Part shown: positions 1-64,000 of the stretch, piece by piece
Numbering within the stretch: the first letter of the stretch is position 1
Layout of the letters: each line of letters begins with the position of its first letter
NCBI GenBank assembly: GCA_963796125.1
Contig: CAWCKM010000052.1
Coordinates: forward strand, 238 to 64,237
Direction of reading: 5' to 3'
DNA length: 64,000 nucleotides
Origin: Nitrospirota bacterium
GTDB lineage: Bacteria; Nitrospirota; Thermodesulfovibrionia; Thermodesulfovibrionales; SM23-35
Position numbers and translations under genes: made by a program
Notes under the pieces: model-generated
What the model saw: the letters and a program-made list of their open reading frames with translations, nothing else
What the model was told of the DNA's origin: nothing
The model's database searches: none

Positions 1-2706
1 GCCGCAGCTCCTGCCGATACTCCTCGCCGGAGTAGGCGTCGCCCCGCTCGCCGGCCTCTTCGAAGAGCGCGGCGTCCTCACGTGCAGCCGTTCGATCTCC
101 TCGCGGGTCTCCGTGAAGACGAGTCGGCGGCCTCCGACCCGGGAAGCACCTCGTCCTCCACGCCGATCGACCGGGCGGCCTGCGCGATCTTGCGCTGTAG
201 GCGCTCTTCAAGGCGGAGCAGCGCGTCGAGTTGCCGGTCGGGAAGAAGCAGCGCAGGAAGACGCGGTCGTGGGTGGCTGCCGATCCGGTCGATGCGACCG
301 TGCCGCTGCACGAGCCGCATCGGGTTCCAGGGCAGGTCGTAGTTGATGATGTGCCGGGCCTGCTGGAGGTTGACGCCCTCGGCGAGCACGTCGGTCGCGA
401 CCAGGATGTCGTAGCGGTCCTCGTCGCGCCCGACGGGGCGTCGGTGGTTCGGGGGCGAAGCCCCAGAGCACGTCCGTCTTGTCTGCCCTCGACGCCGGTG
501 ACCGGGCGCAGCCGGCCGCGGTAGCGGACAAGGTCCGGGTCGTCGCTCAGCATGCCGTGCTCCAGGTACGTCGCGGATCCAGTCGACCGTGTCGGCGTAG
601 TAGGTGAAGATGATCACCTTTCGCGTTGTCGCCGACGTGTCTCCGAGCCGATCCCCTCCTCGCGGGCCTCGGCGGCGATCTCGCGAGCTCCTCGGCCAGC
701 GCGGCGCAGCTTCGGGTCGTCGTTGTGCCGGTCGACCTCGCCGGCCTCGGCTGCGAAGCGCGAAGCAGGTCCCGGTCGGCCTCCACGTCGGCCCGCAGCG
801 CCTCCACGTCGTAGGCGCGATGCGCCGTCGAGCGTTTCACCGGTGCAGCGTCGATCCGAGCGCGTCGAGCTCGTCGGAGTCGGTGCGCATCCACTCGGCC
901 AGGGCCTGTCCCGGTGACCACCAGCCCTCGTGTCGAGAAGATCCAGGAAGGCGTCGTGGCTGTCGGCCATCCGCCGGCAGGTGAGGGCGAAGGCGTACGG
1001 AGACGACTCGAACCGCTTCAGGAGCCCCGAGCGCAGCAGGCCGGCGAGCTGCAGATCTCGTAGGCCTCTGACTCTCGGCCAGTGCGCAGGTACTGCGAGG
1101 GCGCGTAGCGGGCGAGGCTCAGGACCGGCGCTCGGCGAGCCTCGGTGCCTCGTGGTCGCACTCGTCCTCGCCGCAGTCCAGGGCGTGGGCGAACCGGTCG
1201 AAGAAGCCCGGCAGCAGCGCCTCGAGGTCGTAGGCGACCCGCGTGCACCACGTGGCTTCGGGAAACGTGATCGCGACCTCGTCGCCGTCGACCATGACGT
1301 GGTCGTTGCGGGTAGTACTGCTTCACGAAGTGGCGGGTGCGGCGCACGGCGACCGCATCGAGGATGTCGAAGAGCTTGTCCGGTGAGAGGTCGTCGGGGT
1401 CGAGGGCCATCGCCTCGGCGAAGTGGTCCCGCAGCGAGCGGATGCCCGGCGTCGGCGAAGGCGGCGTCGTTGCGGATGAAGTAGCCGAGCAGGTAGTAGA
1501 GGTCCCAGAGGCTGTTGTTGACCGGGGTCGCGGTGAGCAGGACGAGGTCCTTGGGCGGCGTGCCCTCGAGCAGCCGGCGCAGGACCCCGGCCCGCTGGGT
1601 GTCCGGGTTGCGGTAGGCCTGCGCCTCGTCGATGACCACCATGGCGTACTCGTCCATGTCGAAGCGCGAGGTGGTCGCCGTCCCCGTCCGGGTTGAGCTG
1701 CCGGTCGTCGGAGAGCTCCTCGTAGGAGACGCACTCGACCCCGAGCTGGTGGCGCAGTCGAGGAAGTGCGCGCCACGGGCCGTCGCGCAGCGCGGCGGGG
1801 CTGACGAGCAGCACGCGCTGGCGGCGCTCCTGCACCGCCTCGCGGATCAGCTCCCCGGCGATGAAGGTCTTGCCCAGGCCGACGCCGTCGGCGACCAGCA
1901 CGCCGTGGTGCTCGGTCGAGGATGCGCTGCGCCCGCCAGACGCCGTCCTGCTGGAAGGTGGTCAGGTGGATGCCGATCGCCGCCTCCGGCTTCCTCCTCC
2001 ACCTCGGCGCCGTACCGCTCGTAGAGCATGCGCAGGTAGATCAGGTAGGGGTTGTGCGGCTCGTAGCGGGCCTCGTAGATGGCCGGCGAGGTCGAAGGGC
2101 GCCGACGCGCTCCCACACGTCGTCGAACCACGCCGCGCACCTGCCGACGACCTGCGGCTGGTACTGCCCCAGGTTCAGCTCGTTGTTGATGGCGAGCCCG
2201 GCGTAGGTGAGGTTCGACGAGCCCGACGATGGCGCCCTCGTCGTTGGTGGTCACGAGGAAGCGTCTTGCCGTGGAGGAAGCCGTCCTCGTAGCGGCGCAC
2301 CTCGACCGCCGTCCGAGCGCGAGCCACGCGATCAGGCGTGCGGCCAGCGCCGTCCGCCTCGAGCGTGAAGCCGAGCAGGTCACGGTCCCGCTCCAGCGTC
2401 CGAGTGTGACCCTCCAGCGCGCCGACGCAGCCGAGCCGCGCTCGATCTCGCTGCGGGTCCGCTCGTCGGGTCGAGGTGGCGGAGCTCGCGCTCGGGCCCA
2501 TCCGGCTCGCGCCCAGCACCAGGCGCACGCTGCGCCACCGTCTCGAGCTCGTCGGCGAGCAGGCCGAAGCCGCCGGGTTGAAGTAGGCGGTGGAGATGGC
2601 CAGCTCGAACGGCTTGGCCCGGCTCGCAAGCAGGAAGCTCGAGATGGCCGTTGATGGCGTCGGCGACGGTCTCGCCGGCACGGTTGACGAGGAACTCGGG
2701 CTTCAT
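1..2706 (-). pseudogene. PLD(HKD)-nuclease domain fused to an SNF2-family helicase. The 3' end runs off the window and the reading frame is broken at least 5 times.
   Basis: Minus-strand pieces: 2175-2681 (AISTAYFNP, FLHGKT HKD-like); 1323-1901 (ADGVGLGKT, motif I); 614-1657 (VVIDEAQAYRN motif II, LLTATPVNN motif III); 78-617 (ATDVLAEGVNLQ, QRHGRIDRIGS motif VI). Positions 1-77 continue in another frame (DAALFEEAGERGDAYSGEEYRQELR). ATG at 2706-2704 is preceded by GAGG. Confidence 0.75.
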
Positions 2707-5700
2707 GCCAGCGACCTCAGCGGTGGAAGTGCTCAGCACGGCATCCAGGCGGGGCTCGTAGTCCCAGCCCACGTGGAAGGTCTCGAAGATCACCCGCACG
2801 TCGGCCTCGTCAAGGCCGTAGAGCAGGGCCACGGCGGCGTCGAGCTCGGCGATCAGGTCGTCCTTCTCCGTCCGGGTCGTCGACGCTCGCCACTGGCACG
2901 CCGACCGCCGTCGCCCAGTCGGCGTAGCGGTCGTCGACGGCCGCCAGACGGCCAGCAACTGTCTCGACCAGCTCGACGGCCAGGGGCTGTCAGCTGCGAC
3001 GGGACTGGGATTGGGAAGCCGTTCAGCAATGTGAAGGTTCAGGTGTAGTCTCGACGAAGCGCCGGGCGTACCAGTCGAGGGGGATCGAGCACAAGCACGC
3101 CGAGGAGAACGCTTCGTGCGCGGTGCAGTCCGCCCAGCGAACAGAAGATAGGGCGCCTTGTGGTTGACAACCACGTCGGGGGGCACGAGAGCGCGATCGA
3201 CGGTGCGACTGTCGGTCGAGCCCGGGCTGACATCGCGGTAAGGCAGATCCGCGGGGCGCGGCACGGCAGCGTGCTGGGGTCTGCAAGCGACCTCGCGGGC
3301 AACCCGCAGAAGGCCGAACTGGCTGTGCTGCTCCTGCTGCAAGCCGCTTCTCCTGCAGGTACCGTGGCAATGTGCGACCGGCTCAGCCCAGGCGTAGTAC
3401 TCGCCGGTGTCCGGATCCCACAGGTCGAAGGACGCCCCCTTGTAGACAGGCCACAGGCCGTCCGTGGACCTCGGGTCGAGAATCATGTGGTCCTTGTCGT
3501 TGGTGGCGTTCAGGTCGCTTGGACGGGCCGCGCGCCCACGGGTCGCTCGTGGAGTCGAACCGGGATGCCGCCGCAGCTTCAGGAACACCTCGGCCGCCTC
3601 CGGCGTCGGGAGTCAGCGGGAAGGCGGCGCCCGTGGACCAGGTCACGAACTCCGGCCACCGGGAACTCGACGGGCTGTCTCGAGCGCCCGGCAGGTACGG
3701 ATGGCGCGTCACCGGAACGGGCCACGATGTGCGACCAGGCCGCACATGCTCGGCGCCCTCTGCGGATCGACGACCAGCCCGATCGTGTACTGGGGCTGGA
3801 CGTCGTCGAAGACCCACTGCCGGTTGTTCAGCAGCAGGGTCACGTCTTCGAAGGCCCCTCGTCCAGCACTGTCTCGCGCCACGGTAGCGCTCCCCGCTGC
3901 CGAGAGGGCCGACCGGGGAAGCACGACACCGATCCGCCCCGCCCTCGCCGACCAGGTGCCAGAAGCGCCAGCAGAACGCCTTGTAGAGATCGGGATCACC
4001 TGTGCCCAGGCCGGGTATAGGGCCCCGTGAGAACCGGCCTCATGCGTCTCAGCCGCTTGCCACCTCCCGTTCGTACTCGGCGACGAGGTCGGGCGTGCCG
4101 GCTCTGAGGCGTGATCGAGCGCGTTCATGCTCTGCCGACGGAAGCGCTCTTCAGCCCGGGAAGCGCAGGGCCCAGAAGCCAGCTCCTCGACATGCAGCTT
4201 CTCCCACGGCGGGTTCCCGACGATGCAGTCGAAGCCCGGCCCGGCGCGCAGGAACACCTCGGGAACGCGACCGGGAAGTGGAGGGCCGTTGAGGCTGCCA
4301 GCCAGCTCCTCGATGCGGCGGCATGGCCGGTCCGGGTCGATCTCGGGCTACCTCGGCCGAGATGTCGATCAGCGGCTCGACCTCGCCGAGCGGGCGGCGA
4401 CCCGAGGTCGAAGAGTAGCGCGGCAGGCTTCGACCGCGTCTCGGGCCGCCTCGGCTGCGCCTCTCGGGCCTCCGTCAATCTCGGCGGCGGTGGCGTCGGA
4501 GATGCGGCCCAGCCGCTCAGGCGGCTCCGGGCCTGCCCAGTTGAGCGGCTCCACGATCTGGTCGCGGGCCAGCGAGAGTCGTCTCCGGCGGGCTTGCTTG
4601 CCCTCCAGCGACTGCCGCCGGCCTCGTCGACGAGTGCCGATGCCCGGTGAGGCTGTTGCCCCAGACCAGGGTGTGGTCGAGGAAGCGCAGAGCGGCAGAG
4701 CCGGGACGAAGGTGTGGATCCAGAGGGCGAGGCGGGCCAGCTCGACGGCGATCGGGTTCAGGTCGACGCCGTAGATGCAGCGGCGGGCGATCTGTCGGCG
4801 CAGCAGGGCGGCCTGCTCGATCTCCGATCCCGGCGGCCAGCTCCCCGAGGCTGTCGAGCGGCGGTCTTGCGCAGCCGCTGCAGCTCGTCGGCGACCCCCG
4901 GGAGCGGGTGCTGGGCCAGGAAGGCGGAGAGGCGCGCCTCGATGTGGTCGACGGCGGCCACCAGGAAGTGGCCGGAGCCCATGGCGATGTCGGCGACCCG
5001 GAAGTCGAAGAAGCGCCTCGGCGGCGGCGTGCCTCGTCCCCGGCGTCGAGCAGCGCCGGCAGCCGGGCGAGGTGGTCGTCGAGCGCCGGCTCCAGGGCGT
5101 GGTCGAGCAGGTGCTCGACGGCGAACGGCTTGGTGAAGTAGGAGCCGGTGGCCTTGCGGGCGCCCGGAGCGGTTGTGCAGGTAGACCGCGCCTGCGGCGC
5201 ACGACGACGGCGTCGCCCTTCTCGGCCGGGATGTAGGTCGCCGTCCTTGTCCAGCGGTGAGGTCGGTCGTGGCGACCGAGCAGGCTCGGACTCGAGCAGA
5301 CCCTCGTAGATGGTGCCGAACTCGCGCACCGAGAGGCTGCGGAAGTCGACCGGCCCGTGCACCTCGCTCCGGCCTGAGATCGACGAGGAGCCGGCGAGCA
5401 GCGCCGGCCCGAACTCGGCGTTGGTCAGCGTCCAGCGCCGGCGATGCGGCCGCCGACCGGGCTGACCTCCGGGTCGGCGCTGAACGAGGCCGCCGTCGTA
5501 GGCGGGCACGCCCCAGTCGCGGTTGCCGTGGTCGACGGCCCGGACAGAGCTGCTGCACCTGATCCCAGTCCGAGGTGGCCGCCGGGTCCGAGGTGGAGCT
5601 GCCCCTCGTTGGCCAGGTCGGCCAGCTCCTGGGCCAGGGTCTTCAGGGCGTGGCGCCGGTAAGTCCCGTTCGGACCGGTAGGGCAGGAGTCCCTTGTCCT

Positions 5701-6691
5701 CGGCGTAGGCGATGAAGAGGAGCCGGAAGAGGATGACCAGGGCCGTCTCGTACAGGTGCGGCGCAGGTCGCTCGCCGGACCGGCGCTCCCGGCCGCGGTG
5801 CGGCGGCGACCGCCGTGGCCAGGGCGGGCACGACCTCGTTGTAGACGCGCTCCCGGAGCCGCTCGGCGAGGCCCGGTCGCCGCAGTCTCGAGACGCTCGA
5901 GGATCTGCTCGAAGCGTGCCCCCGGGAGCAGCGCCTCGGCGCCGAAGAGCAGCGGCAGATAGCCGGCCGGTCGTCGGGAAGCAAGGTCAGGTTGGCCTCG
6001 ACGAAGGTCTCGGCTCGGCCCTTCCGCCCCACCCCCGGTGCCGGGCCGCGTACACCCTGATCTGCGCACCCCGGGTCAGCACCACGTAGGGAAGCTGCTG
6101 CACGGTCGGCCAGCTCCAGGGCATGGGAGATCGGACTGGCCCCGCCGAAGCGGCCCGACAGGCCGTCGGGGGTCTCGTGCTCCTCCAGGAACACCGCCAC
6201 CGCCGCCCGGGTTCCCGCGCCCCGCACCCGCAGCACCGAGCGAGGACACGCCTAGGGTGTGATGTCGAAGCCGAGCGCCCGTACCAGCGCCTTCCCCTCA
6301 GGTGAAGGACCTCCGGCCCCGGGCAGCCGACCGCGCCCACCCGGCCAGAGCGGGCACCCCTCCCGCAGCTAGTGGGTGGAAGAACATGCCCGAGTTGCTG
6401 GACGCCGGGGAGCTCCGGCGCTCCACCTCGACCAGGGCGTCGTGATGAACGCTGATGGCGCTGATGACGGATCAGGCTCGCCGAGGGCCGCCCGGGCCGT
6501 CCGCTCCCTCTGGCCCCGGTCGGCATCCACCACCAGCGGGGTCCTCACCGAGCGGGCCACACAACGCCACCCGTCGCCAGGGGCGGTCCCGTACAGCACC
6601 ACCAGCAGCAGCGGGGCAGGCCGGTTCCCCGACGGCGCTTCCACAGGTGGCGCACCTCACTCACATTCGGGCGGGAGCCGGTGGCGGCCAC
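2707..6691 (-). pseudogene. Very large N6-adenine DNA methyltransferase (type IIG / PglX / DrmMI-like architecture), multiply frameshifted.
   Basis: Minus-strand pieces carry FDFRVADIAMGSGHFLVAAVDH (SAM motif I, about 4959-4992), CIYGVDLNPIAVELARLALWIH (about 4712-4775), CIVGNPPWEKL (catalytic NPPW, about 4198-4230), and an N-terminal ILFRLLFIAYAEDKGLLPY-type helix (about 5690-5750). The C-terminal region lies in 2380-3588. Candidate GTG start at 6691 with GAGG 5 nt upstream. Confidence 0.7.
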
Positions 6692-6775
6692 CGCCACCTC
6701 GACGGGCAGGAAGTTTCAAATGGGGTCCCCTCACATAAGAGTCCAGACCTATCAAGGATGAGGCCACAACAGTCT

Positions 6776-7597
6776 CTAAGAGATCGGGTTGCGTAAAGTT
6801 GTCGGCAATGACCAGCATTGGGCTATTTTGTATGCATCCTTCAAGAGACCGCCAAGGCCAAGAGGGTCATCCGTGATCCAGTTTTTTCCTGTGCAAATCC
6901 TTGCAATATCGGCAATCTCCGCACTGAGGTCCGCCCCTGCTGATTGCCACGAATATTTGCGCGCAGTTACATGAAGCTCGCTGTATGTGATCAAACCATC
7001 GAGAGGATCATGCTGGCCCATGGATGTCACAAGGGGATATGAGAGGTCAATGCTCATCTTCCAGTAAATGCGCTTTTGCCCTCCGCCTTTTGGACTGTAG
7101 GTAAACCTGGCATGGGCCGTCTTTGCAAGCTCTATCGCCCACTTGTTGTAGGTTGGATCCCTTGTGACCTGGCTCATACGATTGAGGGCATGCATCCATT
7201 GAGTCAGGTAATGATAATACTGCCCGTCCCGGTCCCATTCCAACTGCTCATCAAAGGGGTCCTCCGGCCTCCGTTCATTCATCTCTTTGCCGATCCTCAG
7301 ACCGCCTATTGTAGGATGTCTCGCGCCCTCCTGCTCATCGAGGCCGCTGATCCAGCCGGAACGTAAATCGTCAGCACGGTGCCGGCCAAGTACGGCATGC
7401 ACCTGATCAACGAGGAGAGAGGCCAGATGTTTGTAATGCTCGTCGCTCGTTTGACTATAAAGCTCAAGGAAGTTGCATACGGCAAAGGCGTCAGTCCATA
7501 AGTATCTCTGGGGAGAGGGGCTGGCCGGTGAGAGTCTGGTCAACACGGCATATTCCATCATAATTTCACTGACCAAAGGGGTTCTCAGCACGATCAT
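6776..7597 (-). CDS. Conserved hypothetical protein. The C-terminus may be clipped by the compositional junction.
   Basis: Uninterrupted 273-aa ORF with ordinary globular composition (YLWTDAFAVCNFLELY, DRDGQYYHYLTQWMHAL). I recognise no family. Confidence 0.5.
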   Translation of the reverse strand: MIVLRTPLVSEIMMEYAVLTRLSPASPSPQRYLWTDAFAVCNFLELYSQTSDEHYKHLASLLVDQVHAVLGRHRADDLRSGWISGLDEQEGARHPTIGGLRIGKEMNERRPEDPFDEQLEWDRDGQYYHYLTQWMHALNRMSQVTRDPTYNKWAIELAKTAHARFTYSPKGGGQKRIYWKMSIDLSYPLVTSMGQHDPLDGLITYSELHVTARKYSWQSAGADLSAEIADIARICTGKNWITDDPLGLGGLLKDAYKIAQCWSLPTTLRNPIS

Positions 7598-7715
7598 TCA
7601 ATCCCTAACATTTATTCCCACCCTCATGCGCCTTCATACCGATTACCACGAAACCCCGATACCTGTCAACCATGGAAAAAGAGGTGGGAATATTCTTCGC
7701 TTCAAAAGTGAGCCG

Positions 7716-9374
7716 TCACCTATTGCTCTCCCGCGGCTTTTCCCGCACCACTTCGCGGGCGGGTTTATCCTCACGCAGCCGCAAAAAAACGGGCTGCCTC
7801 ATGACGCCCTCATCGGTCCAGCCGTGAAAAATAACTTCGCAGACCAGTTCCGGCTTTACCCATGTGACCGGGGTATTGGTCTTCGGCTTTACTTTAAAGG
7901 GGCATTCTTTCTGGATCAGGGGATCCAATTTTTCGCGGATTTCCTTTAGATTTTTCGACCCGAATCCGCCTCCCGAATGGCCGATGTAAATCAACTCGTC
8001 CCCTTCGAATGCGCCTAAGACAAGGCTGCCGAAATATTTTCTGCCTCCTCTCGGTTCTGTGAATCCAGCGATCACGCCCTCCTGCGTGAGCCGCGTCTTC
8101 ACCTTCAGCCACTGCCGGCTCCTTCTGCCCATCCGGTACGCGCTCTGAGAATGTTTTGCCATGATCCCCTCGAGTCCCTTTTCTTTGACGACATTGAAAA
8201 ACAAGACGCCCTCTTTCGATACGTGATCGCTGAATTTTATTTTCGGGGAAGATGGGAGAATCTTTTTCAGGAGTTCTTTTCTCCTGAGCAGGGACAGGTT
8301 CGTCAGATCATGTCCCTGGAAGTACAGGAGATCAAAGACATAGTAGAGCAAATGACCGCTTCCGGATTTTTGGTAATTCTGCATCATCTGGAAATCAGGA
8401 TGTCCCTGATCATCCACTACAACAATTTCGCCGTCCAGGACAGCCTCAAATCTGAATTTCCCCAACGACTCCACAATAGGGGAAAACTTTTTGTTTAACG
8501 AGATATGGTTTCGGGAATAAAGCGAAACGCCTTCGTCCCGGATTTCGGCAATTGCACGGTATCCGTCCCATTTCACCTCAAAGATCCAATCCGGATGATC
8601 AAACGGTTCTTTGACCAGGGTGGCGAGCATCGGTTTTATGTTGAGCGGCATCGGTTTAACCGGCGCGTCCTTCAGGTCTTTGCTTTCCATCGCTTCCCGA
8701 AGACGGATTTGGTTTATTTTTTGTCTGGAAGATTTCTCCGGTTTGGCTTCGAAAACTTCCTCAAGAGTCTTATTGGAAACTACGGAACGACTCTCCTTGA
8801 GAATGTCCTCTGTGATTGCATATCGATCTTTTTTCTTCAAGAGAAGCCACGACTTCTCGTCCATTCGCGTTTTTACCAGCGCGAATTCACCCTGAAGCTT
8901 TTCTCCCTCGAGGATAAATTTCATATTCCCTTTTCTTAATCCGTCCAGAAGGAGTTTCTCGCTTTCTTTTCTATCTCTTGTGGAAGGGTGATGATAAAAG
9001 CCCCTGTCCCAGATGATAACGCTTCCTGCGCCGTAATTGCCCTCCGGAATAACTCCCTCAAAATCTTTGTAATCAAGCGGATGGTCTTCAACCATAATGG
9101 CCAGCCTTTTCAAGGAAGGATTCAGCGAGGGCCCCTTCGGCACGGCCCAGCTCTTAAGTACACCTTTTAGCTCCAGCCTGAGATCATAATGGAGCGCCCG
9201 GGCCGCGTGCTTATGAATAACAAAAATGAGATGTTCCTTCTGCACGTAGGGGGACAGTCCCGATTCTACGACTTCGCTTCGCTCCGTCCGTAAATCCGGG
9301 ACAGTCCCCTCGCCTGGTTTCGGTTCGGGCGTTTTTCCGAATTTCCGTTTAGATTTGTATTCTCTTAGTCCCAT
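7716..9374 (-). CDS. ligD: ATP-dependent DNA ligase LigD with phosphoesterase and ligase domains.
   Basis: N-terminal IHKHAARALHYDLRLE...WAVPKGPS matches the LigD 3'-phosphoesterase signature. EVKWDGYRAIA carries the KxDG adenylation motif. Last gene of the Ku operon. Confidence 0.9.
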   Translation of the reverse strand: MGLREYKSKRKFGKTPEPKPGEGTVPDLRTERSEVVESGLSPYVQKEHLIFVIHKHAARALHYDLRLELKGVLKSWAVPKGPSLNPSLKRLAIMVEDHPLDYKDFEGVIPEGNYGAGSVIIWDRGFYHHPSTRDRKESEKLLLDGLRKGNMKFILEGEKLQGEFALVKTRMDEKSWLLLKKKDRYAITEDILKESRSVVSNKTLEEVFEAKPEKSSRQKINQIRLREAMESKDLKDAPVKPMPLNIKPMLATLVKEPFDHPDWIFEVKWDGYRAIAEIRDEGVSLYSRNHISLNKKFSPIVESLGKFRFEAVLDGEIVVVDDQGHPDFQMMQNYQKSGSGHLLYYVFDLLYFQGHDLTNLSLLRRKELLKKILPSSPKIKFSDHVSKEGVLFFNVVKEKGLEGIMAKHSQSAYRMGRRSRQWLKVKTRLTQEGVIAGFTEPRGGRKYFGSLVLGAFEGDELIYIGHSGGGFGSKNLKEIREKLDPLIQKECPFKVKPKTNTPVTWVKPELVCEVIFHGWTDEGVMRQPVFLRLREDKPAREVVREKPRESNR

Positions 9375-9567
9375 GGATGCTCAGAATAGTATGACCATCA
9401 TAACCTTATATTCCGTCTTATAGGCGGAATAAGACATCATGACCTGCACCCTCATGCTTCCAAGAGGAGCGGGGTATATAGTTCCCTCCTCTTAGGATAG
9501 GAGGCAGTGAAGAGGGATTCCTGATCAGGACTGCAGTGACGACTTAGAGTATACACTAAATATTCCG

Positions 9568-10473
9568 TCATAAGTGAGGGAGCTTCTGTTTTTTCACGAT
9601 TACCTCTTGAAAAAGGTCGCCTTTTTTTTCGGCCCTGCTTACGGCTTCCGAATGCATGACCTGCAGCTTTTCCGGGTCACCAAGCCCGGCTAAATTCTCT
9701 AGTTCCTTCCATACAAGGGGAAACGAAACGATCGGTTTTTCACGGGCCCGCAAGGAATAAACGCAGATCATCGTCTTTGAAGAGTCGTTTTGAGACCAGT
9801 TGATAAAAACCTTTGCTTTCCGGTATTCCTTCGCCATTTTTGCGGTCACCAGATCCGGATAATTTTTCTGCATGATTCCTGCCACGGCTTTTGAAAATTT
9901 CTTGGTATCCTCGAACGTCGTCTCTTTGCGGTTTAAGGGGACATATACATGGAGTCCTTTTTTGCCCGAGGTTTTTACATAGCTTGTAAGATGCAACTGG
10001 GAGAGCAGGTCCCGAAGTATCAGCGCCACACGGGCACAATTTAGAATGTTTGCCTGTTCCCCGGGGTCCAGATCAAAGACCATGAAATCGGGCGTTTCAG
10101 GGGAACTGACCCTGGCCAGAGGCAGATGGAGTTCAAGAGACGCAAGGTTCTCCACCCACATCAGCGTTTCCAGATCGTTGACCAGGCAGACCGTCATCCT
10201 CTCTCCATCATCCCGGCGGACCTCCGCCGTTTTCGCCCAGGCCGGACGGTGAGAAGGACAACGCTTCTCGAAAAAGAAATCCTTTTCCACTCCTTCGGGA
10301 TAGCGCTTTAAGGTCAATGCACGGTCTTTCAAATGGGGCAGGATGAACTTTGCAATCCGGCGGTAGTATTCCAGGATGTGGGCCTTCGTGAAACCATAGG
10401 AAGGATAGAGATCCTTTTCAAGGTTGGATAAAGAGAGTCTTCTCCCGGCGATCTCGACAACTTTTCGGCTCAC
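9568..10473 (-). CDS. Stand-alone LigD polymerase/primase domain protein (NHEJ PolDom).
   Basis: LSNLEKDLYPSYGFTKAHILEYYRRIAKFILPHLKDRALTLKRYPEGV...FFEKR is typical of LigD PolDom. The ATGA overlap with the upstream ku stop is 4 nt. Confidence 0.9.
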   Translation of the reverse strand: MSRKVVEIAGRRLSLSNLEKDLYPSYGFTKAHILEYYRRIAKFILPHLKDRALTLKRYPEGVEKDFFFEKRCPSHRPAWAKTAEVRRDDGERMTVCLVNDLETLMWVENLASLELHLPLARVSSPETPDFMVFDLDPGEQANILNCARVALILRDLLSQLHLTSYVKTSGKKGLHVYVPLNRKETTFEDTKKFSKAVAGIMQKNYPDLVTAKMAKEYRKAKVFINWSQNDSSKTMICVYSLRAREKPIVSFPLVWKELENLAGLGDPEKLQVMHSEAVSRAEKKGDLFQEVIVKKQKLPHL

Positions 10474-11297
10474 CGGTTCTTTTTCACTTTGCGCATGCTT
10501 TCCTGCAGAGCGGCGACCAGATCGGCCGGACCTTCCCCTTCTTCCTCGACTTCAGGCGCCTCCACCGGAGCTTTTTCTTTCTCCTTCTTCTTCAGGAGAT
10601 TCATGATCTTCTTCCGGCGCTCGTCCGCATATTTTTCAGGTTTAAAGTCTGCGATCATTTTTTTGATGAATTTTTTCATACGGCTTTTCTCTTCGGGTTC
10701 GATATTTTCTTTTTTCGGTGCGAAATCTTCATCGGGGAGTATTTCTTCGCTGTAATGAAGTGTGATCAGGGCCAGCGCCCCCTCCACGCTTTTGACGGCC
10801 ACGAGATACTCACGGTCCCGCAGCACGAATTTTGCGAGCCCGGCCTTGTTCGTCTGACGCAGCACCTCGACCAGCAGCCGATAAGCTTTTTCGCCTCCTT
10901 TCGCCGGGACGAGATAATATGGGTGATCGTAATAGATCAAGTCCACTTCCTTCATATCGATGAACTCGATGATCTCGATCGTGCGGCTCCGTTCTGGGGA
11001 CAGGGATTCCAATTCCTTGTCCGTCACCACTATATATTTGTCGGGTCCGATTTCATATCCCCTGATAATCTCATTCGACGGGACGATCGTTTCTTCTTCC
11101 GGACAAGACATCCCTCTCGCGAGGGGAGAATAATCCTTGCTGTGGAGCATGCGAAAGGAGACATGGCCGGTACGGACTGCGCTAACCAACTGTACCGGTA
11201 TTGCCACCAGGCTGAAACTGATCGTACCGCTCCATATTCCCTGAAAAGCAGTTTCATCCTTCCGGGGTGAAGACGGATCGGAGCGCGGAGTTTTCAT
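10470..11297 (-). CDS. ku: Ku protein, paralog 2, with a Lys/Glu-rich C-terminal tail.
   Basis: WSGTISFSLVAIPVQLVSA Ku core start. The C-terminal tail contains DLVAALQESM. The start ATG immediately follows the TAA of paralog 1. Confidence 0.9.
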   Translation of the reverse strand: MKTPRSDPSSPRKDETAFQGIWSGTISFSLVAIPVQLVSAVRTGHVSFRMLHSKDYSPLARGMSCPEEETIVPSNEIIRGYEIGPDKYIVVTDKELESLSPERSRTIEIIEFIDMKEVDLIYYDHPYYLVPAKGGEKAYRLLVEVLRQTNKAGLAKFVLRDREYLVAVKSVEGALALITLHYSEEILPDEDFAPKKENIEPEEKSRMKKFIKKMIADFKPEKYADERRKKIMNLLKKKEKEKAPVEAPEVEEEGEGPADLVAALQESMRKVKKNR

Positions 11298-12068
11298 TTA
11301 GGCGACCTTCTTCAGACTCGCTTCAAGGGCCTGAAGCAGCTTATCTGATGCTGTGGGTTTCAAGAGCCTGGGGCGCAGGACCGCAATTTTTTCTCCACGG
11401 GCTTTTTTCTCGATCAAATTTCGGAGCTTTTTCTCATGTTCGTTTACGAATTTCTGGGGCTGAAAAGGGCCGGTTAACTGGTTTATCAAATAACTTCCGA
11501 TTTTCAGCTCTTTTTCAGACAAAGGAGTTTTCTGCAGTTCAAGAGATTTTACCGAAATCACTTCGTCGGCATACCGCAGAGTATTAAGGCGGAGAATCTT
11601 CCCGTTTATCTGCAAGGCCCCGAGATAGGACCGTTTTCTCATGGTCCAGGTGCAGATGCCTTCCACATCCATTTCCTTCAAAGCCCCGACAAGCGCGTTA
11701 TATCCTTTTAGGTTGGTATCCGGCTCCAGATAGTAGACGCGGTCACGGAAAACGGGATCGATCTGTTCGGTCTTGACGAATTCGTGGACTTCTATCGTCC
11801 GGCTGCTTTCAGGAGCGGTTTGGTCGAGTTCCGAAGGATCGACGATGATATATTTGCCATCCTCCAATTCAAACCCTTTCGCCTGCTCTTCCATCGGCAC
11901 AGGTTTTTTCTCATATGCACAAACCATCTGTTGGCGCAATTTCACATGATCACGCTTGTGAAGGAGGTGAAACTGAATCCGCTCTTCCTTAATTGCGGTA
12001 TGCAGCTTCACGGGCACATTCGTATCCCCAAAATGGATATATCCTTTCCAGATCGTTCCTCCTGCCAT
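11298..12068 (-). CDS. ku: Ku protein, paralog 1.
   Basis: WKGYIHFGDTNVPVKLHTA Ku core start and a C-terminal KLLQALEASL motif. GAGGAGG RBS upstream. Confidence 0.9.
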   Translation of the reverse strand: MAGGTIWKGYIHFGDTNVPVKLHTAIKEERIQFHLLHKRDHVKLRQQMVCAYEKKPVPMEEQAKGFELEDGKYIIVDPSELDQTAPESSRTIEVHEFVKTEQIDPVFRDRVYYLEPDTNLKGYNALVGALKEMDVEGICTWTMRKRSYLGALQINGKILRLNTLRYADEVISVKSLELQKTPLSEKELKIGSYLINQLTGPFQPQKFVNEHEKKLRNLIEKKARGEKIAVLRPRLLKPTASDKLLQALEASLKKVA

Positions 12069-12139
12069 TGAAAATCCTCCTCAGTTCTTTTAAGACCAGG
12101 CCATTTGTTTCGTCCTTTTATTGGCCTTACCTATAAGAA

Positions 12140-12169
12140 AAGTATCGCACAAAATGTCCCGCTGTCAAG
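12140..12169 (-). promoter_or_regulatory. Candidate sigma70-type promoter of the ku-ku-ligD operon.
   Basis: On the minus strand: TTGACA (12169-12164), 18-nt spacer, ATACTT (12145-12140), about 70 nt upstream of the ku ATG. Confidence 0.3.
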
Positions 12170-12420
12170 TTTTTTTTGAGAAATTCACAGATCAGGCAAA
12201 AAGATCGCCAGCCCGGACTAATTATATCAGGAGCCGTTTGTATATTTTTCCGACTCAGTCGGTGGACAGGTCTCCGCATGCACCTGTGGCGGAGTGTTGA
12301 GAAGATACAGGAACAGAAGACTTGTGATTATCAAGCAGGTATGACAAAGAGTTGTTTTCATAATTAAGCTATAGCTCTCATGGACTGTTAAAATCTTTTT
12401 TTCATTGTCCTATAATATTT

Positions 12421-14057
12421 TTATGCCTTTTTGATTTCCCTGAACTTTATCAGGAAAGAGGTTCCTTTGCGACTTTCCTGTTCTACTGTTCCACCGAGCT
12501 GGTTTTCTGCCAATTTGCAAATAAGTTTAAAACCCAGGGATTTCGTATGCCTGAAATCCAGCCCCTCTGGTAAGCCAATACCATTATCGCCAATGCGGAG
12601 TTCCACTTCACCGTCGTCTGTAGAGTGGCATTCTATTGTAATTTTACCTTTCCTGCCATCTGGAAAAGCATATTTCAGGGAATTGGACACCAGTTCACTG
12701 ATTATCATTCCGCATGGAGTAATGGTGTCCAGAGACAGGAAAATATCATCAACATCTACTTTCAAAGATATTCTTTCTTTGATTCCCTCATAACTCTTCA
12801 GAGGCGCATGTGCGAAATCCGTGATATAATCCTTGAGATTGACATCGGATAAATCTTTTGCGTTGATACAGTTTCTCATGGACAAGAGCGATTGATTTGA
12901 TTCTATGTTGGACCTCTTTTATTATATTTAATATGTTTTTATCTTCAATGTTTATAGAATGAAGGTCGAGCAGGCTTGAAATTACCTGCAAGTTGTTTTT
13001 TGTCCTGTGGTGGAGCTCGCGCAGAAGTATTTCCTTCTCCCTGAGTGATTTCCTGAGGTGCTCTTCTGCCAGTTTTCGCTCCGTGATGTCAGTGTCTACA
13101 CCCCGATATCCGAGAAAATTACTCTGCTCATCTAACACCGGGGTTCCGCTTGTCTCAAGAAAAACTACATGGCCCATTTTATGTACATTTGCATAAATGA
13201 CATTTTTAAAGGTTGTTTTTTCTCTAAAGGCTGCAAAGACTTCTTCTTTAAGTCTGTTTCATTATGCCTGGTTCAAAGAAATCATAGAAATGTTTCTTTC
13301 CCACAATTTCTTCAGGAGTATAACCAAGTATTTTTTCTACAACATGATTTGAATACGTGTATAAGCCATTTCTGTCTACTTCCCAAATCCATTCACCCGC
13401 ACTTTCAGCTACCTGCTTAAAACGTTCCTCTGCCTTTTTCCGCTCAGTAATTTCCCTGGATACACTTTCTATCATCTGGTTTGTTACTTTCCCCAAAGCT
13501 TTTAAAAGCTCTTCTTGAGGGTTATCAGAAATTCGAGTATTAATGTCACCTTTGGAAACCTTATGCAATACATCAAAATGCTCTGCAAGACCTATGGCAA
13601 ACTCATGAGAAAGATCAACAATTTCTTCGATGTTCTGTGCAGTTACATTAACCAGATGTTTCAGCTTGTTAATTAACTCAATGTTTGAGACCTCAGGTAT
13701 TCTCACTAAAGGGTCTCCGGAAGAAATACTTTTCAACGCCTCGAAAACTTCGGATAAGCCTACGGCCAGCTCTATGCTGATATTTTCCAGTTCCCTGTCT
13801 CTGTCTTCAACAATCTGTTTGTATTCCTTTAACTGTGCACCAAAAACCTCACAGGTATCTCTCATGCTGGGGGTGTCCAGATTCATCTTAAAAGGCTCAC
13901 AATCAATGCACATTTCCATCTTATCTATAAACTTGCCCTGGATTTCATCCCGGCAATGGGTACCTGAAAAAAGCCAGCAGTTGAGGTTTCGTGATTGATA
14001 GGCGGGGCATCCTTTCTTTTTGCACTGAAACATTTCCCAGCATTTTACTTTTTTCAT
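12421..14057 (-). pseudogene. Sensor histidine kinase with a Cys-rich two-CW-like N-terminus, a PAS domain, HisKA_2 and HATPase. Carries two frameshifts.
   Basis: Three ORF pieces: 13248-14057 (MKKVKCWEMFQCKKKGCPAY...NCWLFSGTHC, then PAS EWIWEVDRNGLYTY); 12788-13177 (LHHRTKNNLQVISSLLDL, a HisKA_2 H-box); 12421-12885 (ATPase with DNGIGLP). Frames switch near 13265 and 12860. Confidence 0.75.
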
Positions 14058-14112
14058 TTGTCTATCTCACAGAGTGCTTCTATCCTTTATGAAGACAGGA
14101 ATTTCCTCTCTC

Positions 14113-14337
14113 CTAAAACTGTATCTGTATCCTCTTTCGGTATCCTCCCTCATTCTTTATTGACAGAAGAACTTTATTGAGCCGTTCACACCATACTCGA
14201 ACATCCCGCTCAAAGGTTGGACAATCCCCTATGATCTCCAGAATATCTCCGAGGTTCATGTCTGCTGCCTTCACTGCTATCTTCAGAATCGGCTGAGGGC
14301 ATTTAAGACCAACGGTGTCTAAAATTTCTACTGCCAT
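14113..14337 (-). CDS. TusA/SirA-family sulfur-carrier-like protein.
   Basis: 74 aa with GLKCPQPILK (the CPxP active-site Cys motif of TusA). Confidence 0.8.
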   Translation of the reverse strand: MAVEILDTVGLKCPQPILKIAVKAADMNLGDILEIIGDCPTFERDVRVWCERLNKVLLSIKNEGGYRKRIQIQF

Positions 14338-14579
14338 ATCTTTCCCTCCTTTTGCTTGGCTGTCATACTATTCCTCCCGGAAGATACATAAGCACTGCGG
14401 ATGAATCTGTTGCCCTCCTCTGAAACACTCCGGATATTCTACCTGTATATTCCTGACTATAATCTACACCATTTTGACTTTTTAAGAAAGTCAGAACTAA
14501 AGGAAATACTCAGAAAGTGCTTGAAAATTTCTAAAGTGCATATTTCTGCATATTTTTAAGGTATTACAAAACCTCATGT

Positions 14580-14625
14580 TAGGGGGGGAGGAGCCCCCGG
14601 GGGAGGGGGCCCCTCGGTGGAGGGA
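14580..14625. other. GC-only palindromic block immediately 3' of ftsZ. Possible terminator or G-quadruplex-prone element.
   Basis: AGGGGGGGAGGAGCCCCCGGGGGAGGGGGCCCCTCGGTGGAGGG sits in otherwise roughly 35% GC intergenic DNA and contains the CCCCCGGGGG palindrome. Confidence 0.4.
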
Positions 14626-14627
14626 AC

Positions 14628-15803
14628 TTAAATCTCTTTATGAATCTCTTTGACGGGCTTCCTTAAGAAAGCCGGCATATCTATCGGATCCTCGTAAGAG
14701 ATGATATCTGATGGTGCTGCATTGATGGCGAAGTCACATCTGAGATCCTTTGCCAGAATCCTGTCAGACCCTTTCAGGCTGAAAGGTTCTTTGGAAGGAG
14801 CCCATTTTTTAATCTGAGGCAGTTCTACTTTTTCTTTTTCCTCATGAAAGCCTGTTGCGATTACGGTGATCTTAACCTCATCGTCTATGTCCGGGTCTAT
14901 TACTGCACCGAATATGAGGTTGACCTCTTCGTGTGCAGAATCATAGATATAAGAAGCTGCCTGTTGCACATCATCAAGGGAAAGATGAAGGCCACCAGTA
15001 ATATTGATGAGGATATTCTTTGCACCTTCGATTGTTGATTCTTCAAGGAGAGGATTCGATATAGCCTTTTTCGCTGCCTCAAGAGCTCCGCCTTCTCCTC
15101 TTCCAAATCCACAACCCATAACACCGCGACCTTTCTCTACAATAATCGTCCTCACATCAGCAAAGTCAACATTAATTAATCCTGGGATGACAATAATGTC
15201 AGAAATACCCTGTACCGCCAGTTTCAATACATCATCTGCAATAGCGAAGGACTTCAGAAGCGGTGTTCCCTTTTCAACAACATGGACAATCTTGTCATTC
15301 GGTATAACAATAAAGGTGTCCACATATTTTTTCAGTTCCTTAATACCCTCTTCGGCATTCATGCATCTTACTCTGCCTTCATAGAAAAATGGTTTGGTAA
15401 CAATAGCAACTGTCATAATGCCCATCTCTTTTGCAATTCCGGCAATCACCGGACCTGCACCTGTTCCTGTGCCTCCACCCATGCCGGCTGTTATAAAAAC
15501 CATATCTGAGCTTGCAATGGATTCGATAATTGCATCTCTGTTCTCGATTGCTGCTTCTCTTCCAATCTGGGGGTTTGAACCAGCTCCAAGTCCCCTTGTC
15601 AATTCAGTCCCTATTTGTACCTTGACAGGCGCAAGAGAGGAATAGAGGGCTTGCAGGTCAGTGTTAACGGCAATGAACTCAATTCCCTGGAGGTTTGATG
15701 CAATCATGGTGTTGATTGCGTTACCTCCCGCCCCTCCAACGCCAACTACCTTGATGAGTGCATTCTGACCGCCCCTTACTTCTTCGATCTCAAACATGTA
15801 CAC
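14628..15803 (-). CDS. ftsZ: Cell division GTPase FtsZ.
   Basis: VVGVGGAGGNAINTM and GGGTGTGAGPVIA tubulin signature. Sits at the end of the dcw cluster. Confidence 0.97.
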   Translation of the reverse strand: MYMFEIEEVRGGQNALIKVVGVGGAGGNAINTMIASNLQGIEFIAVNTDLQALYSSLAPVKVQIGTELTRGLGAGSNPQIGREAAIENRDAIIESIASSDMVFITAGMGGGTGTGAGPVIAGIAKEMGIMTVAIVTKPFFYEGRVRCMNAEEGIKELKKYVDTFIVIPNDKIVHVVEKGTPLLKSFAIADDVLKLAVQGISDIIVIPGLINVDFADVRTIIVEKGRGVMGCGFGRGEGGALEAAKKAISNPLLEESTIEGAKNILINITGGLHLSLDDVQQAASYIYDSAHEEVNLIFGAVIDPDIDDEVKITVIATGFHEEKEKVELPQIKKWAPSKEPFSLKGSDRILAKDLRCDFAINAAPSDIISYEDPIDMPAFLRKPVKEIHKEI

Positions 15804-15854
15804 CTCCTTTAAAATTGTGTATTACAAATTAAATTTTTTGCCTTTTTCATGTTT

Positions 15855-17093
15855 TCATGTGCTGATATGTTCTGAGTCTCCATTGCCTTTGAATATTCCT
15901 GCAAACCAGTCTTTCATCTTTCCAAAAATACCTGCGGGATTATTCTCATAGGAGACTTTGGCTGATTCGTTATCAAGGCCGTACAGTGCAAGGCCTACTC
16001 CTGTTGCATATATTGGATTGTTGATATTTCCTCTGCATCCTTTTATGCCGTCGCAAGACCCTATTCTGACCGGCAGTCCCAATGATGCCTCAGCCAGACT
16101 GTCGAAGCCGTCAAGGAGTGAACCTCCGCCACTAAGGACAACTCCTGATAAGGCGATGCTGTAATCAGAGCATAATGAAAGTTCATCCTTTATTAAATCT
16201 ATAAGCTCCTCAGCCCTCGGCTGTAAGATCTCTGCCAGGTGCGTACGGGGTGTTTTCTTTTGTTGTCCTGCCCGGGGAATATCTATCATTTCTTTATCTT
16301 TTATCATGTGTGTCGTTGCACAGCCAAAATCCTTTTTGAGCCTTTCAGCCTCTGCAAAGGGTATCCTGAAGCCAATGGCAATATCGTTTGTAAAATGGTG
16401 TCCTCCAACCGGAATGTTTGCTATGTGCTGCAAAAAGCCATGTTTGTAAAGGGCGATTTCCGTTGTGCCGCCAATGTCTACAAGAGCAACACCGAGTTCC
16501 TTTTCCTCATCGGTTATTGTTGATGCTGCAGAAGCAAGGGCCTCAAAGACTACCTCTATAACCTCAAGCCCGGCCATTTCACAACATTTGAGCAGGTTCT
16601 GTAGTGGAGAGACAGCCCCTGTGATAATATGAACATGTGCTTCCAGCCTGTCACCGGCCATACCAACAGGGTCTTTGATTCCATTCTGTCCGTCGAGGGT
16701 GTAACCCGTTGGAATGAAATGGAGTATTTCTCTATCAAGAGGCATATAGACTGACCTTGCGGACTCTAAAACGCGCTCTACATCCGCAGGGATTACATCC
16801 CTGCTGTTGATTCCAGTTGCGCCATGGCTTCTGATGCCTTTAATATGATTTCCTGTAATGCCAACAAATACTTCTCTGATCTGTGCTCCCGTGGAAGACT
16901 CCGCTTCCTGAACTGCTTTTTTGATTGAATCCACCGTTGGTTCTATATGTATAATCACACCTTTTTTCAGTCCTGTTGAAGGTGCGGTTCCGATACCACG
17001 GATTTCCATTTCACTTCCCGCAACCTCTCCAACAACAGCACAGACCTTTGTTGTGCCTACATCGAGGCCAATGATGATGTTTCCTCTCTTCAA
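15855..17093 (-). CDS. ftsA: Cell division protein FtsA.
   Basis: IIGLDVGTTKVCAVVGE actin-like fold and position between ftsQ and ftsZ. Confidence 0.95.
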   Translation of the reverse strand: MKRGNIIIGLDVGTTKVCAVVGEVAGSEMEIRGIGTAPSTGLKKGVIIHIEPTVDSIKKAVQEAESSTGAQIREVFVGITGNHIKGIRSHGATGINSRDVIPADVERVLESARSVYMPLDREILHFIPTGYTLDGQNGIKDPVGMAGDRLEAHVHIITGAVSPLQNLLKCCEMAGLEVIEVVFEALASAASTITDEEKELGVALVDIGGTTEIALYKHGFLQHIANIPVGGHHFTNDIAIGFRIPFAEAERLKKDFGCATTHMIKDKEMIDIPRAGQQKKTPRTHLAEILQPRAEELIDLIKDELSLCSDYSIALSGVVLSGGGSLLDGFDSLAEASLGLPVRIGSCDGIKGCRGNINNPIYATGVGLALYGLDNESAKVSYENNPAGIFGKMKDWFAGIFKGNGDSEHIST

Positions 17094-17842
17094 CGAATTA
17101 CCTCTTTTATGGGTTTTACAACCACCCTGTTTGCAAATCGCACATCTATATAATCAACGGTTATCTGTCTTCTCTGTATGTCCTCTTCGAGTTCAAGGAG
17201 CCGTTGAAGTTTTTCTTTATAATCTCCCACTCCTACCTTTACAACCATTCCATCTATGACTGATGTAAGTTCCTGGGGCTTTGAGAGGACTATCTCAATT
17301 TGGTCTCTTTCTGAAGACAACCCCATGTCATTCATTGTCTTTGCAAGGGTAAGGGCTTCTGATAAACCTTCTCTCTCCCGGGAGGGATCACCTGTGATTA
17401 TAGGAAGGAAGGGAATGATATTGCCTTTAAGTTCCTCAAGAAGTTCGCCCTTTTCATTAATGATAAACAGATGTCCATTGACATCAAGAAGTGCAAAAGG
17501 GACAACTTCACTTACGGTAACTGACAGGGTATCAGGAAAATCCTTTCTTACACTTACAGACCTGATCCATGGAGATTCGAGCAATTTCTTGCTTACTTTT
17601 TTCCCGGAAAGGGTAATCAGATTTGCATTTCTGCGAACTCCTGAAAGGGCCCTGAGTTCATCAGATGTTAGATGCTTGTTGCCAATAAAGATTACCCTTC
17701 GGACCGGAAAAGCCGATTTTATTTTGATAAAAGCAGCATATACACCTATGACAAGGGCGGAGACAAGCAACAGAGAGACCGTAATGCTTATCAGTAAGCT
17801 GCTCTTATTGTTCTTCTTTTTCTTTACTTTCATCAAGAACAC
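17090..17842 (-). CDS. ftsQ: Cell division protein FtsQ.
   Basis: Single N-terminal TM followed by a POTRA-like region ([17 protein letters not shown]). Position between ddl and ftsA. Confidence 0.8.
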
Positions 17843-18746
17843 TCCTGAACATCTCTTCTATCAATGCTGGAAAATCAAGACCGGCAAGTCTTGCTATCTT
17901 AGGCAAAAGACTTGTCTCAGTCATACCCGGAATGGTATTAACCTCGAGGACATAGGGGTTCCCCCTTCCATCAATTCTCAAGTCAACCCGTGTTGCACCT
18001 CTGCAGCCAAGGGCAATATGGGCTGAAAGGGCAGTTTCCTTAGCTCTTTCATAGGTTTCGCCGTTTATTTCTGGTGGAAGAATGTATTCTGTGAGGCCAG
18101 CATGGTACTTTGCCTCGTAGCTGTAAAATTCAAGAGACGGCCTTACCTCGACTCCTCCAAGTACTCTGTCATTGAGTATCCCTATATGTACTTCTTTCCC
18201 TTCTATGTATTTTTCTATGATTACCCTGTTGCCAAGAGAGAAGGCTTTCTCAACAGCAGGCCTTATTTCCCTTTCGTCTTTTATGATGCTTACCCCAATG
18301 CTTGAACCCTCTGTTGCAGGTTTGACTACCCAGGGCATTAAAAAATCAACGTGTGATGAATCTATGCTCTTTGCTTTCTGCCCTCTGCTCAGCACTACAA
18401 AGGGTGGCACAGGGATGTTGTGGCAGAGGAATATTTTTTTCGATGCTTCTTTGTCCATTGCAAGGGCGGAAGCAAGAACACCAGAGCCGGTATAGGGTAT
18501 TCCAAGGACTTCAAGCATGCCTTGTACAGCACCGTTTTCTCCGTCTCCTCCATGAAGTGCGATGAAAGCTATCTTTATCTTCTCTCTCCTGAGGGCTTCA
18601 CAAATTTCAGAATCAGTATCGATCGCAACAGCGTCATAACCTAAGCCTTTCAGGGCAGTATAGACTGCGTTTCCGCTCCTCAGGGATACCTCTCTTTCTG
18701 CTGATCTTCCGCCCATCAAAACTCCTATCTTCATTTCGGTCAACAT
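17805..18746 (-). CDS. ddl: D-alanine--D-alanine ligase.
   Basis: [36 protein letters not shown] and EVNTIPGMT motifs. Confidence 0.95.
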
Positions 18747-18863
18747 AGATCAAAAATTAAAAAGAAATCATAAGTTTAAAAGTTTTATTATTCTTTCCAG
18801 AACAATCCATCGTAATAATTTTTAGATTTTGCCCTGTAATTTTTACTTTTTCTCTTTTGCATT

Positions 18864-19805
18864 TTAATTTTTATCCCTCCCAACAATCCTTATCTCAGGC
18901 TCAAGTCTAATGCCACTGACTTCAAACACTCTTGACCTTACCTCTTCCATGAGTCTGAAGAAATCTGAGGCCTTTGCCTTTCCCGTGTTTATAAAAAAAT
19001 TCGCATGGAGACTGCTCACTTCAACATCACCGATTCTCAAACCTTTGCAACCAGCCTCGTCTATTAATTTCCCAGCAGATAAGCCATGAGGATTTTTAAA
19101 TACACAGCCAGCAGAATGTCCTGAGAAAGGCTGACTCTCCCATTTTCTTTTTAAGAAAGTTTCTATTTTTGCTGAGACATGTTCTTTGCTATCCTTCTTG
19201 AATAATATCTCTGCACTGAGGAGCAGCTCCGTTGAGGAGATACCCGATCTTCTGTATCCAAAGTCAATATTCTCTATCCCCAGGTTCCTGATGTTGCCTT
19301 CGGAATCCATCATCGATACTGAAACGAGCACATCTTTCATTTCATAGCCGAATGCCCCGGCATTTCCACTGATTGCTCCTCCAACAGAGCCTGGTATTCC
19401 TGCAAGTCCCTCCATGCCTGAATAACCTCTCTCCTTTGAAAAGTTCACAAGCCTCTGAAGAGGTGTGCCCGTCTCAACGTATACCTTTACTTCCGTTTCA
19501 TTTTCACTTACTGTTTCAATCTTTCTGAAAGATGCAAGGGATATGACTGCACCTTCAATGCCACTATCCTTTACAAGGATGTTTGTTCCGCCACCAAGAA
19601 CGAAAAAGGGTATCTTCTTTCTGTTCAGGGTAACCATGATAGTTTTGAGGGAAGACAGGTTTTGAGGAACGACAAACACATCTGCAGGTCCTCCTATCCT
19701 GAGCGATGTATGGTTCATCATGGGTTCCATGAATTTCACATCCCCTTCGAAGGTGATTTCTGAAAAGATGTCCTCTAGTTCTTCACCAATACCCTGACTT
19801 CTCAT
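18864..19805 (-). CDS. murB: UDP-N-acetylenolpyruvoylglucosamine reductase MurB.
   Basis: HTSLRIGGPADVFVVP, GGGTNILV and AGCVFKNP motifs. Confidence 0.93.
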   Translation of the reverse strand: MRSQGIGEELEDIFSEITFEGDVKFMEPMMNHTSLRIGGPADVFVVPQNLSSLKTIMVTLNRKKIPFFVLGGGTNILVKDSGIEGAVISLASFRKIETVSENETEVKVYVETGTPLQRLVNFSKERGYSGMEGLAGIPGSVGGAISGNAGAFGYEMKDVLVSVSMMDSEGNIRNLGIENIDFGYRRSGISSTELLLSAEILFKKDSKEHVSAKIETFLKRKWESQPFSGHSAGCVFKNPHGLSAGKLIDEAGCKGLRIGDVEVSSLHANFFINTGKAKASDFFRLMEEVRSRVFEVSGIRLEPEIRIVGRDKN

Positions 19806-21217
19806 CTCTCGCCCCTTAGTCTACGGAGTATTTCGTCTCCTATCTTCCATACATCTCCTGCTCCGAGGGTGAGGAGCAAATCATCTTTCCGCATATTGGA
19901 GATGATATACATTATTGCTTCATCCTTATCTTTTACATAAAGAGCATTGTTGCGACCGTTCTTTTTGATTTTCTCAAAAAGTGTCGCTGAGTTTATACCT
20001 TCAATGGGTTTTTCTCCGGCAGGGTAAACATCCAGGAGGATGAGGAAATCTGCGTCTTTGAAAGAAGAGGCAAATTCATCCATCAGGTCTCTCGTCCTTG
20101 TATATCTGTGAGGCTGAAAAAGGACGAATAGCCTGCCTGCTTTCTTAAAGCCGGGTTCTGTATTTTGACTGCTGAATAAGAGCCCCTCCTTTGCTGCCTC
20201 CAGGGTTGCCTTTATCTCGGTCGGGTGGTGTCCGTAATCGTCGAATACCTTTATCTCCTCTGTTGCACCCTTGAACTCGAACCTCCTCTGTATGCCACCA
20301 AACCTCTTCAATGCTTCCTTTATAACTGGTATATCTATCTGGAGTTCCAGTGCAACCCCTATTGCAGCCAGGCTGTTCAAGACATTGTGTTCTCCTAACA
20401 GGGGGAGATCGAAATTACCTATGTCCCTGCCTTTATAGATTGCCTCAAAGGAAACGGACATGAAACCCTTCCTGATATTTTTTGCACTAAGTTCTGCCTC
20501 GCTACGGAATCCGTACGTTATGCATCTCCTGTGAAGAGAGGGGAGAAGTTCGCGAAGATGTTCATTCTCGATGCAGACAATTGATACACCGTAGAAAGGA
20601 ATTTTGTTCAGGAAGGAGACAAATGCCTCTTTCAAAGCATCAATGGACTGGAAAAAGTCCAGGTGTTCCCTGTCAATATTTGTTGCGACTGCTATCGTTG
20701 GAGAAAGTTTCAGAAACGAACCGTCACTCTCGTCGGCTTCAGCAACGAGAAAATCTCCCTGACCGAGCCGTGCATTACTGCCTGTTGCTTTTAATCTTCC
20801 ACCGATAATGACGGTAGGGTCTAAGCCGGCATGAGCAAGAATAGAAGATATCAGGGATGTTGTTGTTGTTTTCCCATGTGCTCCTGCTACGAGTATCCCG
20901 TATTTCAGCCTTGCCAGTTCTGCGAGCATCTCTGCGCGTGGTATGACCGGAATAAACCTCCTTTTTGCCTCAACGATTTCAGGGTTTTTGTCGGACACCG
21001 CCGAGGAAACGACGACAACATGAGAATCATCAATATTGTCTCCTTCATGTCCGATAAAAACATTTATCCCCAGGTCTCTCAGCCTTCTTGTTGTTTCTGA
21101 ATCCTTTATATCGGAGCCGGTGACATCATAGCCGAGGTTATGGAGCACCTCTGCGATGCCTGACATCCCTATGCCACCTATACCCACGAAATGTATTACC
21201 TTATATCTTTCAAACAC
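19802..21217 (-). CDS. murC: UDP-N-acetylmuramate--L-alanine ligase MurC.
   Basis: HFVGIGGIGMSGIAEVL and GAHGKTTTTSLI motifs. Overlaps murB by 4 nt. Confidence 0.95.
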   Translation of the reverse strand: MFERYKVIHFVGIGGIGMSGIAEVLHNLGYDVTGSDIKDSETTRRLRDLGINVFIGHEGDNIDDSHVVVVSSAVSDKNPEIVEAKRRFIPVIPRAEMLAELARLKYGILVAGAHGKTTTTSLISSILAHAGLDPTVIIGGRLKATGSNARLGQGDFLVAEADESDGSFLKLSPTIAVATNIDREHLDFFQSIDALKEAFVSFLNKIPFYGVSIVCIENEHLRELLPSLHRRCITYGFRSEAELSAKNIRKGFMSVSFEAIYKGRDIGNFDLPLLGEHNVLNSLAAIGVALELQIDIPVIKEALKRFGGIQRRFEFKGATEEIKVFDDYGHHPTEIKATLEAAKEGLLFSSQNTEPGFKKAGRLFVLFQPHRYTRTRDLMDEFASSFKDADFLILLDVYPAGEKPIEGINSATLFEKIKKNGRNNALYVKDKDEAIMYIISNMRKDDLLLTLGAGDVWKIGDEILRRLRGER

Positions 21218-22325
21218 GCTTTATCCCGCTCTTATCCTTAACAAGACTCATTGCTATATCAACAACTTTTTCAGATGCTTCAGGCCTCCCCAGGATCCTG
21301 CTGTGTTTTTGCATTTCTGTCCTTATCGTCCCATTCTCATAAAGCTCCCTGATGGCATGGGAGAGGGATTCACCGTTCAGTTGGCTGTCATGGATCATCA
21401 TTGCTGCACCCATATCAAGGAGTTTCATAGCATTCAATTCTTGATGGTGTCCGGTTGCATAAGGATAGGGTATTAAAATAGCCGGCTTGCCAAGTGCTGT
21501 CATTTCTGCAAGAGTAGTTGCTCCTGCCCTTGAGATTACAATATCAGAAACAGCATAGGCTTCACCCATTTGATAGATGAAGGGAGTTACCATGCCTCTG
21601 AACCCGAGATCCCTGTAAGCATTCCTGACATGTTCATAATCTCCCGAACCTGTCTGGTGAAGAAACTGAATATTATCTCTTAAGTCATTGAGGGAACGAA
21701 GGGAGTCTATCACCGCGGTATTAATACTTCTTGCTCCCGAACTTCCCCCAAAGACAAAGACGGTAAAAAGATTTTCTTCAAGTGAGAAAAAACGGTATCC
21801 GGATTCCCTGCTCCCTTTGAGGATATGCATTCTGACGGGGTTGCCGGTAAGAAAGGTCTTCTCCTTAGGGAAGAAAGGCATGCTTTCCTGATAGGTTATG
21901 CAGATGGCATTTACAAATTTTCCGAGAACCTTGTTCGTGAATCCGGGCACACAATTCTGTTCAAGTATCACAGTCGGTATTGACATGAATGCTGCTATGA
22001 GCATGATTGCTCCCGATGCATAACCACCCACCCCTATCAAAATATCAGGCCTTACCAGTTTGATTATTTTGTAAGCGTCCAGAAACGAGAGGATCATCTT
22101 GGCCATTGCAGGTATCCTCCTATGAAGAGGTATTCCCATCATTCCTTCTGCCCGTAAGAACTTTATTGGGTATCCTTCTTTTGGAACGACCCTTGCCTCT
22201 ATACCGTGTTCTGTTCCAACAAATATTATTTCTGTCATCCCGTTTCTTCTTTTAAGTTCTTCTGCTATTGCAAGTCCCGGAAATAAATGTCCTCCTGTAC
22301 CTCCACCAGCAATTATCACCCTCAT
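21210..22325 (-). CDS. murG: Undecaprenyl-PP-MurNAc-pentapeptide GlcNAc transferase MurG.
   Basis: IIAGGGTGGHLFPGLAIAEEL N-terminus and dcw position. Confidence 0.95.
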   Translation of the reverse strand: MRVIIAGGGTGGHLFPGLAIAEELKRRNGMTEIIFVGTEHGIEARVVPKEGYPIKFLRAEGMMGIPLHRRIPAMAKMILSFLDAYKIIKLVRPDILIGVGGYASGAIMLIAAFMSIPTVILEQNCVPGFTNKVLGKFVNAICITYQESMPFFPKEKTFLTGNPVRMHILKGSRESGYRFFSLEENLFTVFVFGGSSGARSINTAVIDSLRSLNDLRDNIQFLHQTGSGDYEHVRNAYRDLGFRGMVTPFIYQMGEAYAVSDIVISRAGATTLAEMTALGKPAILIPYPYATGHHQELNAMKLLDMGAAMMIHDSQLNGESLSHAIRELYENGTIRTEMQKHSRILGRPEASEKVVDIAMSLVKDKSGIKRV

Positions 22326-22356
22326 GAATCTTTAAATAACAAATGCAACATTGAAA

Positions 22357-23586
22357 TCAAGGAATTCCACACATTTCTTCTTTATCATTTTTTATTTTAT
22401 ACTTGACACTTATCGCTTTTCTTCTTGCGACCATTTTTATTCTCATATTATCTGGTTCCGGGTAATCCTTTCTCCTTGATATATTGAGGAGTATTCCTAT
22501 CGCAGCCATGTTCATAAGGAGAGATGAACCGCCATAACTGATAAAGGGCAGTGGTAAGCCCTTTGTGGGCACCAGTCCTGTAGCAACTGCAAAGTTAACG
22601 AGAGCCTGCACTGAGATCATCAGGGAGAGTCCTACAGCAAGGTAATAAGTAAATTTATCCTGCGTCCTGTTCGCTATTGAGAATCCTCTGAAGAATATGA
22701 GCACAAAAAGGGCAATGATGATTGAAACACCTATGAAACCAAACTCTTCACCAATTATGGAAAAGATGAAATCCGTATGTGACTCCGGCAGGTATGATAG
22801 TTTCTGTTTTGATCCACCGATGCCGACGCCTGTTATCCCTCCGCTACCAAAGGCAATAAAGGACTGCACAAGCTGAAAACCACTGCCAAGAGGATCCTTC
22901 CAGGGATCCAGAAAGGATATTATTCTCCTGAGACGATAGGGCTCTTTTATAAGTATAAACAGTATCGGCAGTGCAAAGAGAGCAAGAGATAAAATGTACC
23001 TCAGCCTTGTCCCGGAGAGAAAGAGCATAGTAATGGTAAGAAAGGCGAGGCTCATAGCAGCTCCAAAGTCAGGTTGCATGAGCATGATTGCCTGAAATGC
23101 TATCATAATCGCAACAGGTTTTATAAACGATGCAAAGCTTTCGGTTCTGAAGGCTTGTGACGAGAGGTATCGTGCAAGGAATATGACCATGGAAAGCTTT
23201 ACGAATTCTGACGGCTGGAATGTTGAAGGCCAGAGCCGTATCCATCTCCTTGCGCCATTCACCTGGACGCCAATGCCGGGCAGGAAGACAAGCAGTAAGA
23301 GCACAAAGGAGACAAACAGAAGAGGTATTGCGATCTTTCTGAGGAAAGAAGGTCTGAATGTGCAGGCAAAAAACATGAAGCACAGTCCAATGAGAATGGT
23401 AAACAGGTGCCTTTTGAAGTAATAAAATTCTGTAGCACCTTTTTTGGCGAGAGCAGGTGTAACAACAGAGGTTGAACTGTATATCATGAGGGCACCGAAA
23501 ACAACGAGGACAAGTGTCGAGAGCAGGAGCCACCTGTCATATGTCGGGTACAGTGACGGTGAATGATGAATGGATACCCTGTCCAC
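22357..23586 (-). CDS. ftsW: FtsW (SEDS family lipid II flippase / peptidoglycan polymerase).
   Basis: Polytopic membrane protein with PESHTDFIFSIIGEEFGFIG and PFISYGGSS SEDS motifs. Confidence 0.92.
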   Translation of the reverse strand: MDRVSIHHSPSLYPTYDRWLLLSTLVLVVFGALMIYSSTSVVTPALAKKGATEFYYFKRHLFTILIGLCFMFFACTFRPSFLRKIAIPLLFVSFVLLLLVFLPGIGVQVNGARRWIRLWPSTFQPSEFVKLSMVIFLARYLSSQAFRTESFASFIKPVAIMIAFQAIMLMQPDFGAAMSLAFLTITMLFLSGTRLRYILSLALFALPILFILIKEPYRLRRIISFLDPWKDPLGSGFQLVQSFIAFGSGGITGVGIGGSKQKLSYLPESHTDFIFSIIGEEFGFIGVSIIIALFVLIFFRGFSIANRTQDKFTYYLAVGLSLMISVQALVNFAVATGLVPTKGLPLPFISYGGSSLLMNMAAIGILLNISRRKDYPEPDNMRIKMVARRKAISVKYKIKNDKEEMCGIP

Positions 23587-25086
23587 TATATCAGCTCCAT
23601 GACTATCTTTTTGAATTGTCTTCCCCTGTCTTCAAAATCAGTGAACATGTCAAAACTGGCGCATGCAGGAGAAAGGAGAACAATATCACCTTTAACAGCA
23701 ATACTCCGTGATATCTGCACAGCCTCTTTCAGGTCTGCAGCCATAAATGTTTCAGTGAAATTTCCGAGAGCCTTTTTTATCTTCTCACGAGCCTCACCTA
23801 TAAGGACAAGGGCTTTCACTCTCTCCTTAACCAGACTCCTCAGGAGCGTAAAATCTCCTGCTTTATCTCTGCCTCCCGCAATTAAAATGACCGGGTTTGT
23901 AAAGCTCTCGATGGATTTGACCACCGCACCTACATTTGTTCCCTTCGAGTCATTTACATATGTAACCTCCCTCTATTTCTCTCACAAATTCGAGCCTGTG
24001 CTCAAGACCAGGGAACGTTCTCAGAGAATCCCTCACAGCCTCTAATGAGCTTCCTGCAAGGAGAGCCATGGCCGATGCGGCCATGGCGTTCTCCAGGTTA
24101 TGGACTCCCTTGATCTATATATCTTCAGCATCTATAAGCAATGAGTGCCGGGTAATGAGTGACAGGTCAGGGAAATTACAATAGATCTTTCCATCTCTGG
24201 AATAGATTCCCTCGACCTCTTTTTTTCTGCTGAAGTAAAAAAGCTTCGGTTTTTTTCTGTTCATTTCTAACTTTTCATTTATTACTTTTATCGTTACCGG
24301 ATCATCAGCATTGATGAAGAGGAAATCTCCTTCATGCTGGTTTTCGGATATCCTTACCTTTGCTTCTGCATACTCATCGAGTGAATGGTACCTGTCAAGG
24401 TGGTCGGGTGTGATATTAAGGATCACAGCCCCTTTGGGTTTGAAATGCTTTATTGTTTCAAGCTGGAAGCTTGATACCTCGGCAACGATGTAATCGACTC
24501 CAAGATCTGAAGCAGTGACACGGTGAAGCGGGGAAACAGCGACTTCTCCGGTTCTCCGGTTCTCCGATTCCCCGATTCTCTTATAAATCTCCTCTGTCAG
24601 GGCATTCCCGATATTGCCTCCCAGGATTGTCCTGAAACCAGCTTGTCTAAGCATTACATTAAGAAGGCTTGTTGTTGTGGATTTCCCGTTTGTTCCTGTG
24701 ACAGCAAGAAAAGGTATTATCTGGCTACCAGTTGCTGGCTCCTCTGATTTGAGCTGCAAAGACCGGTTACTGAGTATCTGATAGGCAAGTTCGAGTTCAC
24801 CGATAACAGGGATCCCTTTTCTTAGTGCTTTTGATACGGGTGGAATAGCGAGAGGGACACCGGGGCTGAGTATGAGCATATCAGATGAGACGAATATGTC
24901 TTCGGGATGGCTCCCGAGAGCAAGTCTGATTGAAGGGTTAAGTTTTTCTCTGAACTCTGTAAGTTCTCCTTCTTGTTTACTGTCTGTTATCGTCACATCA
25001 GCACCGAGTTTTGAAAGCAGATTTGCTGCTCCGAGTCCGCTTCTCCCGAGGCCTACAACAGTGACCTTTTTACCCGATATCTCCAT
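23586..25086 (-). pseudogene. murD: UDP-MurNAc-L-Ala--D-Glu ligase MurD, interrupted by one in-frame TAG and one frameshift. An assembly error is possible.
   Basis: MEISGKKVTVVGLGRSGLGAA start, VTGTNGKSTT P-loop, and SSFQLE. TAG at 24115-24117 sits in ...DAEDI*IKGVHNLENAMAA... Frame slips near 23968 (EIEG/VTYVNDSKGTN). The C-terminal piece is 23586-23924. Confidence 0.9.
24544..24580. repeat. Octanucleotide tandem repeat (TTCTCCGR, 4 units) inside murD.
   Basis: ttctccgg ttctccgg ttctccga ttccccga ttctc. Encodes the GESENRRTGE part of a 20-25 aa insertion upstream of the SSFQLE motif. Confidence 0.8.
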
Positions 25087-26182
25087 TTTTATTATTCTCC
25101 AAGACCCTGTAATCTTTTCCTTTCTTGTTTTTTGCAATCGCTTTTGTTTTGCCCTTTTTCTTTGCCAAAACCCCTGTCTTTTTCTTCTTCTTTGCTGTTA
25201 AATTCTTTTTCTTTGATTTTGAAGTTTTTCCATGGTGCCTTGATTTTTTCTTGTATGATGCTTTTTTTACATTGAGTGCGTCATAATCTGCTTTTGTAAA
25301 GTAGACAACAGGTTCTTCTCTGTTGGCGATGATATTGAATCCCTTGTCAATAAGGGTCTCTGTCTCTTTCCAGAGGGTTATCCTGCTCGGGCTCCCGAGG
25401 AGGGCAACAATAATGGTATCTTTCTCACGTTCAGCAGCGCAAACAAAGCAATGCCTTGCCTGGCGTGTATATCCTGTCTTTCCTCCTATGAGATCTTCAT
25501 CAGACCATAAAAGTCTGTTTGTATTTCTGAGAAGTAAATCTTTTCCACGTGCTGTCGAGACTTCTGCTACACGAGTTCCTATTATCTCTTTCAGTTTTGG
25601 ATATCTCAATGCATACCGCATCATTATTGATAAGTCAAAGGCAGTCGTATACTGGTCAGGGCCTGGAAGCCCATGAGGGTTTATGAACTTTGTATCTTTT
25701 AATCCCATAGCCTCTGCCTTTCTGTTCATAAGATAAACAAACCTCTCCTCAGAGCCGGCCACAGCCTCTGCGAGGGCAACTGCAGCATCATTTGCAGATC
25801 TCATGAGGGCAGCATAGAGAAGTGTCTCAACGGTTACCTCATCCCCTTCCTTGAACCCTGCTTTTAAAGGTGAGACAAGAGATGCATTTTTGCTTATCTT
25901 TACAACATCCGAAGGGCTTACCCCTTCCATGACTACGATTGCCGTCATTAACTTTGTTGTACTTGCCGGAGGAAGCCTGAGGTTAGGATTCTTCGCATAA
26001 AGGATTCTTCCTGTAGATGACTCCATCACCACCGTTGCCCGGGAATTAAACTCATCAGCATAAGCAGTTGAACAGTGAAAAGTGAAAAGTGAAAAGTGAA
26101 AAGAATAAAATGAAAAATAATTTCTTTGTATCTTGCTTTTAACGACTGACGACTGACGACTAACAACTGACGATTGTTTCAT
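25070..26182 (-). CDS. Serine-type D-Ala-D-Ala carboxypeptidase (PBP5/DacA-like, peptidase S11) with a poly-Lys C-terminal tail.
   Basis: SxxK (PASTTKLM), SxN (RSANDAAV) and KTG (GGKTGYT) motifs. Signal-like N-terminus ending AYA. The C-terminal KKKSRHHGKTSKSKKKNLTAKKKKK tail overlaps the murD start. Confidence 0.85.
   Translation of the reverse strand: MKQSSVVSRQSSVVKSKIQRNYFSFYSFHFSLFTFHCSTAYADEFNSRATVVMESSTGRILYAKNPNLRLPPASTTKLMTAIVVMEGVSPSDVVKISKNASLVSPLKAGFKEGDEVTVETLLYAALMRSANDAAVALAEAVAGSEERFVYLMNRKAEAMGLKDTKFINPHGLPGPDQYTTAFDLSIMMRYALRYPKLKEIIGTRVAEVSTARGKDLLLRNTNRLLWSDEDLIGGKTGYTRQARHCFVCAAEREKDTIIVALLGSPSRITLWKETETLIDKGFNIIANREEPVVYFTKADYDALNVKKASYKKKSRHHGKTSKSKKKNLTAKKKKKTGVLAKKKGKTKAIAKNKKGKDYRVLENNKNGDIG
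26074..26115. repeat. Heptanucleotide tandem repeat: AGTGAAA x4 perfect plus 2 degenerate units, in the 5' coding region of the carboxypeptidase gene.
   Basis: agtgaaa agtgaaa agtgaaa agtgaaa agaataa aatgaaa. Encodes the FHFSLFTFH part of the signal peptide. Confidence 0.8.
26143..26177. repeat. Second heptanucleotide tandem repeat (CGACTGA-like, 5 units) at codons 2-14 of the carboxypeptidase gene.
   Basis: cgactga cgactga cgactaa caactga cgattgt. Encodes QSSVVSRQSSVV. Confidence 0.8.
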
Positions 26183-26183
26183 A

Positions 26184-27266
26184 TCACCTCACTTTTAGTG
26201 TTGCCAGGCTTAATAACGCCAGCATCATTCCTATGATCCAGAACCTCACAATTACTTTTGGTTCAGGCCAACCTTTTAATTCGAAGTGGTGATGGATGGG
26301 TGCCATCTTAAACAACCTTTTACCCGTGAGCTGAAAGGATGTCACCTGCAATATGACAGAGATTGTTTCAATGACGAAGATACCTCCCACAACTGCGAGG
26401 ACGATTTCATGTTTTGTAATAACAGCAAGGGTACCGAGAGAACCTCCGAGCCCGAGAGAACCCACATCTCCCATAAAAATATCAGCCGGGTAAGAGTTAT
26501 ACCAGAGAAAGCCGAGAGAAGCTCCAAACATGGCACCACAGAAAACAGTTAATTCTCCGGTGCCGGGGAGATAGAGGACCTGAAGATACTGGGCTAACCC
26601 CTTATGCCCGGATATGTAGACGAGTGCCCCTGTAGCAAGAACAGCAATGGCAACAAGACCTATGGCGAGTCCATCTATACCGTCTGTAAGATTAACTGCG
26701 TTTGATGAGCCTACAATCACGATCGCAGAGAATGGTATATAAAACCAACTGAGGTCAAAGAGCCATTTCTTAAAAAAGGGGACACTCAGGACATCTGAGT
26801 ATGGGTCCTTTGGATTCATGTAGAGAAAGATTCCTATGATGATCGCAAGGATTATCTGGTTACCGAACTTGTAAATTGCCCTTAGCCCCTTGTGGTTTTT
26901 CCTTGTGATCTTGAGATAATCATCAAGAAAGCCGATAAGTCCGAAACCTGCCAGGGAGACAACCATGACCCAGATGTACATATTTTTCAGGTCTCCCCAC
27001 AGGAAGACTGAAAGGAGTATACAGAGAATGATGAGGATCCCTCCCATGGTAGGTGTACCTGCCTTGTTCATATGCGTCTTAGGTCCATCATCACGGATCT
27101 GCTGTGTCATACTCAATCTCCTCATTCTCCCAATGAGCCATGGTCCCAGGAGGAGAGAAAAAAGCATAGCAGTAAGTACGGCAAGGGAGGTCCTGAATGT
27201 GATGTATCTGAAAACATTCAGGGGAGAAAACCAGTCATGCAAATTGTATAAGAGACTATATAACAT
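26184..27266 (-). CDS. mraY: Phospho-N-acetylmuramoyl-pentapeptide transferase MraY.
   Basis: KAGTPTMGGI, NAVNLTDGIDGLA and PIHHHFE motifs. Confidence 0.96.
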   Translation of the reverse strand: MLYSLLYNLHDWFSPLNVFRYITFRTSLAVLTAMLFSLLLGPWLIGRMRRLSMTQQIRDDGPKTHMNKAGTPTMGGILIILCILLSVFLWGDLKNMYIWVMVVSLAGFGLIGFLDDYLKITRKNHKGLRAIYKFGNQIILAIIIGIFLYMNPKDPYSDVLSVPFFKKWLFDLSWFYIPFSAIVIVGSSNAVNLTDGIDGLAIGLVAIAVLATGALVYISGHKGLAQYLQVLYLPGTGELTVFCGAMFGASLGFLWYNSYPADIFMGDVGSLGLGGSLGTLAVITKHEIVLAVVGGIFVIETISVILQVTSFQLTGKRLFKMAPIHHHFELKGWPEPKVIVRFWIIGMMLALLSLATLKVR

Positions 27267-28638
27267 ATGATGTCTCCAGGAGCCTTTCCATACGCATGCC
27301 CCGTGAACCCTTTATCAGAACAGTATCTCCTTCCTTGCAGATATCCCAGATTGATCCCCTGGCCTCAAGAGAATTCTGGAATGTATAGACTTTTCCCGGG
27401 AATTCTGATGCCACAGAGGACATCAAAGGTCCTATCGCTATGAAGATATCGACCGGAAGGCCTGACATCCATCTGACAAGCTTCGTGTGGGCCTCATCTG
27501 CATAAGAGCCGAGTTCCAGCATATCACCCAAAACGGCAACAGCCCTTTTTCCCCTGATTCTAACGAGTTCCTTTAGGGCCTCTTCCATAGAAGCCGGATT
27601 TGCGTTATATACATCACTGATGATTTGTCTGCCCTCTATATTTTTGACCTCAAATCTCATCGGGATGCTGTCAAAAGCATTTATGATATTCTTTATCTTC
27701 TCCAGTTCAATATGAAAGAGGTGACCAACGGAAACGGCTGCAAGGATGTTATAAATATTAAATCTTCCTGATATTTTCGGATGTACTTCAAAATACGTTT
27801 TTTTGCCGATATGTAAGAGAAAGCTTGCCCCCTTTTCATGCAGGTTAATATCTGTAGCATAAATTTCAGCATCATTGGTTATCCCGTATCTGACTATCTT
27901 CCCTTTAAACCCTGAGGCCCGGATACCTTCCATCAGGAATGAATCATCAGCATTCACAACAGCTACGCTTACATAATTCAGGATTTCAAGTTTTGTTCTC
28001 CTCAGCGTTTCCATATCTTTGAATCCCTCGAGATGGGAGGGACTGACATTCGTTAAAACACCATAATCAGGCAGTGATATTTCGCATAATTCCTGTATTT
28101 CACCCGGACCGCTTGCCCCCATCTCCAAAACAACGGCCTCGTCCTTTTCATCTATCCTGGATAAGGTGAGGGGAAGGCCGATATGGTTATTCAGGTTGCC
28201 TGTATTTTTCAACACTCTGTATGCTGAGCCCAGGATCGATGCGATCAGTTCTTTTGTGGTTGTCTTACCATTCGACCCGGTCACGCCGACAAGAGGAATG
28301 GCTTTTTTCAGACGAATGTAACGAGCTATCTGCTGAAGGGCCTTGAGCGTATTCTCCACAGAGATAATTGTTTTGCCTTCTATTGGTTCTGCCGGTGGAA
28401 ATGTAACGATAGCACCGCTTCCTGTCAGCAATGCCTCCTGAAGAAAATCATGTCCGTCAAATCTTTCACCCTTTAATGCAATGAATAACTCGCCTTTTTG
28501 TATCGATCTTGAATCTATTGATACACCGGAAAAGGCATGAGCATTGCTGCATATAACCTGCCCGCCTGTCGCTGTAATGATATCTTCGATTTTCAAAACT
28601 CCTTCTATGTGTGCATCAATTTCTCTATCCGCCGGCAT
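27256..28638 (-). CDS. murF: UDP-MurNAc-tripeptide--D-Ala-D-Ala ligase MurF.
   Basis: VGVTGSNGKTTTKE P-loop and DVYNANPASM. Overlaps mraY. Confidence 0.93.
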   Translation of the reverse strand: MPADREIDAHIEGVLKIEDIITATGGQVICSNAHAFSGVSIDSRSIQKGELFIALKGERFDGHDFLQEALLTGSGAIVTFPPAEPIEGKTIISVENTLKALQQIARYIRLKKAIPLVGVTGSNGKTTTKELIASILGSAYRVLKNTGNLNNHIGLPLTLSRIDEKDEAVVLEMGASGPGEIQELCEISLPDYGVLTNVSPSHLEGFKDMETLRRTKLEILNYVSVAVVNADDSFLMEGIRASGFKGKIVRYGITNDAEIYATDINLHEKGASFLLHIGKKTYFEVHPKISGRFNIYNILAAVSVGHLFHIELEKIKNIINAFDSIPMRFEVKNIEGRQIISDVYNANPASMEEALKELVRIRGKRAVAVLGDMLELGSYADEAHTKLVRWMSGLPVDIFIAIGPLMSSVASEFPGKVYTFQNSLEARGSIWDICKEGDTVLIKGSRGMRMERLLETSYVI

Positions 28639-28757
28639 CGTAGGATAGTCTATTTTATTTTTCTTCTATTACACTCTCAAATTTTGAGTTAATTCTTTTA
28701 GCCGTCTCTTGACGACTCTTCTCCCGTAAAACTTTTTAATCCATTGCAGAAAAATCT

Positions 28758-30308
28758 TCATCTTCTCACCCCCATACATCCCGAATTTTCGTTTCTCTCC
28801 TGGATTCTTAATTTATCTTTGATCACCTCCTCGAGAATCTCTTTATCATTACATGGGTACCGTTTGCCTTTAATCTCCTGATAATCCTCATGCCCTTTAC
28901 CTGCAATGAGAACGATATCTTTCTCACGTGCCAGACTAACGGCCTTTCTTATCGCTTCTCTTCTGTCAGGCACTTTGATGTAGTTGCTTTTTACTACGCC
29001 ACTTTCAATTTCCCGGATAATATCAGAAGGATCTTCGGATCTGGGGTTATCTGAGGTCAGGATGACGAAGTCGCTGAGCCTTGTTGCCACTGCTCCCATC
29101 CGTGGCCTCTTGCCGCGGTCTCTGTCTCCTCCGCATCCAAAGACGGTGATGATGCGGGGTTGTATACTGCCCGGTGAGTCCTTGATAAACTCTCTTGCTG
29201 TGAATATCAACCGCTCAAGGGCATCCTCCGTATGCGCATAATCAATAACGCAGAGGAAGTTCTGACCGATATCGACCTTTTCGAATCTACCTCTTACACT
29301 CCCTGTTTTGCTAATGCCATCGAGAATTACCTGCCACGGTACCCCCAAAGATATTGATGCACCTGCTGCGGATAAGATGTTGTAAACATTAGGCAGGCCC
29401 ATCAGTGGAGATGAGATATCATAAGTCCTGCTGCGGAATGATATCTTAAACTTTACTCCCTCGGAGGAAGTATGAATTTCTCTCGCTACGATATCTGCTC
29501 CTTCCTCAAGTCCATAAGTCAGTATCCTTTTTGCTTCCGGGTCATGTTCACCCGAGGCGGATTCGAGTTCCATCAAGAGTCTCTTCCCGTAAGGGTCATC
29601 GAAATTGATTACAGAGGCTCCGTCATTGCCGAGAAGTTCTCTGAACAATCTTTCCTTAGCCCTGAAATAATTTTCCATGGTTTTGTGGAAATCCAGATGG
29701 TCTCTTGTGAGATTCGTGAAAATAGCGACTTTGAAAGAAGCTCTGTCTACCCTATGCTGTTCAAGGGCATGGGAAGAGACTTCTGAAATGACATGTGTGC
29801 AGCCTGACGAGAGCATGTCTTTCAGCAGGCCGTGGAATTCTAATGACTCAGGTGTAGTATGCGGTGCCGGATAAATCTTTTTCCTGATCATATAATTAAT
29901 CGTTCCGATAAGACCGACTGCTTTACCCCAACACTCAAGTATGGACTTGAGGATGTATGTTGTTGTTGTCTTTCCATTTGTACCGGTGATGCCTATAAGG
30001 GTAAGATGTTCTGATGGCATACCGTAAAAATTATGGGTGATACAAGCCAGGGCTTTTCGGGAGTCTTTGACCCGGATGTAAGTACTCTTCAGGTCTTCCA
30101 TGTCTTTCTCCCCTACTACGGCAGTTGCTCCTTTCCTGACTGCCTCTGAAATAAAATCATGCCCGTCACATTTTTCACCCTTTATCGCTACAAACAAACA
30201 TCCATCATCTACTTTTCGTGAGTCATAGGCAATATGTGTGATCTTTTTCTCCAGTGGCAGAAAAGCATTTATAACATCACATCCCTGAAGAAGTTCTTTC
30301 AAAGTCAT
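28758..30308 (-). CDS. murE: UDP-MurNAc-L-Ala-D-Glu--2,6-diaminopimelate ligase MurE.
   Basis: GITGTNGKTTTTYI P-loop, IDYAHTEDALE, and a DNPRSEDP motif indicating a DAP-type enzyme. Confidence 0.95.
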   Translation of the reverse strand: MTLKELLQGCDVINAFLPLEKKITHIAYDSRKVDDGCLFVAIKGEKCDGHDFISEAVRKGATAVVGEKDMEDLKSTYIRVKDSRKALACITHNFYGMPSEHLTLIGITGTNGKTTTTYILKSILECWGKAVGLIGTINYMIRKKIYPAPHTTPESLEFHGLLKDMLSSGCTHVISEVSSHALEQHRVDRASFKVAIFTNLTRDHLDFHKTMENYFRAKERLFRELLGNDGASVINFDDPYGKRLLMELESASGEHDPEAKRILTYGLEEGADIVAREIHTSSEGVKFKISFRSRTYDISSPLMGLPNVYNILSAAGASISLGVPWQVILDGISKTGSVRGRFEKVDIGQNFLCVIDYAHTEDALERLIFTAREFIKDSPGSIQPRIITVFGCGGDRDRGKRPRMGAVATRLSDFVILTSDNPRSEDPSDIIREIESGVVKSNYIKVPDRREAIRKAVSLAREKDIVLIAGKGHEDYQEIKGKRYPCNDKEILEEVIKDKLRIQERNENSGCMGVRR

Positions 30309-32002
30309 CTTGCCACCATCAATGTGGTTTCATGAGGGATATCCTTCCTCGGTATATTGAGATATGAGAAGGCCTGGCTTGCGATCTCCCTGAATACCGG
30401 TGAAGCTACAACTCCTCCGTAGATTTGTCCCTTTGGTTCATATATAACAACAATGAGTGCAAACTTCGGGTTGTCTGCTGGTACAAAACCCACAAAAGAA
30501 CTGACATATTTTTCTTTCGAGTACCTTTTTGTTTTTGGGTCTATCATCTGGGCGGTTCCTGTCTTGCCGGCAACCTCTTCTCCCTCAACCGATGCCTTTT
30601 CTCCTGTCCCTCCATCTACAACACTCTTGAGAACCTCTTTAAATATTTCGGCTGTTTTTGGAGAAATTATGCGTTTCTTTTCATTATCCATGAACGAAAA
30701 GAGCAGTTGGCCTTCAGGAGAAATTATCTCTGATACGACATGGGGTCTTACAAGGAATCCTCCATTTGCTATTGCAGAGTAAGTTCTCAGTATCTGTAGT
30801 GGAGTGACAGCAACCTCCTGACCGATTGGTATTGCGCCAAGGGATGTTCCTGACCACCTTTCCGGGGGATGCATCAATCCAGAGACTTCACCCGGCAGGT
30901 CTATCCCTGTTTTTTCACCAACACCCAAAAGTTTTGCATATTTGTAGATCCTCTCTTTTCCGAGCCTCATACCGATCATAATCGTGCCAACATTGGAAGA
31001 CTTCTGTATAACCTCCTTAAAGGTCAGTACCCCGTGTTTGTGGACATCGTGAATTGTTTTTCCTCCTACCTCAATAGATCCCCTGCTGACATCAAAGAGC
31101 GTATGAGGCTTTACGATATTTTCCTCAAGTGCTCCAATCCCTGCGACAATTTTGAATGTAGAGCCTGGTTCATAGTAATCAGTAATAGCCCGGTTCCTCT
31201 TCTCAAAATCTCTTGCCTTTCCCGGGTGGTTAGGATCATAGGAAGGCCTGTTTGCAAGCGCAAGAATCTCTCCTGTATAGGGATCCATCATGATGGCCGA
31301 TACTGCAGCAGCTCTCCACTGCACCATCGCCTTATCGAGCTCTCTTTCGACAATCCCCTGTAGTCCTTCATCGATAGTAAGCACTATGTTATTGCCTTTA
31401 GCTTCTTTATCTACTCCTGCTGAAAGCGTTTTTCCACTTGCATCTCTCTCGAGGAATACCTTCCCGCCTCTTGTTTTCAGGTACTTGTCAAATTGGAGTT
31501 CAACTCCTTCGAGCGCCTGATTATCTATGCCAACAGAGCCGACTATATGTGAGGCAAGTCTTCCTTTCGGGTAGACCCTTTTTGCCTCATTCATTAAACC
31601 AATGCCTTTAATGTTGAGACCTCTTACCCTCACGGCGATGTCTGGATCAAGTTTTCTTTCAATCCATGCAAATTTTCCTTTGTCAGGTATCTTTGTAAGA
31701 ATAGCCTTAGGTTCTCTTGCCATGGCAGAGGCGAGTTTCTTTAAGCTCTTCTTATCGAGTTGCAGACTGTCGGGTTCACAGTAAAGAGAATCCAGATCCA
31801 GGTTCAATGCAAGCTGTCTTCCCTCTCTGTCAAATACGATTCCTCTTCTCACCTGGATGTCTTCAACCTTTACGTGTTGCTGTTTCGCCTTTTCTGAAAG
31901 AGATTCGTGATTAAGGATCATCAAATCGGTGAGACGTAATAGTACCACAAAAAAACTGAAGATGATTATTGAACTCAGAATAATATGCCTTTTTCTATTC
32001 AA
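30305..32002 (-). CDS. ftsI: Peptidoglycan D,D-transpeptidase FtsI (class B PBP).
   Basis: N-terminal TM, EPGSTFK (SxxK), SSN and KTGTA motifs. dcw position. Confidence 0.92.
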   Translation of the reverse strand: MNRKRHIILSSIIIFSFFVVLLRLTDLMILNHESLSEKAKQQHVKVEDIQVRRGIVFDREGRQLALNLDLDSLYCEPDSLQLDKKSLKKLASAMAREPKAILTKIPDKGKFAWIERKLDPDIAVRVRGLNIKGIGLMNEAKRVYPKGRLASHIVGSVGIDNQALEGVELQFDKYLKTRGGKVFLERDASGKTLSAGVDKEAKGNNIVLTIDEGLQGIVERELDKAMVQWRAAAVSAIMMDPYTGEILALANRPSYDPNHPGKARDFEKRNRAITDYYEPGSTFKIVAGIGALEENIVKPHTLFDVSRGSIEVGGKTIHDVHKHGVLTFKEVIQKSSNVGTIMIGMRLGKERIYKYAKLLGVGEKTGIDLPGEVSGLMHPPERWSGTSLGAIPIGQEVAVTPLQILRTYSAIANGGFLVRPHVVSEIISPEGQLLFSFMDNEKKRIISPKTAEIFKEVLKSVVDGGTGEKASVEGEEVAGKTGTAQMIDPKTKRYSKEKYVSSFVGFVPADNPKFALIVVIYEPKGQIYGGVVASPVFREIASQAFSYLNIPRKDIPHETTLMVAR

Positions 32003-32020
32003 AGCCTTTCACCTCTCCCA

Positions 32021-32371
32021 TCAAGGAGCAACCAACTGTTTTTTCTCTAATGATGCCTTATGAGGGAGAGACCCCTTCTGCTTCTTCACATGAATTACCT
32101 TGACCCTGTCAGGGAAGATGAAGCCGCTGTTTTCCATGGCAGTTGTCTCAAGCCGCTCCAGGGATTGAAGGCCTGCCTTTTCAGCAAGCAGTAACCGTCT
32201 CTCTTTAATATGATCAGCTTTCATCTTTTCAAGGACGCCGATGTTATACTCTAAATTAAGAACACGTGACTTGAGCCAAACAAGACTGAACAGACCGGCG
32301 AATAACAAAGCAATACATGAGTACCTGAAAAGAAAAGATGTCATACTCTTCCTTCTGCCTAATCGTATCAT
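32021..32371 (-). CDS. ftsL: FtsL-like cell division protein.
   Basis: 116 aa with one TM (CIALLFAGLFSLVWL) followed by a coiled-coil-like segment. Lies between rsmH and ftsI. Confidence 0.6.
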   Translation of the reverse strand: MIRLGRRKSMTSFLFRYSCIALLFAGLFSLVWLKSRVLNLEYNIGVLEKMKADHIKERRLLLAEKAGLQSLERLETTAMENSGFIFPDRVKVIHVKKQKGSLPHKASLEKKQLVAP

Positions 32372-33244
32372 ATCCTCTCCGCTGCCCTCAGTTTTGCGCT
32401 TCTTGAAGAAGGATTTGATCTGATCTCCTCAGACCCCGGGGTCAGTGGTTTTTTTGTAATCACCTTCAGGGATCCCTCTTTTGAACTCCGGGCAATAAAA
32501 TGTTTTACTATCCTGTCTTCGAGGGAATGGTAAGAAATAACGCATAACCTTCCACCCCTTTTCAGGATCCTTACAGAAGCATCGAGCCCTTTCTGCAGCT
32601 CGTCAAGCTCTTTATTTACTTCTATCCGCAGTGCCTGAAAAGTCTTTGTTGCAGGATGAACTCTTCCTCTTCTCCCATACACTCTTTCCACAATCTCCGA
32701 GAGTTCAGAGCAAGTATCTATTGGCTTGATCCTCCTTTTTCTGACTATTGCCTCAGATATCTTTCTCGACAAACGTTCTTCCCCGAATTCCCGGAGTATC
32801 CTTTCAAGTTCATTTGCAGGATATCTGTTCACAACATCCCATGCAGACAGAGCTTGTTCCTTGTCCATTCTCATGTCCATACGTTTATCAGAGATAAAAC
32901 TGAATCCTCTTTCAATATCTTTCATCTGTATCATGGATATGCCGAGATCGAAAAGGATGCCGTCGACTTCGGTGATCTCCATCTTTTTTAAGCAGTTTCT
33001 CCATATCTGAAAAACTCCCTTTCCTGAGGATTACCCTTTTATCAGACAACCTCTCTTGGGCTATTCTCAGGGCTTCATTGTCCCGATCTATGCCTATGAG
33101 CTTTCCCCCTGTACCAATCAACGTGAGAATCTCTTCTGAATGTCCCCCGGGTCCGATCGTTGCATCCACGTATGTTCCACCCGGTATAGGGTTCAGTACC
33201 TTAATTGCCTCTTTCACCATAACCGGGAGATGAATAATCTCCAC
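32368..33244 (-). pseudogene. rsmH: 16S rRNA m4C1402 methyltransferase RsmH (MraW), split by one frameshift near 32975-32990.
   Basis: N-terminal piece 32912-33244 (HLPVMVKEAI...YVDATIGPGGHSEEIL). C-terminal piece 32368-32982 (VDGILFDLGISMIQM...ISYHSLEDRIVK). The break is next to a T6 run at 32984-32989. Confidence 0.9.
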
Positions 33245-33265
33245 AGTTAGTCCCCGCTTGTGACT

Positions 33266-33718
33266 CTAAATGCCGTAAGCTGAAAGTTTTTCTTCGTAAG
33301 ATTTCCTGTGTTCCATTGATGGTTCAACAAGGCTGTTCCATTCATCTCTGTTCCAGAGTTCAATCCTGTCTATCTGACCCACTATCGCAACATCTCCATT
33401 AATGCTTGCATCTTCCCTCAGGGCTGCCGGAATCAGTATCCTTCCCTGTTTATCCATCTCCACCTCAATGGCAGAGGCAATAACCCTCTTCATGAAAAAC
33501 CTGATTGCTTCATCGTACCTTGGCTTACTACGCACCTGCTCCTGGAGCTTGCTCCACTCCTCAAGAGGGTAGATATAGAGGCAGCGGTCAAAAGGTGCAT
33601 TCGTTATATAGAGCTTTGTGCTATAATTGCTTGTTATGATTTCCCGAAAAGCAGAAGGGATAATAATTCTACCTTTGGGATCAACTGTGTAATAGTGTTT
33701 TCCGGAGAAAGATGGCAA
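33266..33718 (-). CDS. mraZ: Transcriptional regulator MraZ.
   Basis: FSGKHYYTVDPKGRIIIPSAFR and DKQGRILIPAALR, the two SpoVT/AbrB-like repeats. Preferred TTG start at 33718 with GGAGGG 5 nt upstream. The longer ORF to 33781 would translate the promoter. Confidence 0.9.
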   Translation of the reverse strand: MPSFSGKHYYTVDPKGRIIIPSAFREIITSNYSTKLYITNAPFDRCLYIYPLEEWSKLQEQVRSKPRYDEAIRFFMKRVIASAIEVEMDKQGRILIPAALREDASINGDVAIVGQIDRIELWNRDEWNSLVEPSMEHRKSYEEKLSAYGI

Positions 33719-33726
33719 ATTTGCCC

Positions 33727-33752
33727 TCCACTTTCTACCACTTTTCTCCACA
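33727..33752 (-). promoter_or_regulatory. Putative MraZ operator: three GTGG repeats in 10-bp phase.
   Basis: Minus strand reads GTGGAGAAAA GTGGTAGAAA GTGGAGGGCA (plus-strand CCAC at 33728-31, 33738-41, 33748-51). The arrangement matches MraZ-binding direct repeats described in other bacteria. Confidence 0.6.
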
Positions 33753-33781
33753 ATATAGAGCACTGCAAAAAAGATTGTCAA
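33752..33781 (-). promoter_or_regulatory. Pmra-like sigma70 promoter of the dcw cluster.
   Basis: Minus strand: TTGACA (33781-33776), 18-nt spacer, TATATT (33757-33752), directly abutting the GTGG repeats. Confidence 0.55.
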
Positions 33782-34035
33782 GAAAAAAATTAAAATTTCC
33801 TATATCCTGTATGTCTTATATTGAGGAATAACTAAATATAGGGAATATCTTTCAGGCTTTTGCCAGGGATAAGTTATCCAGATAAGCAAATAATCATGGA
33901 GAGAATTGATGAGAAAAAAGTACATCTTTGGTTCCTTTTTTGGAGATGAGAATTGTATGTTCATCAATTTTTCATTTGCAAGAGAATAAGCACAGACTGG
34001 CATAAACTTTTCTATCGGCAAAATGTATTTTTGGC

Positions 34036-34064
34036 TTGACAAAAGGATTTCTTCTTGATACTGT
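34036..34064 (+). promoter_or_regulatory. Candidate promoter of the HU gene.
   Basis: TTGACA (34036-34041), 17-nt spacer, TACTGT (34059-34064). GGGGGGAGGAG RBS before the ATG at 34112. Confidence 0.35.
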
Positions 34065-34111
34065 TATTCTCAACTTCTTTAAAACGTTCTATATGAAAGG
34101 GGGGAGGAGAA

Positions 34112-34385
34112 ATGACAAAGGCAGAGCTTATCGATAAGGTTGCCTCAGGTGCGGGACTCAGTAAGGTAGATGCCTCAAAGGCACTGGATACTACGTTAAA
34201 TTCCATTAAGGGAGCCTTGAAAAAAGGACAAAAGGTCACCCTTGTTGGATTCGGAACATTTTCTGTTGTTAAAAGGAAATCCAGAAAGGGCCGTAATCCC
34301 AGAACAGGCGATGTTATCACCATACCTGCTGCAAAGATTCCTAAGTTCTCAGTCCGGCAAAGCACTTAAAGACGCAGTACGATAA
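34112..34385 (+). CDS. hup: HU/IHF-family nucleoid protein, with a probable frameshift in the last 12 or so codons.
   Basis: MTKAELIDKVA...GFGTFSVVKRKSRKGRNPRTGDVITIPAAKIPKF. The canonical ending GKALKDAVR* is present in the +1 frame and ends at 34385. Confidence 0.85.
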
Positions 34386-34413
34386 ACTTTGTATGACATT
34401 ATCTTAAGCATAC

Positions 34414-34445
34414 GGAAAAGGGGCATATAGCCCCTTTTCTTGTCG
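34414..34445 (+). terminator. Rho-independent terminator after the HU gene.
   Basis: GGAAAAGGGGC-ATATA-GCCCCTTTTCT hairpin followed by a T-rich tract. Confidence 0.7.
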
Positions 34446-34505
34446 AAGTTTTTTTAACTTACCTTATGCATATACGCATTTTAGAAGAAAAAGAAAGGAG
34501 GGGTT

Positions 34506-34811
34506 ATGCTCGTTGAACTCAGTGTTATTCCCATTGGTGCCGGAAGCAGCATCGGTGACCAGCTTGCAGAGGTTTTAAAGATCATCGATGCAAGTGGCCT
34601 TGCATATAAGGTCAATCCTATGGGAACCGTTATCGAAGGTGAATGGGATGACATTATGAAGCTTATAAAAAAATGTCACCAGGCTGTTATGAAGACCGGC
34701 GAGAGGGTACTGACGACAATCATCATCGATGACAGGAAAGGAAAGCCGAACAGGATAGAGGAAAAGGTAAAATCAATAGAAAGGAGAATAGGGAAGTCTC
34801 TTAAGAAATAA
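34506..34811 (+). CDS. MTH1187/YkoF-family (UPF0045) thiamine-binding-like protein.
   Basis: MLVELSVIPIGAGSSIGDQLAEVLKIIDASGLAYKVNPMGTVIEG is the typical family opening. 101 aa. Confidence 0.8.
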   Translation: MLVELSVIPIGAGSSIGDQLAEVLKIIDASGLAYKVNPMGTVIEGEWDDIMKLIKKCHQAVMKTGERVLTTIIIDDRKGKPNRIEEKVKSIERRIGKSLKK

Positions 34812-34835
34812 AGGGAGGGTTAACCCTCTGTAAGT

Positions 34836-37463
34836 TCAGATTTGCTGTTTCGCAGCCAGCCTTGCCGATAGACTCTGTACGAACTTTTCCTCGTCTTCCC
34901 GCGACTTGAGATGTCCTCTGAGTCTTTCCTCGAGGAGTTCTTTAAGAATTCGCGAATAGAGAGGTCCGGGCTTGATACCCATCTGTTTCAGGTCATCTCC
35001 AGAGAGAATTGTTTTTACTTTCCTCAGTTCTGTCAGATACTGCGATATCACCTTCTGTTTCTTTCTCTCTTTACTTATTGCCATTGCCAACAGGATTGTT
35101 TCGATCTTGAGTTTGTTCAGGAGGTTATAGGTTTCCACAGGATCATCGAGCGGAAGTTTTTTCAGGACTTCCCTTGCAAGGAGTAAACCCCTGATGATCA
35201 AATCCCTGATTTTTGGTGGTGGTGATAAACGGTCTACAGTAGCCTTTACCTCTTCGTCTTTTAGTCCTGTCAACATGGCTATGAGAAACAGGATTCCCCT
35301 GTCGGTCTTTTCTTCGAGGAAGAGAAGATCAAACCAGGAGAAGGTCTCATGCATTGATTTCATGGTTGCATCAAGTTCCTCATTGAATACGAGGGTCGGA
35401 TATATAACCTTTAAGAGGCCAAGATCTGACAACCTCTTGAGTGTCTTGCCCGGTTCAGTCTCCCTAAATAGGAGCAGGAGTTCCTCATAGAGCCTTGCTC
35501 CCGAGAGCATTTCAAAAAGGTTCATCTTTACCGCTAATTTTATGAGATTCTCTGTATGTTTACTGATCCTGAATCCGAATCTTTCTGAAAATCTGATTGC
35601 CCTGAATGCCCGTGTCGGATCTTCGATGAAACTGAGGTTATGGAGAATCCTGACTGTTTTCTCCCGCAAATCGCGCTGGCCACCAAAAAAATCTATCAGG
35701 AGACCGAAGTCCTGCGGATTTAATTTTATCGCCAGGGTGTTGATTGTAAAGTCTCTCCTGTAAAGATCTTTTTTGATTGATGATGTTTCTACTTTTGGAA
35801 GCGCTGCTGGTGACTCGTAATATTCAGTTCTGGCTGTTGCTACATCGAGTTTTACCTTATCTGTGATAACCTGGGCTGTATTAAACCGCTGGTGTTCTTT
35901 TACCCGTGCATTCAACCTTTCCCCTAACGCCTTTGCAAAGGTAATACCATCACCTTCGATTACGATATCAATGTCAAGATTTTCCTCGCCTCTTAATATG
36001 TCTCTTACTGTCCCTCCTACAAGATAGGCGTTGAATCCTTTTTCCTTTGCTACCTCCCCGGAGAGTTTCAGGATGTTATAGACCTCAGAAGGGAACCTGT
36101 CCTTCAGCAAAGAGGACAGGCTTCTCCCAGCAGACGGCTTTTCTTTTATGATCGTTTGCTCTATCTTCCTGCGCCTGAGGAACTCTTCATAGAGAGTCCT
36201 CAGCAGATCCGTCCTTGTGATTGCACCGATAATCTTCGCATTCTCGATAACAGGCATAAACCTCTCGTTTTGCTCTATCATCATTGTTTCTATCTCTCTT
36301 ATCGGTGCGTTAGGACCAACGGTTATCGTATCTGTTGTGGCAAAATCTATTGATCTGCTTTTTCCAAAACCGTGATAAAGGGCTTTCTCGACAATCTCAC
36401 GCGATATGATACCGATGTACTCTTCTTCTTTCAGAACCGGCAGGACATTTACCCCATAACGCGTCATCATCATCTCTGCCTCTTTGATGGGAGTGTCCCA
36501 CTGAATAGTAATAACAGGGCTTGTCATGACATCAGAAGCAACCTTGAAGGGCTTCACATTTTTCAGGAGGAGGTCTGTCAATTTGTCCTCAAGGATTTCA
36601 AGAGATGCTTCTTTTACTGTGGCAGAGGCTGCTGTGGGATGTCCCCCGCCTCCGAATTCTTGCATCACCCTTGCTACATTGAGCTCAGGGACCCGGCTCC
36701 TGGCAACCATCAGTATCTTCCCTTCCAAGCTCAGGAGTATCACCACAGCATCAATATCTTCTATATCCATCAGCCTGTGAGCAAGGTATGCTGCATCTCC
36801 GACGTATGTTTCACGGGATGCTTTTGCTACCTTAATTCTTATCCCTCCTATAACCATCTCCTTTGATGACTGGACAACCTCATTCAGGAGCTCAAGTTCT
36901 TCCATACTCAGTTCCATTTTCAGAAAGCTCGAGACAATGTTGAGGTTTGCACCTCTTTTCAGAAGATATGCAACAGCAAGCACGTCTCGTTCCGTTGTAG
37001 AAGGAAAAAGCAGACAACCTGTCTCTTCGTAAATTCCCAGAGCAAGTATTGTAGCCTCCATTGGAGTTAAATATATTTTTCTGTTTTTCAGTATCTCTGC
37101 AAAGATGGTTGCTGTAGCTCCTACGTGTTCGATTTTCTCGACATCTCCCCGTATATCGCCCTCACTGAAGGGATGGTGGTCATAGATGTGTATTTTTAAA
37201 CCTTTCCGGGAGAGCAATTCTGCAAGCGGTCCTATCCTGTTAGGTATCTTTGTATCAACAATGATGATACCCGTAACCTGAGCAAGATCAATGTCTTTTA
37301 GCCGCCTTATTTCTACAGGATGGAAAGCTTCCATGAAATCTCTCAACTTCTTTTCCTGTGATCCGGGAAAGACCATCTGAGCTTCAGGATAGAGCTTATG
37401 AGCAGCTACCATCGAGGCAAGAGCATCAAAATCAGCATTTATATGAGAAGTAATGATGTCCAC
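34836..37463 (-). CDS. Fusion of DHH/DHHA1 phosphoesterase, tandem CBS domains and a poly(A) polymerase / CCA-adding nucleotidyltransferase.
   Basis: N-terminal SHINADFDALASM...IYDHHP (DHH) and GGGHPTAA (DHHA1). Two CBS modules (VMTSPVITI..., GIISREIV). C-terminal YLVGGTVRDILRGEENLDIDIVIEGD...RDFTINTLA (PolyA_pol head). Confidence 0.8.
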   Translation of the reverse strand: MDIITSHINADFDALASMVAAHKLYPEAQMVFPGSQEKKLRDFMEAFHPVEIRRLKDIDLAQVTGIIIVDTKIPNRIGPLAELLSRKGLKIHIYDHHPFSEGDIRGDVEKIEHVGATATIFAEILKNRKIYLTPMEATILALGIYEETGCLLFPSTTERDVLAVAYLLKRGANLNIVSSFLKMELSMEELELLNEVVQSSKEMVIGGIRIKVAKASRETYVGDAAYLAHRLMDIEDIDAVVILLSLEGKILMVARSRVPELNVARVMQEFGGGGHPTAASATVKEASLEILEDKLTDLLLKNVKPFKVASDVMTSPVITIQWDTPIKEAEMMMTRYGVNVLPVLKEEEYIGIISREIVEKALYHGFGKSRSIDFATTDTITVGPNAPIREIETMMIEQNERFMPVIENAKIIGAITRTDLLRTLYEEFLRRRKIEQTIIKEKPSAGRSLSSLLKDRFPSEVYNILKLSGEVAKEKGFNAYLVGGTVRDILRGEENLDIDIVIEGDGITFAKALGERLNARVKEHQRFNTAQVITDKVKLDVATARTEYYESPAALPKVETSSIKKDLYRRDFTINTLAIKLNPQDFGLLIDFFGGQRDLREKTVRILHNLSFIEDPTRAFRAIRFSERFGFRISKHTENLIKLAVKMNLFEMLSGARLYEELLLLFRETEPGKTLKRLSDLGLLKVIYPTLVFNEELDATMKSMHETFSWFDLLFLEEKTDRGILFLIAMLTGLKDEEVKATVDRLSPPPKIRDLIIRGLLLAREVLKKLPLDDPVETYNLLNKLKIETILLAMAISKERKKQKVISQYLTELRKVKTILSGDDLKQMGIKPGPLYSRILKELLEERLRGHLKSREDEEKFVQSLSARLAAKQQI

Positions 37464-37486
37464 AATGTATTTTAACAGATAAAGAA

Positions 37487-38936
37487 CTACAGAGAGGGAC
37501 AGATAGCAATCTGATCACGCCCTTTTTCCTTGGCAGAGAAAAGGGCGTCATCAGCAAATGTGATGAGGTTGTCAGGATTTTTGATCCTTATATCGGAACT
37601 GCAGGCTATTCCTATACTCACCGTAATTTTCTCACCGTCTTTGAGGGCATAGAACTTATGTTTCCGTATGATTTTACTTAACCGTTCTGCTTCTGCACAA
37701 GAACCCGACAGGGATGTCTGGGGCAGAAGCATGATAAACTCTTCGCCACCATATCGTGCAAAGACATCAGATTTTCTGGTATGTTCCCTCACGAGTTGTG
37801 CAAATTCCCTCAGGATTACGTCTCCTGCTCTATGACCATAGGTATCATTTATTTTTTTAAAGTTATCAATGTCGAACATCATACAGCACAAAGGCATCCT
37901 GTGCCTTTCAGCCCTGCTGAATTCCTCATCAAGCCTGTTGTAAAAGTATCGCACATTATAAATTCCTGTCAGGTAATCAGTTATAGCAAGCCGTTCGAGA
38001 TCGCTCCTTTCTTTTGCAAGGTTTTCATAGAGGAAGGCATTATAGAGTGCATTGGCAGACGCATTGGCAATAGCAGTACAAAGCTTTTTTTCTCTTTCTG
38101 AAAAGGTTCGATCTGCTTTTGCGATGTTCAGTAATAATGTCCCGATAACTTCATCATGAAAGGTTATCGGTATCACCATAATCGAACGAATGCCCATAGG
38201 TTCTAAGATTTCTCTTTACTTCTTTCATCATGGGGTCTTTCAGTGCATCTTTGACCAATATGGATTTCTTCAGTGCTAATGCCTTTCGTATCTCCGGGTA
38301 TTTCTGCAGGTCTATCTTCAGGTTTGTAATGTTCGGGTCTTCAAAGGTCGATACAACGGTTGCGTATCTCTTATTTTTGGTATCAGTACTGATCATAGAG
38401 CATCTCGTAACATGGATTATCTCGGATAATTTCTTGACCACAAGATAAAGTGCCTTTTGCGGGTCAAGGGTTGATGTAATAAAGTGGGTAAGTTCGATAA
38501 GTGTCTCAAGATCCTTACGTTTTTTATGGAGGGTCCCTAACCAACTCTTTTTTCTGATCGCAGATCTCAGTCTCTCCTCAAGATCTTCCTTATTGAAGGG
38601 GCCAAGAAGATAATACTCCAACCCTGATTTGACCAAAGAACGGATTCCTTTAACAGCATTGCCAGGTTCTATCAAGGCTATTATAGGAAATTCAACCTCA
38701 GAGGGTTTTATATATTCGAGGACATTGGTGTTGCTGATGATAAGGGCGTCAGGTTTTTTCTTTTCGAGTTCTCTGCGGAGGGTCTCTATGTTTTTATTTA
38801 TAATAAAATGTGCTGTATAATCGTTTCTTTTTCTAAAAAAAGACTTCAGGAATTTCAGAATATCTCTTTCATTTTCATAGATGGATATTGTTTTTTTCAT
38901 CCTGTTTTCCTTTGCAATTATCACAAATTTTCTCAT
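37487..38936 (-). pseudogene. Diguanylate cyclase with a receiver-like domain, GAF and GGDEF (intact GGEEF and RxxD I-site). One frameshift near 38180.
   Basis: Pieces 38154-38936 (REC-like plus GAF start) and 37487-38197 (GAF end, YLTGIYNVRYF, RKSDVFARYGGEEFIMLLP). Confidence 0.8.
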
Positions 38937-39103
38937 ATTTGTCCAATAGTTTTTATATTTGCATGAGTGACTCTCTTTCTGTAACGGGAATCACTATGAC
39001 CTCTTAAGGCTCCTGCACATAGCATAAATTTTTAAAAACATCTTGATTTTCGATTTACTATAAAAGTAAATTACTAATGACTTCATAAGTAATGTCTCAT
39101 GAT

Positions 39104-39214
39104 TGTCATTCCCGCTTGTCGGGTCACCTCAGCGACTCGCCGGGGCGAGAATCTTTCCGAGAGAAGAAGGGTTCTGGATTCATCCGCCTGAGGCGGACAA
39201 GAGCCAGAATGACA
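39104..39214. repeat. MITE-like 111-bp element with 8-bp terminal inverted repeats TGTCATTC/GAATGACA.
   Basis: A GC-rich insert in AT-rich intergenic DNA. Internal hairpins are CTCGCCGGGGCGAG and CCGCCTGAGGCGG. ORF 39092-39295 is its spurious translation. Confidence 0.65.
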
Positions 39215-39330
39215 CAATGGCTGACTAATTACGGTTTTCTAACGAACTTGTTAGTAGTTTGTCAAAGGCAAATGATGGCAGGCAGTGATGCATAACTATT
39301 CAACGATACTATTAAACGGAGGAAGAAACG

Positions 39331-39564
39331 ATGGAAGACATGGATCGGTATAATGAGATGAGCAAACACATAGGGAGTGTGGAAACCTTTTTTGATGTAT
39401 TTCATGTTATAGCACAACACGGTTTATTGGGAGAGCTGAAGAACACCTCGGTAATCTATCTTCTTACGGAAGTGAGCGAGAAACTGGAAACGATCAAGAG
39501 GCTGCATAAAGAAACGTATGACAGATTACAGGGACTTAAAAGACAGACTGGTGTAGCGGGCTAA
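39331..39564 (+). CDS. Small hypothetical protein (77 aa).
   Basis: ORF with GGAGGAAGAAACG upstream of the ATG. No recognisable family. Confidence 0.4.
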   Translation: MEDMDRYNEMSKHIGSVETFFDVFHVIAQHGLLGELKNTSVIYLLTEVSEKLETIKRLHKETYDRLQGLKRQTGVAG

Positions 39565-39636
39565 GCATATGAATACGTTAACCTTAATTTAATGAAAGGC
39601 CCTCAGGTTCCAGGGGCATATCATTAAAAAGTCTGC

Positions 39637-41206
39637 ATGTCCCTCCCTCAATTAATTGATATCGGGTTTTTGTCTGCTCTTCGGGATTCCCTTTCAGTCA
39701 TAACTGATTTGTCCTTTTCACTGTATGATGGAGCGGGTATGTTATTGATGCTGCCTGAAGGTGAAGACAAATTGACGGCTTACATGAGATCGTATAGCCA
39801 GGGCAGAGAGGAACTTGAGGAATTTATTCTTCATGGTATTGAAAAGGCGGCCATGAGAAAGGATTCCTTTCTGTTTAAAGGTCCTGTCAATGAGCACCGT
39901 CTATTTATTTCTGCTGGCATCGAAAACTTTAAAATCGTCTTTGTCAGCAATCCATTCTATTCGACGAGAGCAGAATTCGAGGAATTTTTAATCAAAAACG
40001 GGAAACATTTTGGTCTTTCTCCTGCGAACTTTGAAGCATGGATAGAGGCAGTCAAGATAAAGGATTGTTCAACGGTTCAGAACATGGCAGCACATATAAA
40101 ACCCATACTTGAAATTTTTTTGCAGCGCAGCTATAAGAAGAATTTGAACCATAAGAGTTACAGATGGTCTAAGACTTTAACAGATGTGGCGTTCAGCACT
40201 CAATTGCCAAAAACTGCAGAAGAGGTTTACGTATTGGTTCTTGATGCGATCATGTTTCTCTTCAATGTTGATACCGTTTCTGTAATGATTAAGGACGGGA
40301 ATCTCTTCAGGGTTTTTCTGTCCACAGGAAGGTTAAGGAATGACGTGAAAGCTCTCTGTGTTGAAGATCGTAACCAGATGATTTCTAAAGCCATTGAGGA
40401 CCGCATGCCTGTATATACAGATGATGTTACAGAAATCCTGAGGCTTGGTTTTCCAGAGAAAATGACATCAGTACATATTTACCCGCTTTTGCACGGCAGT
40501 ACTACTTACGGTGTAGTCGTCATATACAATTCCATTCTTTCAGCGGAAGAGTCCTGCAGCATTATGGAGTTCTGCAAGCTTATGTCCCTTGTACTTAAAA
40601 ACGTCTCTCTTCAAAGCGATTACGATCGGTGTTCTACCGGTATAGGCCGGTTGCAGATGACGACAACACAACTTATTCATCAATTTCACAACCTTAAAGA
40701 GATTTCTGTTACTGATCCTCTGACAGGACTTTTCGGCAGGCAATACTTTCAGGAGCGTTTCATAGAGGAAATTCACCGCTCAGAGCGTTATGACATTTTC
40801 TTTTCTTTTGCGGTCGTAGATATCGATAATTTTAAGCTTATTCAATGACTCAGAAGGACACCTAAAAGGAGATAATATTTTGAGGGAGATTGCAAAAATA
40901 ACGCATGGGTCTATAAGGGGGTATGACATCCTGTCCAGATTTGGAGGAAGAGAATTCGGCATTCTCATGCCACAGACAGCAAGCGAAGAGGCATTTATGG
41001 TTGCAGAGAGGATAAGAAAAAACATTAAAGCATTCCTTATGAAACGATGGACAGCATTTCCCCTTCCCGGCATAACAGTGAGCATCGGTATTTCATCTTT
41101 TCCTTATAACGGGAAAAGTTTCGATGAGCTTATAGAGCGTGCTGATGTAGCTCTCTGTAAAGCAAAGTCTATGGGTAAAGACAGAACCGTTATTTACAGC
41201 GATTAA
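39637..41206 (+). pseudogene. GGDEF-domain protein with a sensory N-terminus (PocR-like?) and GAF. The active site is degenerate (GGREF) but RxxD is retained. One frameshift near 40845.
   Basis: Pieces 39637-40848 (...DPLTGLFGRQYF...AVVDIDNFK) and 40880-41206 (RGYDILSRFGGREFGILMP). The GGREF codons are at 40943-40957. Confidence 0.75.
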
Positions 41207-41255
41207 AACTGTAAGTCAGACTCGGTCAGATACTGATCTCTGCATATGCGAAGGG

Positions 41256-42278
41256 TTAAAGTAACTTAATCTTATTATCAATTATCAAAGTTACGATTTC
41301 GGGGTCGAACTGCGTACCGGATCCCTTTTTGAGTTCATCGATAAGCTGGCTGTAAGAAAGGGCCTTTCTATAAGGTCTGTCGCGCATCATTGCATCTACA
41401 GTATCTGCGATTGCAACAATTCTCGCCGTGAGTGGTATCTTGTCCCCTTTAAGCCCTTCTGGATATCCTGTACCGTCAAATCTCTCATGATGATAGAGGA
41501 TCACTTCGACTGTATCTTCAAGGAAAGGCACTGCGTTAACAATCCTGGCACCAATGTTTGGGTGTTTCCTCATCTCGATATGTTCATCTCTGGTAAGTAA
41601 ACTATCTTTTCTTAAGAGCTGCTCACTTATTCCTATCTTTCCTATATCATGCATGATGGCCGCATGCTGGAGTTTCTCTTTCGTAAGCTTTGGAAATCCC
41701 ACTCCTTCTGCTATTATTGATGATAATTTTGCAACATGTTCGGAGTGGTCAAACGTATAATGGTCCTTTGCATCTATTGCGTAAATGAGTGCTTTTATTG
41801 TCCCGTCATAATAGAGCATCAGATTCTGTCTTACAGACTCGATCTCCTGTGTAAGGTATTCTTTAGTGAGTAAAAGATCTTCATGCTCCAATTTTTTTGT
41901 GCTTAGGTCGCGCTTTTTCTGAAGTCCGCGTTCGATTACATTTATCACATCATCCTTATCAAAAGGCTTCGTAAGATAATCGAAGGCACCGAGACGCAAT
42001 GCACTACGTGCCGAGTCAAGACTGGCATACGCAGTTAGAAGTATAACCTGTGTGTCAGGATATCTTTTTTTAATCTCCCTCAGTACCGTTATTCCATCCA
42101 TATCCGGCATTCTTAGATCAAGAACCACCAGATCCATGGGATTTTGGGCCATGAGATCAAGCCCCTCTCTTCCGCCGGTGGCTGTAAAAACAGTATATCT
42201 GCCTTTTAAGACCTGCTGAATAGAATATCTCGGCATTAATTCATCATCTATAATGAGAATTTTTTCTTCGTTATTCAT
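41256..42278 (-). CDS. Response regulator with an HD-GYP c-di-GMP phosphodiesterase domain (RpfG-like).
   Basis: REC domain (ILIIDDE...VVLDLRMPDMDG...KP), then HD (HSEHVAKL...MHDIGK) and HHERFDGTGYP. Confidence 0.9.
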   Translation of the reverse strand: MNNEEKILIIDDELMPRYSIQQVLKGRYTVFTATGGREGLDLMAQNPMDLVVLDLRMPDMDGITVLREIKKRYPDTQVILLTAYASLDSARSALRLGAFDYLTKPFDKDDVINVIERGLQKKRDLSTKKLEHEDLLLTKEYLTQEIESVRQNLMLYYDGTIKALIYAIDAKDHYTFDHSEHVAKLSSIIAEGVGFPKLTKEKLQHAAIMHDIGKIGISEQLLRKDSLLTRDEHIEMRKHPNIGARIVNAVPFLEDTVEVILYHHERFDGTGYPEGLKGDKIPLTARIVAIADTVDAMMRDRPYRKALSYSQLIDELKKGSGTQFDPEIVTLIIDNKIKLL

Positions 42279-45200
42279 TTTCTATTGGAACCACAGTTTT
42301 TGATACATCAACAACGGGAAGGTTAATGATAAAGCTGTTACTCCCGTTGTCACTTTTTATGATGAGGCTTCCGTTATGCCCCTCAATAATCTTATGGCTG
42401 ATGGGGACATTCAGCTCAGTCCCAAGGTTATCAATATCCAGAAGCGGTTTAAACAGGTCATCTTTTTCTTTATCCGTAAACTCTTTCCCAGTATATTTTA
42501 TTACTATCTCCACATAAGGACTGCTATCCGGCAATACCGCGCTGAGTGTGACAAAAGCGCCTCCGGGTGTCCTTTCAACAGCGCTGGAGACAAGATAATA
42601 GATAGCCTTAGTAAGGATTTTTTTGTCAGCGTTAACAAGTACAGATTTATCCAGGTTTTGTTTTAAAAAACTATGTGCCGAGGGTATGTTCTTCAATATA
42701 TATTCCGCAGATTCATCAATAATAAGATTCACGTCTTCTTTTTTAAGGTCATACTCGGACTTACCCGAAAAAATTATGAGTTTATCAATAAGACTGTCAA
42801 TCTTATGGATTGATTGAAAAACCACTGTTGCATAAAAATTATTCAGTTCCTCATCCTTATATTTCTCATTCATTAACTGCGTATAAGTATAAATTGACGT
42901 CATAGGGTTTCTTATCTCATTGGCAAGCTTTGCCATAAGATCATTAACGGCCAGAAGCTTTTCCGTGCTTCTCTTCTGTTCCTCAAGTCTCCTGGAATCA
43001 GACAGATCGGTAAAGACAATTCCTGCGCCGATAGGGGTCCGGTTTTCATCGAGCAACCTGTAACTGTTTACCCCGATAGGCAGTTTTTCCTGGAGGATCT
43101 CTGTCTCATGACGTTTATACATGGTGCCTGTAACCATAGTCTCAAACAGTATGTCTCCCAACGGAGAAGGTATTTTCCTTAAATCGTAACCCAACATCTC
43201 TGAGGGATTTAGATTAAGAATTTCAGATGCCCGCTGGTTAAAAACAGTGATCCTTTCATCTTTATCAATGACAATAACACCGCTGGGCATACTGGAAAGG
43301 ATATTCTTTGTAAATCCCTTCTGGTAGAGCATCTGATGATATAAATCTATATCCTTTACTGCTGCAGCGAGGTAATTGCAAAGCACATAGATGATCTCAA
43401 GCTCCTCCTTGTAAAATGGCTCTTCCGTGATCTTGTTGTCTATGTTAAAGATGCCTATCAGTCTTCCTTTATATGTCATGGGGAATGAAAATGCGCACTC
43501 CAGAAGTTCCATCTCTGACTTTATATTTAAGGAGGCTGTGTCAGCAGGATTGTTCGGTTTGCGCTTTATCCTGCCTGTCTTTGCAAGCCATGTCACAAGT
43601 GCACTGTCTTTTTTTAATCTGAGATTCTCAGCAATGTATGGGTCAAGCCCATAGTGGGTTTTAACATAAAATCCTTCTTTATCCCTGAGCATGACCGACA
43701 TCTTACTTACACGGCTAATGTCCATTACAGAATCCATAAAGTGATTAAAAAGCCTTCTCATGTCAAAACTTACAGTAAGCACCTTTGCAAAATTGATCAG
43801 TACCTGTAAGTATCTCCCGGACAGAAACGACTCGAGACCTGCCGGTCCATAAAATGAACTCACCGGGGTCTGCAGATTGTATGTGCTATGTATTTGGGTA
43901 TCGTCTTTTGATTTTTCAAGCAGGTTTGTCACATTTTTAAGCCTTTGCTTATCAAGGGCATGCGTAACCATTTTAGGAAGTTCTGTATGTACAGACTGAG
44001 TCTCTACATAACCAAAAACAGCCGGGGGCAAATTCTCAATGGTAAACTCGTCAAGTTTCTCCGGTGTAATAAGTATAACCGCATTATGGTCGAGTTTACT
44101 TAATAACTTCTCTAAAGCAGACAGCTTATATGAGACGGTGTCTATTAGAAGCAAATTAATCAGGAAATTGGCATTCAGATCCTCAAACTCCTCTAACGTC
44201 TTGAGGGGGTATATGGTATGCCTCTTAAGGGCTAATTTTACATCAGGAATAATTGCTTCATCTCTGTTACTAAGTAGAGCTAAGATTTCCACTTTCATTC
44301 CCATTTTCTTAATAGGCAGTGTTATTTTAAAAGTTGTTCCTTTTTTAAGTATGCTGTCAACCACTATTTTACCATAGTGGTCTTCGATAATCTTTTTAGT
44401 TATGGCGAGACCAAGACCTGCTCCTATTGTTTTTGTCGAGAAAAAAGGTTCAAAAATTCTGGTGACATCTTCTGAGGATATCCCGTCCCCATTGTCTGCA
44501 ATTGATATGTCAACATTCTCTTTGTTTTGAATAATACCAACCCTTAAAGTTCCATCATTACGATTAACAGGAATAGACTGACAACCATTCATTATTATAT
44601 TAGTGAATGCCTGTCTCAGCTTCTTTTCGTCTCCCAACACATTTATGTTGATGTTTCCATAATCCTTTTCAATAGTGATTTTCTTATTATTCAAGTTTGA
44701 GGTTTGCTCCTGGTTTCATCAATAATCCAGTCCATGAACTTGCCTATATTTAGAGTGCTCATTTCTGCAGGAGTCCTTCCTGAAGAAAAATCCAAGAAGG
44801 TCTTTAATAAGACCATCTATGCGGTTTGCACTATCTACAACAATCTTTGAGAAATTTTCCCTGAAATCTGTATCAGAGTATCTTTCAGGCAGCAACTGGG
44901 CAAATGTCTTTATGGAAGTAAGGGGATTTTTTATCTCATGTGCAAAGGTGGCAGACATCATGCCTATTGATGCAAGTCGGTCTGAGGTTAGTTTATCCAT
45001 ATAGAGTTTGGCATTCTTAATGGCAATTGCCGTCTGGTCAGAGATCAGTGTGGAGCAGTTTGATGTCTTCAGAAGTAAAGATATCTCCTGATATCTTCTC
45101 GCTGAGAACCATCAAGAGTTCTAAATTGTTATCAACAAATACGGGGACTACTGCTTCACCTTCAAAAGGTTTAAGATCGGTATTAACTTTATCTACTACT

Positions 45201-46381
45201 TCCTGGTTGATCTTATGAATCTGCGGCAGCTCCTCTCTGATGACAACATCATATGTTTTAAGGAGTTTGACTATCTCTGAGTTACCGTCTATTGCCATCT
45301 CACTTTCCTGCATTTTGTTTTCAGTAATGTTTGTTCTGACTTCAGGGTCTTTTTCTATATTTACTGTTTCTTTATCTCTTTGCACACTATCTTTTTCATG
45401 TGATGTGGAATATACCATTACAACTACATACTTCCCTCCGGGCACAAGAGAGAGAAAATAAATATTTTTTAAACCAAGAGCTGACAAAATTATGTCCCCG
45501 ATGAAACTATATATCCTCCCAAGACTAAAAGATGAAGCAAGCTCATGACTTACTTTCTGAATAGTAGAGTAATAATCATATGTCTTTTTATAAAATGTTT
45601 TGTCAATAATTGTCTGGATTCTGTTTCTGAGAGGATTAAAAAGAAGTGCAATCAAAAGGGCAGCGATAGCTGTTATAGTAGATGAAGTAATACCAGCCAG
45701 ATGCGATAAATATTTAGTTATTGCAAGCACTACCATGACAAAAGAGCCGACTAAAAGTCCAACAGAAAGAGAATAAACTGCAGTTTTTTTGAATACAATA
45801 TTTATGTCCATGAGACGATAGCGAAGGATGGCATAAGTAGCGATAAGACAATATATTGGAATAGTAAAATTGCCGAAAGGATAAAAATTGAAACCAAGAT
45901 ATGGAAAAAATTAGATAATCCACCGGAGAATCCCAGGATTATAGCTATAAGGAAATATAAAATTTGAAGTTTTTTAATTCCCTTAGATATTAAGTAACTT
46001 TTGATTAGTTGATAAACTCCATAAGTTATTAGTCCTAACCATATAAAAAAAGAAATCACACCAATAGGACTTTTGGTATAAGCATAATGGAGTGTATTAA
46101 AGAGCAAATAAGTATTTGAGATGTAGGGTAGGTTAGTCGCTAAAATACTTAGTATACTGGATAAGATCCTTGGCACATAGGCAAAAATTAAATATTTTAT
46201 ATGAAGAAAGATTACACAATTCATATATCACGTGGAAGAAAAATATACCAATAAATAAAATGGGGGGATAATCTGATCTTCCAAAGTATTTAATGCCTGC
46301 TGGTACTATCTGTAAGCTTGTCCTATGAAAAACGCTATCCAACCCCAAAAATAGCTTACTGCAATATTGAAAAACATCCAC
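42271..46381 (-). pseudogene. Giant membrane sensor kinase: multi-TM N-terminus, GAF, HisKA, HATPase, REC-like, GAF, PAS, then a second, degenerate HisKA/HATPase-like module. Several frameshifts in the 5' third.
   Basis: Pieces: 45802-46381 (TM helices); 45038-45811 (TM plus GAF); 44719-45000 (FAHEIKNPLTSI H-box); 42271-44694 (starts inside HATPase: DNGDGIS, GAGLGLAI; later LANEIRNPMTSI with Asn in place of His). 8-nt overlap with the HD-GYP gene. Confidence 0.75.
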
Positions 46382-46548
46382 AGCAAATGTAATCTGGATT
46401 TCTTAGTTTTTAATAAAATAATAATTACTAAGGTAGTGCATGTTACTCCTAACGACAATCCACCGAGTGAATATATACTGGCTGTGGTCTATTACTTTCT
46501 TTAACTTGTTTTTATACTTTTCTAAAGAACAATTTTTAAACATGGTTA

Positions 46549-49396
46549 TCAAATTGTCTGATTTATTCCATTTTTAGCTGATACTTTAAAATATCTAAGC
46601 AATAGGTTAGCTACGTTTCTACCCCAAATAAAGCAACCAGGGGAATTCCACTCTGTCCTATCCCATTTGTCACCCACCAATGGCCCGATAAATATAAACC
46701 CTTTATGCTCGTTTGGCTGGGAATAGTTAATATTCTGGAATCGTACTTGATTCACTGCAGATGCCCATCCAAGAGAAGCACCTTCCAATTTGAAGTGATA
46801 TTTGTGAAGTGTGCTGGGAGTAACAGTTTGTTTCCCTTTATCTTCATTGATTTCTGAATATTCCGGAATTATTTCATTATAGTTTCGAAAATAATCTTTT
46901 TATATAAATATTCTTTGTAATCTTCTTGTAATCTTATTTGTGGATATGACCCAAACCATTGCTCTCACTACACTTTTATCTTTAGGAGCAAGTTGTCATC
47001 AACGAGAGAGGGAAATGGCAAATAAGATATCTACATTAAAACCATTTCTGTTCTCTGTGGTCATATCTTTCGAGATTATAATATCTGTCTGTATCAAAAC
47101 ATCTCTCCAGATCATATGTAGAAAATAACCATGTAGAAAAATGTTTATCCATTAATTTTTCTAAATTATTATTCAGTCCTAAATATACTATAAATGCGGA
47201 GGGAGATATTGCTAACTGTTCCACTTTCTTTTTTTCTATGCATTCTGAAGATATTAATTCTTTAAAAGTAGTAGTGGCATCAGCATTTGAAACCACAAAT
47301 CCAGTTTGAATAATTTTTCCTTCATTCAATTCTATGCCAGTAACTCTTTCGTTTTTAACTATAATTCTCTTTACCTTGTTAGATAATAATAATCCCCCTC
47401 CATATTCTGTAAACTTTGATGCTAATAAATCAGGAAAATTTTGAATACCTCCTTGTGGGTAATATCCACCATCTAAAATATATTCTCTGTATAAGAAAAT
47501 TGAAGATAACGCAGAAGCTTTTGAAGGAGAGATCCCTAAATTACCAATGGGAATTGATAAAATTGTTTTTAATTTATAGTCTTGAAAGAATGCATTTAAG
47601 AATTCATTAAAAGTTAAACTCTTGGTTTTAGAAACCAAGGATAAAAGATCTTCTGTAAGAATAAAATCAAAGAATCTTTTTATACTTTGCTCTTCTTTAG
47701 GAAAGTGATTTATTAGTTCTTGTTTGGTTTTTTCCTTATCTTGTCTTATTAGGATAATTTCATTTGGTGTGATGATTCTTTCACAAGGATCATTTCTTAG
47801 AAAGTTTTATCTTATTAAGAAGTGAAAGATCTTGTAGTATGTTATAAATTACTCCGTCCCTTTCTCTACAGGATCCCAAATAATGTACCCCTACATCAAA
47901 AGTATATCCTCCCCTTTCGAAGGAAGTACAATAACCTCCCGGCTTATAATGTTGCTCTACTATTAAAACTTTTAAGCCTGCTTTAGCAAGATAACAACCA
48001 CAAACTAATCCGCCGATTCCTGCACCAATAATGACTACATCATATTTGTCTTCTTTATGGTTTTTAAAATCTGTATAATTTGGTTTGCAATCATATTTTT
48101 TAAATATTGCTGCCGCATTATATCCTGCAAATCCACAGGATAATTTCATGGCAGTATCAAGGGGATAAGGGATTAGTTCCTTCACTAATTCGATGTTGTA
48201 CTTTGGTTCAGTTTCATCATAATTCAAAGTCGGTGGAATTAAATTATTTTCCATGGAAAGTAAGAGAATGATGATTTCTAAAATAGCGCTGCCTCCTAAG
48301 TTATGACCGACATATGGCTTAAATGCCGTTATTAAAGGTTTTTTATGATTTTTACCAAAAATATCAGTAATTGCTTTTGCTTCATAACCATCCGTAACTT
48401 TAATTGCTACTCCGTGAGGATTAATTAAATCGATGTCGTCTGGTTTTAAGTTAGATTTTCTAAGAGAAGATTCTAATGTTCTTTGGATAAGTTAAGCTCC
48501 CTATTCTTGGCATAGTAACTTTCCAGCCTTCAAGAGAGAATCCCCCACCTAAATATTCAGCATAAATGTGAGCTTTTCTATCTAAGGCATGACTCAGTTC
48601 TTCTAAAACTATTGCTGAAGCTCCATCGCCAAGAACAATGCCATCAGCTTTTTTAGAGAAAGGCTTCATTTTTCCATCTTCTGCGTAAAGCCCCTGTTCC
48701 TTAAACCATAAATGTTTAAACATAGTATTGGCTACATCTCCAGAGGCAAGCAAAACAACGCTACTTTCACCATATTTAATTTGTCTTGCAGCGGATTCTA
48801 GAGGCAAACAGACCTGATGCACAGGCATTGTTTGTAAATAAAGAGTATCCATGAAGCCCGAATGCTTTAGCAACAAAATACAAATACATAAAAGTCTGAA
48901 GATCATAACCATTCTGAGCGAACTGTTCATATATATGTCTAAAAAGTTTATACTTGGAAAATTTATTATTTAAAGGATATTCTTCTATATATTGAATGGT
49001 CCCATAAATAAGCCCTTCACAAAACACTTCAAATCCCGGATGTTCAACTGTCAAGAACAACCCAATATTGTTGTCCTCTTTATCGTAAGAAAGTCCGCTG
49101 TCATCTAAAGCTAATTTTATAGACGCTAATAAATAGAAAAGGTCTTTATCTTCATTCCCTTTTTTCCATATTTTGATGTCTTCAATTATCTCCTCTTCAA
49201 TGTTAAATTTTTCAATACCAAAACTATCTATTTTATGCAGATAAAATTTATCCCATACTTCCCCATCAATATTTATTTCCTCTAATTTTAAACCAATTCT
49301 TTTTTTTAAAATCCCTTCCCAGAAAACATCTTTACCGATTCCCGTTGAGGCTAAAGGACCTATTCCTGTTACTACTACTCTTTTTTCACCTGCCAT
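46549..49396 (-). pseudogene. Beta-ketoacyl synthase (C-H-H triad intact) fused in frame to a CrtI/phytoene-desaturase-like FAD oxidoreductase. Heavily frameshifted.
   Basis: KS: MAGEKRVVVTGIG, TNNACASG, NPHGVAIKVTD, PYVGHNLGGSA, IPPTLNY...SCGFAGYNAAAIFKKY. A 17-aa linker follows, then DVVIIGAGIGGLVCGCYLAKAGLKVLIVEQHYKPGG. The middle (47036-47638) and C-terminal (46549-46788) oxidoreductase pieces are in other frames. Confidence 0.7.
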
Positions 49397-49428
49397 AATA
49401 TGAAATTGCACCAAATATTTTTAACATC

Positions 49429-50643
49429 TTAATTAAACTTACTGATTACCAAACAGGAGTTATTTCCTCCGAAGGCGAAACCATTATTTAAGGCAATATC
49501 TCACTCTCTTTATTTTTGCTCTATTAGGAACACAATCTATGTCACATTCTGGATCGGGAGTCTCAAAATTTATAGTTGGAGGAACTATATCTTCTTTAAC
49601 TACAAGACAGCAGGCTAATGCCTCGATAGCAGATGCAGCTCCCATGGTATGACCGAGCATTGATTTTATTGAACTTACAGGAATTGTTTTATATCGTTCT
49701 TTAAAAACATTTTTAATTGCGGCACACTCAGTTTTATCATTGCCTTGTGTACCGGTCCCATGAGCATTTATATAATCTACTTCTTCTTGTCTGAATAGTC
49801 TGCTTCTTTTAAGGCTTTTCGTATTACTTTCTCGATACCATCTACGTGAGAGGCAGTCATATGAAAAGCATCACAACTAATGCCATAGCCTAATATCTCT
49901 GCATAGATATTTGCTTTTCTTTTTAAAGCAGATTCTAATGATTCAAGAAATAGGATCCCTGCTCCTTCACCAACAAGCATTCCCTTTCTATTTTTGTCAA
50001 AGGGCTGACATTTCTCAGGAGCCATTGCATAGAGACGATGAAAGCCACTGAATGCAAGTTTAGAGAATGAATCAGCACCTCCTACAATAGCATAATCTAT
50101 ATCTCCTTTTCTTATTAGATCAAATCCATAACCTATGGCATAGTTACCAGCAGCACAGGCTGTAGGAATAAGATAATTTGGTCCCTGAAGTTTAAAATAA
50201 TTAGCAATATTAGCAGGCAAGTTATTCGCCGAAGACTGCAATATTTTTATTTTGCTTATCTTATCAACTCCTTCTTTAATCCAGGCTTCAATAGATTCCT
50301 CCAATGGTCTCTCACCCATAGTTGTTCCAATAAAAACACCGATTCTTTCTTTATCGTTATTTATCAGTGATAACCTGGAATCCTTTAAAGCCAGAGATGC
50401 AGCAGCAATAGCCATTTGAGATGTGCGGCCCAAAAATTTAAGTTTTCTCTTTGAAATAAACTCTTCAGGGTTAAAGTTTTTTATTTCACCACCATAATGA
50501 CATCTGAATTCCTTAGTATCGAATGAAGAAACCCTGCTTATCCCTGATTTGCCATTTATTATGGCTTTCCAGAAGTCATCCTTGCCAATCCCTACAGATG
50601 AAACTACTCCTAAACCTGTTACTACTATTCTTCTTTTATTCAT
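49429..50643 (-). pseudogene. Beta-ketoacyl-ACP synthase (FabF-like, catalytic). Two frameshifts near the 3' end.
   Basis: RIVVTGLGVVSSVG and PTACAAGNYAIG (Cys). AHGTGTQGND and SMLGHTMGAASA appear in the shifted frame downstream of 49800. Ends ...GGNNSCLVISKFN*. Confidence 0.8.
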
Positions 50644-51077
50644 TCTTTTTAATCCCTAAAACAAAATTGGCTTTAGCCACAATCCTATCGCCAACTCTCG
50701 CTAAAGCATCAATCACTGCTGCTTCATCTATAATCTTTACATTATTTGTCTCTAAAATAAGTTTATCACCTGGGAATACCGGCGATAAAAACTCTGCCTT
50801 GACCTTGCCTAAATAATAATTTGGATGTGTTTTAGCTATCTCTGGCTTACAAATGTAATAAAGAATTATAGAAGCCTGTGCCATTGCCTCTATTATCAAA
50901 ACGCCCGGCATTATTGGTCTGCCGGGAAAATGTCCCTCAAAAAAAAATTCATTATCTTTGATATTTTTAGACAGCTATGACTTTCTTAGTGCCATCAATC
51001 TCAATTACTTCATCAATAAAAAGAAATGGCTCCCGATGTGGCAAGATAGTTTCAATTTTTTCTCTATCCCAGTGCAT
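50636..51077 (-). pseudogene. FabZ-like 3-hydroxyacyl-ACP dehydratase (hot-dog fold). One frameshift near 50960.
   Basis: MHWDREKIETILPHREPFLFIDEV, then FFFEGHFPGRPIMPGVLIIEAMAQ (catalytic His and Glu). Confidence 0.8.
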
Positions 51078-51322
51078 GTTAAGGCTTTTTCAGGGTGTCT
51101 TGTATATTCAATTATCTGTCTAAGATTCCTGATATTTGGGATATCCTTTTCGGGTATAATAATCCTGTATTTCTTCTCAAAAGCAGCTACTATCTCGATT
51201 GCCTTTAATGAATCTATCCCTAAATCTTTAAAAAAGTCTGCATCAGGCGTAAGTTTTTCAACAGGTACCTCAATAATCTCTGAAACTAATTTCTTTACTT
51301 CTTCTTCATAGTTATTTTTCAT
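51005..51322 (-). CDS. Acyl carrier protein. The true stop is probably near 51085 and the rest of the ORF overlaps fabZ.
   Basis: DFFKDLGIDSLKAIEIV contains the phosphopantetheine-attachment DSL motif. Confidence 0.8.
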   Translation of the reverse strand: MKNNYEEEVKKLVSEIIEVPVEKLTPDADFFKDLGIDSLKAIEIVAAFEKKYRIIIPEKDIPNIRNLRQIIEYTRHPEKALTCTGIEKKLKLSCHIGSHFFLLMK

Positions 51323-51336
51323 ATGCCCCCTTTTGT

Positions 51337-52568
51337 TTAATGATATTTTGATATAACCAGTGAAGCATTGCTTCCACCAGGACCGAAATTATTAATTAAT
51401 ACATTATTTATTCTTGCCATCCGTGATTTATTAGCCACATAATCAAGGTCACAGTCATCATCTTTTACTCTATAGTTAATCGTTGGTGGTATAAAACCAT
51501 TAACTATGGTGCCTATAGAAGCAGCAATCTGGAGCAGACCACCAGCACTAAAAGGCTCTCCTATCATTGATTTAATAGAGCTCACAGGAATATTGTAAGC
51601 AGATCTGCCAAAAACATCCTTTATTGCCTTTGTCTCTAATCTGTCCTGTTCAGGAACAGAATTTGCTGAAGCACTTATATAATCAATATCTGTAATCCTT
51701 AATCCGGAATCTCTAATTGCTTTCTTCATGCTTTCTCTTAATCCATTTGCTTCCGGATTATATTTACCCATCTTATAGGCATCAAAACAATTACCTGTAC
51801 CTTTAACCTCAGCATAAATATTTGCCTTTCTTCTTTTAGCATATTCCTCATCCTCTATCACTATAACCGCTGCTCCTTCACCTAATATGATTCCATTTCT
51901 TCTTTTATCAAAAGGGCAGGATAATTCTTCACCTTTTATGCCGGCAAGAAAACCTAACCTGTAAAATCCAGTAAAATTTGCAAGAGAAAGACTCTCCACT
52001 GCTCCTACCAGAACTGCCTTAATTCGTCCCGATTTGATAAAATCTACGGCGTATTTCAATGCGTCTATGCTTGAACTATAACCGGTAGAAACAGTCGTAT
52101 TAAATCCCTGAATATTGAACCGGATTGAAACCTGGCTTGAAGCAGCATTTACTACTGTTCCGGGGAAAAGGGCAGCATCGGTGAAAAGAGGTCCTTCCTT
52201 TATTGCTTCTTTTCAAATTCAGCAAAATTCCAGAGAGAAGATAAAGTAGTTCCTGTGCAGACACCTATGTCATCCGTATTTTTATAATTAATGGTTAATT
52301 TTGCATCCTCTATTGCTAATTTTGCAGCAGAACACAGTAGCCTTGTAGTTCTATCAAGATTCTTTAAGCCCTTAGAGCCTAAAAAAACAGAGGGATTGAA
52401 ATTGTTAATCTCACCTGCTAATTTACACTTAAACCCGTTTGTATCAAATCGGCTAATCGGCTTAATCCCGGACTGACCCTCCTTCAAAGCTGTCCAGAAT
52501 TGTTCTTTCCCTATACCATTTGGAGCAATTACTCCTATGCCCGTTATTACTATTCTTTTTTTATTCAT
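51337..52568 (-). pseudogene. KS-like protein lacking the catalytic triad (chain-length-factor-like partner). One frameshift near 52200.
   Basis: KS fold (RIVITGIGVIAPNG...) but VSTGYSSS (Cys to Tyr, codon 52078-52080), ISASANSVPEQD (first His lost) and KSMIGEPFSAGG (second His to Glu). Confidence 0.75.
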
Positions 52569-52585
52569 TTACCTCATGAGATAAT

Positions 52586-53338
52586 TTAAACCATAGCACT
52601 ACTTATTCCACCATCTATAACTATTGTCTGACCTGTAATATAGTTTGCTTCATCGCTTACTAAAAATTTCACCACTTTTGCCACTTCTTCCGGCCTGCCT
52701 AACCTGCCTAATGGTATCTGTTTTATTATCTGACTTTTATAGTCTTCTCTTAAATCTTTAAGCATATCTGTCTCAATAAAACCGGGGGCAACCGCATTAA
52801 CCCTGATATTATAGGATGCAACTTCTTTAGCAAGAGATTTGGTAAACCCGATTATCCCTGCTTTAGAGGCAGCATAATTGGTCTGTCGAGACATACCCAT
52901 GATTCCGCTTACTGAGGTAATATTTACAATAACGCCACTTTTCTGTTTGATGAAGGTTATGATCGCGGCTCTGGTAAGATTGAATGTTCCATCTAAATTA
53001 GTATGTATTACTTCATGCCAATCAGTAAGTTCCATAAGAGCAAGTGCTTTATCTTTAATAATACCGGCATTATTTACTACGATATCTATGCCACCAAAAA
53101 GTTCTTTAGTCTTATCTACCCATAATTTCACAGCTTCATAGTCTCTGATATCCACCTGAAATGATTTAACGTTGACATTCAAATTTTTTATTTCTTTTTC
53201 CAGATCCTCTGCATCTTTTTTACTTCTTAAAAAATTAAAACTAATATTCGCTCCTTCCCTGGCTAATTCAAGGGCAACAGCATACCCTATCCCCCTTGTG
53301 GCGCCGCTAATAATAACCGTCTTATTCTTAAACGGCAT
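52586..53338 (-). CDS. FabG-like 3-oxoacyl-ACP reductase (SDR).
   Basis: MPFKNKTVIISGATRGIGYAV, VNNAGI and YAASKAGIIGFTKSLA (YxxxK). The ATG at 53338 is preferred over the ORF start at 53428. Confidence 0.85.
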   Translation of the reverse strand: MPFKNKTVIISGATRGIGYAVALELAREGANISFNFLRSKKDAEDLEKEIKNLNVNVKSFQVDIRDYEAVKLWVDKTKELFGGIDIVVNNAGIIKDKALALMELTDWHEVIHTNLDGTFNLTRAAIITFIKQKSGVIVNITSVSGIMGMSRQTNYAASKAGIIGFTKSLAKEVASYNIRVNAVAPGFIETDMLKDLREDYKSQIIKQIPLGRLGRPEEVAKVVKFLVSDEANYITGQTIVIDGGISSAMV

Positions 53339-53539
53339 TTCTGGAATAAATCTTTTCAAATAATTTTTCCATAATCTAAAATAAACAATAATCCTTTTAA
53401 TATCAAGTCTTTTCTGCAATTGTGTCAAGAAGTAATTGAAAGTAGATATCAGAACAGATTAAAAGTGAAGTAAAATAAGGTATGTTTCAATATGTTCCTC
53501 TTATGATCTCAGGAACCTTTCGAGAGGAAGATATGGAAG

Positions 53540-55267
53540 CTATCTTTTATTTTTCTTCAACACCTTCATGAGAGAATCATAATTCAATGTGTTCAGAATA
53601 TTTTCCTTTTCAAGCCAACCCCTTCTTGCGATAGAGATTCCGTAAGTCATAAAATCGAAGTGATGAATGGTGTGTGTATCGGTACTTATCGCCAGTGGTA
53701 TCCCTTTCTCTTTAGCCATTCGTGCATGTACATCATTGAGGTCCAGTCTGAGAGGATAAGCATTTATTTCGATGGCAGTACCGGTTTCTTTAGCAGCTTT
53801 AAGAATCGAATTCATATCAATATCATAAGGATCTCTTTCACCAATTAGTCTGCCAGTTGGGTGGGCGATAATGGAAACATGAGGATTTTTCATAGCAGAT
53901 ACCAATCTTCTGGTAAGCTGTTCTTTCTTCTGCTTGAAACCTGAATGGATTGAAGCAACAACGATATCAAGCTTTTTCAGTACATCATCAGGAAGATCTA
54001 ATTGCCCGTCACTCCTTATATCCACTTCGATTCCAGCAAGAAGTTTGAATCCCTTCAGTCTTTTATTGAGCGAATCTATCTGTTTTTTCTCCTCCAATAA
54101 TCTCTCTGCGGTTAGTCCTCTTGCGATACCAAGGCCCTTCGAGTGATCCGTAATGGCTATGTAGTGATAACCTCTCTTTCGAGCTTCAGTTATTAACTCC
54201 TCAAAGTCATGACTCCCGTCACTCCATTTACTGTGGACATGCAGATCACCCTTGATATCTCCAGGCTCAACGAGTCTCGGCAGTTTTCCCGATAGTGCAG
54301 CCTCTATTTCTCCTGTATCTTCCCTTAACTCCGGAGGTATATAAGGAAGACCCAGAATCCGGTATACATCTTCTTCTTTTTCTCCCCCGAGCCTTTTGTC
54401 ATCTTTTTCCCTGAATATACCGTATTCATTTATCTTGAGTTCTGCTCTTACAGCCATTTCTCTCAACCTGATATTATGAGCCTTGCTCCCTGTGAAGTAT
54501 GCAAGGGCGGCACCAAAGCTTTCTTCTTCAACAACACGGAGATCAACCTGCAAGTCTTCATGGATGATAACACTTGATTTTGTAGGCCCCTGCATGAGGA
54601 TTTCCCTGACATGGGGCAGGTGAACAAATGCCTTCATTACTTCTTTTGGATTTTCTGATGTGGCGAGTATATCTATGTCCTTGATAGTCTCCTTCCATCT
54701 CCTTATGCTTCCTGCTATAGTGAGTTTTTTCACAGGTGCATTCTTTTTCAGATGCTCAAGAATGTCATTGGCGATAGGGAGGACCTTTCCCAGTGGCTTT
54801 CTTTCCAAACCCCTTTTCAACATCTCGATGCCTTTGAGTATGTTTTCTTCTGTCTTTTCCTTTATCCCTGGCAGTCCTGTGAGCTTGTGATCCCTGGCTA
54901 ACTGTTCGAGGGTTTCCAAATCTTTAATGTTTAATTTTTCAAAAAGAAGTTTTGCTGTTTTGGGGCCGAGACTTGGTACGGAAAGGAGTGCGCTGAGGCC
55001 CCCTGGTACTTCTTTCTTGAGGTCTTCATAAAATTGGAGTTTTCCTGTCCTGACGTATTCTTCTATCTTGCCTGCGAGGTCCTGACCGATTCCGGGAACT
55101 GTCAGAAGTACGTCGTTCGATATTTCTGCCACATCTTTAGCGAGTCCCTCTATATTCTGTGCAGCACGTCTGTAAGCTCTTATCCTGAATGGATTCTCAC
55201 CTTTGATTTCAAGAAGGTCAGCGATGTCATTGAAGATTTTTGCAATCTCCTGGTTTTTCATGAGCAA
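53540..55267 (-). CDS. polX: Family X DNA polymerase with a C-terminal PHP domain (PolX).
   Basis: NQEIAKIFNDIADLLEIKGENPFRIRAYRRAA (HhH), GSIRRWKETIKDIDIL (nucleotidyltransferase), GDLHVHSKWSDG...ITDHS (PHP). Confidence 0.9.
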   Translation of the reverse strand: MLMKNQEIAKIFNDIADLLEIKGENPFRIRAYRRAAQNIEGLAKDVAEISNDVLLTVPGIGQDLAGKIEEYVRTGKLQFYEDLKKEVPGGLSALLSVPSLGPKTAKLLFEKLNIKDLETLEQLARDHKLTGLPGIKEKTEENILKGIEMLKRGLERKPLGKVLPIANDILEHLKKNAPVKKLTIAGSIRRWKETIKDIDILATSENPKEVMKAFVHLPHVREILMQGPTKSSVIIHEDLQVDLRVVEEESFGAALAYFTGSKAHNIRLREMAVRAELKINEYGIFREKDDKRLGGEKEEDVYRILGLPYIPPELREDTGEIEAALSGKLPRLVEPGDIKGDLHVHSKWSDGSHDFEELITEARKRGYHYIAITDHSKGLGIARGLTAERLLEEKKQIDSLNKRLKGFKLLAGIEVDIRSDGQLDLPDDVLKKLDIVVASIHSGFKQKKEQLTRRLVSAMKNPHVSIIAHPTGRLIGERDPYDIDMNSILKAAKETGTAIEINAYPLRLDLNDVHARMAKEKGIPLAISTDTHTIHHFDFMTYGISIARRGWLEKENILNTLNYDSLMKVLKKNKR

Positions 55268-55277
55268 AGTATAACAC

Positions 55278-56222
55278 TTACCCCATCTCTTCTATAATTG
55301 CTGCTGCTAATAGCGGGAACATTATTTCGTGGTGGCCTGTGAGGGCATAAGCAGATCCTTTTTGTTGGGTAGGTCTTTTGAGGACATTCTCTCTTGGCCT
55401 GTAATGCTGAATAAAGTCCATGTTGACTGTTGTTATATCTTCAACCCTGTTGCCGAGATTCCTTGCCACTGTCAGAGCCTTTAAAAATACCTCTGGCATA
55501 ATGACGGCAGAACCGAGATTAATATAAACACCTCCGTCAAGGTCAGAGACAACTGAACAAAGAAGTCTGAAATCCCTGAAGCTACCTTCTCCAATAGCAC
55601 AGCCATCTGCATCAGGGTGCATATGAATGATATCTGTTCCTATGGCAACATGCACGGTTGCAGGGATATCAAGCTCGTAAGCAGTAGCGAGGATGCTCTT
55701 TTCTTTAAATTTGGATCTGCTTTTGGATATCATCTCACCAACAGACTTCCCGATCCCGTATTCTTTTTTTGCACCGGTTGCTATTGCCTTATTGAGATAT
55801 CTCCCTGTTTCCTTTACCATGCCAAAGGTTGCTTTATGCAATTCTTCACTAACATCCTCAGATGTGTGGCCTATGAAAGAAAGTTCAAAGTCATGGATTA
55901 TACATGCACCATTTGTTGCGATTGCAGTAATAATATTTTTTTTCATGAGATCTATGATGATCGGTGACAATCCTACCTTTATTGGATGGGCGCCCATACC
56001 AAGGATTACAGGCCTTCTGTTTTGGCGTGCTCTCACAATTGCTTTGACAGTGGATACAAAGTCATTCACAGCGAGGACAGGGGGAAGTTTACTGATAAAG
56101 CATTGTATGGTATCTCCCTTTGACGATGGTGTTGCGAGGACGGAAAGAGAAACTTTACTTTTTCTTTTGGTTATTGAGTAAGTTTTAACCTTCTTTAATG
56201 ATACAGGTCTATATTTTCCCAT
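55278..56222 (-). CDS. Deoxyhypusine-synthase-like family protein (tentative).
   Basis: 314-aa intact ORF. The spacing of ILGMGAH, IATNGACIIHDFE, VAIGTDIIH and GSAVIMPEVF resembles COG1899-type proteins from memory. Unverified. Confidence 0.5.
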   Translation of the reverse strand: MGKYRPVSLKKVKTYSITKRKSKVSLSVLATPSSKGDTIQCFISKLPPVLAVNDFVSTVKAIVRARQNRRPVILGMGAHPIKVGLSPIIIDLMKKNIITAIATNGACIIHDFELSFIGHTSEDVSEELHKATFGMVKETGRYLNKAIATGAKKEYGIGKSVGEMISKSRSKFKEKSILATAYELDIPATVHVAIGTDIIHMHPDADGCAIGEGSFRDFRLLCSVVSDLDGGVYINLGSAVIMPEVFLKALTVARNLGNRVEDITTVNMDFIQHYRPRENVLKRPTQQKGSAYALTGHHEIMFPLLAAAIIEEMG

Positions 56223-56365
56223 CTAAAACTATTTTCTCCTTTTATCCTCTGTATCAATAAAACAGCCGGGAAATTTTTTAAATAAATCTTAACACACTGG
56301 TACCCCATCGTCAAAGACGATAAGAAAGTAAGGGATTAACCTCCCCGTATCACCCTCCCCTTCAT

Positions 56366-56420
56366 CCCCTCCCGTCAAGGGAGGGGAGATAATTAAGCCC
56401 CTCTCCCTGGAGGGAGAGGG
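56366..56420. repeat. REP-like palindromic pair (CCCCTCCC-N5-GGGAGGGG and CCCTCTCCCT-GG-AGGGAGAGGG).
   Basis: Two perfect GC hairpins at 56366-56386 and 56398-56419 in intergenic DNA. A related copy lies at 57843-57865. Confidence 0.6.
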
Positions 56421-56551
56421 CAAGGGTGAGGGGGTGTGGTTTTACTTATGAACTCCTTAGTAAAGTATTATTGTCCCTACGAACAGCAATCTGATAAACT
56501 TCTTCATGATTATTAACCAGCAGGCCGTAAAAATAACAAAGAAGTTCGATA

Positions 56552-56615
56552 TGTCATGCTGAATTTATTTCAGCATCTCTTCAGGACTGAGACCCTGAAA
56601 CGAGTTCAGGGTGAC
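56552..56615. repeat. MITE-like double-hairpin element bounded by TGTCA...TGACA.
   Basis: TGTCATGCTGAATTTATTTCAGCATC...ACCCTGAAACGAGTTCAGGGTGACA. Two stem-loops (ATGCTGAA/TTCAGCAT and ACCCTGAA/TTCAGGGT). Confidence 0.65.
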
Positions 56616-56647
56616 AAAAAAGTACTTTTTCAACTGTTGGTCAATTT

Positions 56648-58164
56648 ATGAATCTTACCTTAGAAAAGAAACTGTACCAATTAATAATCAGCAGGCTTGA
56701 CGGTAATAATATTCATTCTCATGCCTATAGCGCAAAATTATTTCAGCTTGTTGAGAAAGGAATTGGAGGTTTCATAATCTTTGGCGGGAAGAGAGACGAG
56801 ATAAAGGAGTTCGTTATCCAAATTCAGTCACATGCGGAGATCCCCTTATTCATAGCTTCTGATGTTGAATGTGGAGTAGGGCAACAAATCCTTGGTACAA
56901 CCTTGTTTCCCTGCCAGATGGCAATTGCGGCTGCTGTTGATAAGAATAGACCAGGAGATATCAGCATTTTTGAAGATTCTCTTAAGGCCATTGCTCGCGA
57001 AGCGATAGATGTCGGAATTAATATGCCGCTCATCCCTGTTCTGGATATTAATCAGAATCCTGACAACCCAATTGTCTGCACGAGGGCCTTCTCTGACAAT
57101 CCCGAGGATGTAACATGGTTTGGCATGAAGTATATAAAAATATTTGAGGGTTCAGGGCTTATAAGCTGTGCCAAACATTTCCCAGGACATGGGGATACGG
57201 CTGTAGATTCTCACTTATCCCTTCCCGTTATAACCAAATCTTTTGAGGAATTACGTTCTGTTGACCTTATGCCTTTTTTGAAGGCTGTCGAAGCAGGAGT
57301 CAGCAGTATCATGGTTGGACATTTAAGTGTACCGGAAATAGATTCGAAACCGGCAAGCCTCTCGGAAAAAATAATCACTGATTTGTTGAGGAAGGAAATC
57401 GGTTTTAATGGTTTAATACTCACGGATGCCCTGAATATGAAGGCCTTGAAGGATTTTGAAAATGTTCCGGCACAATGTGTAAAAGCAGGTGCTGACATAT
57501 TGTTACACCCCCTTGATGCAGACCTGACAGTCAAAGAACTTCTATCCGCTATTGAATCAAAAGAAATTACTGAAGAACAAATAGATGAAGCAATAAATCG
57601 GTATAGCGAAGGCAAAGATGAAAATCCAAAGCGCGAGAAAACAAGAAATTGATTATCAACGTCACAGAATGCTTTCATCACAGATTACTGATATGTCCAT
57701 AACACTCTTGAAAAATACCGAAGGGTTGCCAATTTTAGATCCAGATGAAGACCCATATCGTTTTAGCAGGAGAACATAAGTTTTTTGAATCTACTCCCTT
57801 TAAGAACTATTTCACAAATGTCTCAACTATCCCCTCCCCCATCCCCCTCCCTCAAGGGGAGGGGGTGAGGGGGAGGGTGGAAAATTTATTTTCGGGACGA
57901 ATTGTCTTATTCGCTATTTTTACGAGTGTCGCCGCCTGGAAAGGCACCTCAGGAATAGATGATGCTGAAAGGAAGATGATTTCAGAACTCATGAAAATCG
58001 CAGAAACCTCAATAGTAATCTCTTTTGGATGCCCCTATGTTTTGCGCTATTTTAAGGAAGCCGATATCCTCATTGCTGCTTATGAAGCGACAGAGCAAAC
58101 CCAAAAGGCTGTGATAAAGTGTTTACAAGGAGAAATGGATTTTCAAGGGGAGGCTCCCTGTTAA
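56648..58164 (+). pseudogene. nagZ: Glycoside hydrolase family 3 beta-N-acetylhexosaminidase (long NagZ-like form). Two frameshifts and an in-frame palindromic-repeat insertion.
   Basis: KHFPGHGDTAVDSHLSLPV and LILTDALNM. Pieces are 56648-57652, about 57600-57780 (AKAKMKIQSARKQEIDY...LLKNTEGLPILD) and 57745-58164 (...SFGCPYVLRYF...). Confidence 0.8.
57843..57865. repeat. Intragenic copy of the CCCCTCCC/GGGAGGGG palindromic repeat family.
   Basis: CCCCCTCCC-TCAA-GGGGAGGGGG, translated in frame as PSPIPLPQGEGVRGRV inside the GH3 gene. Confidence 0.55.
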
Positions 58165-59411
58165 AATTTGACATTACTCCCTATCTTCAGGTATTCCGCA
58201 GCAGACGTGTTGCTGTCATAACATTTCTTGGCTTTTCCTCAGGACTCCCTTTAGCTTTGACAGGTGGTACCTTGCAGGCATGGATGGCAGTAGTCGGAGT
58301 TGACCTGCAAACCATAGGAATTTTTTCATTGGTCGGCATTCCCTATGCAATAAAATTTCTCTGGTCCCCCTTGATGGATCGTTACGTCCCTCCGTGGTTT
58401 GGAAGACGCCGGGGATGGATCCTCATTACTCAGGTAATGCTCATGTTTGGTATTGCAGCAATGGCTTTTTATTCTCCCCTGCATGTTCCCTGGGTGTTAG
58501 CTATCCTTGCTCTTTTTGTGGCTTTTACTTCTGCCTCACAGGATATCGTGATTGATGCATACCGGACAGATGTCCTGAAAGAAAGGGAGCGTGGAGCAGG
58601 GGCTGCTGTTTTTGTCATGGGTTATCGTATTGCAACGCTTGTCTCTGGTGCACTGGCACTTATTCTATCCGATCATATCGGCTGGCAGAACACATATTTA
58701 TTCATGGCGGCTGTCATGTTGATCGGCATTATTTCGACACTTGTGGGGCCAGAGCCGGAAGAAAAGGTCGCTCCTCCTCTCAGTCTTCAAGAGGCAGTTG
58801 CAGGTCCGCTGAAGGAGTATTTTTCAAGGAATACAGCCATCCCTTTACTCTTTTTAATAGTGCTCTACAAGTTAGGGGATGCCTATGCAGGTGTTTTAAC
58901 AACAGCCTTTCTTATAAAGGGTATCGGGTTTTCAGCAAGCGATGTAGGGACGATAAACAAGGGATTTGGCTTTGTCTCGGTGATTATAGGTGCTATGCTT
59001 GGTGGTTCGTTGATGGTGCGGCTCGGCCTGTTTCGTTCTTTGCTGGGTTTTGGCATATTGCAGGCAGTGTCCAATCTTTCATTTATGCTTCTTGCATGGA
59101 TAGGAAAAAGTTACGGGATGCTGGTTTTTGCAGTTGGTTTTGAAAATTTCAGTGGCGGCATGGGTACAGCAGCCTTTGTTTCACTTCTTATGGCAATGTG
59201 CAATCACCGTTATACAGCAACGCAATATGCACTGTTGTCCTCTCTCGCAGCCCTCGGACGTATATTTATCGGCCCCACCTCTGGCTTTCTGGTTGAGTCA
59301 GTAGGCTGGGCAAGTTTCTTTTTCATTACGGCCTTAACGGCTTTGCCTGGACTGGTGCTTTTGTGGCGGCTTCGTCAGGAGGTGACAGGTCTGGGGGATA
59401 ATAGGCAATAA
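58119..59411 (+). CDS. ampG: AmpG-family muropeptide MFS permease.
   Basis: FLGFSSGLPLALTGGTLQAWM...YAIKFLWSPLMDRY...GRRRGWIL. Polytopic. The exact start is uncertain because the ORF overlaps the end of nagZ. Confidence 0.85.
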   Translation: MFTRRNGFSRGGSLLKFDITPYLQVFRSRRVAVITFLGFSSGLPLALTGGTLQAWMAVVGVDLQTIGIFSLVGIPYAIKFLWSPLMDRYVPPWFGRRRGWILITQVMLMFGIAAMAFYSPLHVPWVLAILALFVAFTSASQDIVIDAYRTDVLKERERGAGAAVFVMGYRIATLVSGALALILSDHIGWQNTYLFMAAVMLIGIISTLVGPEPEEKVAPPLSLQEAVAGPLKEYFSRNTAIPLLFLIVLYKLGDAYAGVLTTAFLIKGIGFSASDVGTINKGFGFVSVIIGAMLGGSLMVRLGLFRSLLGFGILQAVSNLSFMLLAWIGKSYGMLVFAVGFENFSGGMGTAAFVSLLMAMCNHRYTATQYALLSSLAALGRIFIGPTSGFLVESVGWASFFFITALTALPGLVLLWRLRQEVTGLGDNRQ

Positions 59412-59490
59412 ACACTATGTCATTCTAACTGGTGCATAAAATTCTTATCCACCAATCGTCATTGTGGGCAATATAGAGAAAGAACTGGAT

Positions 59491-59733
59491 TCATGATGCC
59501 TTTTCAAGGCGCTCCGCGACCCAGACTTTGATAATTGATTGTCGAGGCACACCTAAGCGTTTTGCTTCTTTATCCAATAAGTGAATCATCCATAAAGGAA
59601 AATCCACATTTATTCTTTTTTGTTCCTGTTTAAGTCTTCGAGCTTTCTTTACATTAAGGTGCCTGGAAATATCCTCGCCTTCATCAAATCTCTTGTCAAA
59701 TTCTTTAGCTTTCATAGATATCAACCTCCTCAT
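59491..59733 (-). CDS. brnA: BrnA-family antitoxin (RHH).
   Basis: KEFDKRFDEGEDIS...KRINVDFPLWMIHLLDKEAKRLGVPRQSIIKVWVAERL. The likely start is the internal ATG at 59715. Confidence 0.8.
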   Translation of the reverse strand: MRRLISMKAKEFDKRFDEGEDISRHLNVKKARRLKQEQKRINVDFPLWMIHLLDKEAKRLGVPRQSIIKVWVAERLEKAS

Positions 59734-59965
59734 TCCGTGAACGTCGTACGGAAATAATCCTTATCTTCTCACCTCTATACGTAATAACCCCTGACCAATG
59801 TTTCCCTGAAATCTTCCCGATTACCAAGTATCTCGGTTCATCGCTGGTTTTCACAGGGATCTCGATTAAATCAGGATCATCCCACAGCGCCTGGGCTTCG
59901 TAGAAGTCAATCCCATGTTTTTTCTTGTTGCTGTCGCTTTTTGGGGAGTCAAACTCAAATTCCAT
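59705..59965 (-). CDS. brnT: BrnT-family ribonuclease toxin.
   Basis: FEFDSPKSDSNKKKHGIDFYEAQALWDD...IRIISVRRSRNEE matches the BrnT pattern. Overlaps brnA. Confidence 0.85.
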   Translation of the reverse strand: MEFEFDSPKSDSNKKKHGIDFYEAQALWDDPDLIEIPVKTSDEPRYLVIGKISGKHWSGVITYRGEKIRIISVRRSRNEEVDIYES

Positions 59966-60262
59966 AGTATATTAATTATACCTTATTTATACCTAATTGC
60001 AATCAGACATTTTTTGATTCTAATGCCCGAACTATGCGGGCTATTAGCCGCCAGCTGGGGTGATTGTTAGCTGCGGTTACGAGTGTATTTCCTTTTTAAA
60101 TGGTAGCTTATACCTTATTTCTCGCTGATTGGATACAGTTTACATAATTTACCTATTTTTACCATTTATACGCAGGCTGAAGAAATGCTGACGAGTGCTA
60201 TCAAAAATGATAGTATAACCTATGGGCAGACCTAAGAAATTGTTTGCGAAGGTTAAGAATAA

Positions 60263-60610
60263 TATTACTATCCAATAAAAGTATTTTACAGCGAAGAAGA
60301 TAAGGGTTTTATTGCTGTTATTCCTGATCTGCCTGGGTGCTCAGCCTTTGGAGAAACCGAGGAAGAGGCATTGAGAGAGGTGAAGATAGCTCAGGAATTA
60401 TGGATAAAGACCGCAAAGAAAGAAGGAAGAAAAATTCCGCGGCCTTCATCAGAAAATATATACAGCGGTAAGATACTCGCAAGGACGCCGAAATCACTTC
60501 ATAAGGCGCTTATGGAAAAGGCAAAACAAGAAGGCGTAAGCCTTAACCAGCTTGTAGTCTATATATTGTCAAGGGGATTGGAAAAGCGTGCAAATCCGAT
60601 AAAGCCCTGA
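60263..60610 (+). CDS. hicB: HicB-family antitoxin. The 5' end is unresolved, and no hicA was recognised in the neighbouring ORFs or intergenic sequence.
   Basis: YSEEDKGFIAVIPDLPGCSAFGETEEEALREVKIAQELW, plus a C-terminal RHH-like SLHKALMEKAKQEGVSLNQLVVYIL. No canonical start in frame. An ATG at 60222 lies in another frame. Confidence 0.75.
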   Translation, partial: YYYPIKVFYSEEDKGFIAVIPDLPGCSAFGETEEEALREVKIAQELWIKTAKKEGRKIPRPSSENIYSGKILARTPKSLHKALMEKAKQEGVSLNQLVVYILSRGLEKRANPIKP

Positions 60611-60818
60611 ATCGTTGAAGCTGACAAATTTCCCATATTATACCAACCCCGTTTTTTGTCCATATTACCACAAAATACGGGATAAGGCTATTTTAAACGG
60701 TTTGATTTTATTGCTTTTTTAATTTTCAAGGCATACGGATTGTGCTATATTTACATCATGAATCTGAAAAATAGAGGGGCTGTATAATTATTGTTGGGCC
60801 GAAAATAGGGGCAAATAA

Positions 60819-61411
60819 ATGAAGAAAATATTGAAGATTAGCGGCATATTTCTCTTTGGCGTCCTTGCCGGCGCGATCCTAATGAATCTCCTTTATATGT
60901 TTATGTGCGGCCTACTTATCGCCACATGATACGAACGGAAATAAAAACGGATCAGCAATTCTTGGCAAGCCGCGCAACTCGTGAGGGCAATAAACTCGAA
61001 GCCGCTATGCACAGGTGGTTTGTTTTAGAAATGGATTCGGAAAAAAGCCGTCATGAAAAAAGCGATAAAAAAGCGGATTCTTCATTCCTATTCCTTTTTT
61101 ATATGACTTCCCTGAGAATGATGGAAGACTCAAATACAAAACAAGGAACAAAAGATTACCGAAATGTTGTCGAAGGTATGGAGCGCGCATGGTTAGCCGC
61201 TGCTCTCGAAGACATTAATGAAAAGCAAGAGGCATCAAAACAATGGGTTAAAGCCCAAACATTGTTAGGGGAAAGCTCAGTCGAAAATACGCAGAAGCTC
61301 ATTCATAATATACTGGAAAAGGAAAAGACCGCTACATACATTGAGGGCGAGAAGATGATTTTGGGAGACACAAACCAGGCCCAACAAAAAAATCGAGGCG
61401 ACAGGGAATAA
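60819..61411 (+). CDS. Hypothetical membrane-anchored protein, probably one gene with a frameshift near 60905.
   Basis: MKKILKISGIFLFGVLAGAILMNLLYMF (signal/TM) runs into ORF 60905-61411 in another frame. No family recognised. Confidence 0.45.
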
Positions 61412-61586
61412 GCTCGGCGGGTTTTCAGAGGCTGGTTACCCCTGCGCCTCATTTTCAGCGTTCGGCGAACATGGCGGGCGACAAATGAAAATATCGCCCG
61501 CAGATTATTAATAACAGCATTAATAAAAAAGACAACAACAATGAAATCACCATCAAAAGATTAATAAAAACATCGTGTGTCCGCCG

Positions 61587-61678
61587 AATGCGAGGATGAG
61601 TAATCCTGTGTTCGGCAATAGAGGACGCCGAACAAGAGGATCGACCGCACAGTGAAAACGTGCGTTCATCCTCGCATT
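61587..61678 (+). other. Structured element of 92 nt with a three-way-junction shape. Possible leader or ncRNA, or a protein-binding palindrome set.
   Basis: A perfect 13-bp outer stem (AATGCGAGGATGA 61587-61599 / TCATCCTCGCATT 61666-61678) encloses hairpins TGTTCGGC...GCCGAACA (61609-61634) and CGCAC...GTGCG (61646-61664). It ends 24 nt before the ATG at 61703. Confidence 0.4.
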
Positions 61679-61702
61679 AGACCATTATAAAAGGGGAGAA
61701 AG

Positions 61703-62770
61703 ATGACCAAGAAAATCATAGAAAAGAAACAACTTTCATCTAAGCCGGTACCTCCGAAGAAAATATCTGTTTTGTTATCTCACCAATAGGCAAAGAAAGC
61801 CAAAGCTTCATTCTGACTTTAAAGAAGTTCTGGATTATATTATCAAACCAGCCTTTGAAGAATCTGGATTTAATCATAAAGTTGTACGCGCTGATGAAAT
61901 CGATCGTTCTGGTTCTTTTATTAGAGACATACTCGAAAATATATATTCATCGCATATCGTCATTGCAGACCTGACAGGCCAAAATCCAAATGTCTTTTAT
62001 GAACTTGGCGTTCGTCATAGCCTGCGTCCAAGGACGATATTAATTGCTCAGAATGTTGACGATATTCCCTCAGATTTAAGGGAATATCGAACCATTATTT
62101 ACGATACAACTGCGAAGGGCGCTGCCGCATTTAGAAAGCGCATTAAGGGAATTCTTAAATGAAATCCACAAAGAACCGGAGCGCCATGATAATCCTGTTT
62201 TAGATAGGCTTGGCAGCATTATTGAAAACAAACTCGCTCGTGTTGAATACGAAAGAAACTCACTGAAAGAGGAACTCTCCAAAATCTTAAGTGGCAGAAC
62301 TGCACCTGTTGAAAAGCAACCGCAAAAAGGTGTGCGAAAACGATTTGAAAGACTTCTCAGTCTTAAAGGCGCGTGTAAGGCAGAACCCCTGCGGAGGGAA
62401 GTTTCTCAAGAGGGACAGAGAACTTTTCATTGCCTACAGAGCAAGGCAGTTTTAAACTTTATTTTACTTAAACAAAGGGGACAAAATTGTCGGTTTTTGG
62501 TATGTCTCTATGAGTGATGGCGCTGTAAATATAGATGAAGAACTGTCTGACATAAGGATATTATTGGAAGCATGCTCGACCGGTCAAAATGTAAAAATTG
62601 AATTTATACTTGTCTTCAGATCCGATCTTATAAATAAAGACGAGTATCAAAAAAAGTTTAAAAAGATGAAAACCTTTATCCCCGATGCTCAAAGGAGCAA
62701 CTTCAATTTAAACCTGCTCGATCCTTCTGAGCTTGAAATTTGGGAAAAAGAACTTGGACTGAAAATATAA
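61703..62770 (+). pseudogene. Protein with an N-terminal nucleoside-2-deoxyribosyltransferase/TIR-like Rossmannoid domain, a coiled coil and an unknown C-terminal domain. At least 5 frameshifts.
   Basis: Reconstructed across frames: CFVISPIGKE...HSDFKEVLDYIIKPAFEESGF...RADEIDRSGSFIRDIL...IVIADLTGQNPNVFYELGVRHSL...TILIAQ. This is followed by EIHKEPERHDNPVLDRLGSIIENKLARVEYERNSLKEEL and then ORF 62510-62770. Confidence 0.5.
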
Positions 62771-62908
62771 GCAAAAACATATTTAACCTTTATAAGGCCC
62801 CGCACTGTCAATAGAAAAAACGATCCTAATCGGAAATTGAATAAATTATTTCCTCAAATGTATTAGATTGCGCAGTAAGCTCTGACTTGGTTTCCAAAAA
62901 CGGCGTCA

Positions 62909-63130
62909 ATGAAAGATCTGCACAAAAAGTTAGCGATAGCATTGGGTGATTTGATTGACCGATTAAAGCATCCGAATCAGACAAAATATCCGAACCAGAA
63001 GGTTTTTCTTGTAAAAATCGAAGATTATATCTATTCTGTGCCCTATATTGAAGATGATGAGAAAATATTTTTAAAGACAATAATACCAAACAGCAAAGCA
63101 ACAAAAAAGTATTTAGGAGGGAAAAAATGA
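62909..63130 (+). CDS. BrnT-like (DUF497-related) toxin remnant. The N-terminal FEWDE-type segment is missing or degraded.
   Basis: HPNQTKYPNQKVFLVKIEDYIYSVPYIEDDEKIFLKTIIPNSKATKKY matches the C-terminal two-thirds of this small toxin family. Stop codons lie just upstream in frame. Confidence 0.6.
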   Translation: MKDLHKKLAIALGDLIDRLKHPNQTKYPNQKVFLVKIEDYIYSVPYIEDDEKIFLKTIIPNSKATKKYLGGKK

Positions 63131-63405
63131 AAAAAGCAAAATATTTAGATAAAGAAGAAAGAGAGTTGGCCCAGTCACTTGAAAAAGAAGAATGGGTTTC
63201 CGACCTTACTAAAAAGGAAAGGAAACAATATGAGGAGTATGCCCGCTATAGCCTGAATAAACAAAAGAGGATTAACATTAGAATGAGCGAACGGGATTTA
63301 AAGAAAATTAGGGCAAAGGCAATCGAGGAGGGAATTCCTTATCAATCCCTTATTTCAATGCTGATTCATAAATACAATGAAGGCAAGGTATCAATTAATC
63401 GATAA
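63127..63405 (+). CDS. CopG/RHH-type antitoxin partner.
   Basis: KQKRINIRMSERDLKKIRAKAIEEGIPYQSLISMLIHKYNEGK. Has a 4-nt ATGA overlap with the toxin ORF. Confidence 0.75.
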   Translation: MKKAKYLDKEERELAQSLEKEEWVSDLTKKERKQYEEYARYSLNKQKRINIRMSERDLKKIRAKAIEEGIPYQSLISMLIHKYNEGKVSINR

Positions 63406-63754
63406 ATAGCCCAACAAAAAAATTCAGCGGATTGCTGATAGCCACCGCTGATTTTAGTCGTAAAGCATAATATATGAAACGTATTGTTTATCACGTAATA
63501 ATTCCTGCCATCATGCCGGCTCTTTTCTTGTAATAGCTTCGATACCTGTTGAAGTACTGGGATGTCGTACACGGGGGTTAATTGCGCTGCTGATTGCTCT
63601 TCTTAGTGGTATGGCAGCATTGGGTGCTGCAATCATAGGGCTAAGGGCAGGATGCGAGGCGATGTTTATGCTATTTGGTGGGTGGCAAGTTCACTGATTT
63701 TGACGTTACCGGTTATTGCTCTCATCATTCTGGCATAGTGATCCTGAGAAATTG

Positions 63755-64000
63755 CTATTTCCTGCTTCTGAAAACAAGTATCCCTGGTTTATCAGCCATA
63801 TAATCTCTAAAATCCTGATCAACTACTTTTCTATATTCTGTGAGAGATGAAGCGTGTCTCAAAAAAAAGTCATTCTCCTTTTTAATAAAAATCCCCACAT
63901 GGGAGACATCTAACCCTTGTTTTTCAGAATAGATACCGATGTAATCACCGGTTCTCAACTCACTAGAATAGCATCGTCAATCATATCCACTGGAAGATAT
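63755..64000 (-). pseudogene. C-terminal part of a DUF1460 (N-acetylmuramoyl-L-alanine amidase-like) protein. The gene continues beyond the window, with a frameshift near 63965.
   Basis: ELRTGDYIGIYSEKQGLDVSHVGIFIKKENDFFLRHASS...GILVFR. The upstream part (LPVDMIDDAILV) is in another frame. Confidence 0.5.

Follow-up and report, generated by a model that had tools for sequence, protein, structure and literature searches.

The window analyzed here is a 64,000-nt stretch of a Nitrospirota contig (CAWCKM010000052.1). Its left end holds a two-gene, restriction-modification-like module, carried entirely on the minus strand, in which a giant gamma-class N6-adenine methyltransferase gene is followed by a gene fusing a single-HKD PLD nuclease to an Snf2 helicase. 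This pairing had been proposed in a preliminary description and is supported by our analysis, which recovered all of the methyltransferase, HKD, and SNF2 motifs named there. That description had also assigned two genes to positions 1 to 6691; the domains are real, but the module extends over positions 1 to 6704, both genes are truncated, and the ORF listing contains no intact ORF anywhere in positions 1 to 6700. The features of the region are as follows.

Positions 1 to 2706, minus strand: PLD(HKD)-Snf2 helicase-nuclease gene (frameshift-aware alignment, Pfam and PADLOC matches, motif coordinates).
Positions 279 to 1892, minus strand: Snf2 ATPase core (Pfam matches, motif coordinates).
Positions 2194 to 2279, minus strand: HKD motif region FLHGK ... 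[GSS]NLTYAGL of the N-terminal PLD nuclease domain, the motif being interrupted by a frameshift.
Positions 2717 to 6704, minus strand: Eco57I-family N6-adenine DNA methyltransferase gene, residues ~39 to 1358 (alignment to P0241, PADLOC match).
Positions 4204 to 4991, minus strand: methyltransferase catalytic core (motif location).
Positions 6705 to 6706, no strand: breakpoint (DNA alignment, tblastn, 100-nt GC profile).
Positions 6705 to 7597, minus strand: conserved hypothetical gene of the host, whose product has 392 aa in relatives (amino-acid identity of 95% to P0121, DNA alignment).

The helicase gene starts with an ATG at 2704 to 2706, contains ~32 frameshifts and no in-frame stops, and reaches the window edge at about residue 890 of ~1,110, so that the 3′ ~220 codons fall outside the window. 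Its HKD motif is read from FLHGK (2265 to 2279) and NLTYAGL (2194 to 2214), and its Snf2 core from Walker A GVGLGKT (1866 to 1892), DEAQ (1619 to 1636), motif III (1514 to 1537), motif V (363 to 401), and motif VI (279 to 329). Homology of the methyltransferase to its relatives begins only at residue ~39 (window position ~6703 by tblastn and frameshift-aware alignment), so the 5′ ~38 codons are missing; the natural stop is probably at 2717 to 2719. This gene has ~60 frameshifts and two internal in-frame stops (near 6252 and 4151), and its SAM motif DIAMGSGHFLV (4959 to 4991), the helix IYGVDLNPIAVELARLALW 183 nt further downstream (4720 to 4776), and NPPW (4204 to 4215) lie in different reading frames. 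The frame correction and HMM/PADLOC check that the preliminary description had called for gave stitched proteins matching Pfam Eco57I (5e-9), Helicase_C, and SNF2-rel_dom, with PLDc_2 slightly under its cutoff (25.4 versus 27 bits). In PADLOC, the stitched proteins matched REase_MTase_IIG (5.6e-199) and HKD+Snf2 (5e-43), with secondary matches to DrmMI (2e-55) and DrmD (3e-38).

The anatomy of both proteins was examined in intact homologues. The methyltransferase matches the PADLOC Type IIG model REase_MTase_IIG (PDLC03620) from end to end (907 bits, residues 39 to 1350 of 1,353) and DrmMI over a partial region (234 bits). It is one large protein that combines a gamma-class N6-adenine domain (SAM motif, NPPW) with a specificity region at its C terminus, and its conservation profile lacks a sharply hypervariable target-recognition region (minimum 0.41 at residues 1001 to 1050). 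PDB sequence searches with a single sequence and with a profile returned only marginal matches to methyltransferase cores of the CamA/BsaXI type. An AF2 model of residues 1 to 600 reached a pLDDT of 84.7; a fold search with these residues gave no PDB match at an E value of ≤1e-3, only faint matches to Hjc-like (PD-(D/E)xK fold) structures. Alignments of 20 and 14 homologues showed no invariant D...(D/E)xK triad within the first 300 residues. For the helicase, the best PADLOC match is C3a139 HKD+Snf2 (175 bits, partial, profile positions 91 to 537 of 948). Its PLD domain has the HxK ... GSxN motif, with H143, K145, and N162 near-invariant among 26 homologues, and PF13091 is present in homologues; the domain model of an intact homologue has a Nuc-like fold resembling NucT (Foldseek probability of 1.00, TM of 0.6). 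The Swi2/Snf2 part contains motifs I, II (DEAQ), III, V, and VI, and models of this core match the INO80, SNF2h, and ISW1 folds (probability of 0.97 to 0.99); searches against PDB sequences returned RapA/Snf2 proteins (RapA, 2e-11). No target-recognition domain was recognizable in the helicase. Matches to Hma/BR type 1 (C-terminal PD-(D/E)xK, TUDOR domain), Zorya ZorD, DpdE, and BrxHII arise through the shared Snf2 core only and were set aside.

The two-gene family comprises >3,500 protein clusters and ranges over Actinomycetota, Gemmatimonadota, Acidobacteriota, Planctomycetota, Proteobacteria, and haloarchaeal plasmids, with plasmid copies of the same pair in Rhodococcus, Mycobacterium, Euzebya, and Halorubrum. 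NCBI labels the two products “hypothetical protein” and “helicase-related protein.” In three loci analyzed individually (L001 to L003) and ~33 GTDB genomes, the methyltransferase gene is always upstream of the helicase gene on the same strand. The linkage is strict and often involves a 4-nt overlap, and in about one-third of the loci the two genes are separated by unrelated inserts (toxin-antitoxin modules, ImmA/IrrE plus DUF4411, HNH). Clustering of all flank ORFs in 33 loci (10 kb on each side) revealed no conserved third gene, the commonest flanking family occurring in 4 of 33 loci. DrmA/DrmB and DUF499/DUF3780 are not conserved partners in the ~33 loci, and Pfam annotation of the L001 to L003 genes contains no DUF499.

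This architecture was described in 2018 for orf33/orf34 of plasmid pLd8 from Lactococcus lactis FM03P (van Mastrigt et al., PMC6098607), where a methyltransferase classified by REBASE as Type IIG, with no restriction domain, neighbors a PLD, SNF2, and Helicase_C protein; the authors already set the pair against class 1 DISARM. The module is thus a further member of a known, uncharacterized two-gene kind, not, as initially suggested, a compact variant outside known systems. Firmicute helicases are just ~25% identical (H15), the pLd8 pair is known from sequence alone, and the window copy, unlike it, is truncated and frameshifted. The literature searched contained no experimental test of this exact family. 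An HKD-SF2 protein with an N6-adenine methyltransferase also forms the effector/modifier core of Gao_RL/BREX-related (BR) type 2/MANTIS (PMC12839542; bioRxiv 10.64898/2026.09.23.753747), and among characterized proteins the helicase is closest to MtsD, part of the four-gene MANTIS/Gao_RL system (MtsABCD). As in that system, an HKD nuclease-SF2 helicase effector is encoded beside an N6-adenine methyltransferase; MANTIS pairs a specificity-bearing methyltransferase with a dimeric effector in which an N-terminal single-HKD PLD nuclease is fused to an SF2 helicase-like ATPase. However, MANTIS requires the DUF499 AAA+ ATPase MtsA and the small protein MtsB (DUF3780 in PMC12839542, DUF3870 in the MANTIS preprint, bioRxiv 10.64898/2026.09.23.753747) for both methylation and restriction, and both are absent from the ~33 family loci. 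In addition, the family's methyltransferase is a much larger, Eco57I-type protein, and the HKD+Snf2 model is matched over only half of its profile.

Class 1 DISARM (DrmA, DrmB, DrmC, DrmD, DrmMI) shares a PLD nuclease, an SNF2 helicase, and a large adenine methyltransferase with the family, and there are the secondary DrmMI and DrmD matches. The label “DISARM-like” is nevertheless not supported: the Type IIG model fits the methyltransferase four times better than DrmMI, the helicase scores 154.6 bits against the NCBIfam DISARM_DrmD cutoff of 610, and DrmC is a separate PLD protein, whereas the Snf2 helicase here carries its PLD domain as an N-terminal fusion. DrmA and DrmB (DUF1998) are missing from the window, as had been noted previously, and from ~33 intact related loci. 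The pair probably also shares the logic of Type III and Type ISP enzymes (EcoP15I; LlaGI/LlaBIII), in that the methyltransferase, equipped with a target-recognition region of its own, would mark an asymmetric site, while an SF2 ATPase-nuclease would be loaded at unmodified sites and communicate along the DNA. In contrast to those enzymes, the family's nuclease is a metal-independent HKD/PLD domain rather than PD-(D/E)xK or Mrr, its motor is of the Snf2 type, and it consists of two polypeptides of ~1,350 and ~1,110 aa; no sequence-level membership was found. Finally, a single HKD domain that would need a dimer is shared with Nuc, NucT, BfiI, and the Type IV enzyme SauUSI, which also fuses HKD to an ATP-driven helicase. 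SauUSI differs in having its own target-recognition domain, in targeting modified DNA, and in lacking a cognate methyltransferase; the strict linkage of methyltransferase and helicase in the present family suggests that unmodified DNA is the target.

The right border of the module is abrupt. At 6705/6706, host-like DNA that shares ~98% identity with contig L085 of a relative gives way to 70% GC methyltransferase DNA; identity to L085 falls to noise at a single position, and GC steps from 0.74 to 0.50 within ~100 nt in a 100-nt profile. The host chromosome is ~43% GC and carries the dcw cell-division cluster. The host 392-codon gene is traceable only to residue 298, with 94 codons missing and zero spacer to the methyltransferase. 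A 1-nt deletion in it at ~6816, 111 nt from the junction, fits a low-coverage end without proving low coverage. Rfam and tRNA scans of the window returned nothing and hence offer no integration landmark, and no tRNA, integrase, or repeat was found at the border. An exact 63-mer (window 291 to 353) had no match in 185,579 species-representative genomes, placing the source of the high-GC DNA outside this set. A real, very recent illegitimate insertion in a region spared polishing owing to its GC content would look alike.

Rather than a detail to be corrected, as the preliminary description had it, the frameshifts are the main fact of the locus, together with the breakpoint that truncates both the methyltransferase and the host gene. 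Frameshift-aware protein-to-DNA alignment detected 60 for the methyltransferase gene and 32 for the helicase gene (~92 in all, one per ~73 nt; 63 and then 48 under harsher penalties), and the same method applied to intact loci gave 0 or 1 per gene. Over the 57 kb of host sequence, 12 frameshifts were counted (1 per 4.8 kb), a density ~65-fold lower than that left of the junction; they affect the essential gene murD and also rsmH, which identifies the whole record as an error-prone long-read assembly. Across the module, a GC3 frame plot switches frame every 100 to 300 nt, with local GC3 still at 0.9 to 1.0. Frame-breaking indels (~1.4%) are spread evenly, at 9 to 17 per kb throughout, and the sequence quality is about that of a single long read. 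Frameshift sites are not enriched for homopolymers (mean longest run of 2.45 versus 2.42 at random), which rules out homopolymer-driven systematic error as their cause. Because family-invariant residues are retained (176 of 178 in the helicase, 135 of 143 in the methyltransferase), we attribute the indels to read error and not to decay. Identity to the best protein relatives is 66% (helicase) and 57% (methyltransferase) uncorrected and rises upon frame correction to 77.5% (P0001) and 68.7% (P0241), respectively. These relatives are too distant to provide a near-identical intact copy that would prove the indels directly; a search of 5.8 billion proteins returned no close relative, and the closest named relatives are from Gemmatimonadota and Acidimicrobiia.

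With both genes truncated, a sharp GC step, and a ~65-fold rise in frameshifts, the region is best read as a low-coverage chimeric long-read tail. From the assembled sequence rather than from reads, we infer that the junction is most likely a chimeric read or an assembly artefact, located where a contig end had poor coverage; the module genes would belong not to this host but to their true source, where they would be intact. Given ~92 frameshifts, a methyltransferase lacking its 5′ end, and a breakpoint inside a host gene, what this genome holds is not a functional native gene pair. Alternatively, the junction could be real, a 70% GC island having recently been inserted by illegitimate recombination into the host 392-codon gene, with the indels being long-read errors left where short-read polishing coverage collapses at 70% GC. 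Long-read-type frameshifts occur in the entire record, so polishing-driven differences in error rate are possible, and this family's defence cassettes are mobile, with copies on plasmids. We nevertheless regard a real junction as rather unlikely, since a methyltransferase without start and promoter, a host gene without 94 codons, and a missing spacer are unusual for island or mobile-element integration, and the border lacks a tRNA, integrase, or repeat. Moreover, the 65-fold error step and the even, non-homopolymer indels fit ~1× coverage better than GC-biased polishing, and a 31 to 36% GC stretch of the same record, at the other composition extreme, has just a handful of frameshifts. It is extremely unlikely that both genes are true pseudogenes, with a module acquired long ago by horizontal transfer now decaying in this genome. 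The ~90 frameshifts, two internal stops, and truncated 5′ end would suit decay, yet 90 neutral indels should bring several hundred substitutions, and 311 of 321 family-invariant residues are intact. Furthermore, GC3 of 0.9 to 1.0 persists within a 43% GC genome, and the frameshift in essential murD points to sequencing error in the record.

By analogy with MANTIS MtsC/MtsD, SauUSI, and the Lactococcus pLd8 pair, a mechanism can be proposed for the module in its true owner. As family anatomy and characterized relatives suggest, the ~1,350-aa gamma-class methyltransferase would use its own target-recognition region to mark the DNA of its host at a short site, probably an asymmetric one. The partner nuclease has a single HKD motif and would thus have to dimerize to form one PLD active site, as in Nuc/NucT, BfiI, SauUSI, and MtsD. 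Its Snf2 motor would translocate along double-stranded DNA, and it would cut DNA with unmethylated sites, probably recruited by methyltransferase bound there. Overall, the pair would act as a split Type ISP or Type III-like enzyme in which a PLD nuclease replaces the PD-(D/E)xK nuclease. Since MANTIS methylation also needs MtsA and MtsB, the analogy may not extend to a two-gene system.

On balance, we lean towards viewing the family as a class of ATP-dependent restriction-modification in which a nuclease-less ~1,350-aa methyltransferase passes sites lacking methylation on to an HKD-Snf2 motor nuclease acting as a dimer, two proteins doing the four-protein job of MANTIS. Its rules for distinguishing self from non-self may involve hemimethylation or site orientation. 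The methyltransferase could still harbor its own nuclease, its N-terminal 300 residues having no clear structural match. The fuller form of that idea, a self-sufficient Type IIG enzyme with an N-terminal nuclease and a PLD-Snf2 protein serving as an accessory or independent Type IV-like effector, as SauUSI, appears improbable. It is consistent with the filing of the methyltransferase family as Type IIG by PADLOC and REBASE, with the faint Hjc-like matches, and with the ability of SauUSI-type PLD-helicases to work alone on modified DNA. Against it stand the lack of an invariant triad and of a fold match at an E value of ≤1e-3, the strictly linked, co-oriented, and often overlapping genes, a helicase without a recognizable target-recognition domain, and the absence of a restriction domain in the 2018 account (PMC6098607). 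It is very unlikely that the pair is the visible part of class 1 DISARM (or MANTIS/BR type 2) with its other genes (drmA/drmB, or DUF499/DUF3780) to the left of the window. The secondary DrmMI and DrmD matches and the HKD+Snf2 match would accord with such a system, and the helicase runs past the window edge, leaving downstream sequence unseen. However, no gene family recurs in >4 of the ~33 orthologous loci, and the DrmD and DrmMI scores are far under family cutoffs. Individual loci agree: the flanks of L003 encode Ku, a PIN toxin, and LigD, and those of the pCRE138 copy (Rhodococcus erythropolis R138) encode TetR and hypothetical proteins. The DEAD+MZB (DUF1998) gene of L001 lies 9 kb away, and the four unrelated genes in between make it look like a defence-island neighborhood. 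Taken together, positions 1 to 6704 probably represent part of a two-gene, restriction-modification-like cassette that is autonomous and comes from a ~70% GC bacterium, joined as a chimeric tail, with the pair working by the mechanism proposed above.

With ~90 frame breaks, truncated genes, and a likely assembly error, the window copy itself teaches little beyond quality control. A 6.7-kb foreign, error-laden tail could pass for horizontal transfer of a defence system or for a pseudogene pair in a Nitrospirota/Desulfobacterota-like genome, and, as frameshifts also affect murD, rsmH, and further genes of the host, the entire record needs polishing. The biological value lies in the family, an abundant, autonomous pair for which the database label Type IIG probably misstates the location of the nuclease. 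Comparison with the MANTIS work of 2026 is timely, as it raises the question of how a two-gene relative manages without an AAA+ loader.

The first 6.7 kb of the window (1-6700) have a GC content of 69 to 73%, compared with 31 to 51% in the remainder. No long ORF was found in this high-GC block on either strand; the plus-strand translations have an antisense-like appearance, the coding frame in a GC3 frame plot switches each 100 to 300 nt, and a GC3-based Viterbi path through the block requires 65 segments. The motifs on which the preliminary description had based a two-gene defense module at 1-6691 are nevertheless present, all on the minus strand and spread among three frames:

4959-4991, minus, methyltransferase SAM motif DIAMGSGHFLV
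4720-4776, minus, methyltransferase IYGVDLNPIAVELARLALW
4204-4215, minus, methyltransferase NPPW
2279-2194, minus, helicase HKD motif (FLHGK / NLTYAGL)
1866-1892, minus, helicase Walker A
1619-1636, minus, helicase DEAQ
279-329, minus, helicase motif VI

Frameshifts were counted using a purpose-written protein-to-DNA alignment that permits them. The methyltransferase gene aligns to a homologous reference protein (P0241) at 68.7% identity with 60 frameshifts and 3 in-frame stops, one of which (2717-2719) is probably the natural stop; the helicase gene aligns to its reference (P0001) at 77.5% identity with 32 frameshifts and no in-frame stops. Under harsher penalties, the total over both genes is 63 or 48. 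As a control, the same method gave 0 or 1 frameshift per gene in two intact loci from other genomes (L003 and L017). The frameshifts include insertions (56) and deletions (36), their sites occur at 9 to 17 per kb throughout the block, and no homopolymer enrichment was found at them (mean longest run of 2.45 versus 2.42 at random). Despite the frameshifts, the coding information of both genes is intact, with 176 of 178 aligned family-invariant positions kept in the helicase (invariance judged in 26 helicases), 135 of 143 kept in the methyltransferase (judged in 20 methyltransferases), and GC3 still 0.9 to 1.0 locally. Genuine pseudogene decay would leave disrupted frames in both genes, but it is very unlikely here, because some ninety neutral indels without corresponding substitutions do not fit such decay. 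The block carries ∼1.4% indels and ∼3% altered invariant codons, which would fit a nearly uncorrected long read, judging by general long-read error rates.

Beyond 7.7 kb, the window consists of ordinary bacterial chromosome, which includes signaling genes as well as the following gene sets:

7716-12068, NHEJ set at ∼50% GC: two tandem Ku genes, a separate LigD primase-polymerase, and a LigD phosphoesterase-ligase
dcw cluster: ftsZ, ftsA, ftsQ, ddl, murB, murC, murG, ftsW, murD, DD-carboxypeptidase, mraY, murF, murE, and ftsI
44000-54000, fatty-acid/polyketide-like cluster at 31 to 37% GC: several ketosynthases, FabZ-like, ACP-like, SDR reductase, and FAD amine-oxidase-like genes

The D-alanyl-D-alanine carboxypeptidase (Peptidase_S11; 25073-26182, minus) lies between mraY and murD, an unusual dcw position, and the fatty-acid/polyketide-like cluster differs in composition from the 43% GC dcw region. 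An 875-aa protein (34839-37463, minus) combines DHH/DHHA1, two CBS domains, a poly(A) polymerase/CCA-adding head, and an RNA-binding domain. The NHEJ set lies close beside the high-GC block, and in L003 (Gemmatimonadota) an intact methyltransferase-helicase cassette likewise sits between Ku and LigD genes (2776-3672 and 15711-18320 of that locus). This proximity is probably coincidence, as no Ku/LigD association was seen in the other ∼30 loci. Disruptions also occur in the host part:

∼6816, frameshift (1-nt deletion) in the 392-codon gene at the junction
∼12850 and ∼13255, frameshifts in a PAS/HisKA/HATPase sensor kinase (three pieces)
23589-25137, minus, murD in three pieces, with a frameshift at ∼23960 and an in-frame stop at 24115-24117
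∼32970, frameshift in rsmH (two pieces)
∼38190 and ∼40830, frameshifts in two GGDEF-domain genes
∼47800, ∼48480, ∼48850, ∼49830, and ∼52205, about five frameshifts in the ketosynthase cluster

Given these 12 frameshifts in 57 kb (1 per 4.8 kb), with an essential gene among them, the whole record was judged to be an error-prone long-read assembly; the split murD points to sequencing errors within the host part. In several reference-collection long-read MAGs (L006, L019, and L037), the family methyltransferase is itself broken into 2 to 9 tblastn pieces. Assemblies of this type may often carry frameshift errors in their high-GC genes.

Homology to the methyltransferase begins at residue ∼39 (window position 6703), and a host gene lies directly upstream of the fragment. 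Relatives of this host gene are 377 to 400 aa long and come from MAGs labeled Nitrospirota, Dissulfurispiraceae, or Desulfobacterales; compared with the closest of them (P0121; 95% protein and ∼98% DNA identity), the gene can be traced to residue 298 at position 6705, where identity ends within one or two bases. On the relative's contig, the gene runs 94 codons further, and the next genes are small and unrelated. Because both homologies stop at the junction (6705/6706), it represents a mid-ORF fusion of two unrelated genes in the same orientation with zero spacer. GC drops from 0.74 to 0.50 over ∼100 nt, and the frameshift rate, ∼65 times higher in the first 6.7 kb than in the host part, changes in a step that coincides with the breakpoint. 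We consider it quite likely that the high-GC block is a chimeric or very low-coverage tail. The main rival, a real recent insertion of high-GC DNA that polishing missed, is improbable; tRNA and Rfam scans of the window returned no element, and no integrase was found among the window ORFs scanned. This copy of the cassette is a truncated, error-laden fragment and is probably chimeric. The preliminary observation is real but incomplete.

Stitched translations of both genes were searched against Pfam and PADLOC. The methyltransferase matched Pfam Eco57I (5e-9) and the PADLOC models REase_MTase_IIG PDLC03620 (5.6e-199) and DrmMI (2e-55), while the helicase matched Pfam Helicase_C, SNF2-rel_dom, and PLDc_2 (the last slightly under cutoff) and PADLOC HKD+Snf2 (5e-43) and DrmD (3e-38). 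Both families are very large (3,534 helicase and 3,671 methyltransferase matches among 8,000 candidates scored), with full-length homologues of ∼1,100 to 1,135 aa (PLDc_2, SNF2, and Helicase_C) and ∼1,340 to 1,360 aa (Eco57I), respectively. The PDLC03620 profile is matched over its full length by an intact methyltransferase homologue (907 bits; profile 41-1373 of 1378, residues 39-1350), whereas DrmMI models cover no more than the catalytic core of this homologue (234 bits) and its matches to PglX models are minimal. No PADLOC model matched the helicase end to end and no NCBIfam cutoff was reached; scores were 175 bits over half of the HKD+Snf2 profile, 155 bits for DrmD (cutoff, 610), and 132 bits for a phospholipase D-like anti-phage protein model (cutoff, 1100). 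In structure models of intact homologues, the helicase core resembles a Snf2 remodeler fold (probability, 0.97 to 0.99) and its N-terminal domain is similar to NucT, a PLD nuclease (probability, 1.00; TM, 0.6). The N-terminal 600 residues of an intact methyltransferase homologue have a confident predicted fold (pLDDT, 84.7), with no PDB match at an E value of ≤1e-3 and no invariant D...(D/E)xK triad found in the region.

Scanning a single genome for each GTDB species yielded ∼35 full-length loci in Acidimicrobiia, Gemmatimonadota, Acidobacteriota, Planctomycetota, Actinomycetota (including Luteimicrobium xylanilyticum and Nonomuraea solani), and Proteobacteria. Where genes were called around homologues, the PLD-Snf2 gene comes directly after an Eco57I methyltransferase gene of 1,353 to 1,357 aa, the two overlapping by 4 nt, and the flanks vary from locus to locus. 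The linkage is strict, with the methyltransferase upstream on the same strand in every locus for which upstream sequence was available, and domains and motifs are conserved. In about one-third of loci, 0.4 to 6 kb of heterogeneous genes separate the two, a habit also of Type I R-M operons. Such inserts (L008, L010, L015, L020, L029, L031, L034, and L039) include VapC/RelE-type toxin-antitoxin pairs, HNH proteins, a 589-aa protein (L015), and an ImmA/IrrE-like plus DUF4411 insert that recurs in L020, L029, L031, and L034. When all flank ORFs from 33 loci were clustered, no family occurred in more than 4, so the cassette lacks DrmA/DrmB, DUF499, and DUF3780, and the absence of DrmA and DrmB reported initially holds across related loci. 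The two-gene cassette is autonomous. Plasmid copies in cultured strains are annotated merely as "hypothetical protein" and "helicase-related protein." Cultured strains with an intact pair include Rhodococcus erythropolis R138 (plasmid pCRE138; WP_029257062 and WP_338051105), Mycobacterium gallinarum (plasmid NZ_AP022602), and Halorubrum lacusprofundi (plasmid NC_012030).

One intact cassette (L001, 1-23315) has defense-island-like surroundings, with LmuB_C and CTD7 domain genes upstream and, downstream, a NERD plus UvrD helicase and a 1808-aa DEAD, Helicase_C, and MZB (DUF1998) protein. Distant HKD-Snf2 relatives (25 to 28% identity) in Leptospira (L046, 9962-16938) and Salinibaculum (L048, 9935-19411) are paired with Eco57I-like methyltransferases of ∼1000 to 1200 aa in a different order (helicase first, or convergent).

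An HKD-SF2 protein and an N6-methyltransferase also form the core of Gao_RL (BREX-related type 2, MANTIS). That system cannot do without two further proteins, MtsA (a DUF499 AAA+ ATPase) and the small MtsB, and MtsD, its HKD-helicase, is dimeric, has a single PLD active site, and resembles SauUSI in structure (PMC12839542; bioRxiv 10.64898/2026.09.23.753747). Unlike MANTIS, the cassette loci have no DUF499 or DUF3780 genes. The two-gene form was reported in 2018 on the Lactococcus lactis plasmid pLd8, as a REBASE "Type IIG" methyltransferase without a restriction domain plus a PLD-SNF2 helicase, and its authors already likened the pair to class 1 DISARM (PMC6098607). The DISARM-like reading in the preliminary description is only loosely right: the methyltransferase fits the whole Type IIG profile, and the DrmMI and DrmD matches are partial or below cutoff. 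Since the architecture is already catalogued and published, the initial claim of novelty falls, though no experimental work on this two-gene form came up in literature searches.

In its true owner, the cassette most likely acts as a functionally split enzyme of the Type ISP or Type III kind, with a PLD nuclease instead. The methyltransferase would recognize a short site via its own C-terminal region and methylate adenine. The single-HKD Snf2 protein would assemble into a dimer with one PLD active site, and this dimer, presumably engaged at unmethylated sites, would translocate on double-stranded DNA with ATP and then cleave. The locus itself is of low interest; the two-gene family is of moderate interest.

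What the first reader, a model, noticed from the sequence alone, without database searches (positions are those of the whole stretch)
6690..6790. Abrupt switch from about 70% GC to 40-50% GC within 100 bp: chimeric join or foreign DNA
To the left of about 6700 the sequence is extremely GC-rich, with ORFs open in all six frames and actinobacterial-style codon use. To the right are ordinary low-GC genes. The switch falls between the candidate GTG start of the methyltransferase (6691) and the stop of ORF 6776-7597. I see no tRNA, integrase, inverted repeat or direct repeat at the boundary. The simplest reading is a contig mis-join, contig concatenation or binning contaminant. The alternative is very recent acquisition of a defence island from a high-GC donor, which would be remarkable.
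Basis: seen in the sequence. Interest (0 to 1): 0.65.

Follow-up and report, generated by a model that had tools for sequence, protein, structure and literature searches.

The report
Chimeric tail on a metagenome contig
The sharp GC switch is real, but it is almost certainly an assembly artefact: about 6.7 kb of barely corrected sequence from a high-GC organism is stuck onto the end of a Thermodesulfovibrionales contig, cutting a gene on each side, so it is not a gene transfer.

Summary
GC drops from 0.74 to about 0.50 within 100 bp, and I place the breakpoint at 6705|6706.

- **Right side:** a Thermodesulfovibrionales (Nitrospirota) chromosome with an NHEJ cassette and the dcw cell-division cluster.
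- **Left side:** a type IIG-like methyltransferase plus an HKD-SNF2 helicase, a defence-type pair found intact on actinobacterial plasmids.
- **Both genes at the join are cut.** A conserved ~390-aa gene, 98% identical in DNA to an independent contig, stops dead at codon 298. The methyltransferase lacks its first 38 codons. There is no microhomology, repeat, tRNA or integrase.
- **Sequence quality changes at the same base.** The left side needs 67-89 frameshift corrections in 6.7 kb (10-13 per kb). The 5.4 kb to the right needs one.
- **The left-side genes look healthy once corrected.** GC3 is 0.88-0.94, amino-acid identity to homologues is 60-77%, and there are 0-3 stop codons. This is noise on a live gene, not decay.
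- **Position:** both sides sit on one deposited 64,946-bp contig, so the tail lies within 946 bp of a contig end.

Most likely a chimeric long read or a very-low-coverage mis-join. Low interest, except as database contamination.

The parts
1..2706 (-). First ~887 codons of an HKD(PLD)-SNF2 helicase gene of ~1100 aa from a high-GC organism. Its 3' end runs off the left edge of the window. The reading frame is broken 27-34 times.
   Evidence: Frameshift-aware alignment to P0121-P0125 starts at residue 1 at window 2706. It gives 75-77% aa identity, 0 stops and 32-34 frameshifts at penalty 12, or 23-27 at penalty 20. Corrected GC1/2/3 are 0.74/0.43/0.94. Homologue domains are PLDc_2, SNF2-rel_dom and Helicase_C; PADLOC calls it HKD+Snf2/DrmD-like.
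2720..6705 (-). Type IIG-like (Eco57I-family) DNA methyltransferase gene of ~1350 aa, lacking its first ~38 codons. The reading frame is broken 40-55 times.
   Evidence: Alignment to the L085 MTase (1353 aa) covers residues 39-1348 over window 6703->2720, with 58-60% identity, 3 stops and 40-55 frameshifts. The Euzebya and Mycobacterium homologues also align from residue 39-40. The Euzebya homologue hits PADLOC REase_MTase_IIG PDLC03620 at 2e-230 and Pfam Eco57I. Corrected GC1/2/3 are 0.75/0.51/0.88.
6705..6706 (.). The breakpoint: a direct abutment of two truncated genes, with no spacer, adapter, microhomology or repeat.
   Evidence: DNA identity to L083 (98.3%) and L084 (89%) ends at window 6706. 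The native continuation 'tgatcaccg' differs from the window's 'ccgtcgagg'. MTase homology starts at 6703. No repeats at the boundary and no sequence shared between the tail and the rest.
6706..7597 (-). First ~298 codons of a conserved ~390-aa hypothetical gene of the Nitrospirota/Thermodesulfobacteriota type. It is truncated at its 3' end by the breakpoint and carries a 1-nt deletion near 6816-6818 that creates the false stop at 6776.
   Evidence: 8000 homologues, typically 380-400 aa. P0001 is 95% identical over residues 1-260 by BLASTP and 98% (292/297) over residues 1-298 after one frame correction. Four further homologues end at residue 295-299 at the breakpoint. DNA alignment to L083 gives 920/936 with one gap.
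7716..12068 (-). Context: an intact NHEJ cassette, with LigD phosphoesterase+ligase at 7716-9374, LigD PrimPol at 9568-10473, and two Ku genes at 10470-11297 and 11298-12068.
   Evidence: Pfam hits. Same gene order in most of the 80 related MAG loci. 0 frameshifts with the same aligner at 67-92% identity.
14628..33781 (-). Context: the division/cell-wall (dcw) cluster, mraZ to ftsZ, which marks the right side as chromosomal. Most genes are full length.
   Evidence: FtsZ and FtsA by Pfam. Ddl, MurB, MurC, MurG, FtsW, MraY, MurF, MurE, FtsI and MraZ give near full-length NCBIfam matches. 0 indels in 3,359 bp against the short-read-derived contig L089.

Best explanation
The boundary at 6705|6706 is an assembly artefact in a deposited metagenome-assembled contig of 64,946 bp. 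The body of the contig (6706 onward) is a reasonably well-corrected consensus of a Thermodesulfovibrionales chromosome. The last ~6.7-7.6 kb at one end is foreign DNA from a ~70% GC organism, probably an actinobacterium or its plasmid, carrying a type IIG-like methyltransferase and an HKD-SNF2 helicase. This tail was represented by so few reads, plausibly one, that consensus polishing could not remove single-molecule indel errors.

The most likely mechanism is a chimeric long read, meaning two unrelated fragments joined during library preparation, which the assembler used to extend the contig end. A mis-join to a very-low-coverage contig would look the same.

Shown: the exact breakpoint, truncation of both genes, the step in frameshift density, the preserved high GC3, one deposited contig, and terminal position. 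Inferred: that the frameshifts are read errors, that coverage of the tail is about 1x, and the type of chimera.
For: (1) Both genes are cut at one point. The ~390-aa host gene ends at codon ~298 and the methyltransferase starts at codon 39. No spacer or microhomology is present.
(2) Quality steps at the same base. The left side has 27-34 plus 40-55 frameshifts in 6.7 kb, or 10-13 per kb. The same aligner finds 1 in the adjacent 5.4 kb at comparable divergence and 0, 6, 0, 0 in intact-homologue controls. At DNA level, gap openings are 29-33 per kb for the window against homologues, versus 18-20 per kb among intact homologues.
(3) The underlying genes are healthy. After correction they show 75-77% and 58-60% aa identity to the closest intact homologues, 0 and 3 stops in about 2,170 codons, and GC3 of 0.94 and 0.88. 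There has been no drift towards the 43% GC host.
(4) The assembly is error-prone elsewhere too. About 17-20 isolated single-base indels in coding sequence (26 gap openings in all) break genes over ~12 kb relative to L088, which fits a long-read consensus whose quality follows coverage.
(5) Fragment ORFs of the tail (P0361, P0362) and host genes (P0363, P0366, P0367, P0241) are all recorded on a single 64,946-bp NCBI/ENA contig. The tail therefore lies within 946 bp of a contig end.
(6) Independent relatives carry the interrupted gene intact with different downstream genes (L083 at 98% nt, L084 at 89%). The junction 33-mer is absent from JGI metagenome contigs.
(7) No tRNA, integrase, repeats or shared sequence.
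(8) Chimeric reads are a documented product of ligation-based nanopore libraries: at least 1.7% of reads in PMC5600009, and see also PMC13141652.
Against: No reads or coverage data were available, so low coverage of the tail is inferred from error density only. The sequencing platform is unknown. The indels are not concentrated in homopolymers, which is not the classic nanopore signature. A single genuine molecule from a rare recombinant cell would look identical in the assembly. The Ku/LigD end-joining genes sit 1 kb from the junction, and an end-joining event would also give a junction without microhomology.
Confidence: 0.88

Rival explanations
1. Mis-join or scaffolding of two separately assembled contigs. 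A short, very-low-coverage contig from a rare high-GC organism was joined end-to-end to the Thermodesulfovibrionales contig, by a graph error, a scaffolder or a gap-closing step, and deposited without Ns. This is still an artefact, but it does not involve a single chimeric molecule.
For: Contig ends typically cut genes, as seen on both sides. The high error density fits a contig at 1-3x coverage. Both parts are on one deposited record.
Against: No sequence is shared between the two parts that could have misled an assembly graph. There are no Ns. A composition-aware binner or scaffolder would rarely link 71% and 43% GC sequence. The sequence alone cannot separate this from the chimeric-read version.
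Confidence: 0.07
2. A genuine but rare recombinant. In a small subpopulation of the Thermodesulfovibrionales cells, a fragment of foreign high-GC DNA was joined into the chromosome by illegitimate (Ku/LigD-type) end joining inside the 390-aa gene. The assembler followed the one or few reads from that variant.
For: The junction has no microhomology and cuts both genes, as end joining of random breaks would. An intact Ku-Ku-PrimPol-LigD cassette lies 1 kb away. Unaltered GC3 would fit a very recent event.
Against: The prior is very low compared with chimeric reads at the per-cent level (PMC5600009). The tail is at the contig end, so no second junction back into host DNA is seen. The close relatives L083 and L084 have the gene intact. 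The junction is absent from JGI metagenome contigs. The tail would be non-functional: one gene is 5'-truncated and has no promoter, and the other is not fully seen.
Confidence: 0.04
3. An old horizontal transfer that has since decayed into pseudogenes, so that the frameshifts are real mutations.
For: Many frameshifts are present, and other genes in the window are also broken.
Against: About 67-89 indels come with only 0-3 stop codons in about 2,170 corrected codons. GC3 is 0.88-0.94, at or above that of the intact homologues compared (0.74-0.85). Neutral decay in a 43% GC host would bring many nonsense substitutions and a fall in GC3. The frameshift rate changes within a few bases of the junction. 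Relatives at 98% DNA identity lack the insertion.
Confidence: 0.01

Closest known systems
Chimeric contigs and chimeric long reads in metagenome assemblies (library-preparation chimeras; PMC5600009, PMC13141652)
   Same: Two unrelated genomes abut directly, with no biological junction features. The position is terminal on the contig, and consensus quality drops on the foreign side.
   Different: No reads, signal data or adapter remnant could be examined here, so the class of chimera (ligation, in-silico or graph mis-join) is not established. The indels are not homopolymer-centred.
Gene-fragmenting indel errors in long-read assemblies (e.g. PMC12007338)
   Same: Single-base indels split otherwise conserved genes into several ORFs. 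This is seen at about 1-2 per kb in 40-54 kb of the window and at 10-13 per kb in the tail.
   Different: The density in the tail is far above what a polished consensus shows, which is why near-single-read coverage is inferred.
Genomic islands and defence islands acquired by horizontal transfer
   Same: Deviant GC content, and cargo of a defence type: a type IIG-like methyltransferase with an HKD-SNF2 helicase. In the intact relative L085 the pair sits among other defence-type genes.
   Different: No integrase, tRNA, att repeats or target duplication. Cargo and host genes are both truncated at the junction. The cargo is unreadable without frame correction, and only one boundary exists because the segment ends the contig.
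Type IIG RM-like methyltransferase + HKD/SNF2 helicase gene pairs on actinobacterial plasmids (Euzebya pacifica pEDY32-46I, Mycobacterium gallinarum pJCM6399)
   Same: Same two genes, in the same order and on the same strand, with the helicase start at 2706 lying next to the end of the methyltransferase homology at 2720. Nucleotide identity is 69-72%, and aa identity is 50-77% after correction.
   Different: The window copy lacks the first 38 codons of the methyltransferase, and its helicase 3' end runs off the window's left edge. It carries 67-89 frame breaks, and its closest relatives are unnamed metagenome contigs.

Membership tests
Assembly chimera (foreign tail on a contig end) | Abrupt switch of composition and of taxonomic affiliation at one point | tested here: met
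   GC 0.74 to 0.51 within 100 bp. Tetranucleotide r is -0.42 against 0.78-0.98. The left side's closest named DNA matches are on actinobacterial plasmids. The right side's relatives are Thermodesulfovibrionales/Nitrospirota MAGs.
Assembly chimera (foreign tail on a contig end) | The breakpoint cuts coding sequence on both sides, with no junction biology | tested here: met
   Host gene cut at codon ~298 of ~390 and methyltransferase cut at codon 39. No repeats, tRNA or microhomology.
Assembly chimera (foreign tail on a contig end) | Discontinuity of read support or consensus quality at the breakpoint | tested here: met
   Tested by proxy only. Frameshifts run at 10-13 per kb on the left against 1 in 5.4 kb on the right, with the same aligner, and controls give 0-6. 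Read depth itself could not be measured.
Assembly chimera (foreign tail on a contig end) | Foreign part lies at a contig terminus | tested here: met
   Proteins from both sides are recorded on one contig of 64,946 bp. The window is 64,000 bp, so the tail is within 946 bp of an end.
Assembly chimera (foreign tail on a contig end) | No, or only one, original read spans the junction | not testable with these tools
The source record could not be retrieved.
Horizontally acquired genomic/defence island | Integration machinery or signature (integrase, tRNA target, flanking direct repeats) | tested here: not met
   None found in 1-14000. Only one boundary is visible.
Horizontally acquired genomic/defence island | Intact, expressible cargo genes | tested here: not met
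   The methyltransferase lacks its start and promoter, and both genes need 27-55 frame corrections each.
Horizontally acquired genomic/defence island | The same junction is present in independent assemblies or strains | tested here: not met
   The junction 33-mer is absent from JGI metagenome contigs. L083 (98% nt) and L084 (89%) carry the uninterrupted gene. ENA and Logan raw data were not searchable at DNA level.
Decayed pseudogenes from an old transfer | Nonsense substitutions and drift of GC3 towards the host accompany the indels | tested here: not met
   0-3 stops in about 2,170 corrected codons. GC3 is 0.88-0.94 against the host's 0.40-0.60.
Type IIG RM-like MTase + HKD-SNF2 helicase pair (content of the tail) | Homology to both proteins along their length, in the conserved adjacent order | tested here: met
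   The family assignment rests on the intact Euzebya homologues: PADLOC REase_MTase_IIG at 2e-230 and HKD+Snf2 at 1e-49, plus Pfam Eco57I, PLDc_2, SNF2 and Helicase_C.

The most novel reading that the evidence does not exclude
The junction is real. A fragment of a high-GC actinobacterial defence locus was captured into a Thermodesulfovibrionales chromosome by Ku/LigD-type end joining, next to the cell's own NHEJ cassette, in a rare subpopulation that was sampled by one or a few long reads.
Probability: 0.04. Interest if true: 0.7.

Novelty: not a real feature. Interest (0 to 1): 0.1.

Why it matters
As biology it does not matter, because there is no evidence of an inter-phylum transfer. It matters as quality control.

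The chimeric 64,946-bp contig is deposited in NCBI/ENA. Meaningless frameshift-fragment 'proteins' from its tail (for example the 179-aa and 402-aa ORFs) are in public protein collections under a Thermodesulfovibrionales-type genome. GC-based or taxonomy-based screens for horizontal transfer or defence islands would flag this locus as a striking false positive.

The case also gives a read-free diagnostic that can be reused. A step in frameshift density measured against homologues, together with preserved GC3 after correction, separates a chimeric low-coverage tail from a genuine island or a pseudogene.

Tried and rejected
- **Exact-protein look-ups to retrieve the source contig.** ORF273, LigD, P0241 and MraY were not on record in the position index. 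MurG returned only a related Logan contig. Contig identity was instead established through cluster records.
- **Junction 33-mer search in JGI metagenome contigs.** No match. This is uninformative about ENA or Logan data.
- **Homopolymer-compression signature in the tail.** Run-length spectra match those of intact homologues, so no platform signature could be drawn. The indels on the low-GC side are also mostly outside homopolymers.
- **Repeat-mediated mis-join.** No sequence is shared between the tail and the rest, and only chance-level short repeats lie at the boundary.
- **Rearrangement within the window.** The missing 3' end of the 390-aa gene and its native neighbours from L083/L084 are nowhere else in the window.
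- **tRNA, Rfam and promoter/terminator scans at the boundary.** Nothing relevant.
- **Raw six-frame ORFs as genes on the left.** Rejected: Pfam gives only sub-threshold fragments in different frames and GC1/2/3 are flat.
- **Literature search for run SRR10376092.** No paper found.
- **Synteny check in 80 related NHEJ loci.** None has the 390-aa gene or ftsZ nearby, so these loci could not supply the native left neighbour. L083 and L084 did.
Full report
**1. The observation**

The GC switch is real and sharp.
- In 100-bp windows, GC is 0.74 at 6600-6699, 0.51 at 6700-6799 and 0.46 at 6750-6849.
- At 1-kb scale, 1-6000 is 0.68-0.73. The rest is about 0.50 at 7-12 kb, about 0.43 at 12-44 kb, about 0.35 at 44-54 kb and about 0.41 to the end.
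- Tetranucleotide frequencies of 1-6705 correlate at r = -0.42 with the body of the window. Every other 6.7-kb block gives +0.78 to +0.98.
- ORFs are open in all six frames on the left.
- There is no tRNA or tmRNA, no Rfam family, and no meaningful direct or inverted repeat within 1 kb of the boundary.

**2. What lies on the right**

Reading leftwards on the minus strand from 33.8 kb, the window carries a standard division/cell-wall cluster: MraZ, RsmH, FtsI, MurE, MurF, MraY, a D-Ala-D-Ala carboxypeptidase, MurD, FtsW, MurG, MurC, MurB, Ddl, FtsQ, FtsA and FtsZ. Most give near full-length NCBIfam or Pfam matches.

Next come a histidine kinase in three pieces (12421-14057) and a four-gene end-joining cassette: Ku, Ku, LigD PrimPol, and LigD phosphoesterase+ligase (7716-12068). 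The last ORF before the boundary is 6776-7597.

LigD's nearest relatives, at 83-85% aa, are Thermodesulfovibrionales/Nitrospirota MAGs. The cassette is conserved in gene order in most of the 80 related loci. The right side is therefore an ordinary Nitrospirota chromosome.

**3. The exact breakpoint**

ORF 6776-7597 (273 aa) belongs to a very large family of hypothetical proteins of about 390 aa (8000 hits).
- The best hit, P0001 (392 aa), is 95% identical over residues 1-260 and then diverges.
- At DNA level, P0001's contig L083 (an independent ENA short-read assembly) matches window 7640 to 6706 at 98.3% (920/936) with a single gap. That gap is one base missing in the window near 6816-6818, and it creates the false stop at 6776.
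- After correcting that one frame, the gene reads on to the breakpoint. Five different homologues all stop aligning at their residue 295-299.
- L084 (NCBI GCA_040961595.1, 89% nt) stops at the same base.
- Beyond it L083 continues 'tgatcaccgtttggc', whereas the window, on the same strand, continues 'ccgtcgaggtggcgg'. There is no microhomology.

The host gene is cut after nucleotide 893 of 1179. Its missing end and its native downstream genes are nowhere else in the window.

**4. What lies on the left**

Raw ORFs give only sub-threshold Pfam fragments, SNF2 and Eco57I, in different frames. Their GC1/2/3 are flat at about 0.7, which is not what real 70%-GC genes look like.

BLASTN against plasmids finds 68-70% identity over most of 1-6200 to a conserved two-gene pair on plasmids of Euzebya pacifica, Mycobacterium gallinarum, Paenarthrobacter and Rhodococcus. 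The pair is a ~1320-1360-aa protein followed by a ~1130-aa 'helicase-related protein'.
- The first protein is an Eco57I-family methyltransferase that PADLOC assigns full length to its type IIG class (PDLC03620, 2e-230).
- The second is a PLD/HKD + SNF2 helicase, DrmD-like.

Plain tblastn shows the homology hopping between all three minus-strand frames.

**5. Frameshift density**

I wrote a local protein-DNA aligner that allows 1- or 2-nt frame jumps.

| Region and reference | Frame jumps | aa identity | Stops |
|---|---|---|---|
| Helicase, window 2706 to 2, vs five metagenomic helicases found with the frame-corrected translation | 32-34 (23-27 with a harsher penalty) | 75-77% (72-75% with the harsher penalty) | 0 |
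| Methyltransferase, vs intact pair in L085 (ENA ERZ27315036; MTase 1353 aa + helicase 1104 aa) | 40-55 | 58-60% | 3 |
| Controls: intact Mycobacterium proteins on Euzebya DNA and the reverse, lower identity | 0, 6, 0, 0 | about 43-52% | 0 |
| 5.4 kb immediately right of the junction, at 67-92% identity | 1 (the one at ~6816) | 67-98% | 0 |

- The methyltransferase alignment covers residues 39-1348, starting at window 6703. The Euzebya and Mycobacterium proteins also align from residue 39-40.
- At DNA level, the window opens 29-33 gaps per kb against homologues, compared with 18-20 per kb among intact homologues. The excess of about 12 per kb matches the aligner's count.
- The frame-breaking indel density is therefore 10-13 per kb on the left and about 0.2 per kb on the adjacent right. 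The change happens within a few bases of 6705|6706.

**6. Errors, not decay**

Along the corrected path, GC1/2/3 are 0.74/0.43/0.94 for the helicase and 0.75/0.51/0.88 for the methyltransferase. This is the signature of a selected gene in a ~70% GC genome, at or above the intact homologues compared (GC3 0.74-0.85).

About 67-89 real indels accumulated under neutrality in a 43% GC host would bring many nonsense substitutions and a fall in GC3. Neither is seen. The frameshifts are therefore best read as sequencing noise laid over an intact gene pair.

**7. The assembly is error-prone in general**

- Against L088 (JGI 3300032516, 91-96% nt, all genes intact), window 40.3-54.3 kb shows 26 gap openings. 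About 17-20 of them are isolated single-base indels inside coding sequence, mostly 1-nt insertions outside homopolymers.
- These break the ketosynthase / ACP / dehydratase / amine-oxidase cluster into about 17 ORF pieces.
- MurD, RsmH, a GGDEF gene and the histidine kinase at 12.4-14.1 kb are also split.
- By contrast, 18986-22344 has 0 indels against a Logan contig of run SRR10376092 (99.1% nt).

This patchwork fits a long-read consensus whose quality follows local coverage. Within that frame, the tail's density points to near single-read support. I could not identify the platform, and the homopolymer spectra of the tail equal those of intact homologues.

**8. One deposited contig, tail at its end**

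Exact-sequence look-ups show that two frameshift-fragment ORFs of the tail are in the NCBI/ENA-derived protein collection: 5987-6526 (P0361) and 2380-3588 (P0362).

So the join is in the deposited record and was not made when the window was cut. Because the window is 64,000 bp, the tail lies within 946 bp of a contig end.

**9. Interpretation**

The following points together indicate a chimeric tail:
- Two truncated genes are fused head to tail, with no spacer, repeat or microhomology.
- Consensus quality steps about 50-fold at the same base.
- Codon composition on the left shows no drift towards the host.
- The position is terminal.
- Close relatives carry the gene intact.
- No integration machinery is present.

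The most likely cause is a chimeric long read used to extend the contig end. Ligation-based nanopore libraries produce such reads at the per-cent level (PMC5600009, PMC13141652). A mis-join to a very-low-coverage contig is the main variant of the same artefact.

A real, rare end-joining capture of foreign DNA cannot be excluded from sequence alone, and the Ku/LigD cassette 1 kb away makes it a tempting story. Its prior is far lower, though, and nothing observed requires it. Old transfer followed by pseudogenisation is contradicted by paragraph 6.

**10. Verdict**

This is not a real biological feature and its interest is low. The practical value is to flag a contaminated public contig with its spurious proteins, and to offer a read-free test for such tails: frameshift-density step plus preserved GC3.

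Noticed in passing
window 7716-12068 (-); loci L003-L082: The four-gene NHEJ cassette (Ku, Ku, LigD PrimPol, LigD phosphoesterase+ligase) is about 50% GC against about 43% for the host. It recurs in the same order in most of the 80 MAG loci fetched (62-92% aa identity), which are labelled Nitrospirota, Thermodesulfobacteriota, Geobacter-type and other phyla, each time with different neighbours. It looks like a horizontally shuttled module with two tandem Ku paralogues.
   Followed up: partly
window 44700-53500 (-); L088: This low-GC (30-38%) cluster encodes SDR, ketosynthase, ACP, a FabA/ApeI-ApeP-like dehydratase, two more ketosynthases and an amine oxidase. All are intact in the relative L088. 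In the window about 17-20 single-base indels, mostly 1-nt insertions outside homopolymers, break it into about 17 ORF pieces.
   Followed up: partly
window 12421-14057, 24115-25137, 32368-32982, 39637-40848, 42271-44694: Other genes on the low-GC side look split or fused by frameshifts. A PAS-HisKA_2-HATPase kinase is in three ORFs. MurD and RsmH are missing parts. A GGDEF domain is cut at profile position 50 of 168. An 807-aa ORF starts with the HATPase end of the upstream kinase. All fit residual assembly indels.
   Followed up: partly
window 2380-3588 and 5987-6526 (-): Meaningless frameshift-fragment ORFs from the chimeric tail are present as protein entries (P0362, P0361) in collections derived from NCBI/ENA. 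They are attributed to the same 64,946-bp contig as the genuine Thermodesulfovibrionales genes.
   Followed up: yes
L085 1-23315 (ENA ERZ27315036 k141_403052): The closest intact copy of the methyltransferase-helicase pair sits in a 64% GC region. Its neighbours include HTH regulators, a Phage_rep_O protein, CTD7, an LmuB_C (Lamassu-type) protein, a NERD/UvrD helicase and a DEAD/MZB helicase. This looks like a defence island on an integrative element.
   Followed up: no
window 59400-64000: The right end of the window has only small ORFs of 45-170 aa. Several look like toxin-antitoxin or ribbon-helix-helix pairs. They were not searched against any library.
   Followed up: no
window 14584-14624: A G/C-rich near-palindromic tandem motif (GGGGGAGGGGGCCCCC, about 2.5 copies) lies just downstream of ftsZ. 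It may be a terminator-like structure.
   Followed up: no
L083 position 1 = window 7640: The independent short-read contig L083, which carries the intact 390-aa gene, ends between that gene and LigD. No related NHEJ locus has the 390-aa gene nearby. The adjacency of the NHEJ cassette to this gene may therefore be strain-specific.
   Followed up: no

Follow-up and report, generated by a model that had tools for sequence, protein, structure and literature searches.

A conserved lipid gene cluster in uncultured Nitrospirota and Omnitrophota

The locus described here is genuine but riddled with errors, and it represents a conserved and uncharacterised lipid gene cluster that is carried by uncultured Nitrospirota and Omnitrophota. 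In the 64,000-nucleotide stretch that we analysed (the window), it consists of seven co-directional and tightly packed genes on the minus strand (53338-46549), which encode, in this order, FabG, a non-catalytic ketosynthase (KS), an ACP, a FabZ-type dehydratase (DH), a catalytic KS, a second catalytic KS and a CrtI-family flavoprotein. The conserved unit runs on downstream to 41256 with a 7TM histidine kinase, a second kinase and an HD-GYP response regulator. In the best reading, to which we give a probability of about 55%, the locus comes from a Thermodesulfovibrionia-like Nitrospirota and encodes a specialised lipid pathway of the type II FAS/PKS kind, naturally intact and damaged mainly by assembly errors. 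This reading builds on gene content, homology, signature residues, conserved synteny and the absence of a radical SAM enzyme, all of which were directly observed.

52586..53338, minus strand: FabG-type 3-oxoacyl-ACP reductase, 250 aa, intact (Pfam adh_short_C2, 2e-68, and KR)
51337..52568, minus strand: KSx, CLF-like FabF partner, 410 aa after one 1-nt repair near 52210 (reconstruction)
51005..51322, minus strand: dedicated ACP with DSL motif, ORF as read 105 aa (Pfam PP-binding, 4e-15)
50636..51077, minus strand: amxFabZ-type 3-hydroxyacyl-ACP dehydratase, 146 aa after one 1-nt repair near 50970 (PDB matches)
49429..50643, minus strand: KS404, catalytic KS (Cys-His-His), 404 aa after 1-nt repairs at about 49798 and 49495 (reconstruction)
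48087..49396, minus strand: KS435, third KS, with its triad Cys192, His327 and His364 intact (reconstruction, homologues)
46549..48118, minus strand: CrtI/amine-oxidase-family flavoprotein, PDH-like, a separate gene (homologues)
44314..46479, minus strand: 7TM sensor histidine kinase (HisKA_7TM-HisKA-HATPase), heavily frameshifted (tblastn with the L004 kinase)
42271..44292, minus strand: second, cytoplasmic histidine kinase (GAF-PAS-HisKA-HATPase), intact (Pfam)
41256..42278, minus strand: response regulator with HD-GYP output, intact (Pfam Response_reg and HD_5/HD)

A preliminary description of this DNA had counted six genes, the last of them a KS fused to a CrtI-like oxidoreductase. Its account of the gene content was borne out by Pfam (adh_short/KR, a triad-less ketoacyl-synt, PP-binding, FabA/FabZ, two Cys-His-His ketoacyl-synt and NAD_binding_8/Amino_oxidase), with homologue matches down to E = 1e-250, which excludes chance. 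It was also right that an enoyl reductase, an acyltransferase and a thioesterase are missing, as none was found in the cluster or its annotated flanks. The count of six and the fusion were mistaken, since metagenome contig L001 (95.5% nucleotide identity) ends the KS gene in ...TAT GAT TGA and starts the flavoprotein gene 32 nt upstream in another frame, while the window reads TAT GAT TGC because an A is missing at about 48087. All relatives encode a KS of 433-441 aa and a separate flavoprotein of 470-516 aa (516 aa for P0043, which is 98% identical to that of the window), so that the seemingly built-in desaturase is an indel artefact caused by the lost KS435 stop.

The cluster is indeed AT-rich, with a GC content of 34.8% for 46549-53338 (31.6-37.3% per gene) vs 42.6% in the remaining window, slightly above the 30-33% first judged by eye. 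The case for a horizontal origin that had been made from this low GC is weak, as the clusters of the closest relatives are all AT-rich too (32-36% GC). In relatives, cluster GC is merely 0-5 points under that of their own flanks, and the low-GC boundary in the window sits within the conserved block.

The block is conserved in many uncultured genomes

The block is no orphan, as had been suspected, since about 25 species-level genomes of Nitrospirota, Omnitrophota and "Planctomycetia" MAGs carry it. The search for its synteny that had been suggested returned 27 genome loci plus metagenome contigs, and the genomes, all from uncultured organisms, share the order FabG-KS'-ACP-DH-KS-KS-(flavoprotein)-7TM histidine kinase(-second kinase-HD-GYP regulator). 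The flavoprotein is missing from three otherwise complete clusters (L003, L008 and L009), and a minimal ACP-KS435-flavoprotein-7TM kinase module stands alone in two loci (L023 and L032). A LolA gene lies upstream of the cluster in L004 only. Such non-anammox clusters are labelled "ladderane" by antiSMASH (bioRxiv 10.1101/2022.12.20.521206); the block belongs to this class of non-anammox phyla, in which it is a subfamily defined by KS435 and the 7TM kinase.

A homologue of the 7TM kinase lies directly 3' of the cluster in about 22 of the 24 loci with sufficient flank, with an overlap of 4 nt in L004. When the L004 orthologue (Pfam HisKA_7TM, HisKA and HATPase_c) was used in tblastn, its residues 2-681 were covered in the window in three frames. 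The second kinase, kept in Nitrospirota loci, is 47% identical to its L004 orthologue over 648 residues. The response regulator is 56-59% identical to the orthologues that close the block in Nitrospirota and carries an HHERFDGTGYP motif; it is a predicted c-di-GMP phosphodiesterase.

The frameshifts look mostly like assembly errors

About 35 frameshifts interrupt a zone (44690-52210) that reaches into the 7TM kinase gene. They look mostly like assembly errors, because 1-nt repairs restore gene length, because insertions outnumber deletions and because housekeeping genes are split too. Every repair was of 1 nt and regained exactly the length of the homologue, with all conserved residues and without any in-frame stop. 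Compared with L001, the window has 38 insertions and 12 deletions. Only 19 of these 50 indels are of the homopolymer type, and 46 of the 50 are packed into 1.35 kb. Other split genes in the window are rsmH, two GGDEF genes and another kinase gene, and an independent AT-rich contig (L002) has frameshifts in different genes.

If the cluster were instead a decaying remnant, the frameshifts would be true mutations and the AT-richness would reflect relaxed selection. This would fit with indels being about 15-300 times denser in 44.7-52.2 kb than in the rest of the window, with the overlap between the frameshift zone and the lowest-GC zone and with a nonsynonymous:synonymous ratio of about 1.6:1 vs L001, looser than strong purifying selection predicts. 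In L001, the closest relative, the 7TM kinase has an in-frame TAA, so that some real decay may have taken place in this AT-rich lineage. However, bacterial pseudogenes usually show a deletion bias, the reverse of the roughly 3:1 ratio of insertions to deletions seen here, and no nonsense codon was found among about 1200 aligned codons. Furthermore, single-base indels occur here in clusters of 4-6 within 20-30 nt, a pattern typical of an unpolished long-read consensus, and intact relatives are AT-rich as well (34.9% GC in L007 and 32% in L001). That the frameshifts are real, in which case the preliminary description would have seen a dead remnant, is more likely false than true, and we consider decay an unlikely explanation, albeit the strongest competitor of an intact pathway.

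KS404 and KSx resemble an anammox heterodimer

The type II FAS/PKS-like set that had been proposed (a catalytic KS with a non-catalytic partner, a KR, a DH and a dedicated ACP) is supported by the gene content. Its KS-partner logic also has experimental backing in the closest solved homologues, amxFabF2 and amxFabFmut of anammox bacteria (PDB 9s5h), which are reported to form a heterodimer, to decarboxylate malonyl-ACP and to prefer C6-C8 (bioRxiv 10.64898/2026.05.19.726425). In KSx, the Cys/His/His triad is replaced by Tyr/Ser/Glu; its best PDB match is 9s5h_C (amxFabFmut; 385 bits, 47% identity), whose tunnel residues Phe135/Thr138/Val139 it retains as F-P-G-T-V, and metagenome homologues are 78-94% identical. 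KS404 matches 9s5h_B (amxFabF2) with 497 bits and 56% identity, vs 351 bits and 45% for ApeO (6kxd) and 331 bits and 41% for B. subtilis FabF. Further tunnel residues (F203 and M337) and the gate Phe are also conserved in the pair, with one tunnel mismatch (Ala110 of amxFabF2 is Met in KS404). Judged by these scores, KS404 and KSx match amxFabF2/amxFabFmut well beyond FabF or ApeO. In the KS phylogeny that had been recommended, neighbour joining placed KSx within a clade of non-catalytic KS (bootstrap 83/100) and KS404, amxFabF2 and ApeO in one clade (87/100), while KS404 as sister to amxFabF2 excluding ApeO reached just 32/100.

The top PDB matches of the DH were all anammox amxFabZ (7qv0_A, 8ayb, 8ayi and 8ayc; 121-126 bits vs at most 104 bits for canonical FabZ), an enzyme described in PMC10139942. 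Its AQASIIL motif has an Ile where canonical FabZ has a Gly, corresponding to the signature Ile69 of amxFabZ, and the residue at amxFabZ position 115 is hydrophobic. The ACP matched Aquifex ACP and amxACP (7qv0_D) equally at about 55 bits, a similarity that does not separate amxACP from ordinary ACPs. Provided that the A5 run at about 51088 is in truth an A4, the ACP probably ends near 51083, which would give it about 80 aa; its homologues have 76-80 aa. FabG is 52-80% identical to the first block gene of relatives.

KS435 belongs to an uncharacterised KS family. Its N-terminal half is divergent and longer, it scores about 150 bits at most against any solved KS and only 202 with the FabF model (cut-off 493.75), and a genome scan with the KS435 pattern found the family in 27 MAG/SAG loci only. 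In the window, its gene carries 1-nt insertions at 48801 and 48485, its stop being lost by the 1-nt deletion at about 48087. The flavoprotein gene, which overlaps KS435 by 32 nt, is broken by about 26 indels, most of them in 47053-46629. The protein is nearest to Kuste3607 (34% identity, 217 bits, vs 153 bits for Kuste3336 and 115 bits for Pantoea CrtI) and scores 165 with NCBIfam crtI_fam, under the cut-off of 238.

A putative pathway to a short unsaturated acyl chain

By analogy with the anammox enzymes, the block most likely encodes a self-priming KS/CLF line that would make a short unsaturated acyl chain. By homology to amxFabF2/amxFabFmut, KS404 and the inactive KSx would form a KS/chain-length-factor heterodimer that primes itself via malonyl-ACP decarboxylation, with the chain growing on the dedicated ACP. 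FabG would reduce the beta-keto groups in each round, followed by dehydration by the amxFabZ-type enzyme, whose acyl tunnel would be blocked by Ile. Since there is no dedicated enoyl reductase, we infer that the product is an unsaturated, perhaps conjugated acyl-ACP of short to medium length (about C6-C12); it may also be saturated, as its enoyl intermediates could be reduced by housekeeping FabI/FabK. The flavoprotein may act in desaturation, saturation or isomerisation, a tailoring step that would be optional since some otherwise complete clusters lack it, and KS435 may carry out a further condensation, for either hand-off or extension. As gene order alone suggests for the 7TM kinase, this kinase, the second kinase and the HD-GYP regulator may link the pathway to membrane/lipid sensing and c-di-GMP turnover.

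One could also imagine an auxiliary housekeeping branch that provides an ordinary acyl-ACP of short chain length, for instance octanoyl-ACP, or adjusts membrane acyl chains, using FabI/FabK and FabD. FabG passes the FabG equivalog cut-off (NCBIfam TIGR01830; 306.9 vs 297.75), the DH exceeds one NCBIfam FabZ cut-off, the homologous anammox enzymes prefer C6-C8 and, in the Omnitrophota SAG L006, a KS404-like gene, KS435 and the flavoprotein lie directly 3' of plsX-fabH-fabD. Nevertheless, all three KS fall below the NCBIfam FabF equivalog cut-off (KS404 at 439), the Nitrospirota blocks lie apart from fab genes in varied genomic contexts, and plain short chains would need neither a non-catalytic partner, a flavoprotein and a third KS nor a sensor kinase, making this branch improbable.

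Comparison with known systems

Like the aryl-polyene (APE) type II PKS (ApeO-ApeC, ApeR, ApeQ, ApeI/ApeP and ApeE/F), the block lacks an enoyl reductase and combines a KR and a DH with a KS/CLF and a further KS, and the KS/CLF pair with its third KS resembles ApeO-ApeC plus ApeR (PMC8358021). KS404 and ApeO share a well-supported clade, homologous DHs have precomputed ApeP-like/ApeI-like Pfam matches and the FlxB SDR model matches FabG, although under its cut-off. Against a reduced aryl-polyene or flexirubin-type pigment cluster, which we regard as even less probable than a housekeeping branch, the present cluster and the blocks of relatives lack adenylating/aryl-starter enzymes, thioesterase, methyltransferase, acyl- and glycosyltransferases, lipid-anchoring enzymes and a LolA/MMPL exporter, an absence of APE accessory genes that the preliminary description had already noticed. 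Where APE clusters have two DHs and two ACPs, the block has one of each, and KSx belongs with the amxFabFmut clade rather than with ApeC, which is not among its best 60 PDB matches (at least 132 bits). KS435 is no nearer to 7f27 (121 bits), possibly ApeR, than to FabF.

Highly reducing type II PKSs such as that for ishigamide (Iga11/Iga12, KR Iga13 and DH Iga16) also use an iterative KS/CLF, a KR and a DH without an enoyl reductase. The anammox preprint makes this comparison, the output of such a KS/CLF being a conjugated polyenoyl-ACP, and names the ishigamide KS, citing PDB 6kxe, as the nearest structural neighbour of amxFabF2 (bioRxiv 10.64898/2026.05.19.726425); in our PDB search, 6kxe grouped with A. 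baumannii ApeO (6kxd). Unlike the present block, these PKSs are actinobacterial secondary-metabolite clusters with amide-forming tailoring.

The closest studied relative is anammox Cluster I, the presumed ladderane-lipid cluster (KustE3603-3608 in Kuenenia: amxACP, amxFabZ, amxFabF2, amxFabFmut, a phytoene-dehydrogenase homologue and a B12 radical SAM enzyme). Both pair a catalytic KS with a FabF-like protein that is catalytically inactive (56% and 47% identity); in this partner, a Glu stands in place of the second His in both systems, and the tunnel residues F135/T138/V139 are shared. Also common to the two are a FabZ in which a bulky Ile replaces the tunnel Gly, a dedicated ACP, the order ACP-FabZ-KS and an adjacent CrtI-family flavoprotein. 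Unlike Cluster I of the Brocadiales, the block of Nitrospirota and Omnitrophota has its own FabG and lacks the B12 radical SAM enzyme, and its third catalytic KS and its co-operonic sensor module are additions. That the cluster makes ladderanes is very unlikely even though 4-5 of the 6 Cluster I proteins have homologues, as no Kuste3608/Kuste2803 homologue was found in the window or in 33 related loci with up to 10 kb on either side, the KS435-pattern scan found no KS435 in anammox genomes and the literature has ladderanes from anammox Planctomycetota only. The published statement that Cluster I is exclusive to ladderane producers (PMC10139942) is true only of the complete set with its radical SAM enzyme.

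The non-anammox "ladderane" clusters of Desulfobacterota, Omnitrophota and others, together with those of Desulfotalea and Geobacter (Rattray et al. 2009), form a broad uncharacterised class that shares FAS-like genes, divergent FabF paralogues and phytoene-desaturase-like genes with the block, although the Desulfotalea clusters have radical SAM enzymes, phenylacetyl-CoA ligase and glycosyltransferase genes. Finally, Xanthomonas DSF signalling (synthase RpfF, sensor kinase RpfC and HD-GYP regulator RpfG) offers a works-like analogy only: despite a different, 7TM sensor input domain and the lack of an RpfF-type crotonase, the block would similarly couple unsaturated fatty-acid-type synthesis to a membrane sensor kinase and a c-di-GMP-degrading HD-GYP regulator.

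A seven-gene cluster recurs in uncultured bacteria next to a sensor kinase gene

The preliminary description of this locus counted six genes, the last of them a KS fused to a CrtI-like protein. The members that it described are real and tightly packed on the minus strand between positions 53338 and 46549, but they number seven.

Genes of the cluster in the window (coordinates, strand, product)
53338-52586, minus, FabG-type reductase, intact
52568-51337, minus, KSx, a FabF-like protein with its Cys/His/His triad changed to Tyr/Ser/Glu
51322 to about 51083, minus, ACP
51077-50636, minus, FabZ-type dehydratase (DH)
50643-49429, minus, KS404, a catalytic KS of 404 aa
49396-48087, minus, KS435, a second catalytic KS, of 435 aa
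48118-46549, minus, flavoprotein of the CrtI/amine-oxidase family

The fusion proved to be an artefact when we compared the window base by base with L001, a JGI metagenome contig that is 95.5% identical to it at the DNA level over 3.9 kb: one A is missing at about 48087, which turns the TGA stop codon into TGC (TAT GAT TGA in L001, TAT GAT TGC in the window). In L001, the flavoprotein gene (encoding P0043, 516 aa and 98% identical) begins 32 nt upstream of the KS435 stop in another frame, and in every related locus KS435 and the flavoprotein are two separate genes, as judged by their lengths too.

Nor is the cluster an orphan, as had been proposed. A KS435 profile scan of 185,579 species genomes returned 27 loci, none of them in anammox bacteria, and a tblastn matrix together with Pfam-annotated contigs revealed the recurring order FabG-KSx-ACP-DH-KS404-KS435-(flavoprotein)-7TM histidine kinase. 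The hosts are uncultured MAGs or SAGs of Nitrospirota/Thermodesulfovibrionia, Omnitrophota, two "Planctomycetia" and one unclassified bacterium. Intact orthologues include L003 (JBFONE010000161.1), L004 (Ga0452216_000227) and L033 (JACRHB010000067.1). KS435 also has hundreds of close metagenomic homologues, and KSx has homologues at 78-94% identity. The 7TM kinase gene directly follows the cluster in about 22 of the 24 informative loci, with a 4-nt overlap with the flavoprotein gene in one of them (L004), and in Nitrospirota loci it is followed by a GAF/PAS kinase and an HD-GYP response regulator. The window carries this entire block, down to 41256, with the motif HHERFDGTGYP in the regulator. 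We conclude that the locus is a real, conserved and uncharacterised pathway. What sets it apart as a variant within the "ladderane-like/APE-like" type II class is its third KS family together with an operonic 7TM-kinase/HD-GYP module. Since three otherwise complete Nitrospirota clusters (L003, L008 and L009) lack the flavoprotein gene, this protein is accessory.

Some relatives depart from this order. Two loci carry a minimal ACP-KS435-flavoprotein-7TM kinase module without KSx, KS404, DH and FabG (L023 9743-14872; L032 9749-14860), and in an Omnitrophota SAG (L006 7087-14884) a KS404-like gene, KS435 and the flavoprotein gene directly follow plsX-fabH-fabD. In two other Omnitrophota loci, KS435 is separated from the 7TM kinase by one FMN-reductase-like gene and one unknown gene of 223 aa (L024 11302-12545; L025 11368-12616); these could encode electron-transfer partners of the flavoprotein. 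Several Omnitrophota have nucleotidyltransferase/toxin-antitoxin-like genes inserted in the cluster or immediately behind it (L013 3840-4554; L020 11376-12819; L021 7173-9104; L028 11363-12620), and the KSx-DH-KS404 set is duplicated in L013. Gaps in some relatives' clusters were considered as places of missing pathway enzymes and dismissed, as they hold such insertions or the FMN-reductase-like genes.

Most frameshifts in the window copy read as assembly errors

When guided by homologues, reconstruction of the window genes takes single-base repairs in KSx (one), DH (one), KS404 (two) and KS435 (two, besides the lost stop), and possibly one in ACP, in an A-run at its 3' end. The repaired KSx, DH, KS404 and KS435 proteins match the lengths of their homologues exactly (410, 146, 404 and 435 aa) and contain no internal stops. 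Damage is far heavier in the flavoprotein gene and at the beginning of the gene that follows, with 46 of the 50 indels relative to L001 falling within 1.35 kb.

We read most of these frameshifts as assembly errors, because insertions outnumber deletions 38:12 in the comparison with L001, because only 19 of the 50 indels are of homopolymer type, because several patches accumulate 4-6 single-base indels per 20-30 nt and because about 1200 aligned codons include zero nonsense codons. Four genes outside the cluster are split too, namely a HisKA_2/HATPase kinase gene (12421-13177), rsmH/mraW of the dcw operon (32368-33244), a GAF-GGDEF gene (37487-38936) and a second GGDEF gene (39637-41206), a sign of indel errors throughout the assembly. 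The contig L002, which is independent and AT-rich and whose name has the style of a long-read assembler, argues in the same direction, since it is frameshifted in other genes (FabG, KSx and KS404). That the window copy is instead genuinely decaying, with real frameshifts, is unlikely but keeps some weight: indels are 15-300 times denser in the low-GC zone than in the rest of the window, the nonsynonymous:synonymous ratio relative to L001 is a loose 1.6:1, and the sensor kinase gene of L001 itself contains an in-frame TAA. A dN/dS-style count against L001 involves too little divergence, mixed with errors, to decide between assembly error and decay. The TAA, at codon 168 of the 7TM kinase gene (L001 3259-3261) where the window has AAA, could be a genuine inactivation, variation between strains or an error, L001 being otherwise intact. 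The window copy needs polishing and is of little direct use before then.

The synthesis proteins resemble those of anammox Cluster I

The anammox "Cluster I" (KustE3603-3608 in Kuenenia) encodes an ACP, a FabZ, a FabF, an inactive FabF, a phytoene-dehydrogenase homologue and a B12 radical SAM enzyme, and is the source of the amxFabF2/amxFabFmut heterodimer pair (bioRxiv 10.64898/2026.05.19.726425; PMC10139942). Ladderane lipids are its generally presumed product, and it was reported to be confined to the bacteria that produce them (PMC10139942). The anammox heterodimer was shown to decarboxylate malonyl-ACP, thereby priming itself, and to elongate on the ACP, with a C6-C8 preference, and the inactive amxFabFmut acts as chain-length factor (CLF) for amxFabF2 (bioRxiv 10.64898/2026.05.19.726425).

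PDB sequence searches with the cluster proteins led to this system. KS404 was 56% identical to 9s5h_B, amxFabF2 (497 bits, versus 351 for ApeO and 331 for FabF), and KSx was 47% identical to 9s5h_C, amxFabFmut (385 bits, versus at most 273 for any catalytic KS); by its sequences and molecule names, entry 9s5h appears to match the Brocadia fulgida amxFabF2/amxFabFmut heterodimer. The KSx triad is Y/S/E, compared with V/N/E in B. fulgida amxFabFmut, so that the Glu at the second His position is kept, as are the amxFabFmut tunnel residues Phe135/Thr138/Val139. The five best PDB matches of the dehydratase are anammox amxFabZ structures and no others. Its motif reads AQASIIL, versus AQATGIL in E. 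coli, with Ile replacing the conserved tunnel Gly at position 69, which is bulky (I/V/C/M) in 16/16 aligned family members; position 115 is a hydrophobic Ile. The ACP scores nearly equally with an Aquifex ACP (55.9 bits) and, as second match, with amxACP (7qv0_D, 55.0 bits). The flavoprotein is 34% identical to Kuste3607 (217 bits, versus 153 for Kuste3336 and 115 for Pantoea CrtI). tblastn with the radical SAM proteins Kuste3608 and Kuste2803 gave no match at E <= 1e-3, either in the window or in the 33 related loci searched.

A KSx search against 1.84 billion representative proteins uncovered about 40 clusters of non-catalytic FabF-like proteins that stand alone, nearly all with Glu at the second His position, and many proteins of ~820 aa (P0241, P0242, P0247-P0252 and others) in which an amxFabF2-like catalytic KS is fused to a KSx-like non-catalytic domain, as a covalent KS-CLF. 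A neighbour-joining tree recovered a non-catalytic clade that includes KSx and amxFabFmut (bootstrap 83/100) and a clade of KS404, amxFabF2 and ApeO (87/100), while KS404 and amxFabF2 without ApeO reached only 32/100. Because of these clades, clusters and fusions, we place the anammox KS/CLF pair in a broad family of which the window locus is one branch. This fits the "ladderane" clusters of no known function that antiSMASH labels in Omnitrophota and other non-anammox phyla (bioRxiv 10.1101/2022.12.20.521206), and the related clusters noted in Desulfotalea and Geobacter (Rattray et al. 2009). KS435 has a Cys-His-His triad, a conserved Lys and a gate Phe, and its N-terminal half is unlike that of any solved KS.

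Comparison with known biosynthetic classes

The set of a KS with its partner, KR, DH and ACP without ER does follow the polyene-type logic suggested earlier, but the accessory genes of aryl-polyene clusters are absent and the CLF is probably not of the ApeC type. KS404 is 45% identical to ApeO, and ApeC is outside the 60 best PDB matches of KSx. Aryl-starter activation (ApeH), thioesterase (ApeK), LolA/MMPL export and acyl-/glycosyltransferase genes are absent from the cluster, the window flanks and the conserved block of the relatives. We thus rejected an aryl-polyene cluster, given the absence of starter, thioesterase, anchoring and export genes and a CLF that is probably of the wrong type.

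Canonical FAS II was judged unlikely, since the three KS proteins score 439, 365 and 202 with the FabF model TIGR03150, all below its cut-off of 493.75. FabG is above its NCBIfam cut-off (306.9 versus 297.75), and DH is above that of NF000582 (138 versus 113) and below that of TIGR01750 (136.6 versus 155.15). A carotenoid gene set was also discarded: the flavoprotein scores 165 with the CrtI-family model TIGR02734 (cut-off 238) and far below the cut-offs of all carotenoid equivalogs, and no crtB or crtE lies near its gene. Anammox homologues of the flavoprotein fail to complement crtI (PMC4790861). The cispentacin AmcF/AmcB/AmcE models and the flexirubin FlxB model gave weak matches below threshold, so that membership in these families was not retained, and no specific NCBIfam model fits.

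GC content and contig context

The cluster has a GC content of 34.8%, versus 42.6% for the other sequence in the window's 40-45% GC part. Low GC had been taken as a sign of horizontal origin, a view that the relatives do not bear out: in the 15 related loci compared, cluster and flanks differ by only 0-5 GC points, the cluster being the lower, which lends no support to a general foreign-island signature, and the closest relatives of the window are all AT-rich (L001 32%, L002 36%, L007 35%). The low-GC boundary in the window falls inside the conserved block, between the two kinase genes. A lower-GC relative may be the source, through a transfer or a recombinational replacement.

Positions 1-6700 have 70-74% GC and long ORFs in six frames, with a weak SNF2 match as the only Pfam match, before an abrupt drop at roughly 6.7 kb to about 50% and then 40-45%; this segment has the look of a chimeric join or of foreign DNA, and it puts the integrity of the contig in doubt. 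The window also contains an NHEJ locus (7716-12068) encoding LigD (phosphoesterase and ligase), a separate LigD primase-polymerase and two tandem Ku proteins, and a small toxin-antitoxin island (59400-63500) with a BrnT/BrnA-like pair (59491-59965), HicB (60371-60610) and a CopG-type antitoxin (63127-63405). The window gave no match in Rfam and tRNA scans.

A candidate pathway with a possible link to lipid sensing

By homology with the anammox pair, a KS404-KSx heterodimer would prime itself by malonyl-ACP decarboxylation and elongate the chain on the dedicated ACP, with FabG and the blocked-tunnel dehydratase acting in each round. The chain would stay unsaturated without a dedicated enoyl reductase, as in aryl-polyene and ishigamide systems, unless housekeeping FabI or FabK intervened. 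The flavoprotein may provide an optional tailoring step, and KS435 an additional condensation, following a logic like that of ApeR beside ApeO-ApeC. Through the 7TM kinase and the HD-GYP output, the pathway would be coupled to membrane/lipid sensing and c-di-GMP rather than placed under transcriptional control.

The HD-GYP regulator and the kinases are syntenic with the synthesis genes. This linkage, new for this class, suggests that the lipid product may be sensed. We give a probability of roughly one in five to a more complete reading, in which the block would be a radical-SAM-less sister of the anammox ladderane cluster acting as a lipid signal circuit: the self-priming KS/CLF-KR-DH line would make a polyenoyl chain, short and conjugated, to be finished by the flavoprotein and KS435, and the product would be the ligand of the 7TM kinase, which would drive the HD-GYP regulator and lower c-di-GMP, as a DSF-like system of uncultured Nitrospirota and Omnitrophota. 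Literature searches on "HisKA_7TM" and on ladderane-type clusters in Nitrospirota found no functional information. In the window, though not as a conserved feature of the relatives, two GGDEF (diguanylate-cyclase) genes adjoin the HD-GYP regulator gene (37487-41206) and form a local c-di-GMP neighbourhood.

Relation to ladderane and DSF systems

Ladderane biosynthesis has long been unsolved; to our knowledge, anammox bacteria remain genetically inaccessible and the pathway has yet to be reconstituted in vitro. The KS/CLF pair, blocked-tunnel FabZ, ACP and related flavoprotein form a wider module, and since the window locus and roughly 25 intact relatives carry it in other phyla without the radical SAM enzyme, the Cluster I-type module is not exclusive to ladderane producers. 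The locus thus offers a natural "minus-cyclase" comparison for Cluster I, with new genes that are possibly more tractable for heterologous expression. If the signal-circuit reading were true, expressing the block would reveal the product of the shared KS/CLF-FabZ-ACP-PDH module before radical SAM chemistry, and that product would represent the linear precursor stage that has long been sought in ladderane synthesis.

The interest of the locus lies in this comparison and in its linkage to a putative lipid sensor. Unlike Cluster I, the block has no radical SAM enzyme, which is why we do not count it as a full ladderane cluster. For the coupling of kinase and HD-GYP regulator, the nearest analogy is the DSF/RpfC/RpfG system; no RpfF-type synthase is found at the locus, and the likeness is one of analogy, not of membership.
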